64,000 nt of DNA from an uncultured Methylomirabilota bacterium (GTDB taxonomy: Bacteria; Methylomirabilota; Methylomirabilia; CAVQYV01). The stretch covers positions 16,482 to 80,481 of the forward strand of contig CAVQYV010000003.1 of NCBI GenBank assembly GCA_963718295.1. The letters are read 5' to 3'. The translations under genes and the position numbers were made by a program. Of this stretch, positions 1 through 64,000 are shown piece after piece (positions within the stretch are counted from its first letter, which is position 1; the number at the start of each line of letters is the position of its first letter). The notes beneath the pieces are model-generated. The model searched no databases. It was not told where the DNA came from and saw only the letters and a list, made by a program, of their open reading frames with translations.

Positions 1-801
1 GCGCCGGAGGGCCTGGAACTTTCCCTTTCCGACGGCATCGTCGCGCAGCTGCGGGGCGGACCGCCGCCCTGGATTCAGACCACGGCAGCTATCTCTTCCG
101 GTTCGAGCGGCGGGGGTCTTTTCGATGGGGAAGGTCGGCTGGTCGGCCTGACGACCCTTTCCGTGGAGCCCGGGCAGAACCTGAATTTCGCCATACCCGT
201 GGAATGGATAGACGAGGTCAAGCCGGGCCGCAAACCGGTCTCCGAGGTTCGTAGCCAGGCCGAATGGTCGAAACGCGCCAAGGTCTTGTTTGATATGGAG
301 GATTGGCAGGGATTGCTTGATTGGTGCTTAAAGCGGACGAAAAGCGAACCGGAAAATGCCGACGCCTGGCTCTACCTCGGGGTCGCTTACAGTTGTCTCA
401 ACCGCTACAACGATGCCATCGAAGCCTTCCGCCAGGTCGTCCGCATCGACCCGGAACATGCCACGTCCTGGTACAACCTCGGGGACGCTTACTTCTTCCT
501 CAAACGCTACAACGATGCCATCGATGCCTATCGTCAGGCCGTCCGCATCAACCCGGAGTATGCCAGAACCTGGTACATGCTCGGGGGCGCTTACTATAGC
601 CTCGACCGTTACGAGGACGCCCTGGAGGCCTTCCGCGAGTCCGTCCGCATCGACCCGGAGGATGCCAGAGCCTGGTTCATGCTCGGGGGCACTTACTTCT
701 ATTCCGGCAACCGGACTGCCGCCCTGGAAGCCGAACAGAAACTGCGACGCCTTGATCCTGAAATGGCGGACGAACTTTTCAACCTGATCGTGCCACGCTG
801 A
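1..801 (+). CDS. 5'-truncated protein: trypsin-like serine peptidase C-terminal fragment fused to at least four TPR repeats
   Basis: Frame 1 from base 1 reads ...SSGSSGGGLFDGEGRLVGLTTLS...NLNFAIPVEWI, a DegP/S1-type active-site-serine region. It is followed by repeated AW..LG.AY....Y.DAI.AF..A..I.P TPR units. The ORF is open to the window start and stops at 801. Confidence 0.7.
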   Translation, partial: APEGLELSLSDGIVAQLRGGPPPWIQTTAAISSGSSGGGLFDGEGRLVGLTTLSVEPGQNLNFAIPVEWIDEVKPGRKPVSEVRSQAEWSKRAKVLFDMEDWQGLLDWCLKRTKSEPENADAWLYLGVAYSCLNRYNDAIEAFRQVVRIDPEHATSWYNLGDAYFFLKRYNDAIDAYRQAVRINPEYARTWYMLGGAYYSLDRYEDALEAFRESVRIDPEDARAWFMLGGTYFYSGNRTAALEAEQKLRRLDPEMADELFNLIVPR

Positions 802-1082
802 CGTAGTCAAAGATGATAACAACATGAATCCGGGACGCAGGCCGTTTATTCGTATTCGATCCTCTTCGTGGGTCTTCCGGGAGTTTTGAGAAAAATCGGA
901 TGTGTCTCTGACCCCCCGCCTCCCTGCGTGCAGGATTTCAAGAATCGCAGAAGCCATGATCTGCGAAGCATCGAGGGATTGGCGTCATGGGAGTGGGCGT
1001 GGAGATATAGGCTTTGAATCCGCAAGAGGATCGACTGGTCAGGATCATTAGACTGTAATGGCCACAAGAGGCAGGAAGGGTA

Positions 1083-1331
1083 ATGAAAACAGCCGCCGTG
1101 TCCGAACTGAAAGCCCGCCTCAGTGAATGCTTGGATCAGGTCAAGGGCGGCTCGGAAATCCTGATCACCGATCGGGGGAACTCCCCAAGGGCTTCTGGAG
1201 GATGCCCAGACCAGACGACTCCGGCGGTACGGTGCTCCAGGCCCTGCTGGAAGAGCGGAAGGGCGGAAGGCCGGAAGATGAGATTCTGGGATCCTTCGGC
1301 GATCATTCCTTACGGGCATAGATCCTGGTAA
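1083..1331 (+). pseudogene. Phd/YefM-type antitoxin remnant, multiply frameshifted
   Basis: The N-terminus MKTAAVSELKARLSECLDQVKGGSEILITDRG is a typical prevent-host-death antitoxin start. The rest is scattered over three frames (TPQGLLEDAQTRRL / LLEERKGGRPEDEILGSFG). No toxin partner follows. Confidence 0.35.
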
Positions 1332-1353
1332 ATAGAGAATTGGAGGGATACTG

Positions 1354-2397
1354 GTGAACATCAAAGAGAGAATTCTGACTGCCTTGAACTGGGGTGAGCC
1401 GGATCGGGTGCCGCTCACGGTGTACGACTGGATGCTGCCCCGGGGCACGACCGAGCGCAAGCTGCGCGAATCGGGGGTGGGTCTGATCTCCCGCCTTCCC
1501 GCCCACCGCGTGGAGCATCAGGAGGTGGAGTGGATCACCCGTGAGCACCAGGAGCACGGTCAGAAGGTCGTTCGTCGGACCCTCCGCACCCCGGTGGGCG
1601 AAGTTTGGCAGACGCTGGAGGCGGAGGGCGCCTACGGCACCTCCAACTGGATCAAAGAGCACTTCATCAAGGAACCCAAAGACTACCGGGTGATGGAGTT
1701 CTATGTGCGCGATGCGCGCTATCGTGACAACTTCCCCGATATCCGCGAAGCCCAGCGAAGGATGGGCGACGACGGCATTGTCCTGGTCCGGGTAGCGAAA
1801 GCACCGATTCAGGAGATGCTCTATCAGATGATGGGCCTGGAGCGCTTTGCCTTCGACTATCATGAGCGTCGCGACCTCTTCGACTCCCTGCACGCCGCCA
1901 TGGTCAATCGGTATGGGGAACTCTATGATCTCGCCGCCGGGTCCCCCGCGGAGATCATCCAGTTGGCCGATAATATCACCAGCGATGTGGTCGGCAAGGA
2001 GCGGTTCCGTAACTACCTGATGCCGGAGTATAAGAGGCTCATGGAGCGGCTGGCAGGGACTGGCAAGAAGGTGGCGGTGCACATGGATGGCAGACTGAGG
2101 TCATTGAAGGAGGAGATCGCGGCGGCAGAGTTCGATATCCTGGAGGCGATGACACCCGCGCCCATGGGGGATGTCTCGGTCAGGGAGGCCCGGCAGGTCT
2201 GGCCCGGCAAGGCGCTTTGGATCAACTTCACCAGCTCGATGCACATCGCGTCCCCCGAGGCGATCGAAGCCCACACCCGAGAGCTTTTGGAGGAGGCTGG
2301 GGGGAAGCGCGGCTTCGCCATCAGCATCACCGAGGATGCCCCGGTCGAGGCCCTGGAGCGCAGCCTAACTGTGATCTCCCGGGTCTTACAGGAGTAA
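1354..2397 (+). CDS. URO-D family protein (uroporphyrinogen decarboxylase / MtaA-CmuA-like methyltransferase superfamily), paralog 1
   Basis: 347 aa. The N-terminal MNIKERILTALNWGEPDRVPL motif is typical of URO-D/MtaA proteins. The C-terminal GFAISITEDAPVE region fits the same family. Length also fits. Confidence 0.8.
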   Translation: MNIKERILTALNWGEPDRVPLTVYDWMLPRGTTERKLRESGVGLISRLPAHRVEHQEVEWITREHQEHGQKVVRRTLRTPVGEVWQTLEAEGAYGTSNWIKEHFIKEPKDYRVMEFYVRDARYRDNFPDIREAQRRMGDDGIVLVRVAKAPIQEMLYQMMGLERFAFDYHERRDLFDSLHAAMVNRYGELYDLAAGSPAEIIQLADNITSDVVGKERFRNYLMPEYKRLMERLAGTGKKVAVHMDGRLRSLKEEIAAAEFDILEAMTPAPMGDVSVREARQVWPGKALWINFTSSMHIASPEAIEAHTRELLEEAGGKRGFAISITEDAPVEALERSLTVISRVLQE

Positions 2398-2400
2398 GAA

Positions 2401-3352
2401 ATGGGAAAAGAGATCCGATTGGGAATCAGCACCTGTCTCTTGGGTGAGAACGTCCGCTACGATGGAGGGCACAAGCTGGATCGCTTCCTCACCGATACCC
2501 TGGGGCACTATGTGGAATATGTCCCGGTATGTCCGGAGGTGGAATGCGGGCTCGGTATCCCCAGGGAGTCACTGCGCCTGGTGGGCGACCCGGATTCGCC
2601 CCGACTCATCACCCGCAACAGCCAACAGGACCTTACGGAACGCATGGTCCAGTGGGCGCGGAGGCGGGTGACCGAGCTGGAGAAGGAGGATCTTTACGGC
2701 TTTATCTTCAAGAGCGATTCCCCCAGCAGCGGCATGGAGCGGGTCAAGGTCTACGCCGAAGGGGGAATGCCCGTCAAAAAGGGGAATTGGGGTTTTTGCC
2801 AGGACCTTCATGGAACATTTCCCCCTGCTTCCGGTGGAAGAGGAAGGGCGGCTCCACGATCCCATGCTTCGGGAGAATTTCATCGAACGCCTCTTCGCCT
2901 TGAGGCGATGGCGGGAGTCAATCACGCAGAAAAAGAGTCGAGGGATTCTGGTGGACTTTCACACCCGACACAAATTGCTGATCCTTTCCCACAGTCCCAA
3001 GCATTACCAGATGATGGGAAGACTGGTGGCCGGAGCGAAGGACATCCCGCTGGAGAGGCTTTATCAGCAATATCAGGATCTTCTCATGGAGTCCCTTCAC
3101 CTGAAGACCACCCCCAAGAAAAATGCCAACGTCCTGATGCACATGATGGGCTATTTCAAGGAGCAACTCTCCTCCGGGGAAAAGCAGGAACTGACGGAGA
3201 TCATCGATCTCTATCGGAATGGCTATTTCCCCTTGATTGTCCCCATTACCCTCATGAATCACTATGTGCGAAAGTACGACCAGCCCTACCTCAAGCAACA
3301 GGTCTATCTGAATCCTCACCCCATAGAACTGCAGCTTCGAAATCATGTGTGA
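2401..3352 (+). CDS. DUF523-DUF1722 (YbgA-like) protein with an apparent +1 frameshift near 2775-2790
   Basis: The frame-1 N-terminus MGKEIRLGISTCLLGENVRYDGGHK is DUF523. The frame-2 continuation GIGVFARTFMEHFPLLPVEEEGRLHDPMLRENFIERLF...YFKEQLS is DUF1722. The frames switch inside an aaaaagggg homopolymer. The long frame-1 extension to 3453 is low-complexity read-through. Confidence 0.7.
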
Positions 3353-3367
3353 GAGGGGGAGGCCTTC

Positions 3368-4287
3368 TCACGCGGGCAACAAGCTTCGCAGGGCGCCCTC
3401 GATTTCCGGATACTGAAAGACAAAACCCTGATCCACCAACCTTCGTGGAATGACCCTTTGTCCTTCCAAGAGAACCGATCCAAATTCTCCCAAGAGGAGC
3501 CTCACAGCGAATCCAGGGGCAGGCAGGAAAGAAGGCCGATGAAGGGCTTTTCCCAGCGCCTCTGCCAGGTCCTTGTTTCTCAGGGGATGGGGAGAGGTGA
3601 GATTCACGGGACCTGAAACCTCCGGGTGCCTCATCAGGAAGACGAAGGCTTCCTCCAGATCTTTCATGTGAATCCAGGAAAACCATTGCCGCCCACTTCC
3701 GATCGGTCCCCCCAAATATCTTTTGAAGAGGGGGATCATCTGGGTCAGGGCTCCCCCTTCATCGCCCAAGCGCAATCCCCAAATCGGGTGATCACCACGG
3801 CAGCCCCCTTTTCGCCCGCCCGAAGTCCCTCCTCTTCCCATTCCACACAAAGCCTCGCCAGAAAATCATCGCCGGGCGGGGAATCCTCCGTGAGCTCCTC
3901 ATCCCCCCGAAAGCCATAGTAGCCGACGGCCGAGGCGCTGATGAGGGTGGCCTGCCGATCGGGGTATGCGGGGTGTGGTGGAATTCCCTCGACGATGTTT
4001 CGAGTCGTCTTCAGCCGACTCTCCCTCATCAGCCTCTTTCGCTCATCGGTCCACCGACCAAAGATCGAAGCCCCTGCCAGGTTTATGATGACATCTTGGC
4101 GTCCGATGGCCTCCTGCCAGGGGCCTTTTTGAGTCGGATCGCCCTCCAGATAGGAAACCCCTGGGGGGATTTCACCCGATCTGCCTTTGGATCGGGTGAG
4201 GATCGTGACCTCGTGTCCCTCGCGGACCAGCCGGAAGGAAAGATGCGTGCCGATGAAGCCCGTTCCTCCGGCGATCAGGATTTTCAT
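3368..4287 (-). CDS. TIGR01777/YfcH-family NAD-dependent epimerase (DUF1731 C-terminus) with an apparent frameshift near 3766
   Basis: The N-terminal part MKILIAGGTGFIGTHL is a Rossmann fold. The C-terminal part in another frame reads ...GLRLGDEGGALTQMIPLFKRYLGGPIGSGRQWFSWIHMKD, the YfcH signature. Adding one G to a gggg run restores ...ITRFGGLRLGDEGGAL. Confidence 0.75.
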
Positions 4288-4345
4288 CGAAATCCCCCGA
4301 TTTGCGGGATGGAAGATTGTGGCCTCATGCGGGACTGCCGATTTC

Positions 4346-4732
4346 TTATGCCTTGTCTCCGATCAGCGGCAAGACCTTTTCAATGTGGAAATAGACGAGG
4401 TATCGGATCTTCTCCGGGGAAGCCTCGTACGTGGGGCAACTGTCTTTGCGGCGGATCTCGTCAATCAAGGCACTATCTGTCTCCTCTTTGATCTTCTTCA
4501 GATAGAGCCTCTTGCCCACATATCTCTCTCCCGATTCCATGAAAAGGTAGGCAGCATGAGGGTTTGCTCCCAAGTTCTTGTGGATCAGACGATCGGCCAT
4601 GATAAATGCTACGGTCTCCTCATCGATGAAATGAGGCCTGGCATAGATAGCTAAGGCGACCTTTCCCTCTGAATCTGCAGAGGCGATCACTCCGCGGCCA
4701 GTTGCCTTTTCAAAGTACTCGCTTAACTTCAT
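4346..4732 (-). CDS. Pyridoxamine 5'-phosphate oxidase family (FMN-binding split-barrel) protein
   Basis: 128 aa. MKLSEYFEKATGRGVIASADSEGKVALAIYARPHF is a typical PNPOx-like small flavoprotein pattern. Confidence 0.65.
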   Translation of the reverse strand: MKLSEYFEKATGRGVIASADSEGKVALAIYARPHFIDEETVAFIMADRLIHKNLGANPHAAYLFMESGERYVGKRLYLKKIKEETDSALIDEIRRKDSCPTYEASPEKIRYLVYFHIEKVLPLIGDKA

Positions 4733-5066
4733 CTTCTTCCCTCCTGAAGGTAATTTGATGTAACTTCTCCCTATCCATTACCAGATTTATCCCGGTAATG
4801 CAATCCATGGCGAGTCTGAGGGTGAGATCGATCTCATTCCACTGGAATCAGACGCGAAACGTGATATATCTTTTCATATCAGCCACTTACATTAGATACT
4901 TCTTAAAGTGGTTTAATAATCCCGGGGTGCTGCGACTGATGTTATCAGGGGTCGACATCGCAATTCGGTCTTGAAATCTGTGAGATTCCTCGCATAATAG
5001 CCTAAGCCCCGATACCCATTGGGGGTCCGCTTTCTCTTCATTCCCTGAGAGAGGGATTTCAGCTTC

Positions 5067-5101
5067 ATATCCGGAGTCAGCACACCTTTCGAGCCGGATA
5101 T
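5067..5101 (+). promoter_or_regulatory. Leader hairpin (8-bp stem atatccgg/ccggatat, 19-nt loop) upstream of URO-D paralog 2
   Basis: A perfect inverted repeat lies 75 nt upstream of ATG 5178 and is followed by a GAGGAGGA RBS. Function unknown. Confidence 0.25.
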
Positions 5102-5177
5102 TTCGGACTGGCGCGGAGAGCACAGGTAGGAAAGCCGGCGTCGGTGAACATCCACGGTCAACGAGGAGGAGACGAGA

Positions 5178-6305
5178 ATGCTACCCAAAGAGCGCATGAT
5201 AGCAGCATTGGAGCACCGGGAGGCTGACTGCGTGCCCACAGGCGAAACGGGGGCCGACTGGGAGATCACCGAGCGTATCATCGGTCGTCCCACCTATTAC
5301 CGCTCCAAGTGGCGAGAGTGGACTGCCGAGTGGGAAGGCCGACGAGAAGAGGTCGTCGAATCCTACCGGCAGGATATCGTGGACCTCGCACGCAGGCTCG
5401 AGTGGGACTTCCTGGTGGTTCCCCTGGTGCCGGCCCGCCGAAAGGAATACAAGAAGCCCGATATGCTGGCAGAGTACACCTGGCGTGATTCGTCGGGCAA
5501 GGTGTGGCAATACTCTCCCGAGTCCGGCGGGCACCCCCTGCTGCTGGAGGGCCCCTCCATGGGCATAGAGGATATTTTTGTGCCGGAAAAGGTCGAGATA
5601 GACGAATCGCGACTGGAGGCCGTGGCGCACGCGGTGAAAGTGATAGGGGGCACCCACTTCGTATTTGGCCGACCGCCCGACGGGACTTTCCCCTGGATCG
5701 AAACCGTGGGCATGGAAGAATTTCTGATCCGCATGATCACCGAGCCCGAATTCGCGGCCAAAGCCACCGCTGCCAGCCTGAAGACCGCCCTTGCCTGGGT
5801 GGAAGCGATGTGCGACCTGGGCGTGGATGGTATCCTGGTGGGCACGGATTACTGTGACAACCGCGGTCCGATCATGGGCCCGGGACCTTTTCGCCGATTC
5901 GTTTTGCCTGCCCTGGAGCAGATGTGCCGGGCGGCCCACCAGAAGGGGAAGTACTTCGTGAAGCATACGGACGGCAATACCTGGTCGATTCTGGATGATT
6001 TCGTGGACGCAGAAGTGGATGGCTGGCAGGGCATCCAACCCAGCATCGGAATGGACATGAGGCTGCTCAAAGAGAAGTATGGGGGCAGGCTCTGCTTGTT
6101 TGGAGGGGTGAATAACGAGACCTTGATCGATGGCACGTCCCAGGAGGTAGAGGAGGAGGTCAAGTATGCAATCCGCCATGCAGGGCCCGGCGGCGGGCTG
6201 GTCATCACCTCGGGCAATACCCTTCAACTCGGGGTGAAGTACGAGAATTATATGGCCATGCGCTCCGCAACGCGAGAGTGGGGCAGGTATCCGATAGGCG
6301 TGTGA
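5178..6305 (+). CDS. URO-D family protein, paralog 2
   Basis: 375 aa. The N-terminal MLPKERMIAALEHREADCVP motif and overall family pattern match URO-D. The antisense ORF 5181..6227 is a GC shadow. Confidence 0.8.
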   Translation: MLPKERMIAALEHREADCVPTGETGADWEITERIIGRPTYYRSKWREWTAEWEGRREEVVESYRQDIVDLARRLEWDFLVVPLVPARRKEYKKPDMLAEYTWRDSSGKVWQYSPESGGHPLLLEGPSMGIEDIFVPEKVEIDESRLEAVAHAVKVIGGTHFVFGRPPDGTFPWIETVGMEEFLIRMITEPEFAAKATAASLKTALAWVEAMCDLGVDGILVGTDYCDNRGPIMGPGPFRRFVLPALEQMCRAAHQKGKYFVKHTDGNTWSILDDFVDAEVDGWQGIQPSIGMDMRLLKEKYGGRLCLFGGVNNETLIDGTSQEVEEEVKYAIRHAGPGGGLVITSGNTLQLGVKYENYMAMRSATREWGRYPIGV

Positions 6306-6332
6306 CGCCTATGTTCGACAGCCCTTACGATT

Positions 6333-6488
6333 TCAGGACCCCCGCATTGGGCAATCTTCCGCCCCATATTCGATCTCAACGGCGGTGTGCTCAAAACCCA
6401 TACGATCTGAGAGTGCCCTAATCGCGCATTTGATCTGCGAGATCTCTTCTCGTGTGATATCCTCAAATTTTCTGTCATTATGAGCCAT
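6333..6488 (-). CDS. Small hypothetical ORF (51 aa) downstream of the selenoprotein
   Basis: MAHNDRKFEDITREEISQIKCAIRALSDRMGFEHTAVEIEYGAEDCPMRGS. The start was chosen at the internal M that overlaps the upstream stop by about 10 nt. No recognisable family. No clear RBS. Confidence 0.2.
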   Translation of the reverse strand: MAHNDRKFEDITREEISQIKCAIRALSDRMGFEHTAVEIEYGAEDCPMRGS

Positions 6489-7302
6489 TGGGTGGCCTCC
6501 GTACGCGGGGAACATAAGAAAACGGCTCACCCCACGCATAGGGCAATCTCGCCAGTGTGGGTGGGGATTCGGACGATACAAGTAATCCCAATACATCCCG
6601 CAATATGGCTAACTGACCATCTCGGTCGTGGGGTCTGCCGAATGGATGGGCCATGGGGAAATCGAGGAATGCCGCCCGAGGCGGGCGGATAACTTGCATC
6701 ACATCCAACATCAGCCCCACGAAGGTCGTAGAAAGCCCGTGCTCCTCGATGCCCCTCGCGATCAGTCCAACGGACTGATGATCGTGGGGTCAGCCAGGAA
6801 TCAGCAGCACTGCGTCGGCCCCCTGCTTCTTGCACCGTTCTGCCAGGTCTTCAGCCACCTCCCCTTCCAACTTCTTCGGACTCTCAGGATCGAGCCAGCG
6901 CCCGATGCCCATCGAGTAGGCGATCGAACAGAGGCCACCGATAAATTCTGCTTCCTCCAATTCCTGCAGCCTGCCCAGGGGGAACAGACAGTTGATGTCT
7001 GCCTCGGCGTCCGCCTGATCGAAATAACCGTAGCGGATCACCAGATCTGCCTGCGGGGTATGCTTGGGGATCTCCCGGATGCTCAAGTCATCGTGGCCGC
7101 GAAAGGCGAAAGGTGTCTGGTCGCGGTGATAGATGCCCGCGGAGCATACCAGCGCCACCTTGCATTCACCAAGCGGCTTTGGAAAGGATGTCCACGGATT
7201 GCCCCTGGGCACGTAAAGCGGATAGTCAATCTGGTGATGACTCCTATAAAACGCCTGAATGATCGGGAGGTATTCGATGGGCGCCATTTTTTCCCCTTTC
7301 AA
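6478..7302 (-). CDS. Glycine/sarcosine/betaine/D-proline reductase B-family (GrdB/PrdB-like) selenoprotein, about 274 aa, with in-frame TGA = Sec at 6790-6792
   Basis: ORF 6790..7302 (...KVALVCSAGIYH...DINCLFPLGRLQELEEAEF...GADAVLLIPG) and ORF 6478..6720 are in the same frame. A single TGA separates them. Read-through gives ...LLIPG-U-PHDHQSVGLIARGIEEHGLSTTFVGLMLDV...ILRDVLGLLVS...LPYAW, which resembles PrdB around the Sec position. A hairpin starts 11 nt after the UGA. Confidence 0.6.
6761..6779 (-). promoter_or_regulatory. Putative bacterial SECIS hairpin (AUCAGUCC-GUU-GGACUGAU) downstream of UGA
   Basis: Perfect 8-bp stem. The apical GU sits at positions 22-23 counted from the U of UGA, close to the fdhF-type spacing. 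Confidence 0.5.
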
Positions 7303-7424
7303 ATCAAAGAATCCTGGTTGGCCTTCTTCAGCGCTTCCGCCTAAGCCCCTGGTTCCAGTGCCTTCAATGCCTCCGGTTTGGTTTCAACTGTATTGCCTTC
7401 CCTCTCCTTGTGCTCCCTTTGCGC

Positions 7425-8753
7425 TTAGTGCATGATTGCCTGATAGGTCAGGACCCGGAACCTCTCGTCCAGATCCAGGTGCCGGTTGGGGCGGATCTGC
7501 GTCATCATGATCCCGATCAGGTGCTCCTGGGGATCGATCCAGAATCGAGTATAGAAGAAGCCGCTCCAGTTATACTCCCCTTTCGATTCAATCCTGCCCG
7601 ATCGGTTCGGGTCTTCCAGAACGGCAAAGCCGAGCCCGAACTTATAGCCTGGATCCCGAAGGAAGACATCCAGCTCGCCGATGTGGTTCCGCCTCATCAG
7701 CTCCACCGTCTTGGGACCCAGTAATTGAACGCCCTCCAGCTTCCCTCCGTTGAGCAACATCTGCAGAAATCGCACATAATCGGCAGCAGTGGAAACAAGT
7801 CCCGCTCCTCCGGAGAAGTAGGTTCGTGGACCCTTATAGTGCCAGCTCGACGAGAAGAACACCGGCCCCATCCTCACCGGCTCTTCAGGCAGCTTGTCTA
7901 TTCCTCCTTGCTCATTGGGCGTATAGACGGCGGAAAAGCGGGCAAGCTTCTCCTCCGGCAGGAAGAAGTGGGTATCCTTCATGGCCAGCGGCTTGAAGAT
8001 ACGCTCCTCAAAGAATAGATCCAGCGGAATCCCCGACACTACCTCCACCAGACGGCCGAGCACGTCGGTATTCAGGCCATACTCCCAGGCCTCCCCCGGT
8101 TGATTCATGAGGGGCATCATGGCGATTCTCTGGACTCCCTCAGCAATGGTCCCCTCGGTCTGCACCAGGCCATCCGACATGCCCGCCTTGGTATACAGCG
8201 AATACAAGTGCTTGCGGCCCCAAAAGCCATAACTGATTCCGGAGGTGTGGTTCAGGAGGTGACGAATGGTGATCTCCCGTTTGGCGGGGACCAGATGAAA
8301 CTGGTCCTCCCCCGGACCATCTGAGACGAGGACGACGGCGTTCTTGAATTCCGGAAGATACTTGGAGACCGGATCATTGAGGAGGAGGAGGCCCTCCTCC
8401 ACTAACATCATGACCGCCACCGAGGTCACAGGCTTGGTCATGGAAGCAATGCGGAAGATCGCATCATGGCTCATGGCTTTGCCCTCGTCCATCATGCCAA
8501 AGCTCTTGCAGTAGGCGATTCTGCCGTGCCGGGCGATCAGGGCTACCACGCCCGAGACCTGTTTTCGGTCCACGAAATCTTGCATCAGCCCATCCACCCG
8601 CTCCAGGCGATGGCAGGAGAGTCCCACCTCCTCCGGTGATGCGCTCGGGAGCCCCTGGCCCCAGACATGAGGGGCGAGCAGCAAGATAGCCAGGAAGAAC
8701 AGGGCCATAAAAGCAATGCCAGTTTTCGTTTTCTTCATTTCGGATTCCTCCAT
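7425..8753 (-). CDS. Secreted serine hydrolase, beta-lactamase/transpeptidase-like (class C-like) family
   Basis: 442 aa with an N-terminal signal-like hydrophobic segment. It has the S-x-x-K motif (SMTK) and the typical PBP/beta-lactamase fold pattern. Confidence 0.85.
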   Translation of the reverse strand: MEESEMKKTKTGIAFMALFFLAILLLAPHVWGQGLPSASPEEVGLSCHRLERVDGLMQDFVDRKQVSGVVALIARHGRIAYCKSFGMMDEGKAMSHDAIFRIASMTKPVTSVAVMMLVEEGLLLLNDPVSKYLPEFKNAVVLVSDGPGEDQFHLVPAKREITIRHLLNHTSGISYGFWGRKHLYSLYTKAGMSDGLVQTEGTIAEGVQRIAMMPLMNQPGEAWEYGLNTDVLGRLVEVVSGIPLDLFFEERIFKPLAMKDTHFFLPEEKLARFSAVYTPNEQGGIDKLPEEPVRMGPVFFSSSWHYKGPRTYFSGGAGLVSTAADYVRFLQMLLNGGKLEGVQLLGPKTVELMRRNHIGELDVFLRDPGYKFGLGFAVLEDPNRSGRIESKGEYNWSGFFYTRFWIDPQEHLIGIMMTQIRPNRHLDLDERFRVLTYQAIMH

Positions 8754-8965
8754 TTTTCCCTCGTTTCAGGGGATTCACCACAATCATCCCGGACACGAAG
8801 CTTCATCACTTTCTGAAATTGGCTCACCACATATGCACCGCGAGCTCCATGGCATTCCGGAATGAACGATCCTACTGTATATCGGGTCTCCTTCAAAAAA
8901 TCCATCCTAATCTTCTCTATGATCCCACACCCTAATTCTCTCACTTCTGCAAACCAGTCTCTGAC

Positions 8966-8994
8966 TTGACATGCCTCTTCAATTCCCTTATATT
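8966..8994 (+). promoter_or_regulatory. Sigma70-like promoter, TTGACA-17 nt-TATATT, for the amidase gene
   Basis: ttgaca at 8966-8971, a 17-nt spacer, then tatatt at 8989-8994. It lies about 78 nt upstream of ATG 9072 with an AAGAGGAGG RBS. Confidence 0.45.
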
Positions 8995-9071
8995 GCCTCT
9001 CAGCAGAGCCCAGCCATTCATCCTGCTTTTTCACCCTGCCCCAAACCATTTTCAAGAGGAGGAGAGGAGCC

Positions 9072-10712
9072 ATGACTCGCATCGCCGACAAGAAGCACCG
9101 TTTTCGGACCACCCTGTGGGATTTGCTGCGATACAGCCTGATCGTAATTACTGTCGCCTTAACCTGCACAGGCTCATTCGCATCCACCGTCAAAGCCTGG
9201 GTATTGGACGAAGTGACGGTCGCCCAATTGCAGGAAGGGATGCAGTCGGGCAAGTACACGGCCCGCTCCATCACCGAGATGTATCTGGCCCGCATCCAGG
9301 AGATCGATCGGAATGGACCCACCCTGAAGTCCGTGCTGGAGGTGAACCCCGATGCCCTGGCCATCGCCGACCAGCTGGATAAGGAGCGGCGTGAGGGCAA
9401 GATCCGCGGGCCTATGCATGGGATTCCCGTGTTGATCAAGGATAACATCGACACCGCCGACAAGATGAACACCACTGCCGGCTCCTTCGCCCTGCTCGGG
9501 GTTCCCGTGTACAAGGACGCCTTTCTGGTCCAGAAGCTCCGGGAGGCAGGGGCCATCATACTGGGAAAGACGAATATGAGCGAATGGGCGTACTTCCGCT
9601 CCACCCGGGGCTGCAGTGGCTGGAGTGCTCGGGGTGGACAGTGCCTGAACCCGTATATCCTCACCCGGAATCCTTGTGGTTCCAGTTCCGGATCGGGGGC
9701 AGCCATCGCCGCCAACCTGGCGGCTGTGTCAGTGGGCACCGAGACGGACGGCTCCATCACCTGTCCCTCGGGGGCCGCCTCTTTGGTGGGGATCAAGCCC
9801 ACCTTGGGCCTCATCAGCCGATCCGGGATCGTCCCCATCGCCCATAGCCAGGATACGGCCGGCCCTATGGCGAGAACCGTCTCCGACGCGGCAACCCTCC
9901 TGGGAGCCATGACTGGAGTCGATCCTCAGGATTCCGAAACTGCGAAGTCCCGCGGAATCGCCTTGACGGATTATACCAAATTCCTGGATCCCAAGGCCCT
10001 CCGCGGTGCCAGAATCGGCATTGCCCGGAATTTCTTCGGCTATCACGAGAAGGTCGATCAACTCATCAATCAGTGCATCGAGGTGATGAAGCAGCAGGGA
10101 GCCATCATCGTCGACCCTGCCAATATTGAAACGGCGGGGAAATTCGGTGACACCGAGTTCGAGGTCCTGGTGTATGAGTTCAAGGCGGATATGGCGAAGT
10201 ATCTTGCCACTCGCGGGCCGGGACCCAAGTCGATGAAGGATCTCATCGCGTTCAACAATGCCCACGAGGCGCAGGAGATGCCCTACTTCGGCCAGGAGAT
10301 ATTCCTCATGGCGGAGAAGAAGGGACCCCTCACGGATGAAGTTTACATCAAGGCCCTGGAGAAGAACCACAAGCTTTCCCGAACGGAAGGCATCGATGCT
10401 ACCCTGAAGAAATACAATCTCGATGCGATCGTCGCCCCCACCGGAGGTCCCATCTGCCTGATCGATCCGGTGATCGGCGACAAGCTCATTCCGCCCTTTG
10501 GGTCGCCTCTTTGGAGCCCCTCCGTCCCGGCAGTGGCAGGGTATCCTCATGTCACGGTACCTGCCGGATATATTTTTGGCGTCCCGGTGGGGATCTCCTT
10601 CATGGGCGGTGCCTGGAGCGAACCTGTGCTGATCAAGTTGGCCTACTCCTTCGAGCAGGCCACCAAGTATCGCAAGCCTCCTCAGTTCCTCGCCAGCGAT
10701 GTGACGAAGTAA
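9072..10712 (+). CDS. Amidase signature (AS) family amidase with an N-terminal membrane anchor or signal
   Basis: 546 aa. It carries the GGSSGGSGAAIAA amidase signature and the Ser-cisSer-Lys region (GCSGWSARGGQ...CGSSSGS). The antisense ORFs are GC shadows. Confidence 0.9.
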   Translation: MTRIADKKHRFRTTLWDLLRYSLIVITVALTCTGSFASTVKAWVLDEVTVAQLQEGMQSGKYTARSITEMYLARIQEIDRNGPTLKSVLEVNPDALAIADQLDKERREGKIRGPMHGIPVLIKDNIDTADKMNTTAGSFALLGVPVYKDAFLVQKLREAGAIILGKTNMSEWAYFRSTRGCSGWSARGGQCLNPYILTRNPCGSSSGSGAAIAANLAAVSVGTETDGSITCPSGAASLVGIKPTLGLISRSGIVPIAHSQDTAGPMARTVSDAATLLGAMTGVDPQDSETAKSRGIALTDYTKFLDPKALRGARIGIARNFFGYHEKVDQLINQCIEVMKQQGAIIVDPANIETAGKFGDTEFEVLVYEFKADMAKYLATRGPGPKSMKDLIAFNNAHEAQEMPYFGQEIFLMAEKKGPLTDEVYIKALEKNHKLSRTEGIDATLKKYNLDAIVAPTGGPICLIDPVIGDKLIPPFGSPLWSPSVPAVAGYPHVTVPAGYIFGVPVGISFMGGAWSEPVLIKLAYSFEQATKYRKPPQFLASDVTK

Positions 10713-10803
10713 GTAGAGGAAGGATGATTTAGCCGACAAGCGCTGATTTTCAAATCAGTGACGTGTGAGATCCTTGGGGTTCATCCCCAAGAACCTAAAG
10801 CAA

Positions 10804-10840
10804 GGGCAGGGTCATTCGACCCTGCCCTTCTGTTTGGGCT
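10804..10840 (+). terminator. Intrinsic terminator after the amidase gene (gggcagggtc-attc-gaccctgccc + T-tract)
   Basis: Perfect 10-bp stem followed by ttctgtttgggcttttg. Hairpins ctgatttt/aaatcag and cttgggg/ccccaag precede it. Confidence 0.5.
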
Positions 10841-10853
10841 TTTGCAGGGGAGT

Positions 10854-12827
10854 TAGCCCATCTTCCGCAGTTTGCCTTTGATTTCCCCTAAATCCACTCG
10901 GATTCCCTGCCCCAAGGCCCATGGAATCAACCTTTGATTGGCAGAAAGGGGATGTAGTGCAGAAAAGCCCCTTGTCGCAGGACCGTGGATTTCGGATAAT
11001 GTCATCGCCATGTATCTGCGACGCCACGACAAGAAGGTGGATGGGGAACACTATGGCTACTGGTCCTTGGTGGAGTCGGTCCGGACAGCTCGAGGGCCTC
11101 GTCAGAGGATCGTAGCGACCATCGGCAAGCTTCCCGGTCTGGATCAGGAAGAGCGGATCGGCTGGGAAGAGATCCGGCGGATCCTGGAAGGCAAGGCGGC
11201 GCAGCCGAACCTTTTCTCACCCTATGCCGAGCCGCCCTTATGGGCTACGGTCGATATCAACAAGGTAAGGGTGGAGCGGCTGCGCCATTTCGGCGATGTT
11301 TACCTGGGTCTTCTGTTATGGAACAAGCTCGGTTTTGCCGAGTTCTGCAGAGGGCATATGACCGAAGGCCGGGAGGAGATTCCTTGGTCCGCTATGGCCT
11401 CCATCCTGGTTCTGGCTCGTTTTTGTGCCCCTTCCTCCGAGTTGCAGATTGCAGAATCGTGGTACGATAAGACGGCTCTCGATGATCTTCTGGGCGTCCC
11501 GGGGGAGAAGATCAACGAGGACCGGCTCTATCGGGCCCTCGATGCCCTTTGGCCCCATAAAGATGAGTTATGCAGACATCTTCAAGCCCGTTATGGGCGA
11601 GCTCTTCGGCTCGACCTTCGACTTCCTCTTCTACGACATCACCTCCACCTATTTTGAGGGGACGCACCGGCAAGCCGCAGGAAGAGGGTACAGCCGGGAA
11701 ATCGTCCCGATTGTCCCCAGGTGTGTATCGGCCTGGTGGCAACGAAGGAAGGATTGCCCATTGCCTTTGAGATCTTCGACGGCAACCGTCCCGATGTCAC
11801 CACGACCCAGGAGATGGTGCAGGTGATGGAGGCCAAGTACGGCAAGGCGAACCGGGTGTGGGTGCATGGACCGGGGCATGGTGAGTGAAGACAACCTGGA
11901 ATTCATGTGCGCTCAGGGGCCCGATACCTGGTGGGCACCCCCCGATCCCTCTTGAGGAAGTTCGAACAGCACCTTCTGGACCAAAGCTGGGAGGAGGTGC
12001 AGCCGGGGGTTGAGGTCAAGCTGTGCCCTTCCCCCGAAGGGACGGAGGAGGTGTTTGTTCTGTGCCGATCCCGGGGACGGAAGGAGAAGGAGCATGCCAT
12101 CCTCGACCGCTTTGTAAAGAGGCTGGGAGAGAAACTGGCGAAACTGGCCGAGCGAGGCGAACAGGGCAAGATCAGAGATCAACAGAGGGTGGAGCGGCAG
12201 ATCGGACGGCTTCTGGAACGGAACAGCCGAGCCGCCTCCCTCTTCACGGTCACCGTCACGAAAAAGGAGACTCGCCTTTCTATCGACATTCAAAGAAACG
12301 AAGAACGATATGAATGGGCCGTGGAAACCGGCGGCAGCTACCTTTTGCGTACCAACTGGAGGGAGACCGATCCGAAAGTCCTGTGGAGCACCTACATTCA
12401 GCTTACGGAAGTGGAAGACGCCTTCCGCACGATCAAACATGATCTGGGAATGAGGCCGATCTTCCATCAGAAGCAGGCCAGGACCCAGGCTCATATCCTG
12501 GTATGCTTTCTTTCCCTCGTATTGTGGCGGAGCCTGCAGCAGTGGATGAAGGCATCAGGCCTGGGTACGGCTCCGAGAAAACTCCTGGAAGAGATGAGGG
12601 AACTGAAATCCCTCGATGTCCTCCTGCCTGCAAGGGATAAAACCATCAGGCTGAGGGTAGTGGCAAGTGCCCCACAGGCCCTCAAGGTGCTGCTTCAAAG
12701 GATGAAGATCCTGCTTCCCAATCAGGCCAAGAATCATCGAAAATGTAGTGCAGAAAAATGCCCCATTTCCATCGTAACTATTCTAAATTTACTCGTTTTG
12801 AAATTTATAACTGCGGAAGATGGGCTA
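10854..12827 (+). mobile_element. IS1634/IS4-family-like insertion sequence (1974 bp) with perfect 19-bp terminal inverted repeats
   Basis: IRL tagcccatcttccgcagtt at 10854-10872 is the reverse complement of aactgcggaagatgggcta at 12809-12827. The interior encodes a transposase with YWSLVESVRTARGPRQR and FDFLFYDITSTYFEG motifs. The subterminal direct repeat atgtagtgcagaaaa occurs at both ends. No clear short TSD. Confidence 0.65.
11010..12775 (+). pseudogene. IS1634-family (IS4-like DDE) transposase, disrupted by four frameshifts
   Basis: The coding sequence is distributed over frames 3 -> 1 -> 3 -> 1 -> 3. Frame changes occur near 11590, 11690, 11866 and 11918. Conserved blocks are KPVMGELFGSTFDFLFYDITSTYFEG, RPDCPQV.IGLVATKEGLPIAFEIFDGNRPD and MDRGMVSEDNLEFM...ARYLVGTP. 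The listed ORF runs on to 13052 through IRR and beyond. Confidence 0.7.
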
Positions 12828-12924
12828 GAGATGTCTGCCTCCAAGAAGCTGCACGCCGACAAGGAGCGGAGCCAGGGACACATCCCATTCCACTCGGAGC
12901 CTCGCGCGGAATCCGAGATGAGAT

Positions 12925-12940
12925 TTGAATTCGAATTCAA
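12925..12940 (+). promoter_or_regulatory. Perfect 16-bp palindrome TTGAATTCGAATTCAA (possible operator)
   Basis: Self-complementary 16-mer about 100 bp outside IRR and 270 bp upstream of the lytic transglycosylase gene. Confidence 0.2.
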
Positions 12941-13206
12941 TGGGGTGTGTTTCCTTATACTCAAGAGTTGCCAGCCATTGATGGCTTGCTTATTGCACAA
13001 CCCCGGCACTGTCCACAAGTCACTGGCGAGAAGGCTTCATGCGATCTGCTGAGCGATCCGAACGTGGATTGCCCTGGTGATTGCCGCCTCCAAACGGATT
13101 TGAAGCTTACAGAAATGGGTAGGCGTGTACCCAGGGGCAGACAATGCATCGCACGCCCCTGCGAACGGGAGCTGCGTAAAGACCAATGGAAGGGGGAACA
13201 ACCTTC

Positions 13207-14334
13207 ATGAGGCCTAAGCACTTGATTTTGGCAATGCTTCTATTGGTGGTCGGGTTCCATTCTACTGCGTGGGCGAGAGATCCAATTATGTATGGTCCTC
13301 TTGGGAAGTTGAAAAGAATAAGGACGGAGGCTGTACGTCCAGCGGATGAGATAGTCATCTATAGCCAAACGATCAGCGATGCCCCTGGGATGGGGGAATG
13401 GCGATCATACAACCAGGACTTCGGATGGACCCATACCTTTGATGTTGCCTATTCTTACGTCCAGTGGAGTGACCTGAATATCACGGCCTTGGATGTAGAT
13501 TATGATGAGGGTCAGAGGGACCTCATATATGCGGACGGGCAATATCTTGGCCCGCTGCAGGGTGGAGATAGCGGATGGTGGCCAACAAGTTTCGCCGTGC
13601 CCATATCCACCCTCCTTCCCGACGGAAAGCTGGCTATTTGGGTGGACGTCGACTCTACCCATGATTACGAAAAATGGATGGTCACGATAGGATCATCGAC
13701 GCTCCGGGTCGCATACGTTCTGAAGCCTGATCGAGAGGAGGCCTTCCGACGATTGGACGACAAATGGAATACGCTGAGCCAGCGGGAAAAGGCGTCCAAG
13801 GTGAGGAACCAAGCCGTCTTTAACGGTTTGACCGCGAGGTATGCCACAATGACCGCCAGGCAAGTGGAGTCTGCGATCGAGAAAGTGAAAGCCTCAAATC
13901 CAGCCTATGCCAAGATAGAAACGAGATTGGTCAAAGCCCTCATTTATGTCGAATCCGCCAACAATTTCCTGGCCCTGAGCGACCAAGGGGCTTTAGGACT
14001 TGGACAGAAGTTGACAGGAGCAGTAAACGCAAAAAAGGCTTTTGCCAACCTTCAGCGAACCCTAGACCTGGCCGCCTATAAATATGGAAGTCTTGCCCTC
14101 GATAGCAGAACATTGCCGGAGCAAAGTATCGATTTGGCACTTGCCTACCTTAACTGGCTTGCCAATCTTCCCATTGTCTCCAATGACATCGACAGGATGC
14201 TGGCCGCCTACAATTGTGGCCCGGGATGCTTGCGGCGACTCCTGCAGAGTGAAGGGTCCGGATGGATGAGAAAGCTCCCCGACGAAACCAAGGACTATAT
14301 CCCGAAAATCAAAGAGAAAGCAGGTACAAAATAG
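13207..14334 (+). CDS. Secreted protein with a C-terminal lytic transglycosylase (SLT) domain
   Basis: Signal peptide MRPKHLILAMLLLVVGFHSTAWA after an AAGGGGGA RBS. The C-terminal region has ALIYVESANNF...GALGLGQ...AYNCGPG SLT motifs. The N-terminal 230 aa are unassigned. The region is lower GC. Confidence 0.7.
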   Translation: MRPKHLILAMLLLVVGFHSTAWARDPIMYGPLGKLKRIRTEAVRPADEIVIYSQTISDAPGMGEWRSYNQDFGWTHTFDVAYSYVQWSDLNITALDVDYDEGQRDLIYADGQYLGPLQGGDSGWWPTSFAVPISTLLPDGKLAIWVDVDSTHDYEKWMVTIGSSTLRVAYVLKPDREEAFRRLDDKWNTLSQREKASKVRNQAVFNGLTARYATMTARQVESAIEKVKASNPAYAKIETRLVKALIYVESANNFLALSDQGALGLGQKLTGAVNAKKAFANLQRTLDLAAYKYGSLALDSRTLPEQSIDLALAYLNWLANLPIVSNDIDRMLAAYNCGPGCLRRLLQSEGSGWMRKLPDETKDYIPKIKEKAGTK

Positions 14335-14345
14335 GGAGGGGATCC

Positions 14346-15257
14346 ATGACCGCCAGAAACGTATTCGTCTTTCTGCTACTACTTGCCACAAGCCCCATCG
14401 TTATGGCACAAGGTCTTGAAGTGAGGGGAGTCCACAATATCTTCGGTGATGACCTCGGTGCCCGGCAGACAATGTTTTACGAAATCATGGGAAGTATGGG
14501 TGGCTTCTTTCAGCATCCCGCCTTATCACCTGACGGAAAGATGGTTGCGTTTGACTTCACTGTTTATGACACCCCATTTGCAATATGGATCGTCAATTCC
14601 AATGGAACGGGACTCAAGAAAGTTTCCACTGCTGATGATGCAGACCCGTCCTGGTCGCCAGACAGCCGTGGAATCGCCTTCGTTCGATACAACGATCTCA
14701 AGGACAGACCTGAAATCTGGCTTATGAATTCCGACGGTTCCAGCGAAGCTTTCCTCATTGACGGCTTTGCACCCTCCTGGGCAGCCCACGGGAAAATAGC
14801 CTTCATCAGGAAAGATGCGTCCGGAAACAATGACGTATGGACGATTAATGCCGACAAGACGGGGCCGATTAAAGTCACCAATACCCTTGAAAATGAGATC
14901 GATGTCTCTTGGTCTCCGGACGGGACTAAGATGGCCTTCTCACGCAGCAGCGCCAACGGGTTCGATATCTGGATGATGAACTCCGACGGAAGAGATCAAA
15001 GACAATTGACAAAGGGAGGAGGGGTTGATCCTTCCTGGTCACCCGATGGGAAATGGATCGCCTTTGCCTCCGATAGATGGGGAAAACGAAACGACATCTG
15101 GGCAGTTAGAGCAGAGGATGGTAGAGAAACCCATTTGGCCACCAAAGCATTGTCTGCCAGTTCTCCTTGCTGGGCACCTGACGGAAAGGGAATCCTCTTT
15201 TCAGCGGCCTACATACATGGTCAGGATGCCGATCTTTACTTTATGAGTCTGTATTGA
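14346..15257 (+). CDS. Periplasmic TolB-like beta-propeller protein (PD40/WD40-like repeats)
   Basis: The start after the GGGAGGGG RBS reads MTARNVFVFLLLLATSPIVMA, a signal peptide. SWSPDG/PD40 motifs repeat (DPSWSPDSRGIAF, SWSPDGTKMAF, SWSPDGKWIAF). Confidence 0.75.
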   Translation: MTARNVFVFLLLLATSPIVMAQGLEVRGVHNIFGDDLGARQTMFYEIMGSMGGFFQHPALSPDGKMVAFDFTVYDTPFAIWIVNSNGTGLKKVSTADDADPSWSPDSRGIAFVRYNDLKDRPEIWLMNSDGSSEAFLIDGFAPSWAAHGKIAFIRKDASGNNDVWTINADKTGPIKVTNTLENEIDVSWSPDGTKMAFSRSSANGFDIWMMNSDGRDQRQLTKGGGVDPSWSPDGKWIAFASDRWGKRNDIWAVRAEDGRETHLATKALSASSPCWAPDGKGILFSAAYIHGQDADLYFMSLY

Positions 15258-15420
15258 GAGGAGATTCGGAAGCCGCGTGATTTGGCGTGGTCCCCAACAT
15301 CCCTGACCCCTCCTCCTCACCCTGGATCCTTGATTGGGGACACCAGTAATCACCGCCAGGGGCGGGGCGTAGGATTTTCATGAATCAACTCAGAAACCAC
15401 ATCTCTCTCGTCTAACTCAA

Positions 15421-15452
15421 AGGCAGGGTCATTCAACCCCGCCTTTCTTTTT
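15421..15452 (+). terminator. Intrinsic terminator-like hairpin (aggcagggtc-attcaa-ccccgcct + T-tract) after the TolB-like gene
   Basis: 8/9-bp stem followed by ttctttttag. About 80% similar to the terminator at 10804. Confidence 0.4.
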
Positions 15453-15513
15453 AGCCCGAGATAATTTCACGGTGTCAAGCGATGCCGACGGGGAATTCCC
15501 GTTCGAATCCCTT

Positions 15514-15620
15514 CAGTAAGTTGTTTTAGAATCAACGTCCCCCTTTTCGCCCTTTTCGCCTTTTCGCCGGTAAGCTGTTTTAGAAGCCCCCATCACTCCC
15601 TGGGGTGTCCCCCAGGTTTT
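15514..15620 (+). repeat. Two tandem copies of the intergenic repeat aag(t/c)tgttttagaa(tcaac)g.cccc plus a terminator hairpin cctgggg-tgtc-ccccagg-tttt
   Basis: Copies at 15517-15545 and 15571-15592 are separated by a (ttttcgcc)x3 run. A third copy lies at 44123-44176. All sit at convergent gene junctions. Confidence 0.45.
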
Positions 15621-15667
15621 CCAAGGACCTTGCCGCGTAACGCCACCGGCCCCTTTCCACCGTTCAC

Positions 15668-16096
15668 TCAAGCGCCTTGTTGGCCAAGCAATTCCGTCCG
15701 AAGACCTGAATTTACAGCTGCCTCTAATTGCCTTCTGTCTGAGGTAACAAATAGATCTGCCTTCCACTCCAGAGCACAAGCAACATGTAAGGCGTCCATA
15801 GCGCGTAATAAAGTTGTTTCCAGAAGTTTGACAGAAAGTGAAATAACTGCTGGAGTGAGTTGGAGGACGATTGCATCACGGACGTCCTCTAACAATTGTT
15901 TTTTGGCTTCTCGGTAATCTCTGCCAGTAAAGCAGCCTTCACGTAATCGCCGATTCAGACCGGAGATGAGTTCGGGTACCAAGATAACGCAGATAGCTAG
16001 CTCTGAAGCGGTTTGAAGTAAATCATCGAGTCTGTCGCTGCCGATTTCTTGGATGTATCTTTTGGCAAACGAGGAAGAATCAACTGACAGCCTCAT
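15668..16096 (-). CDS. vapC: PIN-domain toxin (VapC-like) of a type II toxin-antitoxin pair
   Basis: 142 aa with PIN acidic residues in LSVDSS, VPELI, DALHVACAL and FVTSDRRQ. It overlaps the upstream antitoxin gene by 4 nt (ATGA). Confidence 0.8.
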   Translation of the reverse strand: MRLSVDSSSFAKRYIQEIGSDRLDDLLQTASELAICVILVPELISGLNRRLREGCFTGRDYREAKKQLLEDVRDAIVLQLTPAVISLSVKLLETTLLRAMDALHVACALEWKADLFVTSDRRQLEAAVNSGLRTELLGQQGA

Positions 16097-16326
16097 TGGC
16101 CGCCCTCACGTTCTTCCAAAATAGCAGAAGATAGGTCAATTCCTTGAATTTGCAGTCGGATTCTTGATTTCTTCCATGAGGGTGTCCTTCGAACTTCATC
16201 GGAAAATGGAATTACTTCCGCTACGGGTTTTCCACGACGCAAAACAACAAGGGTCTCTCCATGTTCCACTTCGGTGATGAAATCTGAAGCTTTTTTACGA
16301 AAATCAGTAAACGATATGGTTTTCAT
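16093..16326 (-). CDS. Phd/YefM-family antitoxin
   Basis: 77 aa. MKTISFTDFRKKASDFITEVEHGETLVVLRRGKPVAEVIP matches the Phd/YefM N-terminal fold signature. Confidence 0.8.
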   Translation of the reverse strand: MKTISFTDFRKKASDFITEVEHGETLVVLRRGKPVAEVIPFSDEVRRTPSWKKSRIRLQIQGIDLSSAILEEREGGQ

Positions 16327-16400
16327 CTCAGTGCCTCCTTATATGCACAGATAAGTGTACATACATGAAAGGCCTTTGTCAAGTTCTCCAATTTATGGCC

Positions 16401-16570
16401 AATGCCGAATTGAGCGGCAACCGCAGACGGCGCGGTGAGGAGCGAACGCTTTCGTTCGCGGAATCGCGCCAGCCAGGCGGCAGCCCCTCCTCGCAGGGGG
16501 TGCCGCTCGAACCACTTGTTCGCGCCCCGGGCGGCGCGAACAAGTCATGAGAGTCGATCAATTCGGCATT
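16401..16570 (+). repeat. MITE-like intergenic repeat, copy A, most complete (170 bp, 12-13 bp perfect TIRs aatgccgaattg / caattcggcatt)
   Basis: Block order is box1 ccgaattgagcggcaaccgcagacggcgcg, a variable gaacgctttcgttcgcg, box2 ggcggcagcccc-hairpin-gggg, box3 tgccgctcgaa, then a 12-bp-stem hairpin cttgttcgcgcc/ggcgcgaacaag, then the right TIR. Confidence 0.5.
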
Positions 16571-16654
16571 CGCGCTTCTTCTTAGCGGCGCGAATGTGTG
16601 CGTCGCCCTTCGCGCGCATATCGTGCGATAGGGTAGACGCAATGGTTGTGCATC

Positions 16655-17338
16655 TCATTCGTGCTGGATTTCTTCCCATAGCGCCTTGTTGAAGGGGGCG
16701 TGGCGTGAGGGGCAGTTCTCTTTGTGGCAGACCTCACAACTGCGAAAATCTGTCTCCGTGGGAAACAAGATGCCCGACGTCGTCTTGTTGGGGATCATGA
16801 GGGATGACTCGGTTAGTCGGATGCCAAGTTTCTCCTCAACCCCGTCGAGTAGGCAGAACAGGCTTTTCTGCTGTTCAATAGGCCAAACCGAAGCGTCACC
16901 CGACCCGGGGCGCATGGTTGCCGTCTTGCCAAGACGGAACGTCTGGTGCAAGTGCTCGCTCAGGAACTTGTTGGCCACGCCAAGCAGACGAGTCTTGATC
17001 AAATCCCACCAAAACTCCTGCAGCATATCACCCTTGCACGGGAAGCCATGATCCAGTTCATGTCCACAAGTGGCGATAAGCGGAAAAACCCGTTCGACGG
17101 GTTCCAGATTGTGGGCAAGCGTCCGGCTTGTAAACCAGACATCGCCAATCTGGGTCCTGTCGCCGTCTCGCGCCGTAATGAAAGCGGCGGCGTAGGCGGC
17201 CTTCGGGCTGCCGATGCTCTGCGCCAATTCAATCAGCGAGAGCAGGTCCGCTGCGTCGCTTGACCCGACTTCAACATGGGCTTGAGCCATGATCTGGTCA
17301 GCATCCAGGGAAAACGGGATCTTGGTGAGGGTCCTCAT
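16655..17338 (-). CDS. Hypothetical protein (227 aa) with a C-terminal Cys cluster; possibly methionine-synthase activation-domain-like (uncertain)
   Basis: Start MRTLTKIP after a GGAG RBS. It ends ...FRSCEVCHKENCPSRH. The family assignment is a weak recollection only. MITE-like copies A and B flank it in direct orientation. Confidence 0.55.
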   Translation of the reverse strand: MRTLTKIPFSLDADQIMAQAHVEVGSSDAADLLSLIELAQSIGSPKAAYAAAFITARDGDRTQIGDVWFTSRTLAHNLEPVERVFPLIATCGHELDHGFPCKGDMLQEFWWDLIKTRLLGVANKFLSEHLHQTFRLGKTATMRPGSGDASVWPIEQQKSLFCLLDGVEEKLGIRLTESSLMIPNKTTSGILFPTETDFRSCEVCHKENCPSRHAPFNKALWEEIQHE

Positions 17339-17355
17339 TACATCTCCTTGGACAC

Positions 17356-17475
17356 AATGCCGAATTGAGGGGCAACCGCAGACGGCGCGTAGGAAGCAGA
17401 CCTCCCGGTCCACGACCCGTCTAAGCGCCGGCTAGGCGGCAGCCCCGTAGTGTAGGGGGTGCCGCTCGAATGGCT
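17356..17475 (+). repeat. MITE-like intergenic repeat, copy B (degenerate right end)
   Basis: aatgccgaattgaggggcaaccgcagacggcgcg ... ggcggcagccccgtagtgtagggggtgccgctcgaa. Box1, box2 and box3 are conserved, with compensatory changes in the internal hairpin relative to copy A. Confidence 0.5.
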
Positions 17476-17634
17476 TGTTGAGCAAATCACGGGAAATCAG
17501 GGAAATCAGGGACACATCCATTTTTCCCGAACCCTCGCGGGAGACCGAAGATGAGGATCGAATGCGAATCAAGAGATGGTCCCCCGGCCCGCCCGCCCCT
17601 TCCGAGCGGGGAACGGATCGCCCTAAATCGGCTC

Positions 17635-20136
17635 TCAGGGGCTGATGAACCTCCACACATTGCTGCTGTACTTCTCCTGGTCTTGTCCAGTCAGCGTAAA
17701 GATCTTGTCATGGTACCTGCCGGCAAGGGCGGTGAAGAGCTCCTGGGATCCGAAAATGGTATCCCTCCAGATGCCCGATCCATACCACTCGCCATCGGCG
17801 AGGTAGTCATTATCCTTCGCTGCACCATGGAGGCAAAAGACCTTGTTGCCATTATTGATGCCTGCGGCCCTGGCTCGGGGCTTTTTCATGTTGGATCTCG
17901 GGGTCCAGCTATTGGCAGCAATATCGTACTCCTGGGTCGACGCCTGTTCTACCCAACTGGATGAGTATCCCCCCATGACCAGGATCTTGCCGGTGGTGCC
18001 GATGGGCGCCGCAGCGGCAAAGCAGGCGGCCGTAGGCATAAGGGATAGGGAGGTCCACGTGTTGCTGCCAGGGTCATAGACATAGGGTGGATTGTTAGGT
18101 CCTCCGTAGGCCCCGCCGAAGACGTAAAGCTTGCCTCCATAGGAGACCACCCCGGGCCCGTTGAAAACGACTGGCGCATCGGCCCCACTGGTCCACGTCC
18201 GGGTGACGGTGTCGAAGATCTGAAGGGTGGCATAATACTGGCCAATATCACCTTCATAGCCGCCTACCACGTAGATCTTGCTCCCGATTGCTGCGGCTCC
18301 GGCCGCATACACCACTGTGGGCATCATCCACCGGGAGTCCATAACCGAGTAGTTCGAAGCCAGGTTGTATCTTTCCACCAAACCCGTCTGGCCCCAGTTG
18401 GTGAAGCCCCCAAAGATCCAGACATCCGTTCCCACCTGGGCCGAGGTAGCACCGTAGCGGGGCAAGAGGACATGGCCCACCAAGGCGGCAACCTTTCCAT
18501 GGGCAAAGTAGGCGCCCCTGGAAGTGCCGGAGGCGGTGCTAACCTGCAGCCTACCCTCCCCCTGGGGAAGGCCTGAGGGAAGGGTAACTACGATCTTCGT
18601 GTCACTCCAGCTTGTAATAGAGCCGCTTGAGAGCGCCACGGTCTTGAACTTGACGGTGCCGGTGGAGCCAAAATTGATCCCCTCGATCGTAATCGTCTCG
18701 CCCACCCAGGCCTTGTTGGGCATAACGGAGAAGATCGCCGGATCGCCCAGGATGCCACTGGAGAGGGAACGGCTGAGATTGAGACGTCCCTCGGTGAGAT
18801 TTTTGCCTTGGAAAGCCCCCGCTATGCCGTCCTCGGCCCCATTCAGGATGAGAGCCTTGACCTTCCTCCAGCCATATGCAGGCTGCTTGCTCCAGATGAC
18901 GGCCGCAGCCCCGCTCACATGGGCACAGGCCATGGAGGACCCGCTTTTGATGCCGTAGGCGTTGCTGGGAAGCGTGCTGGAGATATCGGTCCCTGGGGCA
19001 TGGAAATCTACCGTGGAAGAACCGTATCCGTCAGAGTGGGGCTGGTCGTTTCGATCCGAGCGGCCGACGCTGATGATATTGGACAGATCGAAGCATGCGG
19101 GGTATACCGGATACAAATCCTGGTCGCAATCATACCTGGAGGCGGAGGCTACCATCAGGACTCCTTTATCCTTTGCGGCGGCGAAGGCGTCTTCGAGGGA
19201 TTGCGGGAAATAGGGGGTCTCCCAGCTGGTGTTCATGACCATCCGGTAGCCCTCACGCTGTTGGATCGCCAGGGCATAGTTGATGCAACCGATCGCCTGT
19301 GAGACGTAGGCAAAGTTCTCATAGGACGAGAACTTCAGGGCCATGATCTTGCCGGTCCAGGCCACTCCTGAAATCCCCTTGCCATTATTGCCCTTGGCAG
19401 CGATGATGCCCGCCAGATGAGTGCCATGCCCATTTTCATCCATGGGATCGACGTCGTTGTAATATCTATCGATTCCATAGATGTCATCCACAAACCCATT
19501 GCCATCATCGTCGATGCCGTTTCCCGCAATCTCGTCCGGGTTTTTCCACATGTTGACTGCCAGATCCTCATGGTTGTAATCCACCCCGGTATCGATCAGC
19601 GCCACCACAACTCCTGCCCCCCCCTTTTGGATATTCCAGGCAGCAGGGGCGTCGATGTCCGCATCGTTGGTTCCCCCGGATTGCCCCGTGTTTTCAAGGC
19701 CCCATTGTTCGTTGAACTTGGGATCGTTGGGGACTGCGTCTATCGTAATCTGGTAGTTGGGCTCCGCATAGTCCACGGTCCCACTTCGATAAAGGGCTTC
19801 GATGTACTTTCCCACCGGGAGTCGGGAAGGAATCTGGACCCGCAGCACTCCGATCCAGGGATAGACTTCCTTCACATGGCCCCCTATTCCGCTCAGGGCG
19901 AGCTGAGCCTCTGCCGACAGGGACCCCATCACCTCCCGGTCTGCCGAGGGACCCAGGCCCGGATGAGTCTTGATCCCTTTGAACTTGACCAGGATCTCCT
20001 CCGGGGCGAACCGGACCTCCGCCGCGGGGGTACCCAGGCCTTTGAGGGGAGCCGCCTCGACCCCTTGTAATCCGATGAGGAAAGAAATCCCTCCGACTAT
20101 CAACGCCCAAATCAATGAGAATATCTTGGCCAGCAT
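17635..20136 (-). CDS. Secreted subtilisin-like serine peptidase (S8) with C-terminal IPT/TIG and Kelch-like repeat domains
   Basis: 833 aa with a signal peptide. The catalytic triad is in VVALIDTGVDYNH, HGTHLAGIIAA and GSSMACAHVSGAAA. The C-terminus has repeated GG..Y.FGG Kelch-like blades. Confidence 0.9.
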   Translation of the reverse strand: MLAKIFSLIWALIVGGISFLIGLQGVEAAPLKGLGTPAAEVRFAPEEILVKFKGIKTHPGLGPSADREVMGSLSAEAQLALSGIGGHVKEVYPWIGVLRVQIPSRLPVGKYIEALYRSGTVDYAEPNYQITIDAVPNDPKFNEQWGLENTGQSGGTNDADIDAPAAWNIQKGGAGVVVALIDTGVDYNHEDLAVNMWKNPDEIAGNGIDDDGNGFVDDIYGIDRYYNDVDPMDENGHGTHLAGIIAAKGNNGKGISGVAWTGKIMALKFSSYENFAYVSQAIGCINYALAIQQREGYRMVMNTSWETPYFPQSLEDAFAAAKDKGVLMVASASRYDCDQDLYPVYPACFDLSNIISVGRSDRNDQPHSDGYGSSTVDFHAPGTDISSTLPSNAYGIKSGSSMACAHVSGAAAVIWSKQPAYGWRKVKALILNGAEDGIAGAFQGKNLTEGRLNLSRSLSSGILGDPAIFSVMPNKAWVGETITIEGINFGSTGTVKFKTVALSSGSITSWSDTKIVVTLPSGLPQGEGRLQVSTASGTSRGAYFAHGKVAALVGHVLLPRYGATSAQVGTDVWIFGGFTNWGQTGLVERYNLASNYSVMDSRWMMPTVVYAAGAAAIGSKIYVVGGYEGDIGQYYATLQIFDTVTRTWTSGADAPVVFNGPGVVSYGGKLYVFGGAYGGPNNPPYVYDPGSNTWTSLSLMPTAACFAAAAPIGTTGKILVMGGYSSSWVEQASTQEYDIAANSWTPRSNMKKPRARAAGINNGNKVFCLHGAAKDNDYLADGEWYGSGIWRDTIFGSQELFTALAGRYHDKIFTLTGQDQEKYSSNVWRFISP

Positions 20137-20254
20137 CGCTGCCTCCTTTCCTGATCCTTCAAGCCGGATAGGGAGTCACAAAGGCACAAGCTTCTCTCAC
20201 GCATCACCCAGCCCCGTTTTCCGCCGAAAGTCTCGATCCTTCCTCCTTCCAGGC

Positions 20255-21862
20255 TTAGATGCCTTTTCCAGTTGTCCCGCGGTCCCAGGTATCGGCCGTT
20301 ATGCCTTGTTTGCGCAACTCCGCCTTCTGGGTCCGCTGGGTGGCAGTCTTGGGCAATTGATCCATGATCCGCACATAACGGGGGACCATGAAATAGGCCA
20401 TCCGCTCACGGCAAAAGGCGATCAGCTCCTCGGGAGCGAGGGTCCGCCCCGGCTTGAGCATCAAGCAGATCATGATCTCGTCCTCGCCGAGCTCGGACTT
20501 CACGGCTACCGCCGCGGACTCCAGGACCGCCTCGTGGGAGTTGATCACCTTCTCCACTTCGTAGGAGGAGATGTTTTCTCCCCGGCGCCTCAGGGCGTCC
20601 TTTTTCCGATCGACAAAATAGAAGAATCCGTCTTCGTCAGAGCGCGCATAGTCTCCGGTGTGAAACCAGAGGTTCTGCCATGCCTCGACGGTCTTTTCCG
20701 GCATCTTGTAGTATTCCAGCTTCATGCAATAAGGATTCAGAGGCCGCACCAGGATCTCCCCCACGCTATTGGGTCCAACCTCCAGACCGTTGTCGTCCAC
20801 GAGTTTGACGGCATAGTGTGGAAAGGGCTTGCCGCAGCTACCCGGCCTTCTTTCCCGGAAATTGCTCAGCAAGGGCATCCCGATCTCCACCATGCCATAC
20901 CCCTCTATCAGGGTGAGGCCAAAACGTTTCTCGAATGCCTCAAAGAGGTCCTTGGGTGCCGCAGCTCCAAACATCTTCTGCAATGGATTGTCCGCGTCAT
21001 CGGCTTTCGGATCCGCCTTGTAGAGGATGGGAACGATGCTGCCGATATAGTTGAACTCCGTGCACCCGTAATGTCTGACATCGTCCCAGAACTTGCTGGC
21101 AGAGAACCGCTCCGCCAGCACCGTACGAGCCCCGCTCATCAGCGCCGGCATGAAGGAGAGCACCTGGGCGTTCCCATGAAAGAGCGGCAGGGCATTGTAG
21201 AGGCAGTCCTGCTCATCATAGGCGACGGATTGCATAACCGACTCCCCCATGAACAGGGCATAATTCTGAGGCATCAGCGCGCCTTTGGAGGGGCCGGTGG
21301 TCCCGGAGGTAAAGAGGATCCCGAAGGGGTCGGACCAGAGCACATCACAGGGCTCATACCGACCATCGTTGTCGATCACTTGCGCCCAGTCCACCGCGGG
21401 CCGGTCCAGCTTCGGCATCCCCTCTCCTGACGGATCGAAAATGACCAGGTTTTTGACCTTGGGGGTTTGATTCAAGATGGGCTCGACCTGCCCCAGGTAT
21501 TGTCTGTCCATTACCAGCAAGCTCGTGTCGGAGAAATCCAGGAAGTAGATGAGGAGGTCTCCCTTGTGGGCGGTATTGATGGGGACCTCGACGGCCCCGA
21601 GCTTCGACAAGCCAAACCACAAGAAGAGGAACTCCGGGCAGTTATTCATCATGATTGCGACTTTGTCGCCCTTCTTGACCCCGAGCCTCTGCAAGCCACA
21701 GGCAACCCGGTTCACGGCCTGCTCGAAGTCCTGGTACCCAAACGTCTCATCCTTGAAGTATAGAAAAGTGCGGTTGCCATGTTTGGCGACTTGCTGTTCG
21801 AGGATCTTATGGATCACCCGCTCGCGGGTTGGATCATCAGGCATTGCAGACCTCCTTTCCAT
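20255..21862 (-). CDS. AMP-dependent synthetase/ligase (acyl-CoA synthetase family)
   Basis: 535 aa with the AMP-binding motif FTSGTTGPSKG and the adenylate-forming enzyme core pattern. It is the last gene of the carboxylase operon. Confidence 0.9.
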   Translation of the reverse strand: MERRSAMPDDPTRERVIHKILEQQVAKHGNRTFLYFKDETFGYQDFEQAVNRVACGLQRLGVKKGDKVAIMMNNCPEFLFLWFGLSKLGAVEVPINTAHKGDLLIYFLDFSDTSLLVMDRQYLGQVEPILNQTPKVKNLVIFDPSGEGMPKLDRPAVDWAQVIDNDGRYEPCDVLWSDPFGILFTSGTTGPSKGALMPQNYALFMGESVMQSVAYDEQDCLYNALPLFHGNAQVLSFMPALMSGARTVLAERFSASKFWDDVRHYGCTEFNYIGSIVPILYKADPKADDADNPLQKMFGAAAPKDLFEAFEKRFGLTLIEGYGMVEIGMPLLSNFRERRPGSCGKPFPHYAVKLVDDNGLEVGPNSVGEILVRPLNPYCMKLEYYKMPEKTVEAWQNLWFHTGDYARSDEDGFFYFVDRKKDALRRRGENISSYEVEKVINSHEAVLESAAVAVKSELGEDEIMICLMLKPGRTLAPEELIAFCRERMAYFMVPRYVRIMDQLPKTATQRTQKAELRKQGITADTWDRGTTGKGI

Positions 21863-21918
21863 AGCCGTCTCATGCCATCAGGTGCCCATTATGAAGGGTC
21901 GTGCTGGGGCTGTATCAC

Positions 21919-23094
21919 TCACCTTAGGTCTTGAAGATATGTACGGCAACGGCTCCCGACTCCAAGCCGGCAACATAGCCCCCCACCACATGGGTCAAGG
22001 CGACTTTGGCTCCCGCCACCTGACGCTGACCGGCCAGGCCCCTCAATTGCCAGAGCGTTTCCACGATCTGCGCCACTCCCGTAGCAGACAGGGGGTGACC
22101 TTTGCTCAACAAACCGCCACTCGGATTGACCGGAATTCTCCCACCGCAGCACGGTGGCACCCGATTCGACCAGCTTTCCCCCCTCCCCTTTCTCGCACAG
22201 ACCCAGGTCTTCATAATGCATCAGCTCACAGATGGTAAAGGGGTCATGAAGCTCAATGCAATCCAGATCCTGGGGTCCGCAGCCCGCCATTTCATAGGCC
22301 TGGCCTGCCGCCCCGTGGCTCATATCGGAAAAGGTCGCGTCCTTCCAGCGATGCAGATAGTCCCCCGATCTCAACACGGAAGCCGCGACGATCAAGGGTT
22401 TGGTCGTATACCTGTTCGCTATCTGGCTCGCGCACAAAACCACCGCTGCCGCACCATCGGTATTCGGGCAGCATTGCAGCAGGGTCAAAGGCTCGCAGAT
22501 CATTCTGGAATTCAGGATCTCCTCGGCAGTCAGTTCTTTCCGGTACTGAGAGTATGGGTTCAGGGCCCCGTGGCGATGATTCTTGACCGATACCTCGGCC
22601 GCCTGCTTCAGCGTCGTCCCGTATTCATGCATGTGCCTCTTCATCATCATGGCAAAGAATATGGGCATTGCAAGGCCCAACTGCCCATCCAGATCATCCG
22701 GAGGGGGCTCGATCAGCTTGCCCGCGATGGGACTGGTGGTCATCGACTCCACCCCCAGGGCAATCGCGACATCACATAGGCCAGTGGCGATTCGGAGCCA
22801 GCTTTCCCGGAAGGCCGTCGCTCCACCGGCACAGGCGTTCTCCACGTTCACAATCTCTATGCCGGTGATCCCCACCTCTTGGAGCACCCGCTGACCCATG
22901 CAGTATCCGCCGAAGACGGTGGCGCAGGATGCGAATTCCACATCCCTGGGTCGGATTCCGGCGTCCTCGATGGCCGCGAACACGGCCTCTCTCCCCAGGT
23001 CTTCGCACGATCGGTGAGGGAGTTTGCCGAAAACGGTGCTTCCACCCCCAATGACTGCCACGTCTCTCATGGGATCCCAAGCCATCTCTTTCAT
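21919..23094 (-). CDS. SCP-x-type thiolase-domain protein with an apparent frameshift near 22130
   Basis: The N-terminal part (MRDVAVIGGGSTVFGKLP...ENACAGGATAF...) is in the frame of ORF 21919..23094. The conserved C-terminus GGRIPVNPSGGLLSKGHPLSATG...ALTHVVGG lies in ORF 21924..22214 in a different frame. Confidence 0.8.
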   Translation of the reverse strand: MKEMAWDPMRDVAVIGGGSTVFGKLPHRSCEDLGREAVFAAIEDAGIRPRDVEFASCATVFGGYCMGQRVLQEVGITGIEIVNVENACAGGATAFRESWLRIATGLCDVAIALGVESMTTSPIAGKLIEPPPDDLDGQLGLAMPIFFAMMMKRHMHEYGTTLKQAAEVSVKNHRHGALNPYSQYRKELTAEEILNSRMICEPLTLLQCCPNTDGAAAVVLCASQIANRYTTKPLIVAASVLRSGDYLHRWKDATFSDMSHGAAGQAYEMAGCGPQDLDCIELHDPFTICELMHYEDLGLCEKGEGGKLVESGATVLRWENSGQSEWRFVEQRSPPVCYGSGADRGNALAIEGPGRSASGGGSQSRLDPCGGGLCCRLGVGSRCRTYLQDLR

Positions 23095-23130
23095 TCAATA
23101 CTACGAGCAATACACGTACTATCCGGACGT

Positions 23131-23538
23131 TCAGCTAAGGGGCCGGTATCGATAACCCACCACCCTCTTGTTTCCCTCCTGCCAGAGCTCATCGATCACC
23201 AGCTCCATCTCCATTCCAATCTGAAGCTCTTGCCCTTCGGTCTTTTTGAGGGGAGAAAAGATCCTGATGCCCTCCATCAGATCGATCCAGCCAACGATGT
23301 AAGGTGGCAAAAAGTGAGTCGATGGCATATGGGAGGTAGTAAAAGAATAGAGTTTACCTCTGTTGCCAAGCTTGATGGCCTCCATCATGCGGCTGGAGCA
23401 ATGAAAGCAGAATGGTCGGGGAGGGAAGAAGACCTGTCCGCAATCTTCACATCGGTTCCCCATCAAATAAGCCTGATTGGCCTCCTCCACGAATAGGCCT
23501 TCCCTGATCGGGATGTCTTCCTTCGGATTTCCTTCCAT
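23131..23538 (-). CDS. DUF35 Zn-ribbon/OB-fold protein (thiolase partner subunit)
   Basis: 135 aa with CEDCGQVFFPPRPFCFHCSS, a rubredoxin-like Zn ribbon, followed by an OB fold. This is the typical neighbour of SCP-x thiolases. Confidence 0.8.
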   Translation of the reverse strand: MEGNPKEDIPIREGLFVEEANQAYLMGNRCEDCGQVFFPPRPFCFHCSSRMMEAIKLGNRGKLYSFTTSHMPSTHFLPPYIVGWIDLMEGIRIFSPLKKTEGQELQIGMEMELVIDELWQEGNKRVVGYRYRPLS

Positions 23539-23588
23539 TTGCCTCCTGAAACCTCGTCAGCGACCCGCCTGAGAAAAGCCTTGGTGGC

Positions 23589-25667
23589 TTACTCGTTCTC
23601 TCCCGGCCAGGGCCCATAGTAGGTGAACGATTTATAATGCGTGATCGGCCACTCTCCGTAAAACTGCAGCGCCTCTGGACTGGGTTTTTGCTTCAGCCAC
23701 TCCTCTTCGAATTCCGCATACTTCTTCCCTCGCTTCTTCCGGTCCGCCCTCTCCTGTTCGCGCAATGCCTTGGTTTTTTCCTCGTCCGCTACCAGCATTT
23801 CCCGATCGTAGGCTACTCGGTAAATATCTCTGGCTGCCCGATGGGAAATGATCCCGCTCTCCACATCCTTCATCACCAGCTGGGGATCCCTCTCGATCGG
23901 GTCCCCATAGCCACCTCCGCCCCCGTGGCCTCCCACGACGATATCCCATCCCATGGTGGGCATGGGAGGTGAGGGATATATCCCGGGTTGATAGGCTCCC
24001 TCGATGGCCTTCTCCTCGAAAGTCATTCGGTTTGAGCTGGGCACCCTGGGGTCGGATTTGGCCATGAGTTCCTTCAGGTTCGTGTTCGAAATGCGGGTGA
24101 AGGGGAGGGCGGGAATGCTATAGCCTCCGTAGAGCCCTTGCGTCACCGGGACTTTGGACGCATAGCCCCAGGAACCCAGGAACATCATGGGCACGTCATG
24201 CACCGCTATCGCCCACTCCATACCCGCTCCACCCCTGCACTTGCCGTTGCCGGGGCTATCCCGATGAAAGCCTCGATACAGATAAAGCAACGGAAGCTCG
24301 GCCTCCAGGTTTTCAACCTCCCCCGGCTCAGAGGTCATGGGCGCAAAATAGGCCCCTGCTACATCGACCCCATCCTTATCGCCTCGTGCTCCAAACCCGC
24401 AGGCATTGAGCTCGGCGCCCGCGTCGGCGAAGGGAGCTCCGTACTGATTCAGTCCGCCGTATATGATGGTAGAAAAGGTTCGGGCGCCGGTGCATTCGGC
24501 AATCTCGGGGTTGGTAGAGAATGTTGCCTTCTGGAGAAGCTGCTGTACGGTTTGGGCGGTCGTTTCCATGGAATTGGGAGAACCGGCTTTCGGGGATTCA
24601 CGCCCCGCATTGACGATACTGCCCACCGGAAACTTGAATCGGATCGGCTCCAGCACCCCGGCATTATGGGGCAAATCATGGAACAGATGCCCCAACCAAT
24701 AGACCATGTTGATGCCAATCGCCCCCAAGGAATGGCAGTTGGCCACCCGATCCACCACTTCCGGAGAAGTGCCGTCGAAATTGAAATACAGATAATCCTC
24801 TTTCTTCTCCAGGGTGATCGCCACCTTCAGCAGGCGCGACACGGGTCCTACATGATCCAGGAATTGAATGTGCCGGAATCTTCCGTCGTTCCATTGCCCG
24901 ATTCGCTTCCGGGCTCCTTCTCCGGTGACCTGAATCATATACCGGAGGACCCCCTTCAAATGCTCCGGTGAGGATTTCTCCAGGACGGAATGGAGCCTTC
25001 TCTCCACGACTCGCAGGGCGGCCATCCGAGCCTTGATGTCCAGAGTCATGGCCCGGGGGTCCCGGGTCATGTGGTTGAGTACATTGAGGACATCCTGCTT
25101 CAGCAGGTAGTTTTCAGCGATTTTTACCGGCGCGACCTGTAAGCCCTCGTCATAGATGCTTCGGGAAGTGCTGGGCATGCCACCCGGCTCGCAGGCACCG
25201 CATTCGCCGCTATGAACCAGGGCCCCGAGCCAGCAGACCAACTTGTCTTGGTAAAAAACAGGGGTAAATATGCCCATATCGGGGGCATGCACCCCCAGGT
25301 AAAACGGGTCGTTGCAGAAGAATGCGTCACCCGGTTTCACGCCGACGCTGGGCTCATCCAGCCAATGTCTCACGATGTACTTCACCCCGGTTGAGCCCAG
25401 GACTGCATGAAAATACAAGCCGGTTGCGCACACTGCGTTATCGCCCGAGGTTGTGTATATGGCCAGAGCCGTGTCTCCCCATCGACAGCCGGTGGTGGCC
25501 CCCAGCTTGATCAGCGTCTCGTTCCCCTCACTGGCTACGGTAAATAGCTTGTTGACGAATATCCCCGTCAAGGTGGGGTCGAGGGTCTTCATCGACTCCA
25601 ATTCTTCTTTCGTTGGAGGCTCCGGATGAAACCTCGTCCTGATCTCGTAGTCAATTCCTCCTGCCAT
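23589..25667 (-). CDS. Hydantoinase B/oxoprolinase (HyuB; acetone/acetophenone carboxylase beta-like) family subunit
   Basis: 692 aa with the HyuB family pattern throughout. It begins 14 nt downstream of the HyuA stop. Confidence 0.9.
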   Translation of the reverse strand: MAGGIDYEIRTRFHPEPPTKEELESMKTLDPTLTGIFVNKLFTVASEGNETLIKLGATTGCRWGDTALAIYTTSGDNAVCATGLYFHAVLGSTGVKYIVRHWLDEPSVGVKPGDAFFCNDPFYLGVHAPDMGIFTPVFYQDKLVCWLGALVHSGECGACEPGGMPSTSRSIYDEGLQVAPVKIAENYLLKQDVLNVLNHMTRDPRAMTLDIKARMAALRVVERRLHSVLEKSSPEHLKGVLRYMIQVTGEGARKRIGQWNDGRFRHIQFLDHVGPVSRLLKVAITLEKKEDYLYFNFDGTSPEVVDRVANCHSLGAIGINMVYWLGHLFHDLPHNAGVLEPIRFKFPVGSIVNAGRESPKAGSPNSMETTAQTVQQLLQKATFSTNPEIAECTGARTFSTIIYGGLNQYGAPFADAGAELNACGFGARGDKDGVDVAGAYFAPMTSEPGEVENLEAELPLLYLYRGFHRDSPGNGKCRGGAGMEWAIAVHDVPMMFLGSWGYASKVPVTQGLYGGYSIPALPFTRISNTNLKELMAKSDPRVPSSNRMTFEEKAIEGAYQPGIYPSPPMPTMGWDIVVGGHGGGGGYGDPIERDPQLVMKDVESGIISHRAARDIYRVAYDREMLVADEEKTKALREQERADRKKRGKKYAEFEEEWLKQKPSPEALQFYGEWPITHYKSFTYYGPWPGENE

Positions 25668-25683
25668 GGCTCGCCTCCTTTCC

Positions 25684-27819
25684 TCACTTTTTGTGAGTCA
25701 ATATCCCATTCCCGTAAGAGTCCATTTTGAATGTCCATTCTGGCTCTATGACGACTGTCGTCGCCTCGGCCTCGATGACGGAGGGTCCCTGAATCAAATT
25801 GCCCGGCTTCAGGTTTTCCCAGGCGTAAATGTTGGTTTTGGAAAAGCCACTGAGAGCCTCCCAGTAGCAATCTCGTTCCCCCTTCATGGCTTTCTGGTCC
25901 GGGGCTTCACCCGCCATCTCCTCACGCCTCACGACAAAGTGCGGCAGCTCCAACTCCACAAACAACCGGAAGGCTTCCAGCTCGATCCCTGCCTCGGGAA
26001 AGGAAGCCTCTGCCCCGTACATGTGTTTGAACTCTTCGGTGAAATGATCGCAGATCTTCACCACATCCTCTTTCCGCTCCACGAAGAGCACCGGAGATTC
26101 GATGTGTGTATACCGCCACTGCATGCCATATCGCATCTCCAGCTCCAGCCGGAAGCGGGCCTGATCCTCGGAAAAGCCTTCCAGTCTGATCTCCCGCAAT
26201 GCCAATTCCTTCAGATCGCGCACGATGGAGTTGAATTTTTCGAAATCGCTGAAGTAAGCGGAGGTGGCGTAATCGAAGAGACGCATGTGATAGGATCTCT
26301 CGTACTTGTGTACGACGTTCAGGCTGGAGGCCCCGAATGCGCCGAAGACCGGAGCAACCGGAGGTATGTAACAGGTTTTCATATCAGCGGCGGCGGCCAC
26401 ACCGCAGCAATGCGTCGGCCCGGCGCCGCCGCAGGCGAAGATCACGAACTCCGTCGGCTCATAGCCCTTGTAAGCCACCTCCTTGAAGATTTCCTGTCCC
26501 ATCCTGGCGTCCACCACCTTCTTGATCATCAGGGCGGCCTTCACTTCGTCCCAACCTGCCTGCTCCCCTATCTTCTTGATCGCCTTCGCGGCTTTTTCCT
26601 TGCTCAAGGCCATCTTGCCGCCGAGGTAATAGTCCGGGTTGATGTAACCCAACACCACATCGGCATCCGTTACGGTTGGCTCCTCTCCTCCCATTTCATA
26701 GCATACAGGACCGGGTATGGCACCCGCGCTTTTGGGCCCCACCTCCAACCGGTTGCCTAACAGCGGATTGAGCCAGGCGATGGAGCCACCTCCCGCGCCA
26801 ATGGAAGAGGTCTGGATGGCCGTGGCCTGGGTTCGCCAGCGGTCGATGGCGGGGTAAAGGTCATAGAAGCGGAGGGCACCCTCCGCGATGACTCCGATAT
26901 CGAAGCTGGTTCCCCCCACATCGGTGTAAACGATGTTGGGCAAATTGAATTGCCTGCCCACGGAGGATGCGCCGCATAGGCCCGCCACCGGGCTGGAATT
27001 GTGGGTGCTGACGGCTATGGTCCGGGAGGCTTTGGTGCATCCACCCAAGTTGTCAACCAGAAGGATGGGTCTTTGGTAGCCATTGTCGATTAAGGCGCTG
27101 CTCAAATAGGAGAGCTGATCCACAAACCCGAGGTGGATGTAAGCATTGACGATGGAGGTCATGGCCCTCACATATTCCCCCCCTTTGGGGGAGATTTCCG
27201 AGGATAGAATGACGGGCATATTCCCCAGATAGATCTCGGGGAACTCCTCCTCGATGATGGCCTTGATCTGCCTCTCATGGTCCGGATTCATGAACGACCA
27301 CAGGAGACAAACCACGAATCCCCGAACCCCGTTATCCACGAGGTACCTGACCTTTTCCAGGACATCCTCTTTCACCAGGGGCATGATGACGTTGCCGCGG
27401 TAATCGATGCGTTCCCGAATTCCTACCACCAGCTTTCGGGGAATGAGCGGAGCCGGCTTCTCGATCCGGGTGATGTTCTGGACATCCGCAGGAGGCAGCC
27501 CATCGGCCCACTGACGTCCCCTCCCGATGAAGATCGTATCTTCGAACCCGCGAGTGGTGAGGAGGCCCAGCTTGGGCCCGCTGCGCTGGATCAGCGTGTT
27601 CGTCCCTATGGTAGTACTGTATTTGATTACATCCGTCTTGCCGAGGAACTCCTCCAGAGCTTCGCCGGATTTCTGAGCGATCTCCTCCAGTCCTTTCATG
27701 AACCCGACGCGAAGGTCATAGGCGGTCGTTGGTACTTTGTTGGTTTGGTATTCGCTGTCTTTGCTCACGAAGAAATCAATAAACGTTCCGCCCACATCCA
27801 CATTCACCATATATCCCAT
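25684..27819 (-). CDS. Hydantoinase A/oxoprolinase (HyuA-like) family subunit, paralog 1
   Basis: 711 aa. MGYMVNVDVGGTFIDFF is an ASKHA ATPase N-terminus typical of HyuA/AcxB. The antisense ORF 25666..26760 is a shadow. Confidence 0.9.
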   Translation of the reverse strand: MGYMVNVDVGGTFIDFFVSKDSEYQTNKVPTTAYDLRVGFMKGLEEIAQKSGEALEEFLGKTDVIKYSTTIGTNTLIQRSGPKLGLLTTRGFEDTIFIGRGRQWADGLPPADVQNITRIEKPAPLIPRKLVVGIRERIDYRGNVIMPLVKEDVLEKVRYLVDNGVRGFVVCLLWSFMNPDHERQIKAIIEEEFPEIYLGNMPVILSSEISPKGGEYVRAMTSIVNAYIHLGFVDQLSYLSSALIDNGYQRPILLVDNLGGCTKASRTIAVSTHNSSPVAGLCGASSVGRQFNLPNIVYTDVGGTSFDIGVIAEGALRFYDLYPAIDRWRTQATAIQTSSIGAGGGSIAWLNPLLGNRLEVGPKSAGAIPGPVCYEMGGEEPTVTDADVVLGYINPDYYLGGKMALSKEKAAKAIKKIGEQAGWDEVKAALMIKKVVDARMGQEIFKEVAYKGYEPTEFVIFACGGAGPTHCCGVAAAADMKTCYIPPVAPVFGAFGASSLNVVHKYERSYHMRLFDYATSAYFSDFEKFNSIVRDLKELALREIRLEGFSEDQARFRLELEMRYGMQWRYTHIESPVLFVERKEDVVKICDHFTEEFKHMYGAEASFPEAGIELEAFRLFVELELPHFVVRREEMAGEAPDQKAMKGERDCYWEALSGFSKTNIYAWENLKPGNLIQGPSVIEAEATTVVIEPEWTFKMDSYGNGILTHKK

Positions 27820-27911
27820 TTGCTCTCCTCCTTGGACGGTCCAAGCTCATGAACCATAGACCCGATGTCTCTTGCGACCCAAAAGCTCCTTGGCCTTGGG
27901 TGATGGGTACA

Positions 27912-28919
27912 CTACCATGTTGTTCTGACGATTTTTAGGAGATCGTGCACGGTTTCAAAAGGCACATCAGGGCGAACTTCACCATCGGTGGTATAGAAAA
28001 AGCCATTCGGCCCACATCCCCTGAAGAAGGATTCCATCATATCGAATGGCTCCCCCAATCTCTCTTTGCCATCCAGTTCAAAAGGAAGGGGCAGGCCCAA
28101 GGAAACTCGCAGGGAATCCGACAACTCCTTCAGGGGTTTTAGATCAAACCCGCCAAATCGCTTGCCCAAGAGCACTACCCCGCTGGGCTTGAGCACTTCG
28201 CATAGCCTCTTGAGCGTCTCCAGGTGGATATCCCGCACCACCAGCACGGGGTAGGCATTGTAGAACCTTACGATGTTGAACAAGGTTCTGTAGGTGGAGG
28301 CAAATAGGTCCCGATAAGGCTCGATCTCCTCCCAGATCCCTTCTCCGATGATATCCTCCCTGAAGAATACCGAGTCCACCTTCAGCTCTGACAGCGCTCG
28401 TACGAGTTTTGTAATCAGGTTTCCCACCTGCGAGATATGCTCCTGCATCAGGGCGTCTTCGAAGAGAGGACAATGGAGCTTAAGCGTCCCGGCAAGCGCA
28501 CAGGGTCCGCTGACGACTCCCACCATGGCCACCTCTCTGCCCAAGGAGATCATTAGCCTCTTGGTGGTCTCCAGTACGATCGGGATCCTGCCCGAGGCAA
28601 GAAACTGCTCTGGTTTCAGGCTTCGGATGTCGCTGATCTCGCCCACCAGGTTGGGCTCTCCCAAGTCGCCGTTCCATACCACGCTGCACCCACAGGATTC
28701 GGCTTCTATACTCGAGTCATAACAATTGACGATGGCATCCAATTGGAAAAGCTTGTGAGAGGCTTCCAGGGAATGGGCATAATACGCGGGATCGTAGACC
28801 ATCTCTTTGAGCGGGACCTGCGTGACCCTGGCGGCGAGACCATAAAAAAAGGGGACGAAAACCCTTTTGCCGGCGTTCTTCAGCTGCAAGGTATTCCTGA
28901 ATGCGGTCTTGGGGGTCAT
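27912..28919 (-). CDS. URO-D family protein, paralog 3, embedded in the carboxylase operon
   Basis: 335 aa. MTPKTAFRNTLQL...DAIVNCYDSSIEAESCGCSVVWNGDLGEPNLVG is a classic URO-D/MtaA core. Confidence 0.8.
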   Translation of the reverse strand: MTPKTAFRNTLQLKNAGKRVFVPFFYGLAARVTQVPLKEMVYDPAYYAHSLEASHKLFQLDAIVNCYDSSIEAESCGCSVVWNGDLGEPNLVGEISDIRSLKPEQFLASGRIPIVLETTKRLMISLGREVAMVGVVSGPCALAGTLKLHCPLFEDALMQEHISQVGNLITKLVRALSELKVDSVFFREDIIGEGIWEEIEPYRDLFASTYRTLFNIVRFYNAYPVLVVRDIHLETLKRLCEVLKPSGVVLLGKRFGGFDLKPLKELSDSLRVSLGLPLPFELDGKERLGEPFDMMESFFRGCGPNGFFYTTDGEVRPDVPFETVHDLLKIVRTTW

Positions 28920-28964
28920 CTGTTCACTGACCGCGGTCTTGAGGGCGCATTCGGCGTCATATCT

Positions 28965-29306
28965 TCACTTGAGATATTTCTCTTTGAGCTTGTCGATATT
29001 CAGCTCGATGTCACGGGGTATGGGATGGCCTGGAGGCAAGTATTGTACTTCAACTTGAGATCCACATTGAGGACAGTAGAATTCGAGAATCCTCACCAGA
29101 TCGGGATCGGGTGCGTAGCTCACCCGTGCACCTTCGCCGACTTCCATCGGCTCCCCGTACACCTCGGCAGCCGGTCTCTCATGGACCAGACATCCCTTCA
29201 TGTAGGAGTCCCTCGCCGAGTAGAGCTCGGCATCGCATCGATTGCAGCGCCAAACCTCTTTTTCCAGATCAATATCCAGATACTCCGTCACTCTGATTCT
29301 TCTCAT
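28965..29306 (-). CDS. Small Zn-ribbon protein, putative acetone/acetophenone-carboxylase gamma-subunit-like
   Basis: 113 aa with two CxxC pairs (CNRCDAELYS, CPQCGSQ). It is translationally coupled to the upstream HyuA-like gene through an ATGA overlap. The family assignment rests on position and Zn-ribbon character. Confidence 0.5.
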   Translation of the reverse strand: MRRIRVTEYLDIDLEKEVWRCNRCDAELYSARDSYMKGCLVHERPAAEVYGEPMEVGEGARVSYAPDPDLVRILEFYCPQCGSQVEVQYLPPGHPIPRDIELNIDKLKEKYLK

Positions 29307-29308
29307 CG

Positions 29309-31357
29309 TCAGGCCTCCTTGATGACTCCGTTGCTGAATTCATCGATATGAAGAGATCTGTCGCTGGGAATCACGTAGGTCGTGTCTTTCGCCTCGATGA
29401 CGGCCGGACCGACAACCAGATTGCCAGGCAATAATCGATCTCTCTCATAAACGGGTGTGGCGATATGGCCAACCTCCGGGGACCAGAATACGCTCCGTTT
29501 CGTTTTCAGGGCTCTGGTTGGGTCTTGAGATGCCAATGGCCCTTTCGTGAGCTCAAAATGTGGCATGGGGACGACCGCATTCAGGATGATGGTGGAAACG
29601 GTCACTTTTTTGACCTGTGAACCGGCTGTCTTTCTGAACTCGCTGCATATGGCCTGGACATCTCTTTCCGATTGAACGAAAGGATTCTTGACGGTGACGC
29701 GAACTCCCCCCACTTCCTTATCTCCCACCAGATCGAGGTAGAAGAAGGCATCGTCCACGGAAAAGCCCTCTCCCTGAATATCTCTCTTTGCGAATTCCAT
29801 GTTCTCCTTCACCACCTGGTTGAAGGCATCATAATTGGTCAGGTAATTGACGCCATCACACAGGGTGATCGGAACGTGTCTGGGGTACATATGCAATAGG
29901 TCGGTGGTGGAGGATCCAAAAGCGCTGAACACCGAGGAATACGGGCTGATGAGAATCTGACTGAATCCCAGGTTATCGGGGAATCCGCAGCAATGGGTGG
30001 GTCCGGCTCCCCCAAACACGATGAGAGCCATGTGGCTTTGCTCAAATTCCTGCACTCCCTGTCTTTTCAGAAATTCTCGTATTTCGTCCCCTATTTTTTT
30101 CTCCGCTGTGATCCTGATCAGATGGGCCGCTTCATCCACGCCGATCTTCAAGGGCTCCGCTATTCTTGTCCTGATCGCCGAGATGGAACGATCCTTGTTC
30201 AGTTTCACCCTGCCGCCCAGAAAGTAATCAGGATCCAGCAACCCCAAAACCAAATCTGCGTCCGTTACGGTCGGATCCAAGCCCCCCAGGTTAAAGCAGG
30301 CTGGACCGGGCCTCGCCCCCGCGCTTTGAGGACCGATCTGGAGATTCTTCGAACCATCCAGATGGGCTATGGATCCACTGGCCAAGGGTCTCGAAACGGT
30401 GTAAATCATGGGCACGTTTACTGGAAGACCGGATATCTGGGGATTGTAGCTATACGGAAGGATACCATTTCTGATCACGCCGAGATCCAGACTGGTCCCC
30501 CCGTTGTCCACGGTCATCACACTCCCCAGATCGTACAGCTTGCCCATCTTGGCCGCGCCCAGCAATCCCAAAGCCGGTCCCGAGGAGAAGGTGTCGATCG
30601 CTCGGGTCTTGGCGACTCTGGCCACGCCCCCGTGGGAGTGGGCGATCATCAAGGAATGTTTGTACAGGTTCGCTTTCAGGTCGTCTTCCGCCTTATAGAG
30701 ATATCTGACCAGGGAGTCGTGGATGTATCCGTTGATGACGACTGCATTCGTTCGAAAGAAATCGCCGGGCTGATCCGAAACCTCAGAGGCCAGGAAGACC
30801 CGAACGCTGCCCAGATAGAAGTTGGGGTACTGTTCTTTGATGATCTTCTTGATCTGTTTCTCATGGGCTGGATTCAGATGGGAGTTCTTCAGGCTGACCA
30901 CGATGGCCCTGGCACCCATATCGATCAGATATTGCATACTCTCTATGACCTTATCCTTACTCAAGGAACTGGTGACGTCCCCTCGATCGTTGACGCCCTC
31001 CTGCACCTCTGTCACCATGTCGTGGGAAACCAGATCAAATATCGGCTCAGCCTCCTTTTGATCTTTGGCGTAGATCGTATCCTTGAACCCTTTGGTGACG
31101 ATCAGTCCGATTTTTGCCCCGCTTCGGGTGATTAAGGTGTTGACTCCAATCGTGCTCGAATATCTCACTACAGCCGTATTGGATAGTAGCTCCGCAATTG
31201 GGAGGTCCAACTGCTTAGCGGCCTCCTTGATGCAGTCGGCAAAACAAACCGTCAAATCGTGAGGCGTCGACAGTACCTTGACGGTCTTGAGCTCTCCATC
31301 CCGGGTGATAAAACCATCGGTAAAGGTCCCCCCCGTATCTATATCAATCGTGAACAT
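29309..31357 (-). CDS. Hydantoinase A (HyuA-like) family subunit, paralog 2
   Basis: Start MFTIDIDTGGTFTDGF after a GGAGGGGTG RBS (M19 of the listed ORF). About 680 aa of HyuA family pattern. The antisense ORF 29993..31135 is a shadow. Confidence 0.9.
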   Translation of the reverse strand: MFTIDIDTGGTFTDGFITRDGELKTVKVLSTPHDLTVCFADCIKEAAKQLDLPIAELLSNTAVVRYSSTIGVNTLITRSGAKIGLIVTKGFKDTIYAKDQKEAEPIFDLVSHDMVTEVQEGVNDRGDVTSSLSKDKVIESMQYLIDMGARAIVVSLKNSHLNPAHEKQIKKIIKEQYPNFYLGSVRVFLASEVSDQPGDFFRTNAVVINGYIHDSLVRYLYKAEDDLKANLYKHSLMIAHSHGGVARVAKTRAIDTFSSGPALGLLGAAKMGKLYDLGSVMTVDNGGTSLDLGVIRNGILPYSYNPQISGLPVNVPMIYTVSRPLASGSIAHLDGSKNLQIGPQSAGARPGPACFNLGGLDPTVTDADLVLGLLDPDYFLGGRVKLNKDRSISAIRTRIAEPLKIGVDEAAHLIRITAEKKIGDEIREFLKRQGVQEFEQSHMALIVFGGAGPTHCCGFPDNLGFSQILISPYSSVFSAFGSSTTDLLHMYPRHVPITLCDGVNYLTNYDAFNQVVKENMEFAKRDIQGEGFSVDDAFFYLDLVGDKEVGGVRVTVKNPFVQSERDVQAICSEFRKTAGSQVKKVTVSTIILNAVVPMPHFELTKGPLASQDPTRALKTKRSVFWSPEVGHIATPVYERDRLLPGNLVVGPAVIEAKDTTYVIPSDRSLHIDEFSNGVIKEA

Positions 31358-32088
31358 CAGCACCCCTCCTCTCCCTGGGATTGCATTGTATAAAAGCGAA
31401 TCCAGACTCAATTACAGATAACGGCACTTGATAACCCCCAAATATCCATAATTGAGGCTGCGCTGCTGCACTCATGAAGGCAGTTTCACTCGAACCTATT
31501 GCGGATTCCTCGTTTGCCCGTCTCAGAAGCGAAATCATGCGGACCTGGCAGCTGGTTGCACGTCAGCCCCGGAGGAGCACTGGCTGCCCGGCAAGAGGCA
31601 CAACTCCAAAGGCTGACCCGATTCCGATGATGTCCCCTCGCTCCGAGCCTATTTACCTTCCTCAAACTTAATTGTCAATGGCTTTTCTTGCCATCTTATA
31701 AGATCGTTGTCAACACATGATCCAAAGAATCTGCAGGGCCGAAGAGAACGGACCTCCCCGCAGCAAGCTGCGGGGTAGCGCAGGGTGAGGGTTCCACCCC
31801 GACCGATGCAACCATTGGAGGATTTGCCCTGTAGGGATGAAAAGGCCCCTGGCAAGAGAGAAGACTGCCCATCCTACGCTTCCAGGGCAATCACATCATC
31901 AGGCCCCTTACAGGCCCTTTTCAAAATGATCCAAATCCTCTATGATCTGTTTCATCGAAGCCCTCGCAAAAAACCGCGAGCTCGTGCTCGCTGGGCATGA
32001 TCCTGAAACGAAGGAAAGGCACTCCTTTGCGGATTGAGCGCCTCTTCCTTCCCTTCATACCCGATGGATAACGAAAGGAGCACACCGC

Positions 32089-33540
32089 ATGGATCCTCAG
32101 ACCTTTCGCCGCTATGGCCACGAGTTAGTGGACTGGGTCGCCGATTACCTTCAGAAGGTCGAGCGCTATCCGGTCCTCTCCCGGGTTGCTCCGGGAGAGA
32201 TACGGAAAAAGATCCCTGCTGGCCCTCCCCAGTCGGGAGAGCCGATGGAGGACATCCTGAAGGACTTTGAGGAGACCATCCTGCCCGGGATCACCCACTG
32301 GAATCATCCCCGTTTCTTCGCTTATTTCCCGGCCAATAACAGCGGTCCCTCGATCCTGGCCGAACTTCTCTCCTCGGGGCTGGGTGTCAATGCCATGCTC
32401 TGGCAGACCTCCCCCGCTGCCACGGAGCTGGAAGAGGCGGTGATGGACTGGCTGCGCCAGATGATCGGCCTGCCCCAGAGTTTCCGGGGGGCGATCCAGG
32501 ATACCGCTTCCACAGCCACGCTCTGTGCCCTGCTCTGCGCCCGAGAGCGCATATCCCAGTTTCAGATCAATGCGGGAGGATTTTCCGCCTGGTCGGGATC
32601 GGGAAACGGGCCCCTCCGGATCTATACCTCTTCCGAGGCGCACTCCTCGGTGGAGAAGGGTTTGAAGATCGCCGGTTTTGGCGCCCAGAATCTGACCCTG
32701 GTCTCGGTGGATAAAGCCTACGGGATGGATCCAAAAGATTTGGAAAGACGAATTCAAGCGGATCGGGATCAGGGACTCTCTCCGTGCTGCGTCGTCGCCA
32801 CGGTGGGGACCACCTCTTCCACGGCTTTGGACCCTCTGAGGCCCATCGGCGAGATCGCGCAGCGGCACGGACTCTGGCTTCATGTGGATGCCGCCCTGGC
32901 GGGAAGTGCCGCTATCTTGCCCGAGATGCGTTGGATTTTGGACGGAGTGGAACAGGTCGATTCCTTTGTCTTCAATCCTCACAAGTGGCTCTTCACCAAC
33001 TTCGACTGCTCCGCCTTTTTCTGCCGCCATCCCCAGGTCTTGACCGCCACCTTTTCCATCCTCCCCGAATATCTCAAGACCGACCTGGATCGGCAGGTGA
33101 CCAATTTCCGCGACTGGGGCATCCAACTGGGCCGCCGCTTCCGCGCCCTGAAGCTCTGGTTCGTCCTGCGCTATTATGGGGTGGAAGGCCTACAGGCAAT
33201 ACTTCGCGAGCACCTGACCCTGGCCCAGGAATTCAAGGAGTGGGTGGAAGAGAGTCCGGACTTCGAGGTCCTGGCCCCCGTCCCCTTGAACACGATTTGC
33301 TTCCGGTTCCAACCGGGAAAGCGGACGGCCCAAATCCCTCCTCCGGAGGAGCTGGAGAGGCTGAACAAGGCCCTGCTGGATGAGGTCAACCGCTCGGGGA
33401 GGATCTTCATGACCCACACCAAACTGGGAGGCAAGTTTTCCCTTCGCCTCTGTATCGGACAGACCCAGACCCGGCGCGAGCATGTGGCCCAAGCCTGGGA
33501 GGCCCTGCGGGCAACTCGGGTGGTCAGGGAATGGCGTTAG
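32089..33540 (+). CDS. Pyridoxal-phosphate-dependent group II decarboxylase (aromatic-L-amino-acid / tyrosine decarboxylase-like)
   Basis: 483 aa with the NPHKW lysine motif (FVFNPHKWLFT), HAD..A and the DDC-family pattern. Confidence 0.9.
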   Translation: MDPQTFRRYGHELVDWVADYLQKVERYPVLSRVAPGEIRKKIPAGPPQSGEPMEDILKDFEETILPGITHWNHPRFFAYFPANNSGPSILAELLSSGLGVNAMLWQTSPAATELEEAVMDWLRQMIGLPQSFRGAIQDTASTATLCALLCARERISQFQINAGGFSAWSGSGNGPLRIYTSSEAHSSVEKGLKIAGFGAQNLTLVSVDKAYGMDPKDLERRIQADRDQGLSPCCVVATVGTTSSTALDPLRPIGEIAQRHGLWLHVDAALAGSAAILPEMRWILDGVEQVDSFVFNPHKWLFTNFDCSAFFCRHPQVLTATFSILPEYLKTDLDRQVTNFRDWGIQLGRRFRALKLWFVLRYYGVEGLQAILREHLTLAQEFKEWVEESPDFEVLAPVPLNTICFRFQPGKRTAQIPPPEELERLNKALLDEVNRSGRIFMTHTKLGGKFSLRLCIGQTQTRREHVAQAWEALRATRVVREWR

Positions 33541-33574
33541 TGGCAAAGGCCGCGAGACAGGCCGCGATCCACCA

Positions 33575-34822
33575 TTAGACGTAGAAGGCCATGCTGGCGA
33601 AGGTCACGGTGCCTTGAGGGTCGGGCCATTGCCCATATTTGAGGAGTTTGCCTTCCCCGGCAGGGACTGCAGCCAGTGTGGCCAGCAGAGCATAGATGGC
33701 AGAGAGCCCGCAGATCTTTCTTTGGTTCTTCTCCTTCTGAATCTCCCCAAAGAACCCTTCACTATCCACCCTTTCGATCTGCCGGATCAATTCCTGATCC
33801 TCGCAGGCAATGGACCTCCAATCCATCTCCCCCAAGGGATACCGGTCCCCGAAGCGAGGACCCATGTGGGCGAGGTCCACGCTGGCGAGGACGCAGATCC
33901 GATCTCCCCGAAGGACCATGGCCTCCTTCAGGGCATTCAGGAGGGAAGAGATGTGAGGATCCTGCAGCGGCGATTGCCCCTTGTCGATCAGATCTTGGAA
34001 GGAGGAGCAGAGGATGGGAACCACTCTGACGGGCCGTGAATCTCCAAAGATATAACGTAGAAAGACCATCTGCAATTCCAGGGAGTGCTCGGCCCGATGG
34101 GCAATCTCCTCTGCGAAGGGATCATAAGGGCATTTCCCCGCGAGAAAGGCAACCAGATCCTGATCCGCCTCCAGGTTTCCCAGGGGAGTGGAAAATCCTT
34201 TCCGGGTGAGGATGAAGCGGCTCTGAGCCTCGACGTGTAAGGTCCCGAGAATCACAAAGGTATCGGCATTGGAGGACTCCGCAATCTCCTTGTAGGCGAA
34301 GGCATAACAGGCTCCACCCCTGGAGTAATCGATATGGGGGATGATGGCCCCCCTCAAGGGCCTGCTGGCTGGCCTCCTCTCTGCCACCGCCTCGGGCATT
34401 CTCCCCGGGCCTTCTGGGCTCAGGAAATAGGAAGAGAGCTGTTCAGATAGCTGGACTGGGTCCGATTCATAGCTCTTCCCGGCCAGCGTGGCCTTCCTGA
34501 TTGAGGAAGAGCCAAACTCCTTTTCGACCTCCCTCTTATGCTGGACAAATCGCTCATTATCCAACAGTAGATGATTGTCCAGTTGGTGGACGATTTCGCC
34601 AATCGTCTCCTGGAAAAGGAGATCTCCATACCGACGCATATACTCTGCCTGGATGTCCAGGAACGAGTGATTTCCGTCGAAAAGGCTGATCACGAAAAAG
34701 GTGGGCTCGGGAACCAGAACGGTTTGCTCTGAATACAGGAGGGGATCGCGGAGACAGATCATCCTTCGCCCGGAGATCTCAGCGGGAAAGGCCTCAATGC
34801 TACGTATCTTCGGAAATTCCAT
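33575..34822 (-). CDS. Memo-like protein (AmmeMemoRadiSam system protein B family) with an ~170-aa N-terminal extension
   Basis: GAIIPHIDYSRGGACYAFAYKEI is the Memo signature. The downstream ...VLASVDLAHMGPRFGD fits the same family. Confidence 0.7.
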   Translation of the reverse strand: MEFPKIRSIEAFPAEISGRRMICLRDPLLYSEQTVLVPEPTFFVISLFDGNHSFLDIQAEYMRRYGDLLFQETIGEIVHQLDNHLLLDNERFVQHKREVEKEFGSSSIRKATLAGKSYESDPVQLSEQLSSYFLSPEGPGRMPEAVAERRPASRPLRGAIIPHIDYSRGGACYAFAYKEIAESSNADTFVILGTLHVEAQSRFILTRKGFSTPLGNLEADQDLVAFLAGKCPYDPFAEEIAHRAEHSLELQMVFLRYIFGDSRPVRVVPILCSSFQDLIDKGQSPLQDPHISSLLNALKEAMVLRGDRICVLASVDLAHMGPRFGDRYPLGEMDWRSIACEDQELIRQIERVDSEGFFGEIQKEKNQRKICGLSAIYALLATLAAVPAGEGKLLKYGQWPDPQGTVTFASMAFYV

Positions 34823-35085
34823 CCGATGTTCTCCTTTTCTTTGTCTCCCCTTCGCCGTGCGGAGCCAAGGTGCAAGACCGAGGCCCTCCCTTTTTACAGG
34901 CGAAACCCGATTTCGTCAAGGCCCCCCCTTCCCTCATCTGGCACCTTCCATCCGTCCCCCTCCTTTCCCGAACTTCCTTGACCCAAGCGGATCAGCATGG
35001 TATAAGGGCTCCCATGAGGGGAGCCTGGAAACTGGCTCCCACGAGCCATGTGACATGAATCATCTGCTTATGGGGAGGGAACGAG

Positions 35086-35196
35086 ATGAAAAAGTGGCGC
35101 TGTACGGTGTGCGGTTACATCCATCAAGGGCCGGAGCCGCCTGCCACCTGCCCGCTCTGTGGGGCATCCAAGGACAAATTCGTCCCGGTGGAATAG
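35086..35196 (+). CDS. 36-aa rubredoxin-like zinc-ribbon mini-protein
   Basis: [36 protein letters not shown] has two CxxC knuckles with rubredoxin-like spacing. A GAGGGAA RBS precedes it. The ORF is below the track length cut-off. Confidence 0.5.
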
Positions 35197-35226
35197 GCGC
35201 AACAAGAAGGAGAAGGAGAAACATCC

Positions 35227-36327
35227 ATGGCCGGATCCGAGATGAAGAGGATTGGGGTATTGACAGGAGGGGGGGACTGCCCGGGCCTGAATGCCGTGAT
35301 CCGGGCGGTGGTCCGGACCGCGATCGGGAATTATGGACTGGCGGTTGTCGGCATTGAGGATGGCTATGAGGGTCTGATCCTGCCGGACAAGACCAGGGAT
35401 CTCACCCTGAATGACATTCGGGGAATCCTTCCTCGGGGAGGCACCATCCTGGGCACCACCAATCGGGCAAACCCCTTTGCCTGGGGGGTCGAGAGGAATG
35501 GGGAGGTAAAGTTCGAGGATGTCTCTGCCACGGTAATCTCCCGGGTAGAAGCCCTGGGGCTCGATGCCCTGGTGGTGATCGGCGGGGACGGCTCCCTCAG
35601 GATCGCCCAGAAACTGTCGCACATGGGAATCCGCCTGGTGGGAGTCCCCAAGACCATCGATAATGATATCTCCGCCACCGATGTCACCTTTGGTTTCAAT
35701 ACTGCAATGACCACTGCCACCGAGGCCCTGGACAAGCTGCATACCACCGCAGAGAGCCACCATCGGGTCATCATCCTGGAGCTGATGGGCCGATACGTGG
35801 GCTGGATCGCCCTGGAGGCGGGGATGGCTGGGGGAGCCGATGTGATCCTCATTCCCGAGATTCCCTTTGATCTGGGTCGGGTCTGCGAGAAGATCTATAC
35901 CAGGAAGGAGAGAGGATCTCGGTTCAGCATCGTGGTGGTCGCGGAGGGGGCTTATCCGTTGGGAGGGCAGGTGGTGGTCAAAGAAGCTGCCGTGGGGGCC
36001 AAATACACGGAGAGGCTGGGAGGCGTCGGTGAGAAGGTGGGTGATGCCATTGCCAAGTGTACGGGGATGGAGGTCAGGGTGACCGTCCTGGGGCACATCC
36101 AGAGGGGCGGCTCCCCCACCTGCTTCGACCGAAACCTGGGATCCCGGTTCGGGGCCGCGGCAGTGAAGGCCCTCATGGAGGGGCAATTCGGTAAAATGGT
36201 CTGCCTCAGGACCCCCCATATCCAGCTGGCCACCTTGGAGGAGGCCGTGGGAGTGACGAAGTCGGTGAACCCGGAGGGGGAAATGGTGAAGACCGCAGAG
36301 GCCCTCGGGATCACAATGGGACGCTGA
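35227..36327 (+). CDS. 6-phosphofructokinase (PfkA family; ATP- or PPi-dependent not resolved)
   Basis: MKRIGVLTGGGDCPGLNAVIRAVV, VIGGDGS and MGR motifs. 366 aa. The antisense ORF 35068..36219 is a shadow. Confidence 0.9.
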   Translation: MAGSEMKRIGVLTGGGDCPGLNAVIRAVVRTAIGNYGLAVVGIEDGYEGLILPDKTRDLTLNDIRGILPRGGTILGTTNRANPFAWGVERNGEVKFEDVSATVISRVEALGLDALVVIGGDGSLRIAQKLSHMGIRLVGVPKTIDNDISATDVTFGFNTAMTTATEALDKLHTTAESHHRVIILELMGRYVGWIALEAGMAGGADVILIPEIPFDLGRVCEKIYTRKERGSRFSIVVVAEGAYPLGGQVVVKEAAVGAKYTERLGGVGEKVGDAIAKCTGMEVRVTVLGHIQRGGSPTCFDRNLGSRFGAAAVKALMEGQFGKMVCLRTPHIQLATLEEAVGVTKSVNPEGEMVKTAEALGITMGR

Positions 36328-36373
36328 GGATAAGATATCATAGACCTATAGGGGAGAGAGGCAAGGGACAAGC

Positions 36374-37618
36374 ATGGGGCTGGATTTCGATCGAGTGAGC
36401 AAAAGGATTGAGGGATACCAGGACGAGATGGTGGCGCTCCAGGCGGATCTGACGGCACTTCCCGCCCTGGGGCCGGAGAACGGGGGCGAGGGGGAACAGG
36501 AGAAGGCCCAGCGCCTGCTCCGTTTTCTGGAGGGACTGGGATCTTTAGAGATAGACGAGATCCGGGCGCCCGACAGCCGGGTCTCCTGTGGCTTCAGACC
36601 CAACCTGGTCGCCCGCACGAGAGGGAGAAGCTCTCACCCTGCCGTCTGGGTGCTGACCCACATGGATGTGGTGCCTGCCGGAGAAGCCTCGCTCTGGACC
36701 AAGAATCCTTTCCGGCTCTGGATTGAGGATGGAAAGATCTACGGTCGGGGCGTGGAGGACAACCAGCAAAGCATGGTCGCCTCCCTCTTCGCCCTGAAGG
36801 CCCTGCAGGAGGAGGGAATCGAGCCCTCTCGAGGAATTGGATTGGCCATGGTGGCCGACGAAGAGACCGGCAGCCGCTTGGGCCTCCAGCACCTCCTCCA
36901 GGAACGTCCAGGGCTCTTTCATCCCTCGGACCTGATCATCGTTCCCGACTTCGGGGAGCCGGAGGGGAGCCAGATCGAGATCGCCGAAAAGAGCATTCTC
37001 TGGCTGAAGTTTCAAGTCCTCGGAAAACAGTGCCACGCCAGCCGGCCCCAGGACGGCATCAATACCCTGCGGGCCGCGTCTCATCTGGTGGTAAAGCTGG
37101 ATCGCCTGCTTGGACTCTTCCCTAAGACCGATTCCCTCTTCGATCCTCCTGCTTCCACCTTCGAGCCCACCAAGAAGGAGGCCAATGTCCCCAACATCAA
37201 CACCATCCCGGGGGAGGATGTCTTTTATCTGGATTGCCGGATCCTTCCTCAGTATCAGTTGGAGCAGGTGGAGGCAAAGATCGGAGAATTGGTGAGAGAA
37301 ATCGAAGGGGAGCTCGGGGTAAAGATCCACACCAGCCCCGCCCAAAGGGATCAGGCTGCTCCTCCCACTTCTCCCGAGGCCCCCGTAGTGAAAATGGCCG
37401 CCCGGGCCCTTAATGAGGTCTATCAAAAGGAAGCCCGGATCGTGGGAATCGGGGGAGGGACCGTGGCTGCCTTCTTCCGCAGGCGTGGCTATCCCGTGGC
37501 GGCCTTTTCCCGAATCGATCGAACCGCCCACCAGCCTAACGAATACAGCCGAATTGAGAATATGTTGGGCGATTGTCGGGTTCTCGCTCATTGCTTCTTG
37601 CAACCACCCGCGGCATAG
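36374..37618 (+). CDS. M20-family metallopeptidase/deacylase (ArgE/DapE/CPG2-like)
   Basis: 414 aa with H.D metal ligands (VLTHMDVV), a GRG.D/E region and a dimerisation-domain pattern. Confidence 0.85.
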   Translation: MGLDFDRVSKRIEGYQDEMVALQADLTALPALGPENGGEGEQEKAQRLLRFLEGLGSLEIDEIRAPDSRVSCGFRPNLVARTRGRSSHPAVWVLTHMDVVPAGEASLWTKNPFRLWIEDGKIYGRGVEDNQQSMVASLFALKALQEEGIEPSRGIGLAMVADEETGSRLGLQHLLQERPGLFHPSDLIIVPDFGEPEGSQIEIAEKSILWLKFQVLGKQCHASRPQDGINTLRAASHLVVKLDRLLGLFPKTDSLFDPPASTFEPTKKEANVPNINTIPGEDVFYLDCRILPQYQLEQVEAKIGELVREIEGELGVKIHTSPAQRDQAAPPTSPEAPVVKMAARALNEVYQKEARIVGIGGGTVAAFFRRRGYPVAAFSRIDRTAHQPNEYSRIENMLGDCRVLAHCFLQPPAA

Positions 37619-37750
37619 GCTATCATGATGTGCGGGAAGGGGAAGCGCGAAGACGAATTCGCTGGAAGGCACGTCCACGGAAGCATCGGTGTCACTTCAA
37701 CCTGAGTATTTGTGAATGCATTGGCATCATACTCATCAAGGAGGAATGAG

Positions 37751-39109
37751 ATGAATTGGCAACGCATAGCCATCATAGCCCTGCTGTCAATCCTGAGCCT
37801 GATCGCGACCTTGGTCTTGGCCCAGTCCCCTCCTGGTAGGCTCGCGGACCCCCAGGATCCCTTCTTTCCAACTCGTCTCTCAGCGGAGGGGGGAAAGGCC
37901 CTCAAGGTCTCTGACTTCGAGCCCCCTGAAGACTGTGGAGAATGCCATGAGCAGCTCTACCAGCAATGGGAAGGCGGGATGCATGCCAATGCCTGGAAGG
38001 ATCCAGCCTACACCGCGCTCCATCATCTGGCCAGCAAGGAGACCAATGGCCTGGTGGATCGTTATTGCGTTGGGTGCCACACTCCAATTGGAGTCCTGGT
38101 GGGAGAGGTGAAACCGGGGCAGGGATTTGCGGTGAGTGAGCTATCCCAAAAGGGAGTGCAGTGCGATTTCTGCCATACCGTATCGGGAAGCAAGGGAATC
38201 GGGAATGTTGCCGCAATTTCCTCTCCTGGGCCGATCAAGCGAGGTCCATTCAAGGATAGCGAATCCCCGGCCCACCAGACCGCCTACTCCGAGCTTCACA
38301 CCCGGGCTGAATTCTGCGGTATGTGCCACGATGTCTATCATCCGGTCAACGGACTGCCCCTGGAGAAGACCTACACCGAATGGGCTGAGGGTCCTTATCC
38401 GGCGCGAGGTGTGAAATGCCAGGACTGTCATATGACGCCCGGGGTCACCAAATTCCAGAAGAACCCCGGAACCGCTGCCCTGATAGGGGCACCGGAGCGG
38501 GAACATATCTGGACCCACAAGATCGTGGGCGCCAACGCCTCCATGACCGCGCTTCTGGGATTCAAAGACCATAGCCAGGCCGCCCTGGAGAGGTTGAGAG
38601 CCGCAGCCACTGTGGAAGTCCTGAGCCCTGGCCGGGCCCGGGCGGGCGATTTGGCCATTGTGAAAGTCAAGGTGACCAATGTGGGAGCCGGCCATTTCTT
38701 GCCCACCGGCCTGACCGAGAGCCGTGAGATGTGGCTGGAGGTGGTCGTAACCGGCCCTGCCGGCGAAAAGCTGCTTCACTCCGGAAAGGTGGATGAAAAA
38801 GGAGACCTGGATCCCGAGGCCGTCCTCTATCATACGGTCTTCGCCAATGCCAAAGGGGAGCCGGTGGGGGCCCGCGTCTGGGAGGCCGACTACTTGCTCT
38901 GGGATCATCGGATTCCTCCCCTGGGCCATGCCCTCGAGAGATTCAGCTTTCAAGTTCCGCCAGGGGTGAAAGGCCAGTGTCAGGTGGAGGCCAAGCTGCT
39001 CTATCGCTCCTTCCCCCAGGACCTGGTGAATCTCCTTTTCGGTGAAAAGGCTCCATCATGGCCCATCTACGAGATGACCCGGGCGAAAGGCTCCTTCCAT
39101 ACAGACTGA
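37751..39109 (+). CDS. Periplasmic pentaheme c-type cytochrome
   Basis: Start after an AGGAGG RBS (MNWQRIAIIALLSILSLIATLVLA signal). Five CxxCH motifs: CGECH, CVGCH, CDFCH, CGMCH, CQDCH. Confidence 0.85.
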   Translation: MNWQRIAIIALLSILSLIATLVLAQSPPGRLADPQDPFFPTRLSAEGGKALKVSDFEPPEDCGECHEQLYQQWEGGMHANAWKDPAYTALHHLASKETNGLVDRYCVGCHTPIGVLVGEVKPGQGFAVSELSQKGVQCDFCHTVSGSKGIGNVAAISSPGPIKRGPFKDSESPAHQTAYSELHTRAEFCGMCHDVYHPVNGLPLEKTYTEWAEGPYPARGVKCQDCHMTPGVTKFQKNPGTAALIGAPEREHIWTHKIVGANASMTALLGFKDHSQAALERLRAAATVEVLSPGRARAGDLAIVKVKVTNVGAGHFLPTGLTESREMWLEVVVTGPAGEKLLHSGKVDEKGDLDPEAVLYHTVFANAKGEPVGARVWEADYLLWDHRIPPLGHALERFSFQVPPGVKGQCQVEAKLLYRSFPQDLVNLLFGEKAPSWPIYEMTRAKGSFHTD

Positions 39110-39352
39110 CCACGGGGGGGAGATTGACTGAGGGATCCCCACCCTATCGTTCTGGCAACCGGGGGAAGGGCCCCTCGTTGGGCCCACGAGATGAGTTGTG
39201 CTGCTCTTCCTCCATCTTGAGGATTTCGACCCGCCTTTCCCACATGTGAAAGCTTATCAGGTCATGACCCATCCCGGCCTCAAATCCTGCCCGCAGGCCA
39301 TCTCTTCGAAACGGAACATGAGGAGTCTGGAAGAAGCACGAATCTAAGAATC

Positions 39353-40208
39353 ATGAATCGCGCCACCCGTTCACTTTCACTTGCAGCCATGGCGGCATGC
39401 GGGTTTCTCACCACCCTGGCCTTCCCGGGTATTCTGGGACCGGGGAATTACAGTACCCCAAACGGGGTCATATCGCCGCCCCCCGTGGATGCAAAGACCC
39501 TGCATGAGGTCCCCTCCGACGGATACCGGGTCCTTGCAGCCTATCCTCACGATCGAGCCGCCTTCACCCAAGGGTTGGTCTTTGAAGATGGCTTCCTCTA
39601 TGAAGGGACAGGCCTGAATGGGCACTCCTCCCTCCGAAAGGTGGCATTGGAAACAGGAGCCATCCTGAAGCGGCGCGACCTGCCCGCTGAATTCTTCGGC
39701 GAGGGGATCACCATCTACCGAGACCGGATCATTCAGCTGACCTGGCAATCCCATGTCGGATTCCTATACGATAAAGATAGCTTTGAGCTCATAGGGAAAT
39801 TCAGCTATCCCACGGAGGGCTGGGGAATCACCCATGATGAAAGGCGTCTCATTGTAAGCGACGGTACAGCCACACTGCATTTCTTGGATCCCGAGACCTT
39901 CGCGGAAATCGGTCGAATTGAGGTCCGCGATCGTCATGGGAAGGTGTTCCGACCTCAATGAGTTAGAGTACGTCAAAGGCGAGATCTACGCCAATGTTTG
40001 GCAAACCGACCGCATCGCAAGGATCTCTCCTGCGTCGGGCAGGGTGATAGGATGGATCGATCTAGTGGGACTCTTGGGGCCAAAAGACTGCGAAAACCCA
40101 GTTGATGTCCTCAATGGCATAGCGTATGATGCAAAGCACGATCGCCTGTTTGTGACTGGAAAATTTTGGCCAAGGCTTTTTCAGGTTGACCTGGCTGCTC
40201 CGAAATGA
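39353..40208 (+). CDS. Glutaminyl-peptide cyclotransferase (plant/bacterial QC, PF05096-like) with an apparent frameshift near 39945
   Basis: The frame-2 part has YTQGLVFEDGFLYEGTGLNGHSSLR...FGEGITIYRDRIIQLTWQ...EGWGITHD. The frame-3 part has LNELEYVKGEIYANVWQTDRIARI...VLNGIAYD...DRLFVTGKFWP. The frames switch at ttcc/gacc. Confidence 0.7.
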
Positions 40209-40265
40209 CAGAGGGTTTGATCGGCGCTCCATCTTTGCGGATCTTTCCCAACAAGGAGTGAATAG

Positions 40266-40706
40266 ATGGCCATATTCCGTGATCGTCCGTACGGCAATGC
40301 CCGATTCTCGGTCGAGGTGAACGACTCAAGGCTGCAGGACGTAATCGAGGTCCATCTCCCGGAGATGGCAATCGACCTGGGAGAAATCCGAGGGGGAGAC
40401 GCGATCCCGTTATCGAGTCACAAATTTGCGAGAAGGCCGCGTCTCGGCAACCTCCTCCTCAAGAGGGGATTTCGGGGTTCCTTGGATTGGTACGAGTGGT
40501 GGAAGCAGGCTGCAAGCGGAGACCCTGACCCCTATCGCACCACGATAGTCTCTCTGTTGAGCGAGGATAGGTCAGCGGTGGTGGCCAGATGGAAGCTCAA
40601 AGATGCCTTCCCAGTTCGTTACTCCTATTCCCCACTGGACGGAACAGATGGAGGCATCTTCGTCGAGGTGATCGAGATCGCCTGTCAAGACGTCGAAATG
40701 GAATGA
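40266..40706 (+). CDS. T4 gp19-like phage tail tube / eCIS tube family protein (TIGR02241/PF06841-like), orphan
   Basis: 146 aa. MAIFRDRPYGNARFSVEV...KFARRPRLGNLLLKRG...DWYEWW...IVSLLSEDRSAVVARWKLKDAFPVRYSYSPLDGTDGGIFVEVIEIACQ matches conserved blocks of Pvc1/Afp1/gp19-type tube proteins. No sheath or baseplate genes are nearby. Confidence 0.6.
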   Translation: MAIFRDRPYGNARFSVEVNDSRLQDVIEVHLPEMAIDLGEIRGGDAIPLSSHKFARRPRLGNLLLKRGFRGSLDWYEWWKQAASGDPDPYRTTIVSLLSEDRSAVVARWKLKDAFPVRYSYSPLDGTDGGIFVEVIEIACQDVEME

Positions 40707-40781
40707 GAATGGCACGAAATCGATTGCAAGACCTGGTTACAAGGTGGCTACGACGTCGATTAGATTCCTCAGGAACACGCC

Positions 40782-41357
40782 ATGACAGCTGAAATCGGGA
40801 TGAGAGAGAACGACCAAGAGCGGTTTGAATTGGCTCGCTGGCTGATTGGGAGATATGACCGACTTCTCTCATCGACAGCCACTGGTTCCGCTGTTGTTTT
40901 GCTCACCGATGGCCTGCTGCTCTTGGCGGTAACCCTCCTGGTGGGAAAGACGCCATCGGCTGGCCTTCCATTCTATACCACGGTGGATCTTCTTTTCGTG
41001 GTCTGTGTGGGGGCGACGGTCTTCCTTCTCTTTCTCTCTATCTTTTTCGCTTCTTGGGCCATTGCTCGGCCTCGGATCGAGAGAGGCGAGGCAGGGGAGG
41101 ACGGCAATAGGCAGGGTATCTTGTTCTTTGATTCCCGGGGCACGGCAAGGGCATTTCGGGAACTGAAAGACTTCGAGGAGGCGTTCAGGGACGCCACCCG
41201 GGAAGAGATGATCCACCATGGCCTGGCGGAGCTCTTCTCGGTCATCAGGGCTGACCATCACCGCAACCAAAGGCTCAAGCAGGCCATTTTACCCTTGCTC
41301 ATCTCCCTGGCTCCATTCTTAGGATCCATCATGATATTGCTCGTCCGATCCCTCTGA
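40782..41357 (+). CDS. Hypothetical 2-TM membrane protein
   Basis: 191 aa. The N-terminal amphipathic helix is followed by two hydrophobic helices (VVLLTDGLLLLAVTLLVG; LLFVVCVGATVFLLFLSIFFASWAI), then a charged C-terminal helical region. Confidence 0.5.
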   Translation: MTAEIGMRENDQERFELARWLIGRYDRLLSSTATGSAVVLLTDGLLLLAVTLLVGKTPSAGLPFYTTVDLLFVVCVGATVFLLFLSIFFASWAIARPRIERGEAGEDGNRQGILFFDSRGTARAFRELKDFEEAFRDATREEMIHHGLAELFSVIRADHHRNQRLKQAILPLLISLAPFLGSIMILLVRSL

Positions 41358-41657
41358 TAGCGCGGCCTGACCCTTCTTTGCTTCCCGCAGACCACCGATC
41401 CGTCGAATCATCTTGTAACACAAGCCTACGCTCTTGCTTTCAGCCAGAGCTCAGAAAGAAAAGAGCCAATCATATCTGGAGTTGGACCTCCTCCTCAGGA
41501 GAGGAGATCGATAACGAAAGAGGTCACATGAGGGAACCCCTTTCCCCTTCCCGAGGCGCCGGGCCGGTTGGAACTCGACTCGAGAAAACGGTACCCCTTC
41601 ATTCGGGGTTGGGCGGATTGGTGCTCAAACATCCGCCGCGACCGTGTGCTAAATGAG

Positions 41658-42944
41658 ATGAAGCTGCGGACGGCAAATCAGGACAGCCTCAGTGCCAGGG
41701 TGTCCACGGATTGGATGGATCCCCAATGGGACGAATATCTGAGCCGGGCCCCCCTGGGGCAGTTCCAGCAGTCCAGTTTGTGGGCACGAGCGAAGAAGAT
41801 TGAAGGCTGGGAGCCCACAAGGGTTCTGTTTTTGGGTAATGACCAGATCGCGGGCGGCTTTCAGGTGCTTTCAAGACGCGCTCGTTTCGGCGGCCGCATC
41901 GGATATGTCAGCAAGGGGCCAGTGCCTTCCCCTGAGTCCAATGAAATCAAAGAGTTCGCTGTCCGCCAACTCCTGGCCATCACACGAGATCGAAACCTCG
42001 CAGTTATCACGGTTCAACCGCCTGACAGGAGCGTGCTCTTGTCAGGATTGCTGACTCAGAACGGGTTCTTGCCGAATCGTCTCCTGGGTGCCTTGACAGC
42101 TAACCTGGTAATTGACTTGTCTCCTGGGATAAAAGAGATTGAAACCCGCATGCGTCCTCACACCAGACAGGAAATCAGACAAGCTGTAAGGAGGGGAGTA
42201 AAAATCAGGGAGGGCGACGATGCGGATCTTGCAGCTTTTTTCCGCCTCATGCTGGCAACCTGCCAGAGACAGCAGACCGAACCGAATCCGGGGAGTGAAG
42301 CTGCATTACGGGAGATGTGGATCGCCCTTCATGCTGGTGGCCATGTCAGGCTCTCCTTTGCTGAGTATGGGGGAGAGACTGTAGCTGGACTGTTCACCAT
42401 TCCTTTCGGAAAGCGCGTGACTTTCTGGAAAAAAGGATGGTCTGGAGAACACCGAGATTTGCATCCGAACCAACTTCTTTTTTGGGAAGCCATCGAATGG
42501 TCTACCTCCAACGGATTCGAATCCTGCGATTTTGGCGGAATGGACGTCCGACTCGCTCGAGCCATTCTGTCTGGCGGGACTCTGACCGAGGAGATGAGGC
42601 GCAGCAGAGACTTCTTCAACCTTGGCTTTGGTGGATGTCCAACCATCCTGCCGGAAGCGTTTGTCTATCTCTCTCATCCTGTCTTCAGGCTCATCTACAA
42701 GGGCTTAGCCAGCGGCTTTTTCGCAGGCGCTTCCCGGAGATTTCGGAGATTCATCCGTACCCTCTTCAGGTCCATGGGGTCCTCCCGCGATTCAGGGGGG
42801 TTTGGGTTAGGTTTCCAAGGGGTTGCGAAACACAGCGGCCAGATCCCGCAACCAGATTCTTGGGCTGGAAATGACTCGGCGCTCTTCGCGTTCTCGGCAT
42901 TATCATCCCAGGGCACACAAGGTAAATGGCCCGTGGCTTTCTGA
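41658..42944 (+). CDS. FemAB-family (GNAT-fold, Acetyltransf_6-like) protein; possibly PEP-CTERM/EPS-associated
   Basis: Start at M 41658 (the listed ORF extends upstream). About 428 aa with FemAB-like architecture and LFWEAIEWSTSNGFESCDFGG, the family signature LxWxAIxxAxxxG. Confidence 0.65.
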   Translation: MKLRTANQDSLSARVSTDWMDPQWDEYLSRAPLGQFQQSSLWARAKKIEGWEPTRVLFLGNDQIAGGFQVLSRRARFGGRIGYVSKGPVPSPESNEIKEFAVRQLLAITRDRNLAVITVQPPDRSVLLSGLLTQNGFLPNRLLGALTANLVIDLSPGIKEIETRMRPHTRQEIRQAVRRGVKIREGDDADLAAFFRLMLATCQRQQTEPNPGSEAALREMWIALHAGGHVRLSFAEYGGETVAGLFTIPFGKRVTFWKKGWSGEHRDLHPNQLLFWEAIEWSTSNGFESCDFGGMDVRLARAILSGGTLTEEMRRSRDFFNLGFGGCPTILPEAFVYLSHPVFRLIYKGLASGFFAGASRRFRRFIRTLFRSMGSSRDSGGFGLGFQGVAKHSGQIPQPDSWAGNDSALFAFSALSSQGTQGKWPVAF

Positions 42945-42953
42945 GGAGCAGGA

Positions 42954-43812
42954 TTGGTGAAGAAAGTCATCGAGATAGAGTCTCCCGATGTGGCTGAGTG
43001 GGATGCCCTGGTCAGAGAACACCCCTGGGGGAGGATCTGCCACCTATCTGCTTGGCGCCAGGCTATTGAAAGCAGCTTTGGGCATATCAAAGGCCATTTC
43101 CTTAGCTTCAAGGAGGATCGATCAGAGAGGATAACCGGCGGAATAGCGGTCTACGCTGTTAAGAAGTCGGCTATTGGGAAATCGGATCGTCAGTGTGCCG
43201 TTTGCCCCATTGAGCGACCCCCTGATCTCTTCCCCGGAAGACTTGGATTTGTTGCTGCCCCATCTGATCCGTCTGGCGAGGCAAGCGAATGCGAGCCGCA
43301 TTGAAATCAGGGCCTTCCGGGCCGCCTCTTTGCTTCATGATCTTCGGCTGGGCAAGAGCACGTTCTACAAACACCACTACTTGCTGCTCGACCGAACTCT
43401 CGAAGAAATCAGGAGAAGTTTCAGTCGAACTGCTGTGCTGCAAGTGTTATCGAAGGCTCACGGGGGCGGATTTAAAATCGAGGAAGGCAAGGCGGTATTG
43501 GCGTTGGAGGCCTTTTACGCTCTGTTCACCCAGTCCCGTCGAAGGCTTGGCCTGCCGCCAATTCCCTATCGCTTTTTCTTTTCACTGTGGGAAGTATTCG
43601 GGCGCTCCGATCATCTTGCGCTCTTGTTCGCAAGACACAGGGGGGACATCATAGGGGGCGTACTGTCTCTCAAGTTCAAGGATACCTTCGCCTTGGAGTA
43701 TTCCGCCGACCTGGACAAATACCGAAAGCTCGGAGTCGTTCAGTTCCTTTACTGGGAGGCAATCAAGCTGGCCTTCGAACTGGGTGAGATCTGTTATCGC
43801 AATATAAGGTAG
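42954..43812 (+). CDS. Second FemAB-family protein with an apparent frameshift at 43176-43181
   Basis: The frame-3 N-terminus (CHLSAWRQAIESSFGH...AVKKSAIG) continues in frame 1 (NRIVSVPFAPLSDP...LEYSADLDKYRKLGVVQFLYWEAIKLAFELG). An extra a in ggg-aaa-tcg restores AIGNRIV. Confidence 0.65.
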
Positions 43813-44122
43813 GGCTCATGGACCCCTGGATGCTTGAGGTCTCATACAGGGTGCAAACCTGCAGAGAGTTGTCTACCAGGGCCGAGGCCACGATCCTGGA
43901 CCGGGTAGATTCCACCCGTTGACCCGGGTGAGAAAGGAGATCTTCCCGCACCCTTGCATCCCAAACATCTGGACGCCCTCGATCTCTCTGATCTTGATAT
44001 AGTGGAGGTTTCCGGGAGCACCTGATCTGACTTACCTGGGCATAACCCCTTCCCCACCTTAATCACTTTTCCTTGGAAGGTCCTACTTTTTCTCGACGTC
44101 TCTCCCCTGTCGTCCCGAAAGT

Positions 44123-44176
44123 CGAAAGTTGTTTTAAAATCAACGCCCCCTGGGGTTGGTGTCCCCCGGGGGTCGG
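44123..44176 (+). repeat. Third copy of the convergent-junction repeat (aagttgttttaaaatcaacgccccctggggttggtgtcccccggggg)
   Basis: Matches the 15517-15545 head and the 15594-15616 hairpin tail. It lies between a plus-strand FemAB gene end and a minus-strand membrane-protein gene end. Confidence 0.45.
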
Positions 44177-44184
44177 TCCTGCCA

Positions 44185-44487
44185 TTAGCCTAATGGGTTA
44201 ACAAGAAGTGCGATTGGCAACAATAGGATCAGTGTTGTTAAAAGCCACCAGTTGGCTGATTCGGTATCCCCTCGCCTCTTTTTCGAAATACCTTTTGCTG
44301 TCGTTGCGACGGCTGCGGTCGCCGCCAAAAGCACAACGGCTAAAGCCATGTACCCGCGGTTAGCGCAGCCAAAGACAGTTTTCGGGGTGAAATACAGCCA
44401 GACAAGTGCGGCCGGCGCAATCGCAGGCAGGACCAAATGTCGAAATAATCTTTGCTTGGATATAGACGTCTGGTCCAAATTCGCCAT
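44185..44487 (-). CDS. Small 3-TM membrane protein (100 aa), paralog A
   Basis: MANLDQTSISKQRLFRHLVLPAIAPAALVWLYF... A near-identical paralog lies at 58221..58523, with about 88% nt identity extending 30 nt into the 5' flank. Confidence 0.6.
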   Translation of the reverse strand: MANLDQTSISKQRLFRHLVLPAIAPAALVWLYFTPKTVFGCANRGYMALAVVLLAATAAVATTAKGISKKRRGDTESANWWLLTTLILLLPIALLVNPLG

Positions 44488-44670
44488 ATGCTTTCTATGC
44501 TCTCATGCCTCTAAGCTGCCCGAAACGGGATCGGTGTGCTGTATGATTGGGTGCTACCCTTCCATGGAGAGCAAGGCCTCACCGACAAAGCTTGAAAGAG
44601 GAGCACTGTAACGAACGCCTTCGTTTTCGAAGGACTTGTATCCTGCTCCTGTTTTCTCTACATGCATGAA

Positions 44671-45042
44671 TCATTCTTTCACAATGACTATGATGGTATC
44701 TTTCTTCATCTCGATACTTTTTGCGGGCTGCCAGGGGCTCGCGATCTTAATATATACCGTATATCCGGTCTCCTCTTTCACAAAGATCCCCGCGGTCTCA
44801 TCACTGCCCCTGGAAGTCACTCCCGGATGACTCCCATAGAAAGCCATCACTTTTTTCACGCTGTCTCCGGTCCTGTAACAGTATCCATCAGCCCCTGCCG
44901 TCTTCCTCAAGAAATCTGTTTCCTCGGTGTCCAGCCAGGCTCCTCCATACACCGCGGTGCCAAAGTGCTCTGCGCCATAAAGGAAAGCGAAAGAGGCAAA
45001 GACCGCAATCAGTACCGTAAGGCTGAACGTAACCTGTCGCAT
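44671..45042 (-). CDS. Small secreted hypothetical protein
   Basis: 123 aa with an N-terminal signal/TM (MRQVTFSLTVLIAVFASFAFLYGA). No family recognised. Lower GC. Confidence 0.45.
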   Translation of the reverse strand: MRQVTFSLTVLIAVFASFAFLYGAEHFGTAVYGGAWLDTEETDFLRKTAGADGYCYRTGDSVKKVMAFYGSHPGVTSRGSDETAGIFVKEETGYTVYIKIASPWQPAKSIEMKKDTIIVIVKE

Positions 45043-45054
45043 ACCAGTTACCCC

Positions 45055-45912
45055 CTATTTCTTCACTAATTCGACCCTGCGGTTCTTCGCTCTGCCTTCC
45101 TCGGTCTTATTGTCCGCAATCGGTTTATCTTGCCCATGCCCTATGGAGCTCAGGCGCTTGGCATCAATGCCCTGGGCTACGATTGCTGTCACCACAGCCT
45201 TCGCCCGGTTGTCAGAAAGCATCTTGTTGGATTTCGGGTTACCTACGTTGTCTGTATGGCCTTCTACGCTTATCTTGATTTCAGGGTTTGCCTTCAGCAT
45301 CTGGACGATCTGCTCAATGATTACTTTGGATTCAGGCTTGATGGCCGATTTGCCCGTATCAAAGTTTATGTAAAGAGCTATGTGGCCATCGCGAGTTAGC
45401 GCGTTAAGCATGTCGCTTGCTGTGACATCCTGTTTCATTGCCTCTTTCGCAACGACGGTGAGGTAATAGTCGCCTCCGCCATTGAATGGCACGACTTCCA
45501 CCCAAAGCTCGCTGCTGCCTTTAATGACCTTTCCAACCACCATACGGTAGCCGCAGTTTTCGGCACAATCTGCGCCGGAACACAATCCATCGAACAGGAT
45601 AGTTCCTCCCATGTTCTTAACCGCATTCACATAGTTGCGTGATATTTGAAGTTCGCTGGATTCTTTAGCGTCTTCCTTCAATGTGTAGGCTCTATGATGT
45701 TTCTTTCCTTCTACCGTAATACAGTCTTTGCCATTAAAGAAACGGTAATCAGCAAACTCCTGATCTGCGGCATCAATTATTTTGTAATTTGGCATCCCTG
45801 AGAAAAATGGTGTGTCCTTGAAATCGGATTCTGCTCCTGCCTCAGAAGGTGCCCCGGAGATCATAAGACAGACGATACAAGAAACCCATATACTTCTTGA
45901 TTTGTTTAGCAT
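45055..45912 (-). CDS. OmpA-family protein (C-terminal OmpA peptidoglycan-binding domain)
   Basis: Start at MLNKSRSIWVSCIVCLMISGAPSEA, a signal peptide. The C-terminus has SVEGHTDNVGNPKSNKMLSDNRAKAV and NRRVELV OmpA motifs. Confidence 0.8.
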   Translation of the reverse strand: MLNKSRSIWVSCIVCLMISGAPSEAGAESDFKDTPFFSGMPNYKIIDAADQEFADYRFFNGKDCITVEGKKHHRAYTLKEDAKESSELQISRNYVNAVKNMGGTILFDGLCSGADCAENCGYRMVVGKVIKGSSELWVEVVPFNGGGDYYLTVVAKEAMKQDVTASDMLNALTRDGHIALYINFDTGKSAIKPESKVIIEQIVQMLKANPEIKISVEGHTDNVGNPKSNKMLSDNRAKAVVTAIVAQGIDAKRLSSIGHGQDKPIADNKTEEGRAKNRRVELVKK

Positions 45913-46065
45913 GGTGCCTCCTTTCTTCCTCCATTTTTTGTGATATCCTGTGGCCAAAGGTCATGATCAGCCGCTCGTATAGCGAGCGAAGCGATTCGGC
46001 TGCAACGCGAGGTTGGGCGGCAATGAATGAACGGGATACTGTGCTGCCGACCTTATTTTACCGTC

Positions 46066-46725
46066 TCATTTCTTGAGATGCTTCCGAAGAAACCTGATGG
46101 TTCGTTCCCATGCTACCTCCGCGGCTCGGGCATTGCAGGCGTCTGCTCGGTCAGACTCAAAGAACCAATGACTGGTGTCAGGGTAGACGAAAAACTCGGC
46201 CACTCTGCCTACCTTTTCGAGACTCTTCTTGAGTTTCTTGAGCGCCGCATCCGAAACCCAGTTATCCTCTTCTGCAAAGTGACCCAGGAAGGCAGCCCGA
46301 CTACGGGTGTAATCTCCCGCCCGTGCGCCATAGAACGTCACGGCTGCTCCAATCGGCAACTCGGGCCGTTGCGATAGCCAGAGAGCCCAATGTCCACCCA
46401 TGGAAAATCCCACAACCCCAATGGTTGACCCTTGAACCGCTGGGTGAACGGAAAGTTGCTCGATGACCCGGATAAGCGTTTTGTATGTCGGTTCTCTCTT
46501 CGGCTTCGCACGCAGTCGTTTTGCGCCTGTGATGGTGGTGGCGACTTGGCCTCCAAACAAATCGGGAGCGACCGCAACAAAGCCTTCCTTGGCGAATCGC
46601 TCACAGACACATTTGAAGAATTCATTCAACCCCCACCAACCGTGGATTACGAGCACGCCAGTGCCTTTCCCCGAAGGTGGCAGGGCGGTGTATACATTTG
46701 CGGACTGCGGTGTTTTTCCAGGCAT
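46066..46725 (-). CDS. Dienelactone hydrolase family alpha/beta hydrolase
   Basis: 219 aa with GVLVIHGWWGLNEFFKCVCERFAKEGFVAVAPDLFGG, a nucleophile elbow GFSMGG and a C-terminal H. Confidence 0.8.
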   Translation of the reverse strand: MPGKTPQSANVYTALPPSGKGTGVLVIHGWWGLNEFFKCVCERFAKEGFVAVAPDLFGGQVATTITGAKRLRAKPKREPTYKTLIRVIEQLSVHPAVQGSTIGVVGFSMGGHWALWLSQRPELPIGAAVTFYGARAGDYTRSRAAFLGHFAEEDNWVSDAALKKLKKSLEKVGRVAEFFVYPDTSHWFFESDRADACNARAAEVAWERTIRFLRKHLKK

Positions 46726-46978
46726 CTACGTTTCTGCATCCGATGGGGATGACTGAGTTAGCCCCCCCGATGCCAAAGTCAGTGGCGCCTTTTGGCCATC
46801 TTCTGAAGTGTTAGACAGTGCACGGCTCTGGTTGTAGGACATTGCGGGGTTCTCGACTCCAGACCGCGTCTATGTAAGACCCAGAGGTGGAAAGTATCGC
46901 CTTGATGGTCCATATTAAGTCGGCAGCAGAACTCTCTTTCGCTCTCCGCAGCTTGCCAATCATTTCCTGTTATATCAA

Positions 46979-49900
46979 TTACCCCTGTATCGGCTCCTCA
47001 TCATCCCAGCCAGGCTCGGTTGCTGCAGTCGTTACCCAGCCCACAGTACCCCGGTAATCAATCCTCTGCCACTTTATGCCCTCCAACTCCTGGGATCCCT
47101 CCAACACCGTGACCTTTGCTTTCGGCGGGAGATAGCCCACGGGAAACGTGGCCGGTTCGTTGAAGACAGCGCTGGACCACCCGTGGTGCAGTTTCTTCTC
47201 GTCCCTCGCAAGAAGCTCTGGTATCCTCGCTTGGAACTGTCGAAATTCATCGCCATCCAACAAGCTCTCAACTTCATTTTTGCTGGGTAGGCTCGCGAAA
47301 CGAGCGGCGATGAATTCTGGTACAGGACTGGCCTTCATGTGAACAACCGCGTGCGGTTCCTCCCTTTCCTCGTATAAACAGAATACTTGCATATTGTGAT
47401 CGATCTTTTCAATCTCTAAGACATGTTCATGTACCTCTCTTGGCTCCATTGTGTCTACGTTGTCAATAACCTCCCAGTGGCTGAATGTCTTCTTTCCATA
47501 GCGTGGTGGTGCGCTAAGCTGAACACGCGTGCCTCTGGGGTAGATTCGGTAGATGTTCCCGTAGCCGTTGCCGCGTCCATTCGTATCGTCTGGAGAGCAC
47601 TCAAGCAACGGAACATGTCGCCCATGCATACGCACATCCAGGACGCAATAGTTGTCATCAGCCACAGTCCAGTTGAGAGACCATTTCAGAATCACGGACT
47701 TGAGGACCGGCGCGTGCACATGGCGCGCAAAACGCACTTTGATGTCAGTCCAAGCGGCGGGTTGGGCAATCTTCTCCTGAATTGACTTGTTTGTATTTCC
47801 CAGCAGGGAATCCAACAACTCCAGAGAAGCCTGGCTCGGGCATATCCGGTCCACCTTCTTCTTGCCGCCAAAGTGGTATGTCACGCCCCAGATCTGCTGC
47901 GAGTCCTGCCCCATGGTGGCGCTGCTTGCGGATGTGGGATGGCGTACCACATAGAGGGCGTTGCCTGCGCGCATGGTCCCATCGCCCAAGGGCTCCAATG
48001 TAAAGTCCACGCTGCCGCTTTCCGGGGTTGGTTGGCCGTCGGGTTCAAAGTCCAGTTCTTCAACTTCAACGTCCTCGATCCTGACCTTCTCCGCTCGAGG
48101 CAGGATGCAGTTGAAGTCTCTCAGGTTGATGACGGCTTCACCGGTGGCATTAAGCTGAGAGATAATATCGGGAGTTTGATCGGCCGACAGCCGAATCTGG
48201 AGATGGCCCGTGTATTCCGGATGGAAATTCGTTTTCAGTTTGTCTTCAATCTTGCGCAGTTCTGATTTGAACAACGGGGCCAGCGTATCGGCGATTTTGA
48301 TTAAGGCGCCGCCGATCTCCTGTCCTGCGAGCAGGGGAGTGATTTTGTCGAAAATCCCGGTCAGATGGAAGTTGACTGTAATCGGCTCGATCACTGCATA
48401 CTCGTAGCACTTGGCGAGGTAATATAGATACTTGACTAGCATGAAACGGGCATTTTGGTCCATATTCTTGGCGTAGAGGAGAGCTTCGTGGTCGAGAATA
48501 GACAGTTTCTCGCGTTGTTGGCGCCCCGCCGAACTCACAGCCAGAAGATTTGACGTGACCTGGGAGTAAGCAGATGACAAGCTTTGAAGGCCTTCGGCCA
48601 GTTTCTCAAGGAACTCCGCTTTTCGCACATTCAGCGCTTCCAGGTCGCGCACGATTTCCTGAAAGTCAGGACTCTCCGCCTCAAGTTGCCTGAGTCTGGC
48701 GTCCACTTCACTGTGAGGTACATTGAGACCTGCGATGGAGTCGGTGATCCCTGCGAGCGCGGGGCCGATCGTATTGCCCACATGGGTCAGCGTGGCAGCC
48801 TTGCTCGCAGCATCTTTGGTCTTCGCGTCCCCTTCCTCCTTCGCTGCCTCGACAATGTCAGCCGCTTTGCTTTCCAATTTCGCTTTCGCAACGTCCGCCA
48901 GCAGGCTACTCAGCGGGCCGACCGTTTTGACGGGATCATCGGATTTGATCACATTGTCGGCGATCACCTTGCCGGCAGACCCCAGAGCGCCCAACGCAGG
49001 CTGCCCGTAGGGGATCACCTGGCAAAGGGCGGAGATCGTGCTGACTCCAAAATTGATCCACGCCGCTGCGATAGCTTTGTCCTCGGCCTTATTCATCAAG
49101 TCGGTTCGCTTGTTGCCCAGCTTTACCATAAGCCCCGCTATTTCCTGTTCCAATGCCTGGGCCTGCTCTCTAAGCTTCCTAAGGTTGTCCTTCTCTCCCT
49201 CGATTCTTTTAAGCTCCCTCTCAGTTTCCCTGTTCAATGTATCAATCGACTCGCCCGCTATTGCGGTTGCTTCCTGCGCCTGTGCGGCCTTTTGCTGAAT
49301 CCACTTCGCAAGCGCCAGCGTCCTGATTCCATGGTTCACCTCGTCATCATACATTTTAAGGCATACCGGCAGGGAAAACAGAGGGGTCCAGCCTGAGGGA
49401 TTCCCGAAGTAATCAAGGTGGCTTTCGATCCGATGCAGCAGCGTGGCCAATTCGGTCAGGGTCTGATGATAAAGCGATTCGTTAAACCCAATGCCAGACC
49501 GTTCTATAATCGGTCTAAATTCCGAGGTTGACGGCGGCGACTCCAGCGCGGTTATGTATTCTTTCAATAATGGCGCCATTTGCTCCATCTTCCCCGGCGA
49601 CATCAGGTAGGCATCGCGGACATATAACAAAAACGTCTGGAGCGATGATGGGTGCAGCCACGCATTCCCGAAATCTTGAACGCTATTTGTCTCACGCTTT
49701 CCGTATGTTCCTTTCTCCTTTTTCGCAATTGGAGCTTCAAAGCTTTTACCTTCTTTTGTTGTGCGCTTGTCGATTTCACGACACCAATGCCCATGCAACC
49801 CGCCCACAGGATCAGTATAACATCTGATATCGTATTTTGCGCTTTCATACGGAGACCCCCGTTTTCCCCCAACAACGTCCTTGGCTCTTTCACCAGCCAT

Positions 49901-51217
49901 TTCGCCGGAGGTATCGACGATGTCACTTGGCGCGGCCAACTTTTCGGTTGCAGAGGCCACTTTCTGATCAGCCATCTGTACAATCAACCTTATCTGCTGA
50001 ACGTTCTGTTTGATGCTAGCCGCATTCTTCCGCTCATAGGGAATTCTGCCCTCCAAAAAATGGCCCGCTTTCGTCAACACAATTTGGGTAAACTCCTTTG
50101 CCTCAGCAAATGCGGCTGCCAGTGTTGGCTCTGCCGCCTCGGCCGCTTGTTGTGCGGCGGATATCGCCTCCTCGGACTGTTGCAGCAGTTCTTGCGTATC
50201 TTTCACCGCCTGCAGAAACTGTTCTTTCTGTTCGTTGCGGGAATATTTTGCGATTCTTTCCAGGCTTTTCATGCTTAGAAGTGCGGCCTCAACCGATTTC
50301 TTCGCAGCATGCGCCTTTTGGCTTGCCTCTGGTAACCCCTTCCTATCTCTGCCAAATTCCAATGTTTCGATGGCCCACAATGGAAATACACCGGAGAAAC
50401 AGCCGCCGTCCCCACCATCGCCCGGTTTTCCGGGCTCCTTTGCATCCGTGCCGTCTTTCGGCCACTCGTTGCATCCCCATGCCCACGTGTCTCCTGTTGC
50501 CCCGTGCGGACCCCAAATACAATCTTCAAGATGCCAATACACAGCAGGGGGGTTAAAGGAATACTTTAAATGACCATATGTTGCTTCATTCGCATAATCA
50601 ACGTTCAAGCGGAGTTCATTCCCATCGCTACCGTTCTCCCCCGCATGAGCAGCTTGCCCCTTTCCTCCGCGCAGACAGAAGTGGTTGTCCTTTACGTGGT
50701 CGGTTTCGAACTCATAGACATATACAGAGATGTTGCCCGCCGGTCGGCCGTGTGTGCCTTCATTCCCCTCAGCAGCCCTCTCGTTGCCATAGGGTAATGG
50801 ACTCGTCATAATGCGTCCGGGTCTGCCATGTTGTTCTTTGAACACCAGCTTGCGCGCAAAGATATACACATCTGTTTCCGGTAAGCACAACTCTCCACTG
50901 ATAACCAGTTCATCAGCGCAGATTGTTAGTTTCCGGATCGTTCCTTTCGGCGATGGTGCGTCAGGTAGCTTGTTCTCCTTCGGATCTTGGTGATAACTCC
51001 GGAACAGACCGTTGACATCATCCTCCTTACTAAACAGCACACGCATGCCGGAGATCACATGATTCTCTGAATCGTCTGCATTCTTCTGCTTTGTAATGGT
51101 GACATATAAAGAACTTGATGGGTCCGGCAGGTCGGGGTAATGGCTAACATAGTCTCGTTCGGGCTTGATTTCTGGCATTTGAAGTTCTTGTGGGGTTTCC
51201 ATTTCCCATCCCTCCAT
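46979..51217 (-). CDS. Giant uncharacterised protein (1412 aa), long central coiled-coil/alpha-helical region, C-terminal SH3b-like domain
   Basis: Uninterrupted ORF in a lower-GC island. The N-terminal ~300 aa are Gly-rich (GKPGDGGDGG). The central ~700 aa are Ala/Glu/Lys-rich with heptad-like periodicity. The C-terminus reads AKVTVLEGSQELEGIKWQRIDYRGTVGWVTTA (SH3b-like). No signal peptide. No Walker motifs seen. Confidence 0.75.
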   Translation of the reverse strand: MEGWEMETPQELQMPEIKPERDYVSHYPDLPDPSSSLYVTITKQKNADDSENHVISGMRVLFSKEDDVNGLFRSYHQDPKENKLPDAPSPKGTIRKLTICADELVISGELCLPETDVYIFARKLVFKEQHGRPGRIMTSPLPYGNERAAEGNEGTHGRPAGNISVYVYEFETDHVKDNHFCLRGGKGQAAHAGENGSDGNELRLNVDYANEATYGHLKYSFNPPAVYWHLEDCIWGPHGATGDTWAWGCNEWPKDGTDAKEPGKPGDGGDGGCFSGVFPLWAIETLEFGRDRKGLPEASQKAHAAKKSVEAALLSMKSLERIAKYSRNEQKEQFLQAVKDTQELLQQSEEAISAAQQAAEAAEPTLAAAFAEAKEFTQIVLTKAGHFLEGRIPYERKNAASIKQNVQQIRLIVQMADQKVASATEKLAAPSDIVDTSGEMAGERAKDVVGGKRGSPYESAKYDIRCYTDPVGGLHGHWCREIDKRTTKEGKSFEAPIAKKEKGTYGKRETNSVQDFGNAWLHPSSLQTFLLYVRDAYLMSPGKMEQMAPLLKEYITALESPPSTSEFRPIIERSGIGFNESLYHQTLTELATLLHRIESHLDYFGNPSGWTPLFSLPVCLKMYDDEVNHGIRTLALAKWIQQKAAQAQEATAIAGESIDTLNRETERELKRIEGEKDNLRKLREQAQALEQEIAGLMVKLGNKRTDLMNKAEDKAIAAAWINFGVSTISALCQVIPYGQPALGALGSAGKVIADNVIKSDDPVKTVGPLSSLLADVAKAKLESKAADIVEAAKEEGDAKTKDAASKAATLTHVGNTIGPALAGITDSIAGLNVPHSEVDARLRQLEAESPDFQEIVRDLEALNVRKAEFLEKLAEGLQSLSSAYSQVTSNLLAVSSAGRQQREKLSILDHEALLYAKNMDQNARFMLVKYLYYLAKCYEYAVIEPITVNFHLTGIFDKITPLLAGQEIGGALIKIADTLAPLFKSELRKIEDKLKTNFHPEYTGHLQIRLSADQTPDIISQLNATGEAVINLRDFNCILPRAEKVRIEDVEVEELDFEPDGQPTPESGSVDFTLEPLGDGTMRAGNALYVVRHPTSASSATMGQDSQQIWGVTYHFGGKKKVDRICPSQASLELLDSLLGNTNKSIQEKIAQPAAWTDIKVRFARHVHAPVLKSVILKWSLNWTVADDNYCVLDVRMHGRHVPLLECSPDDTNGRGNGYGNIYRIYPRGTRVQLSAPPRYGKKTFSHWEVIDNVDTMEPREVHEHVLEIEKIDHNMQVFCLYEEREEPHAVVHMKASPVPEFIAARFASLPSKNEVESLLDGDEFRQFQARIPELLARDEKKLHHGWSSAVFNEPATFPVGYLPPKAKVTVLEGSQELEGIKWQRIDYRGTVGWVTTAATEPGWDDEEPIQG

Positions 51218-51496
51218 CTTTCTTGGTTTGACACCAACCCCTTAATACTACAAGCATCCGGTGCATCCGGCAGGCATCCGGGGCAGGCATATGGGCATAT
51301 GGTGTCACATCTTGAATTGTGAATAAATTGACTCAAGCTTTTCTCTGAATCTACGATCGACCTGCTTCATCCGCAGCTTGGCCGATCGGACAATATGGCT
51401 GACAGAGGAATAAGTGAGACCAAAGAGATCGGCGATTCGCTGATTCGTACACATCTTCCCCCAAGATAGAGACGAAAAAGAGAGTTTTCATGAAGG

Positions 51497-52114
51497 TCAG
51501 AACACACCAATTCTCAGTAGATGCTTATTGTGCAATTTCGTCAGCAGGATGATTGCAACAATCGAGCCTATCAGACAGAGAAACATATCGCTTTGTGTAT
51601 CCCAGATGTAACCCTGTGTTCCAAGAAAGGCTTCTGTGTCGGTCGGATCGGAAAGGGAGGCCAGCCATTCAATAATTTCGTATACTGCCGAAAAAGCCAG
51701 AGGTACAGCGACAGATACAACACCAAGCCACTTGCCGCGCCTGAGAGGTGATGTTCGCGCCATGATCTCACGCGTATATATTGCCGGGCCAAAACCCTGC
51801 ATGAAGTGCCCGATCTTGTCGTAATTGTTACGAGTCCAGCCAAACCAATCTTCCATCCAAAAGCCTATCGGGACTCTGGCGTAAGAGTAATGGCCCCCCA
51901 ACATTAGGATCATGGCGTGGATTGCGATAAGAGTATAGGTTAAATTCGTCAACGGAAATCTATTATATGTAAACAGTAAAACCGGTAAAGCAATCATGAA
52001 CGGGAAGGTTTCCAATACCCAGGTGAGGCGGGTATCATGCGGCTTAATTCCCGACCAAACCCAAAAGACCAATACTATTATCAGCAATATCATGCGATAT
52101 TGATTGGATGACAT
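51497..52114 (-). CDS. DUF2238 (YjdF-like) inner-membrane protein
   Basis: Start MSSNQYRMILLIIVLVFWVW after a GGAAAGGAGG RBS. Multi-TM. Resembles the YjdF family. Confidence 0.65.
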   Translation of the reverse strand: MSSNQYRMILLIIVLVFWVWSGIKPHDTRLTWVLETFPFMIALPVLLFTYNRFPLTNLTYTLIAIHAMILMLGGHYSYARVPIGFWMEDWFGWTRNNYDKIGHFMQGFGPAIYTREIMARTSPLRRGKWLGVVSVAVPLAFSAVYEIIEWLASLSDPTDTEAFLGTQGYIWDTQSDMFLCLIGSIVAIILLTKLHNKHLLRIGVF

Positions 52115-52159
52115 GCAGTACCTCCTTTCCGACACCTCTATGTTTGATCGGCCCAAGGG

Positions 52160-52260
52160 CCGAATTGAGCGGCCGCCGCAGACGGCGCGTGTTCAGTGAA
52201 CGCTTGCGTCCGCGCTCCAGCCACGACCGTTAGGGCATCGGCTGCATGCCCGGTTGGGCG
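52160..52260 (+). repeat. MITE-like intergenic repeat, copy C (partial: box1 and the variable middle only)
   Basis: ccgaattgagcggccgccgcagacggcgcg + gaacgcttgcgtccgcgc + ccacgaccgt. It lies in the 5' leader of the DUF2238 gene. Confidence 0.4.
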
Positions 52261-52333
52261 ATGGCTTATGCTTTTCACGTTGTCCGCCCTCAGGGGCTGA
52301 TCCCCTTGCCTCCCTTGCTATCGAATCGCCCGT

Positions 52334-53197
52334 TCAACCCGGCTGATTGGGATTTGGAAGAAGCCCGAGAACTTCGCTTGCCTTAGCCTGAAAACTCAGA
52401 CTCCTATCTCTCAAATCCGGTGGCACCTCGGGATAATGTGGATTGATCCGCACCAGGTGGGCCCCTGGTGTCAGTTTTGCCAGCCGTTCGCATGGCCAGC
52501 GCACCCACACCGGTGTGCTAAGGCCCGACCCGATGTCAATGACCAGAAGTCTTTTGCCCGCCAGATTGCCAATCCATCGATTGAGCCTTCCCTCCCCTTC
52601 CATCCAGGGCCTTTCAACGAACCATCTTCCTCCGCGAACATTGAGAGAAATGTTGCCCCTACAACGGGGGCACACAGGGTAGCGGCCTTTCGGCAGAGTG
52701 CCGGTCTGTTTGTCAATCAACGGCAGGTATTCTTCAAGGACCGGTTCCAAGGGGTAGATATCCTGACTGCAAGGGGTCAAGCATTGGTGAAAGGCGTAGT
52801 CCCCCTGAGGCGTGAAGGTTCGTTCTGCAGGAAAACCGTGTCGGACGAACAATGCGTCCACATTCGTAGTCAGAACGAAGGTGTCCTTCCTTTCGACCAG
52901 TCTGAGCAGGGTTTTGTAGATTCCCATCTCGACCGGTCCAAAACGGACTTCCGCAGCATGGGACAGGTAATAGCCCAACAAAAGTTCCTGGGGGAGGTCC
53001 GTCACTCCCATCATCATCAATTTGTTGCGATAGCCAAGCCCGTAAAGCCCTGGATATTTCTTGGCAAAGGAAGCCTCGTCGGTATAATCAACTCCGGCGT
53101 CGGCGGAGAGGCCCGCACCGGCGCCGATAAGAACCGACTCGGACGCATCAAGCCAAGCAGAAAAACGTCCTATTTTTCCATCAAAGGCACTTCTCAT
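52334..53197 (-). CDS. SIR2-family (sirtuin) NAD-dependent deacylase/ADP-ribosyltransferase
   Basis: GAGAGLSADAGV (the GAGxS motif), TTNVDALFVRHGF (catalytic N, D and H) and Zn ligands in CLTPC...CPRC. The start was chosen at M 53197 to avoid overlap with the macro gene. Confidence 0.8.
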   Translation of the reverse strand: MRSAFDGKIGRFSAWLDASESVLIGAGAGLSADAGVDYTDEASFAKKYPGLYGLGYRNKLMMMGVTDLPQELLLGYYLSHAAEVRFGPVEMGIYKTLLRLVERKDTFVLTTNVDALFVRHGFPAERTFTPQGDYAFHQCLTPCSQDIYPLEPVLEEYLPLIDKQTGTLPKGRYPVCPRCRGNISLNVRGGRWFVERPWMEGEGRLNRWIGNLAGKRLLVIDIGSGLSTPVWVRWPCERLAKLTPGAHLVRINPHYPEVPPDLRDRSLSFQAKASEVLGLLPNPNQPG

Positions 53198-53207
53198 GGG
53201 ACGTCCC

Positions 53208-54119
53208 TTATGGGTGACTCTCGGCCAAGACCTTGCAGTAGGTGTCATAATCACGTTTCGAAAAGAGGTCAAAAACCACCAGATCGAATCTTCCCGGATG
53301 GTCCAGCAACCATTGATCCACCGTTTTTACTGCGATTCTGGCCGCTGGCATGGCGGGAAACCCAAAGACGCCGGTAGAGATCGAACAGAACGCGATGCTT
53401 CGAATTGCCGAAACCTCTGATGCGAGATCTAGACACGCACGATAACTGCTTGATAGAAGTGCTTTCTCATCCTCGGGGATGTTTTCCGGGTTCCCATGGA
53501 AGATAGGACCGACCGTGTGCAGAACGAAGCGGGAGGGCAAATGGTAAGCCCTTGTGATCTTTGCCTGCCCAACTTCTTCGGAAGAACCCTGAATCCCCAT
53601 GATGATAGCCGTATCCTCTCTCAGCCGTGGGCCGGCGGCAGCGTGAATGGCGTTATCTACGCAGGCATGAAAAGGCTTGAAACACCCCAAAAGGGCGTCA
53701 TTAGCTGCGTTGACAATACAATCCACCTTCAATCCTGTGATGTCTCCTTGCCACAGAGCCCCCAGCTTCCCGGATAAGAAGCCGGGACAATCCGGAAACT
53801 GCTCCGAGATCCGGGGCAGAGACCCCGGATAGAAGGGAGGGATCAGCGCCCTTTCATAGGCCAAGAGCCCATCCAAAGTATTGAGACAACCTGAAGGAAA
53901 CGGAAGGGGGGGTCTCGAAATCAGGGTGGCATACAAGGATTTTCGGGGCGTGCCATACTTCTCAATAAGGACGTTCTTTTCCCTAACTGAGGTCAGATCC
54001 GAAAGAAGACGATCGATCAGATGGGGAATATCCGATGGGGCAATAGCGGGGCCTTTGGGAATGAAAGTTTCGTCAAGATGGACAATGCCCCGATAATCAG
54101 AAAGAAGAACTCTTTTCAT
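53208..54119 (-). CDS. Macro-domain protein (ADP-ribose / O-acetyl-ADP-ribose processing) with an ~110-aa N-terminal extension
   Basis: GDITGLKVDCIVNAANDALLG ... SIAFCSISTGVFGFP are macro-domain signature regions. It lies immediately upstream of the sirtuin gene on the same strand. Confidence 0.8.
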   Translation of the reverse strand: MKRVLLSDYRGIVHLDETFIPKGPAIAPSDIPHLIDRLLSDLTSVREKNVLIEKYGTPRKSLYATLISRPPLPFPSGCLNTLDGLLAYERALIPPFYPGSLPRISEQFPDCPGFLSGKLGALWQGDITGLKVDCIVNAANDALLGCFKPFHACVDNAIHAAAGPRLREDTAIIMGIQGSSEEVGQAKITRAYHLPSRFVLHTVGPIFHGNPENIPEDEKALLSSSYRACLDLASEVSAIRSIAFCSISTGVFGFPAMPAARIAVKTVDQWLLDHPGRFDLVVFDLFSKRDYDTYCKVLAESHP

Positions 54120-54210
54120 AGATTACCTTCAACAGCAGAATGCGAAAACACCGATTGAGTTCACCATCCTTTTCTTTCGTGGTGGTCTGACCCCTCTTTC
54201 TCCACTTTCT

Positions 54211-54828
54211 CTACCGTCCCACGCAGATGGACCCAATAACCAACGCTTTTCCTCCGATGATCAAGGAAGCCCAGTTCCCGAAGGAGTCCGCGAATCGCTC
54301 CATTCTTCCCGACAGGATGAGATATCCTTCCGCCCATTCTCGTGAAGGATAAACGTAAACCCTTACGCCGCCCAGGGTGGTGCCGTGGATTTCCAGAGAG
54401 GATTTGAAGTACCTCACCTGACCATTGACCTTCAGGTAACAATCCCCTCCTGCGCATCGAAAACGAATATAGACACATTCAAGGGGGCCAATATCGAAGG
54501 CAGCTCCCAAATGATCCAGTAGCAAACCCCTCCCCCAGCCTTGAGTCTGCCTTTCATCCACCACGCTTGCAGTCCCTGAGAACCAAAACCCGGAGGGCAT
54601 TTCATAGGGAAGGATTCTCATAAGGAATCCAGGAGGGCTTTGGATGATAGCTGAGTCTCCGCTGGGGACGATGAGCTCGACCGGATCGATGCAAGGCACA
54701 GCTTGGGCATCGGAGATCATCAGATTCGTCGGCTCGCCGCCAAAGACCGCCATCAAGGCTAAAGCGCCTATAGCCCACCCCCATCTATGGGGATGCCGGG
54801 TGCCGTGGAAAGGATATCTGCTCTTCAC
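54211..54828 (-). CDS. Hypothetical protein, possibly GNAT-fold (weak), with an N-terminal hydrophobic segment
   Basis: 205 aa. RQTQGWGRGLLLDHL resembles GNAT motif A (Q/R-x-x-G-x-G/A). Otherwise unassigned. Confidence 0.4.
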   Translation of the reverse strand: MKSRYPFHGTRHPHRWGWAIGALALMAVFGGEPTNLMISDAQAVPCIDPVELIVPSGDSAIIQSPPGFLMRILPYEMPSGFWFSGTASVVDERQTQGWGRGLLLDHLGAAFDIGPLECVYIRFRCAGGDCYLKVNGQVRYFKSSLEIHGTTLGGVRVYVYPSREWAEGYLILSGRMERFADSFGNWASLIIGGKALVIGSICVGR

Positions 54829-55013
54829 TTGTCTTTTCCTCCTAGTTCACTTAAGGCTCCCGATTGGTATCCGGCCTTGCTCTTTCTCGACCCCAATCGG
54901 ATTCGAGGCAATAGCGGCGTGCCATCCGGCGTCAAGAAGGGTCATGGGGTCAAATCTTTATTCTTGATAAAATGGGTGACCCTCTTTCCTTTCCCTTCCC
55001 CTAATTACGCCGG

Positions 55014-55535
55014 TCAATTCTCATGGAGCCTGACACGGATGCGGGTAATGACGTCATTGGCCACCGAATCGACGGTCACCATTGTGGAGGCCGCCGCCAC
55101 CGCATCGAAATCGCGATCCTTTTTCTCCGGCAGCCATTTGCCATTGCCTGAAGTGGTCACTACTATCATGTCTTCCTGCTGGGCATGACGGTCCAGGAAT
55201 GCCTGGATGTCCGGGTCCAGCCCCCAGGCGATGCAGGTGCCGATGAGGACCACCGCGGAATAGTCTGCGGCATTGACCGCGTCGAGCTGTTCGATACCGA
55301 CGATCCTGATCGACGCGCCGTCGGATTGCAGGGCCTCTTTGAGCCTGGCGACCAGGGCATCCTTGAACTCACTGTTGCGTGAGGCCACCAATACGCGCTG
55401 AGCGGCGGCAGGGCCTGTCACTTCAGAGGGGGCGATATCCTCCTGCGGCCAGAGAAGCCTCGGCAGGGCGCATCCCAGTTGCATGCAGATCAATGAGCAG
55501 CACAATACATACAATAAAAGGCTGCGATTCTTCAT
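55014..55535 (-). CDS. Lipoprotein, flavodoxin-like alpha/beta fold (hypothetical)
   Basis: 173 aa. Signal peptide with lipobox-like LICMQLGC. Confidence 0.55.
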   Translation of the reverse strand: MKNRSLLLYVLCCSLICMQLGCALPRLLWPQEDIAPSEVTGPAAAQRVLVASRNSEFKDALVARLKEALQSDGASIRIVGIEQLDAVNAADYSAVVLIGTCIAWGLDPDIQAFLDRHAQQEDMIVVTTSGNGKWLPEKKDRDFDAVAAASTMVTVDSVANDVITRIRVRLHEN

Positions 55536-55558
55536 GGACAGCTCCTTTGATTGCCAGA

Positions 55559-55602
55559 GTCGGAAATGGAGGTCAGCCCGTCAAGGGCTGACCTCCATTT
55601 CT
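55559..55602 (-). terminator. Strong intrinsic terminator: perfect 17-bp stem gaaatggaggtcagccc / gggctgacctccatttc, loop gtcaa, then a T-tract
   Basis: Perfect inverted repeat directly downstream of the SDR gene stop (55762). Confidence 0.6.
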
Positions 55603-55761
55603 TTCCCCGCCTCTCTCCAACTAAGGCTCCACCGATTCCCTCAGCAATATATCCTCTTTCAGTTCTCAGATCAAAACCGGAAGGCATCCCTTTTCCTTCC
55701 CTTGAAGGCAATTCAATGATATGCGCCCGGCTTCCTGGAAGACAACCCCAAGGGGTGGCAT

Positions 55762-57246
55762 TCACCTCCTCTCCGGCGTCTCCCCGCGCTGCAGAACGAC
55801 CGCCCTCCGGTCAATTTGGTTGATGAGCCCGCTGAAGATCAGTCCATGAATGGGATAAAGTCCATACCAATACAGCAGCCCCGACAACCCCTTGGGCCCG
55901 AAGATGGCGGTCTGTGAAAGCAAACACCCTCCATTGGCTCGGGGCAACAACTGGAACTGCAGCCAGGCTTTGCCGGGCAGCTTCATCTCAGCCCGCAGGC
56001 GCAATAGATGAGGCGGTTCGAGGGCTTCCACTCGCCAGAAATCCAGGGCATCGCCCACGCGAAGGCCGTCGGGGTCCCTTCGCCCCCGGCGGAGCCCCAC
56101 ACCGCCCACCAGGCGATCGACAAGCCCGCGCACCTCCCAGGCTCCATTCAGAAAGAGCCAACCCCGATCGCCTCCCATCCCCATAATCACCCGGTAAACC
56201 ATTTCCGGTGGGGCAAGGACGATCTTTTGACGCTGCTCGGTCACTATGCCCTCTTTCGCCGAAAGGGTGACCGGCGGGACGTCGCCCTGGCTGATACAGA
56301 GGGCATCGCACCAGGAGGTCTCCACCTCCCCCGCCTCCAATTTCGCCAAGGCCCGCTGCACCGCAGTTCGATAGTCCGCAGGTTGGATGTGGGGGAAAAG
56401 CTGCCGGGCAGCAGGGTCACGGACGATGTTCTCATTGCGCAGGCCCTGGATCAGTGGCCGTGCCATGGATGCCGGAATGGGGGTGACGAGATTCACCCAG
56501 TAGGAGGACAGGCGAGGGGTCAGGACTGAAACGGGTAGCATCCACCGCTTTAGGCCTCGTTCTTGGGCATAGATCATCATCATCTCCCGGTAGGTGATGA
56601 TGTCGGCCCCTCCTATCTCGATCGTCCGGCCCCGGCTTTCCGGCACTTCCAGGGCGGCAACCAGGTAATCCAGCACATCCCGGATGCTTATGGGCTGCGT
56701 CCGGGTATATACCCAGCGCGGGCAGATCATGACCGGCAAACGCTCCGTCAGGTGGCGGATCATCTCGAAGGAGACGCTGCCCGAGCCGATGATCACCGCT
56801 GCGCGAAACTCGGTCACCGGCACACCCGAGGCGCGAAGCGCCTCGCCCGTCTGCTGCCGGGAGCGGAGGTGCTCCGAGAGGCTCGCCCCAGGGTCTGCCA
56901 GACCTCCGAGGTAGATCAGCCGATCGATGCCGGCTGCCCGAGCGGCAGCACCGAAATTACGAGCGGCAACCAAATCTCGCTGGTGAAAGTCCGGACCACC
57001 CGTCATACTATGTACCAGGTAGTACGCAACCTGCACCTGCTCCATGGCGGAGGCAAGACTCTCGGGACGGAGCACATCGCCGTTCCGGACCTCTACCTGG
57101 CTTTGCCAGGTGCGCCCTTGTAGCCGGGTTGCGTCGCGCACCAGACAGCGGACCTTGTATCCCTTTTCCAACAGATGAGGGACCAGTCTTCCGCCGATGT
57201 AGCCGGTCGCGCCGGTCACCAAGATGAGAGGCTGGGGAGTGTTCAT
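55762..57246 (-). CDS. NAD(P)-binding NmrA/atypical-SDR family protein with a C-terminal DUF2867 domain
   Basis: LILVTGATGYIGGRLVPHLLEKGYKVRCLVR is a Rossmann motif. About 494 aa with the two-domain architecture. Confidence 0.8.
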   Translation of the reverse strand: MNTPQPLILVTGATGYIGGRLVPHLLEKGYKVRCLVRDATRLQGRTWQSQVEVRNGDVLRPESLASAMEQVQVAYYLVHSMTGGPDFHQRDLVAARNFGAAARAAGIDRLIYLGGLADPGASLSEHLRSRQQTGEALRASGVPVTEFRAAVIIGSGSVSFEMIRHLTERLPVMICPRWVYTRTQPISIRDVLDYLVAALEVPESRGRTIEIGGADIITYREMMMIYAQERGLKRWMLPVSVLTPRLSSYWVNLVTPIPASMARPLIQGLRNENIVRDPAARQLFPHIQPADYRTAVQRALAKLEAGEVETSWCDALCISQGDVPPVTLSAKEGIVTEQRQKIVLAPPEMVYRVIMGMGGDRGWLFLNGAWEVRGLVDRLVGGVGLRRGRRDPDGLRVGDALDFWRVEALEPPHLLRLRAEMKLPGKAWLQFQLLPRANGGCLLSQTAIFGPKGLSGLLYWYGLYPIHGLIFSGLINQIDRRAVVLQRGETPERR

Positions 57247-57274
57247 TGCCCCGATATCCTCATTATGGCACTTT

Positions 57275-64000: not shown

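Follow-up and report, generated by a model that had tools for sequence, protein, structure and literature searches.

The window, a stretch of 64,000 nucleotides from an uncultured Methylomirabilota bacterium, carries eight minus-strand genes between positions 20255 and 31357. As shown in Table 1, they read from 5′ to 3′ alpha', gamma, epsilon, alpha, beta, DUF35, thiolase and ligase. A previous sequence-only reading had described these eight genes, and all were present at the coordinates given there, with family matches far beyond chance. The profile searches that it proposed matched Hydantoinase_A/B, Acetone_carb_G and URO-D domains in the respective genes. Two details of the layout had to be corrected. 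The operon was called uninterrupted, but an additional base at ∼22147 disrupts the thiolase reading frame. The small gene was said to be ATGA-coupled to the gene above it, but the junction is TGAcgATG, with a 2-nt spacer and no overlap.

Table 1. Features of the carboxylase cluster and its upstream region.
Feature	Coordinates	Strand	Evidence
Putative conserved leader/promoter region	31358..31464	-	Nucleotide homology with L029
alpha' subunit (682 aa), HyuA paralog of ApcA type, putative bicarbonate kinase	29309..31357	-	Pfam, NCBIfam and PDB matches
gamma subunit, ApcB-type zinc-ribbon protein, 113 aa	28965..29306	-	Pfam Acetone_carb_G, NCBIfam ApcB, PDB 5l9w_C
epsilon subunit, ApcE counterpart, URO-D/MtaA-fold TIM barrel, 335 aa	27912..28919	-	NCBIfam ApcE, PDB 9fou, AF2 model
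alpha subunit (711 aa), HyuA of ApcC type, putative ketone kinase that docks on beta	25684..27819	-	NCBIfam ApcC, PDB 5l9w_B
beta subunit, ApcD-type HyuB, 692 aa	23589..25667	-	Pfam Hydantoinase_B, NCBIfam ApcD, PDB 5l9w_A
DUF35 protein, zinc ribbon + OB fold, BbsA-like thiolase partner, 135 aa	23131..23538	-	Pfam zf-ChsH2 + OB_ChsH2_C
SCP2-type thiolase gene, 1-nt insertion at ∼22147, repaired product 389 aa	21924..23094	-	Pfam, L029 DNA alignment
AMP-forming acyl-CoA ligase (535 aa), presumably acting on a beta-keto acid	20255..21862	-	Pfam AMP-binding + AMP-binding_C

The alpha' start is an ATG at 31357, preceded by the ribosome-binding site GGAGAGGAGG. This start gives a protein of 682 aa, consistent with the 677–683 aa of its relatives. 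When the DNA was compared with that of the close relative L029, homology extended from 31464 to 20280 and the flanks were unrelated. Nucleotide identity was ∼84% over the half from DUF35 to the ligase and 86% over the carboxylase genes. In the upstream region 31358..31464 no Rfam family was matched and no promoter was identified. A Pfam and gene survey of the window flanks found no regulator, transporter or ketone-forming dehydrogenase.

The alpha' protein has the Pfam domains Hydant_A_N/Hydantoinase_A/Hydant_A_C, and the ASKHA motifs DTGGTFTD, DNGGTS and GARPGP could be read from its sequence. It matched NCBIfam ApcC (463 bits) and ApcA (423 bits), as well as PDB chains 5l9w_B (436 bits) and 5l9w_b (335 bits). 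It lacks the alpha-specific motif R/KERiDsxG and has QEGVNDRG in its place. In a neighbor-joining tree it grouped with all other alpha' sequences at 99% bootstrap, which indicates that the alpha/alpha' duplication is common to true Apc. The alpha subunit matched NCBIfam ApcC with 701 bits. Its score was 646 bits against 5l9w_B (ApcC), compared with 320 for Acx and 298–304 for hydantoinase/oxoprolinase. It carries RERIDYRG, which fits the fingerprint, and is 44% identical to ApcC. The seven positions proposed to form the acetophenone pocket read L,F,N,P,I,Q,T in Apc and T,H,N,P,I,Q,T here. The two substitutions, L81T and F281H, occur clade-wide.

The small protein had been read as gamma-like, and this is borne out by matches to Pfam Acetone_carb_G (E 4e-26) and NCBIfam ApcB (143 bits) and by four cysteines (C21, C24, C78 and C81). 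Its score was 124 bits against 5l9w_C and 23 bits against acetone carboxylase gamma, whose ∼50-aa N-terminal extension it lacks. The beta subunit matched Pfam Hydantoinase_B (E 9e-87), NCBIfam ApcD (429 bits, versus 168 for CapB) and 5l9w_A (391 bits, versus 149 for Acx). At 692 aa it is close in length to Apc beta (684 aa), whereas Hyd beta is shorter (∼580 aa) and the Acx subunit longer (776 aa). Its sequence contains the glycine-rich stretch GGHGGGGGYGDP.

A URO-D-family protein inside such a cluster had been considered not to be a described component. However, Apc from Aromatoleum aromaticum consists of five subunits, and the 34-kDa ApcE is one that it needs for activity (PMC5214803; PMC4729919). 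The top NCBIfam match of the window protein was ApcE (E 8e-14), and its top PDB sequence match was 9FOU, “acetophenone carboxylase epsilon subunit” (E 9e-11). Pfam URO-D matched the N-terminal half only (E 2e-12), and HMM matches to MtaA/URO-D models were weak. Structure prediction, which had been suggested as a check, was run on epsilon and gave an AF2 model with a pLDDT of 92 and a pTM of 0.92. In Foldseek against PDB, the ApcE structure 9fou ranked first (E 5e-15), followed by MtaA (4AY7/8, E 1e-14) and UROD (E 1e-12). Epsilon aligned with the near-orthologous ApcE of locus L071 by hhalign (Prob 97.4), and that ApcE also clears the Pfam URO-D threshold. Because the best matches by both sequence and fold are ApcE and 9FOU, the URO-D-family protein corresponds to ApcE, which is already known as an essential subunit of Apc. 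No Cys or His is invariant across the epsilon family, and thus it has no MtaA-type Zn site. The window contains two other URO-D-family genes (1354-2397 and 5178-6305), and their BLASTP similarity to epsilon was not significant (E > 1).

Downstream, the DUF35 protein matched Pfam zf-ChsH2 + OB_ChsH2_C and NCBIfam BbsA (71 bits), and has four cysteines (CEDC...CFHC). It adjoins the thiolase in most related loci, and the pair is kept downstream of the carboxylase genes. After repair of the frame, the best PDB matches of the thiolase were BbsB (7pxp, 275 bits), SCP2-thiolase (264) and archaeal acetoacetyl-CoA thiolase (222). The closest structural relatives are BbsAB benzoylsuccinyl-CoA thiolase (PDB 7PXP) and the archaeal DUF35/acetoacetyl-CoA thiolase (6ESQ), which have the same pairing of a DUF35 zinc-ribbon/OB protein with an SCP2-type thiolase. 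Unlike BbsAB, the window pair scores under the equivalog cutoffs (BbsB 241 bits versus 750, BbsA 71 versus 250), and its thiolase gene is frameshifted. The ligase matched NCBIfam PRK06155 with 568 bits, under the cutoff of 722. Its PDB matches were unspecific, the best being oxalate-CoA ligase (180 bits). A ligase also closes the cluster in L002, L020, L022, L025, L029, L034, L035, L038 and L044.

To place the cluster, all five carboxylase subunits were compared with known systems. For each of them Aromatoleum Apc was the best match in NCBIfam and among solved structures, with acetone carboxylase, caprolactamase and oxoprolinase far behind. The acetophenone-carboxylase subunit logic of the sequence-only reading was therefore upheld over oxoprolinase or acetone carboxylase. 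Subunit lengths, the alpha fingerprint and the four-Cys gamma agree with the description of Apc in PMC5214803. However, none of the five scores comes near its NCBIfam equivalog cutoff (ApcC reaches 701 of 1500 bits and ApcE 52 of 450, for instance). ApcABCDE of A. aromaticum EbN1 (PDB 5L9W core complex; 9FOU epsilon), which works with the Bal ligase, has the same five subunit types, including an epsilon of URO-D/MtaA-like fold. In both systems a CoA ligase follows the carboxylase and the pathway ends in thiolysis. The window cluster differs in its order (A-B-E-C-D versus A-B-C-D-E), in its low identities (epsilon ∼20%) and in its PRK06155-like ligase, which is neither Bal-type nor PaaK-like. 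It also has DUF35/thiolase genes within the operon, whereas the Aromatoleum thiolase lies outside the operon and was not identified (PMC4729919). AcxABC (PDB 5SVB, 5M45), which carries out ATP-dependent ketone carboxylation, has homologous HyuA-like, HyuB-like and small zinc-ribbon subunits. However, it has no alpha' or epsilon, and the window subunits score less than half as high against Acx as against Apc. Points against an Apc-type reading are the changed gene order, L81T/F281H, the different ligase type, the frameshifted thiolase and the uninformative window flanks.

The gene order alpha'-gamma-epsilon-alpha-beta was kept in 28/28 loci found through epsilon. It was the same in every locus found through alpha that had an alpha identity of at least 58% and extended upstream of alpha. 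Without exception in this clade, epsilon is encoded between gamma and alpha. It is present as well in classic apcABCDE loci and in a haloarchaeal A-E-B-C-D variant, and it was never apart from Apc genes in the loci examined. The co-conservation of the URO-D gene with the Hyu genes, raised earlier as a check, was therefore strict. The window clade forms a distinct branch with 100% support. Identities to the near-orthologous Apc locus L071 are 33% (alpha'), 35% (beta), 56% (gamma) and 22% (epsilon).

Judged from sequence, the cluster likely encodes a complete route from a ketone to acyl-CoA. At its core would be an Apc-type ketone carboxylase of five subunits that depends on ATP and not on biotin. 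The enzyme falls into a clade of its own, marked by the gene order A-B-E-C-D, and its substrate is probably not acetophenone itself. By homology with Apc, alpha docked on beta and gamma would phosphorylate the enol of a methyl(ene) ketone, and alpha' would phosphorylate bicarbonate to carboxyphosphate. Epsilon would be required to link the two half-reactions, with CO2 being transferred onto the phosphoenol intermediate to give a beta-keto acid. These kinase and coupling roles follow PMC5214803. The ligase would then produce a beta-ketoacyl-CoA, which the DUF35/SCP2-thiolase pair would cleave to acetyl-CoA and acyl-CoA. The ligase/thiolase pair fits the earlier suggestion that the product is activated with CoA and cleaved thiolytically, here as a beta-keto acid. 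The suggestion of a new carboxylation/decarboxylation module found no support, and the logic is that of the known acetophenone route from carboxylase to CoA ligase to thiolase. What the window carries is a divergent representative of a known system, not a new pathway.

It is possible, as a tentative assignment, that this Apc architecture serves a small or more polar ketone in anaerobes without Acx. The hosts of the clade are uncultured and belong mostly to anaerobic lineages. Candidate substrates are acetone, butanone or a further methyl ketone, either aliphatic or alicyclic, and also an aryl ketone with a hydroxyl group. Throughout the clade, L81T and F281H/Y make the pocket more polar, although its assignment in Apc is itself tentative. 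In a sister Dehalococcoidia subclade, a transferase of the ScoAB/PcaIJ family replaces the ligase for CoA activation and passes the TIGR02428/02429 cutoffs for 3-oxoacid CoA-transferase, which is an independent pointer to a 3-oxoacid product. The pockets of the two subclades (H,N,I,Q/K,T versus Y,G,V,K,I) differ in parallel with ligase versus transferase. The likeness of the thiolase to the archaeal acetoacetyl-CoA enzyme points the same way. The neighbor census of related loci was uninformative and returned MarR, a Liv-type ABC transporter, two-component systems and a few SDRs.

The thiolase gene raises a separate question. Its N-terminal 315 residues lie in the frame of 23094, and the Pfam Thiolase_N/Thiolase_C_1 matches end at residue ∼315. 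The catalytic C-terminus (GRIPVNPSGGLLSKGHPLSATG...) with its GHP motif is read in another frame, which ends at 21924. DNA alignment with L029 located the single-base insertion, and the gene is in frame in L029 and all other relatives. If the insertion is real, this organism may lack a complete pathway. A genuine pseudogene in a decaying pathway is nevertheless unlikely, because the remaining seven genes are undamaged and strongly conserved (alpha and beta are ∼93–95% identical to relatives), single-base indels are common assembly errors, and similar split genes occur in the related MAG loci L005, L016, L025 and L075.

An isofunctional Apc ortholog, which would convert acetophenone to benzoylacetate and then to benzoyl-CoA and acetyl-CoA, is improbable. 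Apc is the best match for all subunits, five of the seven proposed pocket residues are kept, and BbsB, the nearest solved relative of the thiolase, cleaves an aryl beta-ketoacyl-CoA. However, a separate clade (L071 and L072) has the intact pocket L,F,N,P,I,Q,T, the classic ABCDE order, a PaaK-like ligase and an ApcC score of 1308 bits. The window enzyme lies on its own branch with T and H at positions 81 and 281, and every score is under the equivalog cutoffs. Aromatic-ring genes were not enriched in the neighborhoods of related loci.

It is highly improbable that the Hyu proteins form an ATP-dependent hydrolase (hydantoinase/oxoprolinase/lactamase) beside an independent URO-D-like decarboxylase or methyltransferase in a new pathway: HyuAB and CapAB (PDB 6YRA, 7HK5) share the HyuA/HyuB Pfam domains and the ASKHA ATP site, but they consist of alpha and beta only, and caprolactamase/oxoprolinase scores vary by subunit from ∼0.4 to 0.85 of the Apc score. 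Epsilon matches MtaA and URO-D models, which would fit such a pathway, and has the TIM-barrel fold of uroporphyrinogen decarboxylase (Pfam URO-D, PF01208) and of the MtaA/CmuA methylcobamide:CoM methyltransferases. In contrast to these enzymes, the epsilon family is without conserved Cys/His Zn ligands and always lies inside Apc-type clusters.

Eight genes, all on the minus strand and with short intergenic distances (2 to 92 nt), occupy positions 20255-31357 of the window. Pfam and NCBIfam searches showed that the gene content described by the sequence-only reading is real. Two details of that reading did not hold. The gamma gene was said to overlap its upstream neighbour by ATGA; the junction is TGAcgATG, with two bases between. 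The operon was also called uninterrupted, and the thiolase frame is broken. Nucleotide homology with the closely related operon L029 spans 31464 to 20280 and ends there, the flanks being unrelated, which indicates that the eight genes behave as a discrete module. Nucleotide identity to L029 is ∼84% over the thiolase half of the operon and 86% over the carboxylase genes. An Rfam scan of the whole window found no riboswitch or leader 5′ of the operon. Promoter and terminator scans gave counts equal to the shuffle expectation and nothing usable.

Genes of the operon, in order of transcription, and other ORFs of the window
Feature	Coordinates	Strand	Length (aa)	Remarks
HyuA-like protein (alpha′)	29309-31357	-	682	Counted from the ATG after the GGAGAGGAGG ribosome-binding site
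Acetone_carb_G protein (gamma)	28965-29306	-	113	Pfam/NCBIfam
URO-D-like protein (epsilon)	27912-28919	-	335	Pfam URO-D match partial
Second HyuA-like protein (alpha)	25684-27819	-		Pfam/NCBIfam
HyuB-like protein (beta)	23589-25667	-	692	Pfam/NCBIfam
DUF35 protein	23131-23538	-		Pfam/NCBIfam
SCP2-type thiolase	21924-23094	-		Pfam/NCBIfam
AMP-forming ligase	20255-21862	-		Pfam/NCBIfam
URO-D ORF	1354-2397	+	347	Pfam URO-D
URO-D ORF	5178-6305	+	375	Pfam URO-D
Met_synt_B12-like ORF	16655-17413	-		Weak match
Subtilase	17635-20136	-	833	Peptidase_S8 fused to TIG domain and Kelch repeats
Multihaem cytochrome c	37712-39109	+		Cytochrome_C554 and MtrC-like matches
Long ORF	46979-51217	-	1412	

Membership was judged by the criteria of Weidenweber et al. 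2017 (PMC5214803), and the cluster agrees with all sequence criteria except gene order. Alpha carries RERIDYRG, which corresponds to the alpha fingerprint R/KERiDsxG adjoining the beta interface, and the motif is kept across the clade. Its best PDB match is ApcC, the alpha subunit of Aromatoleum acetophenone carboxylase (Apc), with 646 bits, followed by acetone carboxylase (Acx, 320 bits) and hydantoinase/oxoprolinase proteins (∼300 bits). Alpha′, encoded first in the cluster, lacks the fingerprint and has QEGVNDRG at that site; it matched ApcC (436 bits), ApcA (335 bits) and then the oxoprolinase/caprolactamase-type structure 6yra (247 bits). Beta has 692 aa, the criterion being ∼670-690 aa with glycine-rich polyproline-II segments, and its sequence contains a glycine-rich segment, GGHGGGGGYGDP, as a candidate for one. 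Beta scored 391 bits with ApcD in the PDB and 429 bits in NCBIfam, compared with 149 bits for Acx (PDB) and 168 bits for caprolactamase beta, CapB (NCBIfam). Gamma has four Cys residues (C21, C24, C78 and C81), lacks the Acx-type N-terminal extension, and matched ApcB with 124 bits versus 23 bits for Acx gamma.

The earlier assignment to the acetophenone carboxylase type was therefore right, as Apc is the best PDB match of alpha, alpha′, beta and gamma and the fingerprint is present. The gamma-like nature of the small protein was borne out by its four Cys residues and its ApcB score, and the Hyu proteins are carboxylase-like rather than 5-oxoprolinase-like, as the scores of alpha indicate. Acetone carboxylase (AcxABC) has only three subunits, among them a long gamma and a long HyuB-like subunit, in the order acxABC. 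It was rejected because alpha′ and epsilon are present and gamma has only 113 aa; the scores of the window subunits to Acx are also less than half of those to Apc. A two-subunit hydantoinase, oxoprolinase or caprolactamase, with a beta of ∼580 aa and without gamma, does not fit a 692-aa beta accompanied by gamma, alpha′ and epsilon. Judged by its sequence, the cluster is a five-subunit Apc-type ketone carboxylase, predicted to catalyze ATP- and bicarbonate-dependent carboxylation of a ketone (2 ATP to 2 ADP) and to need epsilon for it.

The cluster is probably not an acetophenone carboxylase sensu stricto, isofunctional with that of Aromatoleum, since all five subunits scored far below the NCBIfam equivalog cutoffs: 423 bits for ApcA (cutoff 1250), 143 for ApcB (250), 701 for ApcC (1500), 429 for ApcD (1500) and 52 for ApcE (450). 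The alpha subunit of L071, a near-orthologous Apc locus from a metagenome, scored 1308 bits with the ApcC model. In a neighbour-joining tree, the clade to which the window belongs was separated from true Apc with 100% bootstrap support. All alpha′ subunits, including those of the near-orthologous Apc loci, fell into one clade (99% bootstrap). The alpha/alpha′ duplication is thus older than the split between the window clade and true Apc.

The sequence-only reading considered the URO-D-family protein not to be a described component of such clusters. This was wrong. Published Apc is a five-subunit enzyme whose 34-kDa epsilon subunit leaves the core during purification (PMC5214803; PMC4729919). 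ApcE is needed for activity and is far more divergent than the other Apc subunits (PMC5214803; PMC4729919), and its role has been called “elusive” (PMC5214803). The best NCBIfam match of the window protein is “acetophenone carboxylase subunit epsilon” (ApcE, E 8e-14), with MtaA/CmuA models behind. Its best PDB match by phmmer is 9FOU, an acetophenone carboxylase epsilon subunit (E 9e-11, residues 19-228), and MtaA is second. An AlphaFold model built with 62 homologues as input (pLDDT 92, pTM 0.92) was searched with Foldseek against the PDB; 9FOU was again at the top (E 5e-15), followed by MtaA and then by uroporphyrinogen decarboxylases. Identity to ApcE is ∼20%. The ApcE-like gene of L071 itself passes the Pfam URO-D threshold (38.7 bits versus 23.9), and hhalign aligned it with the window epsilon family at Prob 97.4. 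As a required epsilon is published and the best matches are ApcE and 9FOU, the URO-D-fold protein is a described component, the counterpart of ApcE. We found no paper in the literature searched that states the relationship between ApcE and the URO-D fold or describes 9FOU.

Across 62 members of the epsilon family there is no invariant Cys or His, which makes an MtaA-like zinc site (His/Cys/Cys) unlikely. The invariant charged residues are D68, E72, R111, E117, R121, D182 and E188, and many conserved residues lie at or just past the C-terminal ends of the predicted barrel strands. These features make a catalytic role of epsilon possible. The invariant D68 stands nine residues ahead of a conserved Gly and may correspond to the catalytic Asp86 of human UROD. 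The two further URO-D ORFs of the window, ∼20 kb from the operon, were considered as epsilon paralogs and rejected, as BLASTP against epsilon was not significant (E > 1). They may be MtaA-like methyltransferases. The window also holds an ORF with a weak Met_synt_B12-like match.

A search with the epsilon protein returned 103 clusters at 37-97% identity. Contigs were retrieved for three of these, and scanning a single genome for each species added 23 loci, all from MAGs (Dehalococcoidia, Desulfobacterales and other “Deltaproteobacteria”, Syntrophorhabdales, Dethiobacter and one Herbinix bin). The order alpha′-gamma-epsilon-alpha-beta (A-B-E-C-D) is kept in 28 of 28 epsilon-derived loci, as far as the contigs reach. 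An alpha-side search, which carries no bias toward epsilon, gave 55 metagenome loci. Wherever alpha was ≥58% identical and upstream DNA was present, epsilon lay between gamma and alpha. The URO-D gene is thus co-conserved with the Hyu genes, and none of the outcomes that the reading had named as refuting it was observed. At 44-45% alpha identity the order was the classic one, with epsilon after beta (L071, L072, L078 and L083). Epsilon was undetectable in a small sister group with alpha about 48-50% identical (L066, L068, L069 and L076), which has alpha′-gamma-alpha-beta. At ≤37% alpha identity only alpha and beta were found. In L068 (4831-9236), the genes after beta encode a cyclohexanecarboxyl-CoA-dehydrogenase-like acyl-CoA dehydrogenase and, next, a thiolase.

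In gene order, the window and its whole clade depart from the published arrangement apcABCD(E). A third order, alpha′-epsilon-gamma-alpha-beta (A-E-B-C-D), was found at 4614-12205 of the Haloterrigena alkaliphila plasmid NZ_CP084319 (L032). Its epsilon is named “uroporphyrinogen decarboxylase family protein” in RefSeq, with a porphyrin-biosynthesis GO term, an annotation that is probably misleading. In the Apc-like cluster of Rhodococcus jostii RHA1 pRHL2 (L033), a 269-aa hypothetical protein takes the ApcE position after beta (12630-13439). It was rejected as epsilon since no similarity was detectable; either it has diverged very far or it is a different fifth protein.

Of all subunits, epsilon shows the lowest conservation, with 39-49% identity where alpha has 63-83% and 26% where alpha has 58%, in agreement with the published divergence of ApcE. 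A profile search of the full library gave 865 representatives at E ≤ 1e-3 and 85 at E ≤ 1e-30, and 118 of 125 more distant epsilon representatives matched the ApcE model. One metagenome contig (L039) carries two tandem Apc-type clusters (2304-9982 and 14056-17884), with alphas 79% and 56% identical to that of the window and epsilon between gamma and alpha in both. This suggests paralogous carboxylases of different specificities in one organism.

The proposed acetophenone site of Apc alpha consists of L81, F281, N282, P285, I333, Q344 and T345, an assignment that is tentative in its source (PMC5214803). All seven residues are kept in Aromatoleum Apc and in the classic-order loci L071 and L072. 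The window alpha has T, H, N, P, I, Q and T at these positions (5 of 7 kept) and so lacks the full proposed acetophenone pocket. The Dehalococcoidia subclade has T, Y, G, P, V, K and I. Throughout the A-B-E-C-D clade, position 81 is T and position 281 is H or Y. Together with the sub-cutoff NCBIfam scores and the separate clade (100% bootstrap), these changes in a tentatively assigned pocket make a ketone other than acetophenone the likelier substrate. A census of 106 neighbouring ORFs yielded only MarR regulators, Liv-type ABC transporters, two-component systems and a few SDRs as substrate hints, none of them diagnostic.

DUF35 and thiolase genes follow beta in most loci. In contrast, the thiolase for benzoylacetyl-CoA in Aromatoleum is unassigned and encoded outside the apc operon (PMC4729919). 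For CoA activation, the window's subclade has the AMP-forming ligase and the Dehalococcoidia subclade a two-subunit transferase scoring above the TIGR02428/TIGR02429 “3-oxoacid CoA-transferase” cutoffs. Two non-homologous activators of 3-oxoacids speak for a beta-keto acid as the product of the carboxylase, and this acid would then be thiolysed. The earlier proposal of a CoA-activated and thiolytically cleaved beta-keto acid thus gains support from the alternation of ligase and transferase and from the conserved DUF35/thiolase pair. In a PDB search, the ligase matched generic adenylate-forming enzymes only; it differs in type from the PaaK-like ligase that follows near-orthologous apc loci. 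A duplicated fragment of the ligase C-terminus is present in L029 (18466-18679), ∼0.8 kb downstream of the intact copy and 91% identical to window positions 20322-20535.

The Pfam matches of the thiolase extend to about residue 315; the true C-terminus (…GGRIPVNPSGGLLSKGHPLSATG…) sits in a different frame. DNA alignment with L029 located one surplus base at ∼22147, which shifts the catalytic C-terminal region with its GHP motif out of frame. The thiolase is in frame in all relatives. Programmed frameshifting was rejected, because in close relatives one continuous frame covers these residues; the insertion stems from an assembly error or else marks a recent pseudogene. The best PDB matches of the repaired protein were BbsB (benzoylsuccinyl-CoA thiolase, 275 bits), SCP2-thiolases (264 bits) and the archaeal DUF35-associated acetoacetyl-CoA thiolase (222 bits).

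By homology with Apc, alpha docked on beta and gamma would phosphorylate the ketone enol, and alpha′ would phosphorylate bicarbonate. Epsilon would be needed to couple both sites, allowing CO2 to add to the phosphoenol intermediate. The ligase and then the DUF35/thiolase pair would convert the beta-keto acid to acetyl-CoA and an acyl-CoA. A bolder reading, which we think improbable, is that the A-B-E-C-D clade is an Apc-architecture carboxylase of new ketone specificity and provides an ATP-driven ketone route to uncultured, strictly anaerobic lineages (Dehalococcoidia, Desulfobacterota, Syntrophorhabdia and Dethiobacter), with epsilon as the actual C-C bond-forming site and not a mere conformational clamp. 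Epsilon would then be a cofactor-less decarboxylase fold run as a carboxylase on phosphoenol-ketone and CO2.

As the URO-D-family gene encodes the known epsilon subunit, the novelty claimed for a new pathway module disappears. The cluster represents an uncharacterised, divergent branch within a known enzyme system, distinguished by its rearranged gene order, altered putative pocket and in-operon thiolase module, and in the window by an apparent frameshift. To our knowledge, biochemical characterisation is limited to a single Apc-type carboxylase. The five-subunit design with a URO-D-fold epsilon is widespread in uncultured anaerobes and on haloarchaeal plasmids. The epsilon gene has no fixed place in the cluster: it can follow beta, separate gamma from alpha, or separate alpha′ from gamma. 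The putative pocket varies by clade in parallel with the CoA-activation enzyme. Members of the clade are candidates for new ketone-carboxylating specificities, and DUF35/SCP2 is a candidate thiolase type for the unassigned Aromatoleum step. For annotation, a “uroporphyrinogen decarboxylase family protein” beside HyuA, HyuB and Acetone_carb_G ought to be taken for Apc epsilon rather than for an enzyme of the haem or methyltransferase kind.

Elsewhere in the window, the subtilase gene adjoins the 3′ end of the operon and has no obvious connection to it. A neighbouring phosphofructokinase has named relatives at no more than 61-65% identity, spread among Geobacter, heliobacteria, Planctomycetes and Chloroflexi. 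The long ORF has no Pfam match at E ≤ 1e-5. The multihaem cytochrome c fits an anaerobic respiratory host.

Follow-up and report, generated by a model that had tools for sequence, protein, structure and literature searches.

A minimal SirTM/Zn-Macro gene pair, probably the writer and eraser of reversible mono-ADP-ribosylation, in a free-living environmental bacterium

What a sirtuin gene and a macrodomain gene lying side by side might do in a free-living environmental bacterium, with neither GcvH-L nor LplA2 encoded nearby, is the question raised by this locus, which is part of a 64-kb stretch of DNA analysed here as a whole (hereafter, the window). A first-pass annotation had offered three readings of the pair: a SirTM-type protein-ADP-ribosylation switch, a deacylase working with an O-acetyl-ADP-ribose deacetylase, and an NAD-depleting effector of phage defence. 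The analysis supports the first of these, as the sirtuin is of class M (SirTM), the macrodomain protein is assigned to the Zn-Macros and the two genes are arranged as an operon. The pair is very probably an autonomous, two-gene "minimal" SirTM/Zn-Macro operon, that is, a writer/eraser pair for reversible mono-ADP-ribosylation. The locus belongs to the independent SirTM/Zn-Macro operons that have already been described (Rack 2015, PMC4518038; Ariza 2024, PMC11490716).

The macrodomain gene lies upstream of the sirtuin gene, both of them on the minus strand, and the locus comprises the following features, in the order of transcription.

54120..54180, minus strand: leader of the macro gene, ~61 nt, with a GAAGG ribosome-binding site, kept in the closest relatives (alignment of the window with the related loci L001 and L002)
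53208..54119, minus strand: Zn-Macro gene (303 aa), predicted eraser, from Pfam, NCBIfam and PDB matches and motifs
53198..53207, minus strand: 10-nt spacer from the macro stop codon to the SirTM start (GGGACGTCCC), from the sequence
52334..53197, minus strand: SirTM gene (287 aa), predicted writer, from PDB phmmer searches, AlphaFold2/Foldseek and invariant residues
52291..52333, minus strand: 3' trailer of the SirTM gene, ~43 nt, with a short AGGGG/CCCCU hairpin, conserved, with the shared cassette ending here, from the alignment

The sirtuin open reading frame had been listed as 52334-53272 with a TTG start. Because its homologues are 287-288 aa long, the start was placed at the ATG at 53197, which leaves exactly the 10-nt gap reported earlier between the adjacent same-strand genes. 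An AAGGGA Shine-Dalgarno-like site of the SirTM gene spans the macro stop codon. In blastn, the homology of the window to L001 begins at 54180 and ends at 52291. A putative promoter or operator is presumed to lie within the macro leader; scans returned neither a convincing minus-strand promoter just 5' of the macro gene nor an intrinsic terminator 3' of the SirTM gene. The trailer hairpin is of ordinary thermodynamic stability (fold z-score -0.17), and Rfam gave no match around the pair, including upstream of the DUF2238 gene; a regulatory RNA near the pair was rejected on these grounds.

Judged from its sequence, the macrodomain protein is a Zn-Macro, a MacroD-type (ADP-ribosyl)hydrolase and thus the predicted eraser. 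Pfam Macro matched residues 136-263 (E 1.5e-30), and the best NCBIfam model by far was the protein-ADP-ribose hydrolase NF003163 (255.5 bits, equivalog cut-off 272), which aligned residues 33-300 with profile positions 10-262 of 265; a divergent environmental branch would be expected to score just under the threshold. Its solved relatives were MorMacro (8RSI, 1.6e-54), SpyMacro (8RSM, 4e-50) and SauMacro (5KIV, 4e-44). The protein carries a NAAN motif at 137-140, the zinc loop Cx4HxC as C146-FKPF-H151-A-C153, whose C, H and C are invariant (78/78), and the Dx3H dyad as D155-NAI-H159, with D in 78/78 and H in 74/78 relatives. The model, the motifs and the solved relatives place it in the SirTM-linked subfamily and not among YmdB/MacroD-type orthologues. 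Its N-terminal extension, previously put at 110 aa, is present; measured to the start of the Pfam Macro domain, it is ~120-135 aa long. By sequence it is a homologue of the extension typical of Zn-Macros, which folds there into a three-helix bundle, being aligned from residue 33 with NF003163 and from residue 57 with SpyMacro 8RSM.

The sirtuin of the window is a class M sirtuin. It contains the glycine motif GAGAGLS (25-31), TTNVD (110-114, with N112 and D114) and a Cys4 zinc ribbon (C139/C143/C176/C179) that is invariant in relatives; hence, the GAGxS motif, the catalytic Asn and Asp and the zinc ribbon of the first-pass annotation stood, whereas its catalytic His did not, the corresponding position being Gln131 (PQGD). 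In class M, a Gln (Gln137 in SpySirTM) stands where every other sirtuin class has the catalytic His, giving QG for HG. Gln is found there in 78/78 relatives, and Q131-G132, which aligns with HIQGEY of SpySirTM, is also invariant in sets of 19 and 74 relatives. N112 is likewise kept in 78/78 relatives, and the position of R188, aligned to 5A3A, holds Arg in 59 and His in 18 of 78 relatives. The N112/Q131/R188 triad is complete in the window protein and, together with the Cys4 ribbon, supports its classification by signature residues as class M. Mutagenesis of SpySirTM showed N118/Q137/R192 to be required for MARylation (PMC4518038), and by analogy the window protein is predicted to be an NAD+-dependent protein mono-ADP-ribosyltransferase. 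Its pyrophosphate motif is GSGLSTP (223-229), compared with GVGx[NT]TP in class M, with S for V and S for [NT]; relatives invariably keep the G.G..TP frame, and most of them have GSGFNTP. In the PDB, phmmer matched the SirTM part of the fungal Foc1Mfs1 (8RSN, 2.3e-42) and SpySirTM (5A3A, 8.3e-19). The AlphaFold2 model (pLDDT 93.8, pTM 0.90) has a sirtuin Rossmann fold with a Cys4 zinc ribbon, and in Foldseek it was nearest to the same two solved SirTMs (8RSN, 1.6e-21; 5A3A, 3.5e-21, TM 0.86), the best canonical sirtuin, SIRT5 (4.8e-11), scoring ~10 orders of magnitude worse.

The pair recurs in 137 detected relatives of the locus, distributed patchily over at least 12 phyla with ~50-55% identity between phyla, and hosts of the minimal pair include sulfate-reducer-like bacteria, myxobacteria, Acidobacteriota, actinomycetes, marine Synechococcus and Competibacter. 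In 77/80 related loci the sirtuin gene is immediately preceded on its own strand by the macro gene, the other three loci ending at a contig edge, and the recurrence of this order argues that the pairing is beyond chance. The intergenic gap in relatives has a median of -4 nt, with the genes overlapping in 62/82, mostly by 4 or 8 nt, which is consistent with co-translation as one operon. The two genes are co-inherited (pairwise identities of the macro and sirtuin proteins, r = 0.86, Mantel p = 0.001). Among the nearest 50%-cluster representatives, many are proteins of 550-700 aa with a C-terminal SirTM part. The closest relative, L001 (90% nt identity), has only the 1.9-kb two-gene cassette (52291-54180) in common with the window. 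Close relatives occupy three different genomic contexts, and adjoin a group II intron (Pfam RVT_1 and GIIM) and an ORF whose sequence, inspected by eye, resembles an IS200/RAYT-like transposase.

Several of these features would also suit a toxin-antitoxin-like or conflict module resembling DarTG, in which SirTM would modify an essential component and be toxic when unopposed, the Zn-Macro would be the antidote, and the pair would spread horizontally. The putative antidote gene comes first and overlaps or nearly abuts its partner, the SirTM gene never occurs without the macro gene (77/77 complete loci), and the patchy distribution, the limited homology to the 90%-identical relative and the transposase-like ORF and intron beside close relatives would fit horizontal spread. 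However, PADLOC, whose defence-system library presumably includes DarTG-type models, matched neither protein; across the pair and its neighbours it returned nothing save a non-significant LmuB-like coiled-coil match on a giant protein nearby. On the 145 upstream neighbour ORFs of relatives it matched 8 families with at most 2 ORFs each, and genes of defence systems or mobile elements are not enriched beside the 77 relatives. Dedicated transcription regulators are frequent among the neighbours (24 of ~77 loci), unlike in self-regulating toxin-antitoxin pairs. Furthermore, fungi carry the macro and SirTM domains as a single fused polypeptide, which oxidative stress induces (PMC11490716), and SirTM is highly substrate-specific where assayed (PMC4518038). 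Overall, we consider a DarTG-like module improbable.

An ordinary CobB-like deacylase, with a YmdB/MacroD-like O-acetyl-ADP-ribose deacetylase clearing its by-product, would account for the sirtuin fold, which is common to deacylases, for a very weak match of the sirtuin to the deacylase model NF001753 (20.8 bits) and for secondary NCBIfam matches of the macro protein to deacetylase models (NF001664, 149.1 bits; NF001660, 126 bits). Nevertheless, all of these scores fall below their cut-offs (243, 200 and 271, respectively), the sirtuin has no SIR2 match (PF02146) in Pfam at E <= 0.01, and the macro protein carries the zinc loop where MacroD has its glycine-rich catalytic loop. On the missing SIR2 match, the low deacylase score and Gln131, the sirtuin is not a CobB orthologue. 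Restoring the His abolishes the activity of SpySirTM, and SirTMs are without deacylase activity (PMC4518038). The sequences thus largely refute the deacylase reading, to which we assign very little weight.

An anti-phage, NAD+-depleting SIR2 effector of the Thoeris, DSR or SIR2-HerA type, with the macrodomain as sensor or regulator, is disfavoured and highly unlikely: SIR2 domains are common defence effectors and the pair lies in a lower-G+C stretch adjoined by rare genes, but PADLOC matched neither the pair nor its immediate neighbours and only sporadically the upstream ORFs of relatives, beside which defence genes are not enriched, the nearest structures are ADP-ribosylating SirTMs and not defence SIR2 proteins, and the sirtuin is a compact single domain of 287 aa without sensor or oligomerisation domains.

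As a minimal SirTM/Zn-Macro operon, the pair would act in two opposing steps. SirTM would bind NAD+ in its Rossmann fold with zinc ribbon and move ADP-ribose onto a side chain of the target protein, releasing nicotinamide, with no lysine deacylation; transfer instead of deacylation is expected because, at the position of Gln131, deacylating sirtuins have a His that serves as general base. The Zn-Macro would then bind the ADP-ribosyl group and hydrolyse the ribose-protein bond, the Zn2+ held by Cx4HxC serving as a Lewis acid, as predicted from its motifs and from how MorMacro and SpyMacro are proposed to work.

With regard to the target, the first-pass annotation had noted that the pair lacks GcvH-L and LplA2 and might act on something else; the first point is borne out and the second is supported. 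Searches with phmmer using E. coli GcvH and LplA found no match among six-frame ORFs of the 64-kb window and none within 10 kb of the pair in 86 related loci, and GcvH-L and LplA2 were not among the Pfam matches of the window neighbours or the recurrent families in 251 neighbour ORFs. A target other than the GcvH-L lipoyl carrier is suggested because none is encoded near the pair, here or in the searched flanks of relatives. Moreover, the Zn-Macros of minimal operons and fusions did not demodify GcvH-L and removed Glu/Asp-linked ADP-ribose (PMC11490716), which implies that the target of such operons must differ. SirTM presumably modifies a protein whose gene lies elsewhere in the genome, and the substrate could also be a non-protein one.

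A third gene or a target conserved beside the pair was not found when ORFs within 6 kb of the pair were clustered (80 loci) and the 251 closest of them (within 1.8 kb) were scanned with Pfam. Synteny was lineage-specific only: Lentzea and other actinomycetes have a SnoaL-like gene together with a 2160-aa protein, and Competibacter has a PolB-exo-like gene. Recurring neighbours in relatives include AraC, HxlR, Rrf2, MarR and LysR regulators and NmrA-like and DinB proteins, and the window contains comparable genes (nitroreductase, NmrA/DUF2867 and nitronate monooxygenase). By analogy with Firmicutes and fungi, and from these weak, non-conserved neighbourhood hints, the most likely role would be in an inducible response to oxidative or electrophile stress.

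The genes next to the pair in the window do not appear to be part of the system. The upstream 205-aa ORF (54211-54828), earlier taken as possibly GNAT-like, has no Pfam, NCBIfam or PDB match, so that a GNAT-like identity is not supported, and was rejected as a component, having only 3 homologues among 5.8 billion proteins, none of which is beside a macro or SirTM gene. The giant 1412-aa protein and the DUF2238 protein are both missing from 80/80 related loci, and a functional tie of either to the pair was rejected; a homologue of the former, in a Desulfobacterales genome, is in an unrelated context. A link between the pair and these island genes is thus not upheld, as neither the giant protein nor the 205-aa ORF accompanies the pair elsewhere. 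The lower G+C content noted around the pair was confirmed, with a modest difference (0.47-0.56 over 44-55 kb, compared with ~0.56-0.64 on either side). The island borders showed no tRNA and no notable flanking direct or inverted repeats, and no integrase was present among the Pfam-scanned window ORFs (44-64 kb and selected others, with most of 1-37 kb inspected by eye only); given the modest G+C dip as well, a genomic island with recognisable borders is not supported. At the SirTM stop, the sequence GTTGAAC is similar to an attC R' box. An integron cassette was rejected, since the other homology border has no matching motif and neither an attC-like structure nor an integrase was seen.

SirTM/Zn-Macro systems have been studied almost wholly in pathogens (S. 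aureus, S. pyogenes and fungi) and have been called "predominantly present in pathogenic organisms". This locus and its 137 relatives place the minimal form in many free-living groups. For the window itself, both genes are now confidently annotated and the neighbouring genes are excluded from the system. Across relatives the conserved unit is the two genes alone, which sharpens the question of what minimal SirTMs modify and argues that the connection to lipoate and GcvH-L is a lineage-specific add-on and not the core function. A bolder proposal, which we consider rather unlikely, is that the minimal pair forms a self-contained cassette of 1.9 kb that moves horizontally, is widespread among free-living bacteria in at least 12 phyla and not a speciality of pathogens, and acts on a conserved cellular component other than GcvH-L. 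If so, it might serve as a general stress switch by modifying a housekeeping protein at a redox-sensitive Cys, Asp or Glu, or it might operate as a DarTG-like toxin and antidote, the writer arresting growth until reversal by the macrodomain.

Compared with known systems, the pair resembles DarT/DarG in being a compact, horizontally spread set of two genes for an ADP-ribosyl writer and a macrodomain eraser. However, DarT is a PARP-like ART whose fold is unrelated to that of the sirtuin writer and whose target is ssDNA, the DarG macrodomain is of a class different from Zn-Macro, the gene order differs from macro-then-SirTM, and the window pair has no PADLOC match. The extended operon of Staphylococcus aureus and Streptococcus pyogenes (GcvH-L, LplA2, SirTM, Zn-Macro and oxidoreductases) shares the two enzyme families and, as predicted here, the chemistry of reversible mono-ADP-ribosylation, but the window lacks GcvH-L, LplA2, the luciferase-like monooxygenase and OYE, and its sirtuin is only ~21% identical to SpySirTM. 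Fungal Mfs1 (Fusarium oxysporum Foc1Mfs1, 8RSN) supplies the best solved relative of the window sirtuin (~31-40% identity) and has the same macro-first order, likewise without GcvH-L; there the domains are fused in a eukaryotic protein, whereas here adjacent bacterial genes encode separate polypeptides.

The closest counterparts are the minimal SirTM/Zn-Macro operons of Methanobrevibacter oralis (MorMacro/SirTM), Enterococcus faecalis and Treponema spp. (PMC4518038, PMC11490716). As these likewise lack GcvH-L and LplA2, the absence of both genes here is not a new variant. The known minimal operons are from host-associated or pathogenic microbes, whereas the host of the window is free-living and environmental; a term search of the supplementary file of the 2024 paper, which contains its sequence tables, gave no Desulfo-, Myxococc-, Actinoplanes or Synechococcus entries (PMC11490716). 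Apart from the divergent pyrophosphate motif, the correspondence is close: the same two genes stand in the order macro then SirTM on one strand, the macro proteins have the same zinc loop, NAAN and Dx3H, the sirtuins have the same N/Q/R triad and zinc ribbon, and MorMacro, from one such operon, is the best solved relative of the window macro protein.

Three ORFs, all in the same direction, occupied 52334-54828 of the window, with the sirtuin ORF appearing below as listed and with its re-set start:

54211-54828, minus strand: 205-aa ORF (ORF listing)
53208-54119, minus strand: macrodomain gene, 303 aa (ORF listing)
TTG start at 53272, minus strand: sirtuin ORF as listed, 312 aa (ORF listing)
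52334-53197, minus strand: sirtuin (SirTM) gene, 287 aa, from the ATG at 53197 (homologue alignment)

Because the sirtuin homologues were 287-288 aa long and their alignment began at an internal methionine, the ATG at 53197 was regarded as the true start. The spacer from the macrodomain stop codon to this start was 10 nt (GGGACGTCCC); an AAGGGA ribosome-binding-like site ahead of the sirtuin gene straddled the macrodomain stop codon, and a GAAGG site was located 8 nt 5' of the macrodomain ATG. The ORFs and the re-set start thus bore out the first-pass annotation, which had described a macrodomain protein with a long N-terminal extension followed by a sirtuin after a 10-nt gap.

The sirtuin belongs to class M (SirTM) and is not a CobB-type deacylase. 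No SIR2 match was obtained in Pfam and no match in PADLOC, and the score against an NCBIfam deacylase model was only 20.8 bits (cut-off, 243). Among solved structures, the sequence search retrieved the SirTM half of 8RSN, a Fusarium macrodomain-fused SirTM (E 2.3e-42), and 5A3A, the Streptococcus pyogenes SirTM (E 8.3e-19). Class M is defined by four features (Rack et al., PMC4518038): Gln137 in place of the catalytic His of all other sirtuins, the residues Asn118 and Arg192, which like Gln137 are required for MARylation, the pyrophosphate motif GVGx[NT]TP, and linkage to a special macrodomain. The equivalent catalytic residues were N112, Q131 (PQGD), and R188; the Cys4 zinc ribbon comprised C139, C143, C176, and C179, and the pyrophosphate motif took the variant form GSGLSTP. 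N112, Q131, and the four zinc cysteines were unchanged throughout 78 relatives. The R188 column contained Arg in 59, His in 18, and Asn in 1 of them, which suggests that, across the family, the third triad residue may not strictly have to be Arg. AlphaFold2, supplied with 74 homologues, gave a confident model (pLDDT 93.8, pTM 0.90), which Foldseek placed closest to 8RSN and 5A3A in the PDB (E about 1e-21; TM 0.86 to 5A3A), with SIRT5, Sir2Af2, Hst2, and others ten orders of magnitude behind. Of the catalytic N/D/H initially read from the sequence, the other letters stood, but His is replaced by Gln131; since this one letter decides the class, the protein is not an N/D/H sirtuin, and the ordinary CobB ortholog that had been considered is contradicted by Q131, the missing Pfam match, and the deacylase score.

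The macrodomain is a Zn-Macro, a zinc-dependent macrodomain. Pfam Macro matched residues 136-263 (E 1.5e-30), and the best NCBIfam model was NF003163, a protein-ADP-ribose hydrolase, at 255.5 bits, just below its cut-off of 272; its alignment, residues 33-300, also took in the N-terminal extension. Scores against the O-acetyl-ADP-ribose deacetylase models were far lower and under their own cut-offs. The closest solved structures by PDB sequence search were all Zn-Macros, as identified in PMC11490716: MorMacro from a minimal operon (8RSI; E 1.6e-54), SpyMacro (8RSM; 4e-50), SauMacro (5KIV/8RSL; 4e-44), and Foc1Mfs1 (8RSN; 2e-41). Zn-Macros are defined by a Cx(4)HxC zinc loop in place of the catalytic loop, NAAN, a Dx3H dyad, and an N-terminal three-helix bundle (Ariza et al., PMC11490716). 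The first three were found as C146-x4-H151-x-C153, NAAN at 137-140, and D155-x3-H159, and were essentially invariant among 78 relatives; regarding the extension, the profile and PDB alignments indicate probable homology to that of the family. The zinc loop and the deacetylase scores clearly spoke against a YmdB ortholog, an identity raised in the first-pass annotation.

Two conserved SirTM peptides were searched against 185,579 species, each represented by a single genome; this gave 137 relatives, and 80 of those loci were retrieved. The macrodomain gene lay directly upstream of SirTM on the same strand in 77 of the 80, and the remaining three ended at a contig edge. Between the macrodomain stop and the SirTM start, the median distance was -4 nt (ATGA overlap), with overlapping genes in 62 of 82 pairs, and the +10 nt of the window was inside the normal range. 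Pairwise identities of the two proteins were strongly correlated across loci (Pearson 0.86; Mantel p = 0.001), so the genes are inherited together. By record titles, the hosts covered at least 12 phyla, including Thermodesulfobacteriota, Myxococcota, Acidobacteriota, Gemmatimonadota, Riflebacteria, Chloroflexota, Alpha- and Gammaproteobacteria (notably Competibacter), Actinomycetota (Lentzea, Kutzneria, Actinoplanes, Frankia, and Streptomyces), Cyanobacteria (marine Synechococcus and Sericytochromatia), Bacillota (Clostridium ganghwense and Cohnella), and Bacteroidota (Chitinophaga); a protein search additionally found a Promethearchaeota match. The SirTM family was small (144 matches at E <= 1e-30 among 1.84 billion cluster representatives), and many of these matches were 550-700 aa long with the SirTM part C-terminal, i.e., Mfs1-like fusions.

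When all ORFs up to 6 kb from the pair were clustered across the 80 loci, only lineage-specific synteny emerged, and Pfam searches of 145 upstream and 106 downstream ORFs likewise identified no further conserved neighbour. The upstream families were SnoaL-like proteins in actinomycetes (18), AraC (9 loci), HxlR (5), LysR (4), Rrf2 (4), and MarR (2) regulators, NmrA-like proteins (3), and DinB (3); downstream, the sole find was a PolB-exonuclease-like gene, present in five Competibacter loci. PADLOC showed no enrichment of defence genes beside the pair in relatives. In Lentzea and related actinomycetes, the SnoaL-like protein (about 250 aa; 15 loci by clustering, 18 ORFs by Pfam family) was immediately 5' of the macrodomain gene on the same strand, and a protein of ~2160 aa was encoded just downstream of the pair in 11 actinomycete loci (L056, L061-L062, L064, L066, L069-L070, L072, L074, and L078-L079 are among the actinomycete loci); these genes and the pair may form a lineage-specific extended operon.

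The closest relative, L001 from an uncultured deltaproteobacterium MAG, was 91% (SirTM) and 89% (macrodomain) identical in protein and 90% in nucleotide sequence. The shared segment was limited to 52291-54180, that is, the two genes with a ~61-nt leader and a ~43-nt trailer; the rest of the 19.5 kb of L001 had no other match to the 64-kb window, also when protein sequences were compared. The contexts were as follows:

Window: upstream, 205-aa orphan; downstream, DUF2238 gene
L001: upstream, IS200/RAYT-like (tyrosine-transposase-like) ORF at 6744-7532, named from sequence by eye; downstream, DNA-3-methyladenine glycosylase
L081-L085, an 84% identical relative: upstream, MarR regulator and secreted metallo-beta-lactamase-like 297-aa protein, the latter named by eye
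L081-L083: downstream, group II intron reverse transcriptase (L081 4292-5614; Pfam RVT_1 and GIIM)

Because contexts differ among close relatives, the cassette is either mobile or sited in fast-changing regions. Neither a tRNA nor flanking repeats nor an attC-like site that would delimit a mobile element was found around it, and the ORFs scanned included no integrase. The cassette copies beside the L001 transposase-like ORF and the L081-L083 intron were near-identical, and in L081 the MarR regulator and the signal-peptide-bearing 297-aa protein were directly upstream on the same strand.

The immediate neighbours in the window were not tied to the pair. The 205-aa ORF, previously proposed as GNAT-like, carried a hydrophobic segment at its N-terminus and matched no family or structure in Pfam, NCBIfam, or PDB; it is not GNAT-like. 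The gene is genuine but very rare: its three homologues in 5.8 billion proteins (47-99% identical) adjoined ABC-transporter genes, none beside a macrodomain or SirTM gene. Likewise, the supposed island link to the giant 1412-aa protein (46979-51217, minus strand) did not hold, as the protein and the pair were unlinked in other genomes. This protein had no match in Pfam, NCBIfam, or PDB, and its homologues numbered nine among 5.8 billion proteins (Desulfobacterales, KSB1, and Bacteriovoracaceae MAGs), with full-length relatives 56-72% identical and distant ones carrying SH3_3 in one case and Laminin_G_3 in another; the context in Desulfobacterales genome CP070697 was unrelated. A coiled-coil appearance of its central region accounts for a non-significant LmuB/SMC-like PADLOC match. 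The DUF2238 gene (51497-52156) encodes a common membrane protein and was not found beside the pair in related loci. Upstream of the pair, a minus-strand run of genes of redox and detoxification type (55762-60587) encoded an isochorismatase-family protein, possibly a nicotinamidase, a nitronate monooxygenase, a 4Fe-4S (ferredoxin-)nitroreductase, and an NmrA-like/DUF2867 protein, with a 173-aa ORF also upstream on that strand; this gene order recurred on contig L086, which came from a separate sample. Elsewhere, the plus-strand segment 40266-41357 encoded a lone protein with a T4 gp19-like tail-tube domain (146 aa; Pfam E 3e-20), around which no further phage genes were noticed, and after it a membrane protein of 191 aa whose PycTM (Pycsar effector TM domain) score was sub-threshold (24.2 bits; cut-off, 27.2). 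A glutamine cyclotransferase (Glu_cyclase_2; 39353-40208, plus strand) was split by a frameshift into two overlapping ORFs (profile 19-165 and 167-249), reflecting a pseudogene or an assembly error, and two consecutive ORFs at 10938-13052 (plus strand), resembling halves of an IS-type transposase with a weak DUF4277 match on the first only, may be a disrupted insertion sequence.

Since both proteins belong to families with characterised biochemistry, the pair most likely functions in reversible protein mono-ADP-ribosylation. SirTM would spend NAD+ to modify a specific target, releasing nicotinamide, and Zn-Macro would erase the ADP-ribose mark with its loop-bound Zn2+ as Lewis acid (PMC11490716). 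Zn-Macros of minimal operons and fusions do not demodify GcvH-L but remove Glu/Asp-linked ADP-ribose, and Zn-Macros are reported as the only known hydrolases of Cys-ADP-ribose (PMC11490716). The target is therefore probably a protein other than GcvH-L, encoded elsewhere. By analogy with the Firmicute and fungal systems, and given the recurrent HxlR, Rrf2, MarR, and AraC regulators and the NmrA and DinB neighbours, the pair may act in oxidative or electrophile stress, which the redox flavour of the upstream genes fits, though they are not conserved. A toxin-antitoxin-like reading of the pair is possible but not favoured. NAD-depleting phage defence, offered earlier as an option, clearly disagrees with the defence SIR2 comparisons and with the lack of a PADLOC match for the sirtuin.

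Overall, the annotation of both genes is solid, and the main idea of a SirTM-type switch was right. Authentic Escherichia coli GcvH and LplA queries found no homologues among six-frame ORFs, either across the entire 64-kb window or in any of the 86 loci, as anticipated for GcvH-L/LplA2. The locus thus falls in the minimal-operon class analysed in 2024 (PMC11490716) and has the sequence and structural features of SirTM and Zn-Macro, except for the variant pyrophosphate motif and the macrodomain score just under the NCBIfam cut-off. It clearly did not qualify as CobB, YmdB/MacroD, an extended GcvH-L operon, or a defence SIR2 system. The SirTM/Zn-Macro system itself has already been described. 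SirTMs have been described as predominantly present in pathogens (PMC4518038, PMC11490716), and a term search of the supplementary file of PMC11490716 returned no Desulfo-, Myxococc-, Actinoplanes, or Synechococcus entries. Our results go modestly beyond this literature in that the distribution is environmental and extends across many phyla, and in that conservation and relocation are confined to the 1.9-kb pair.
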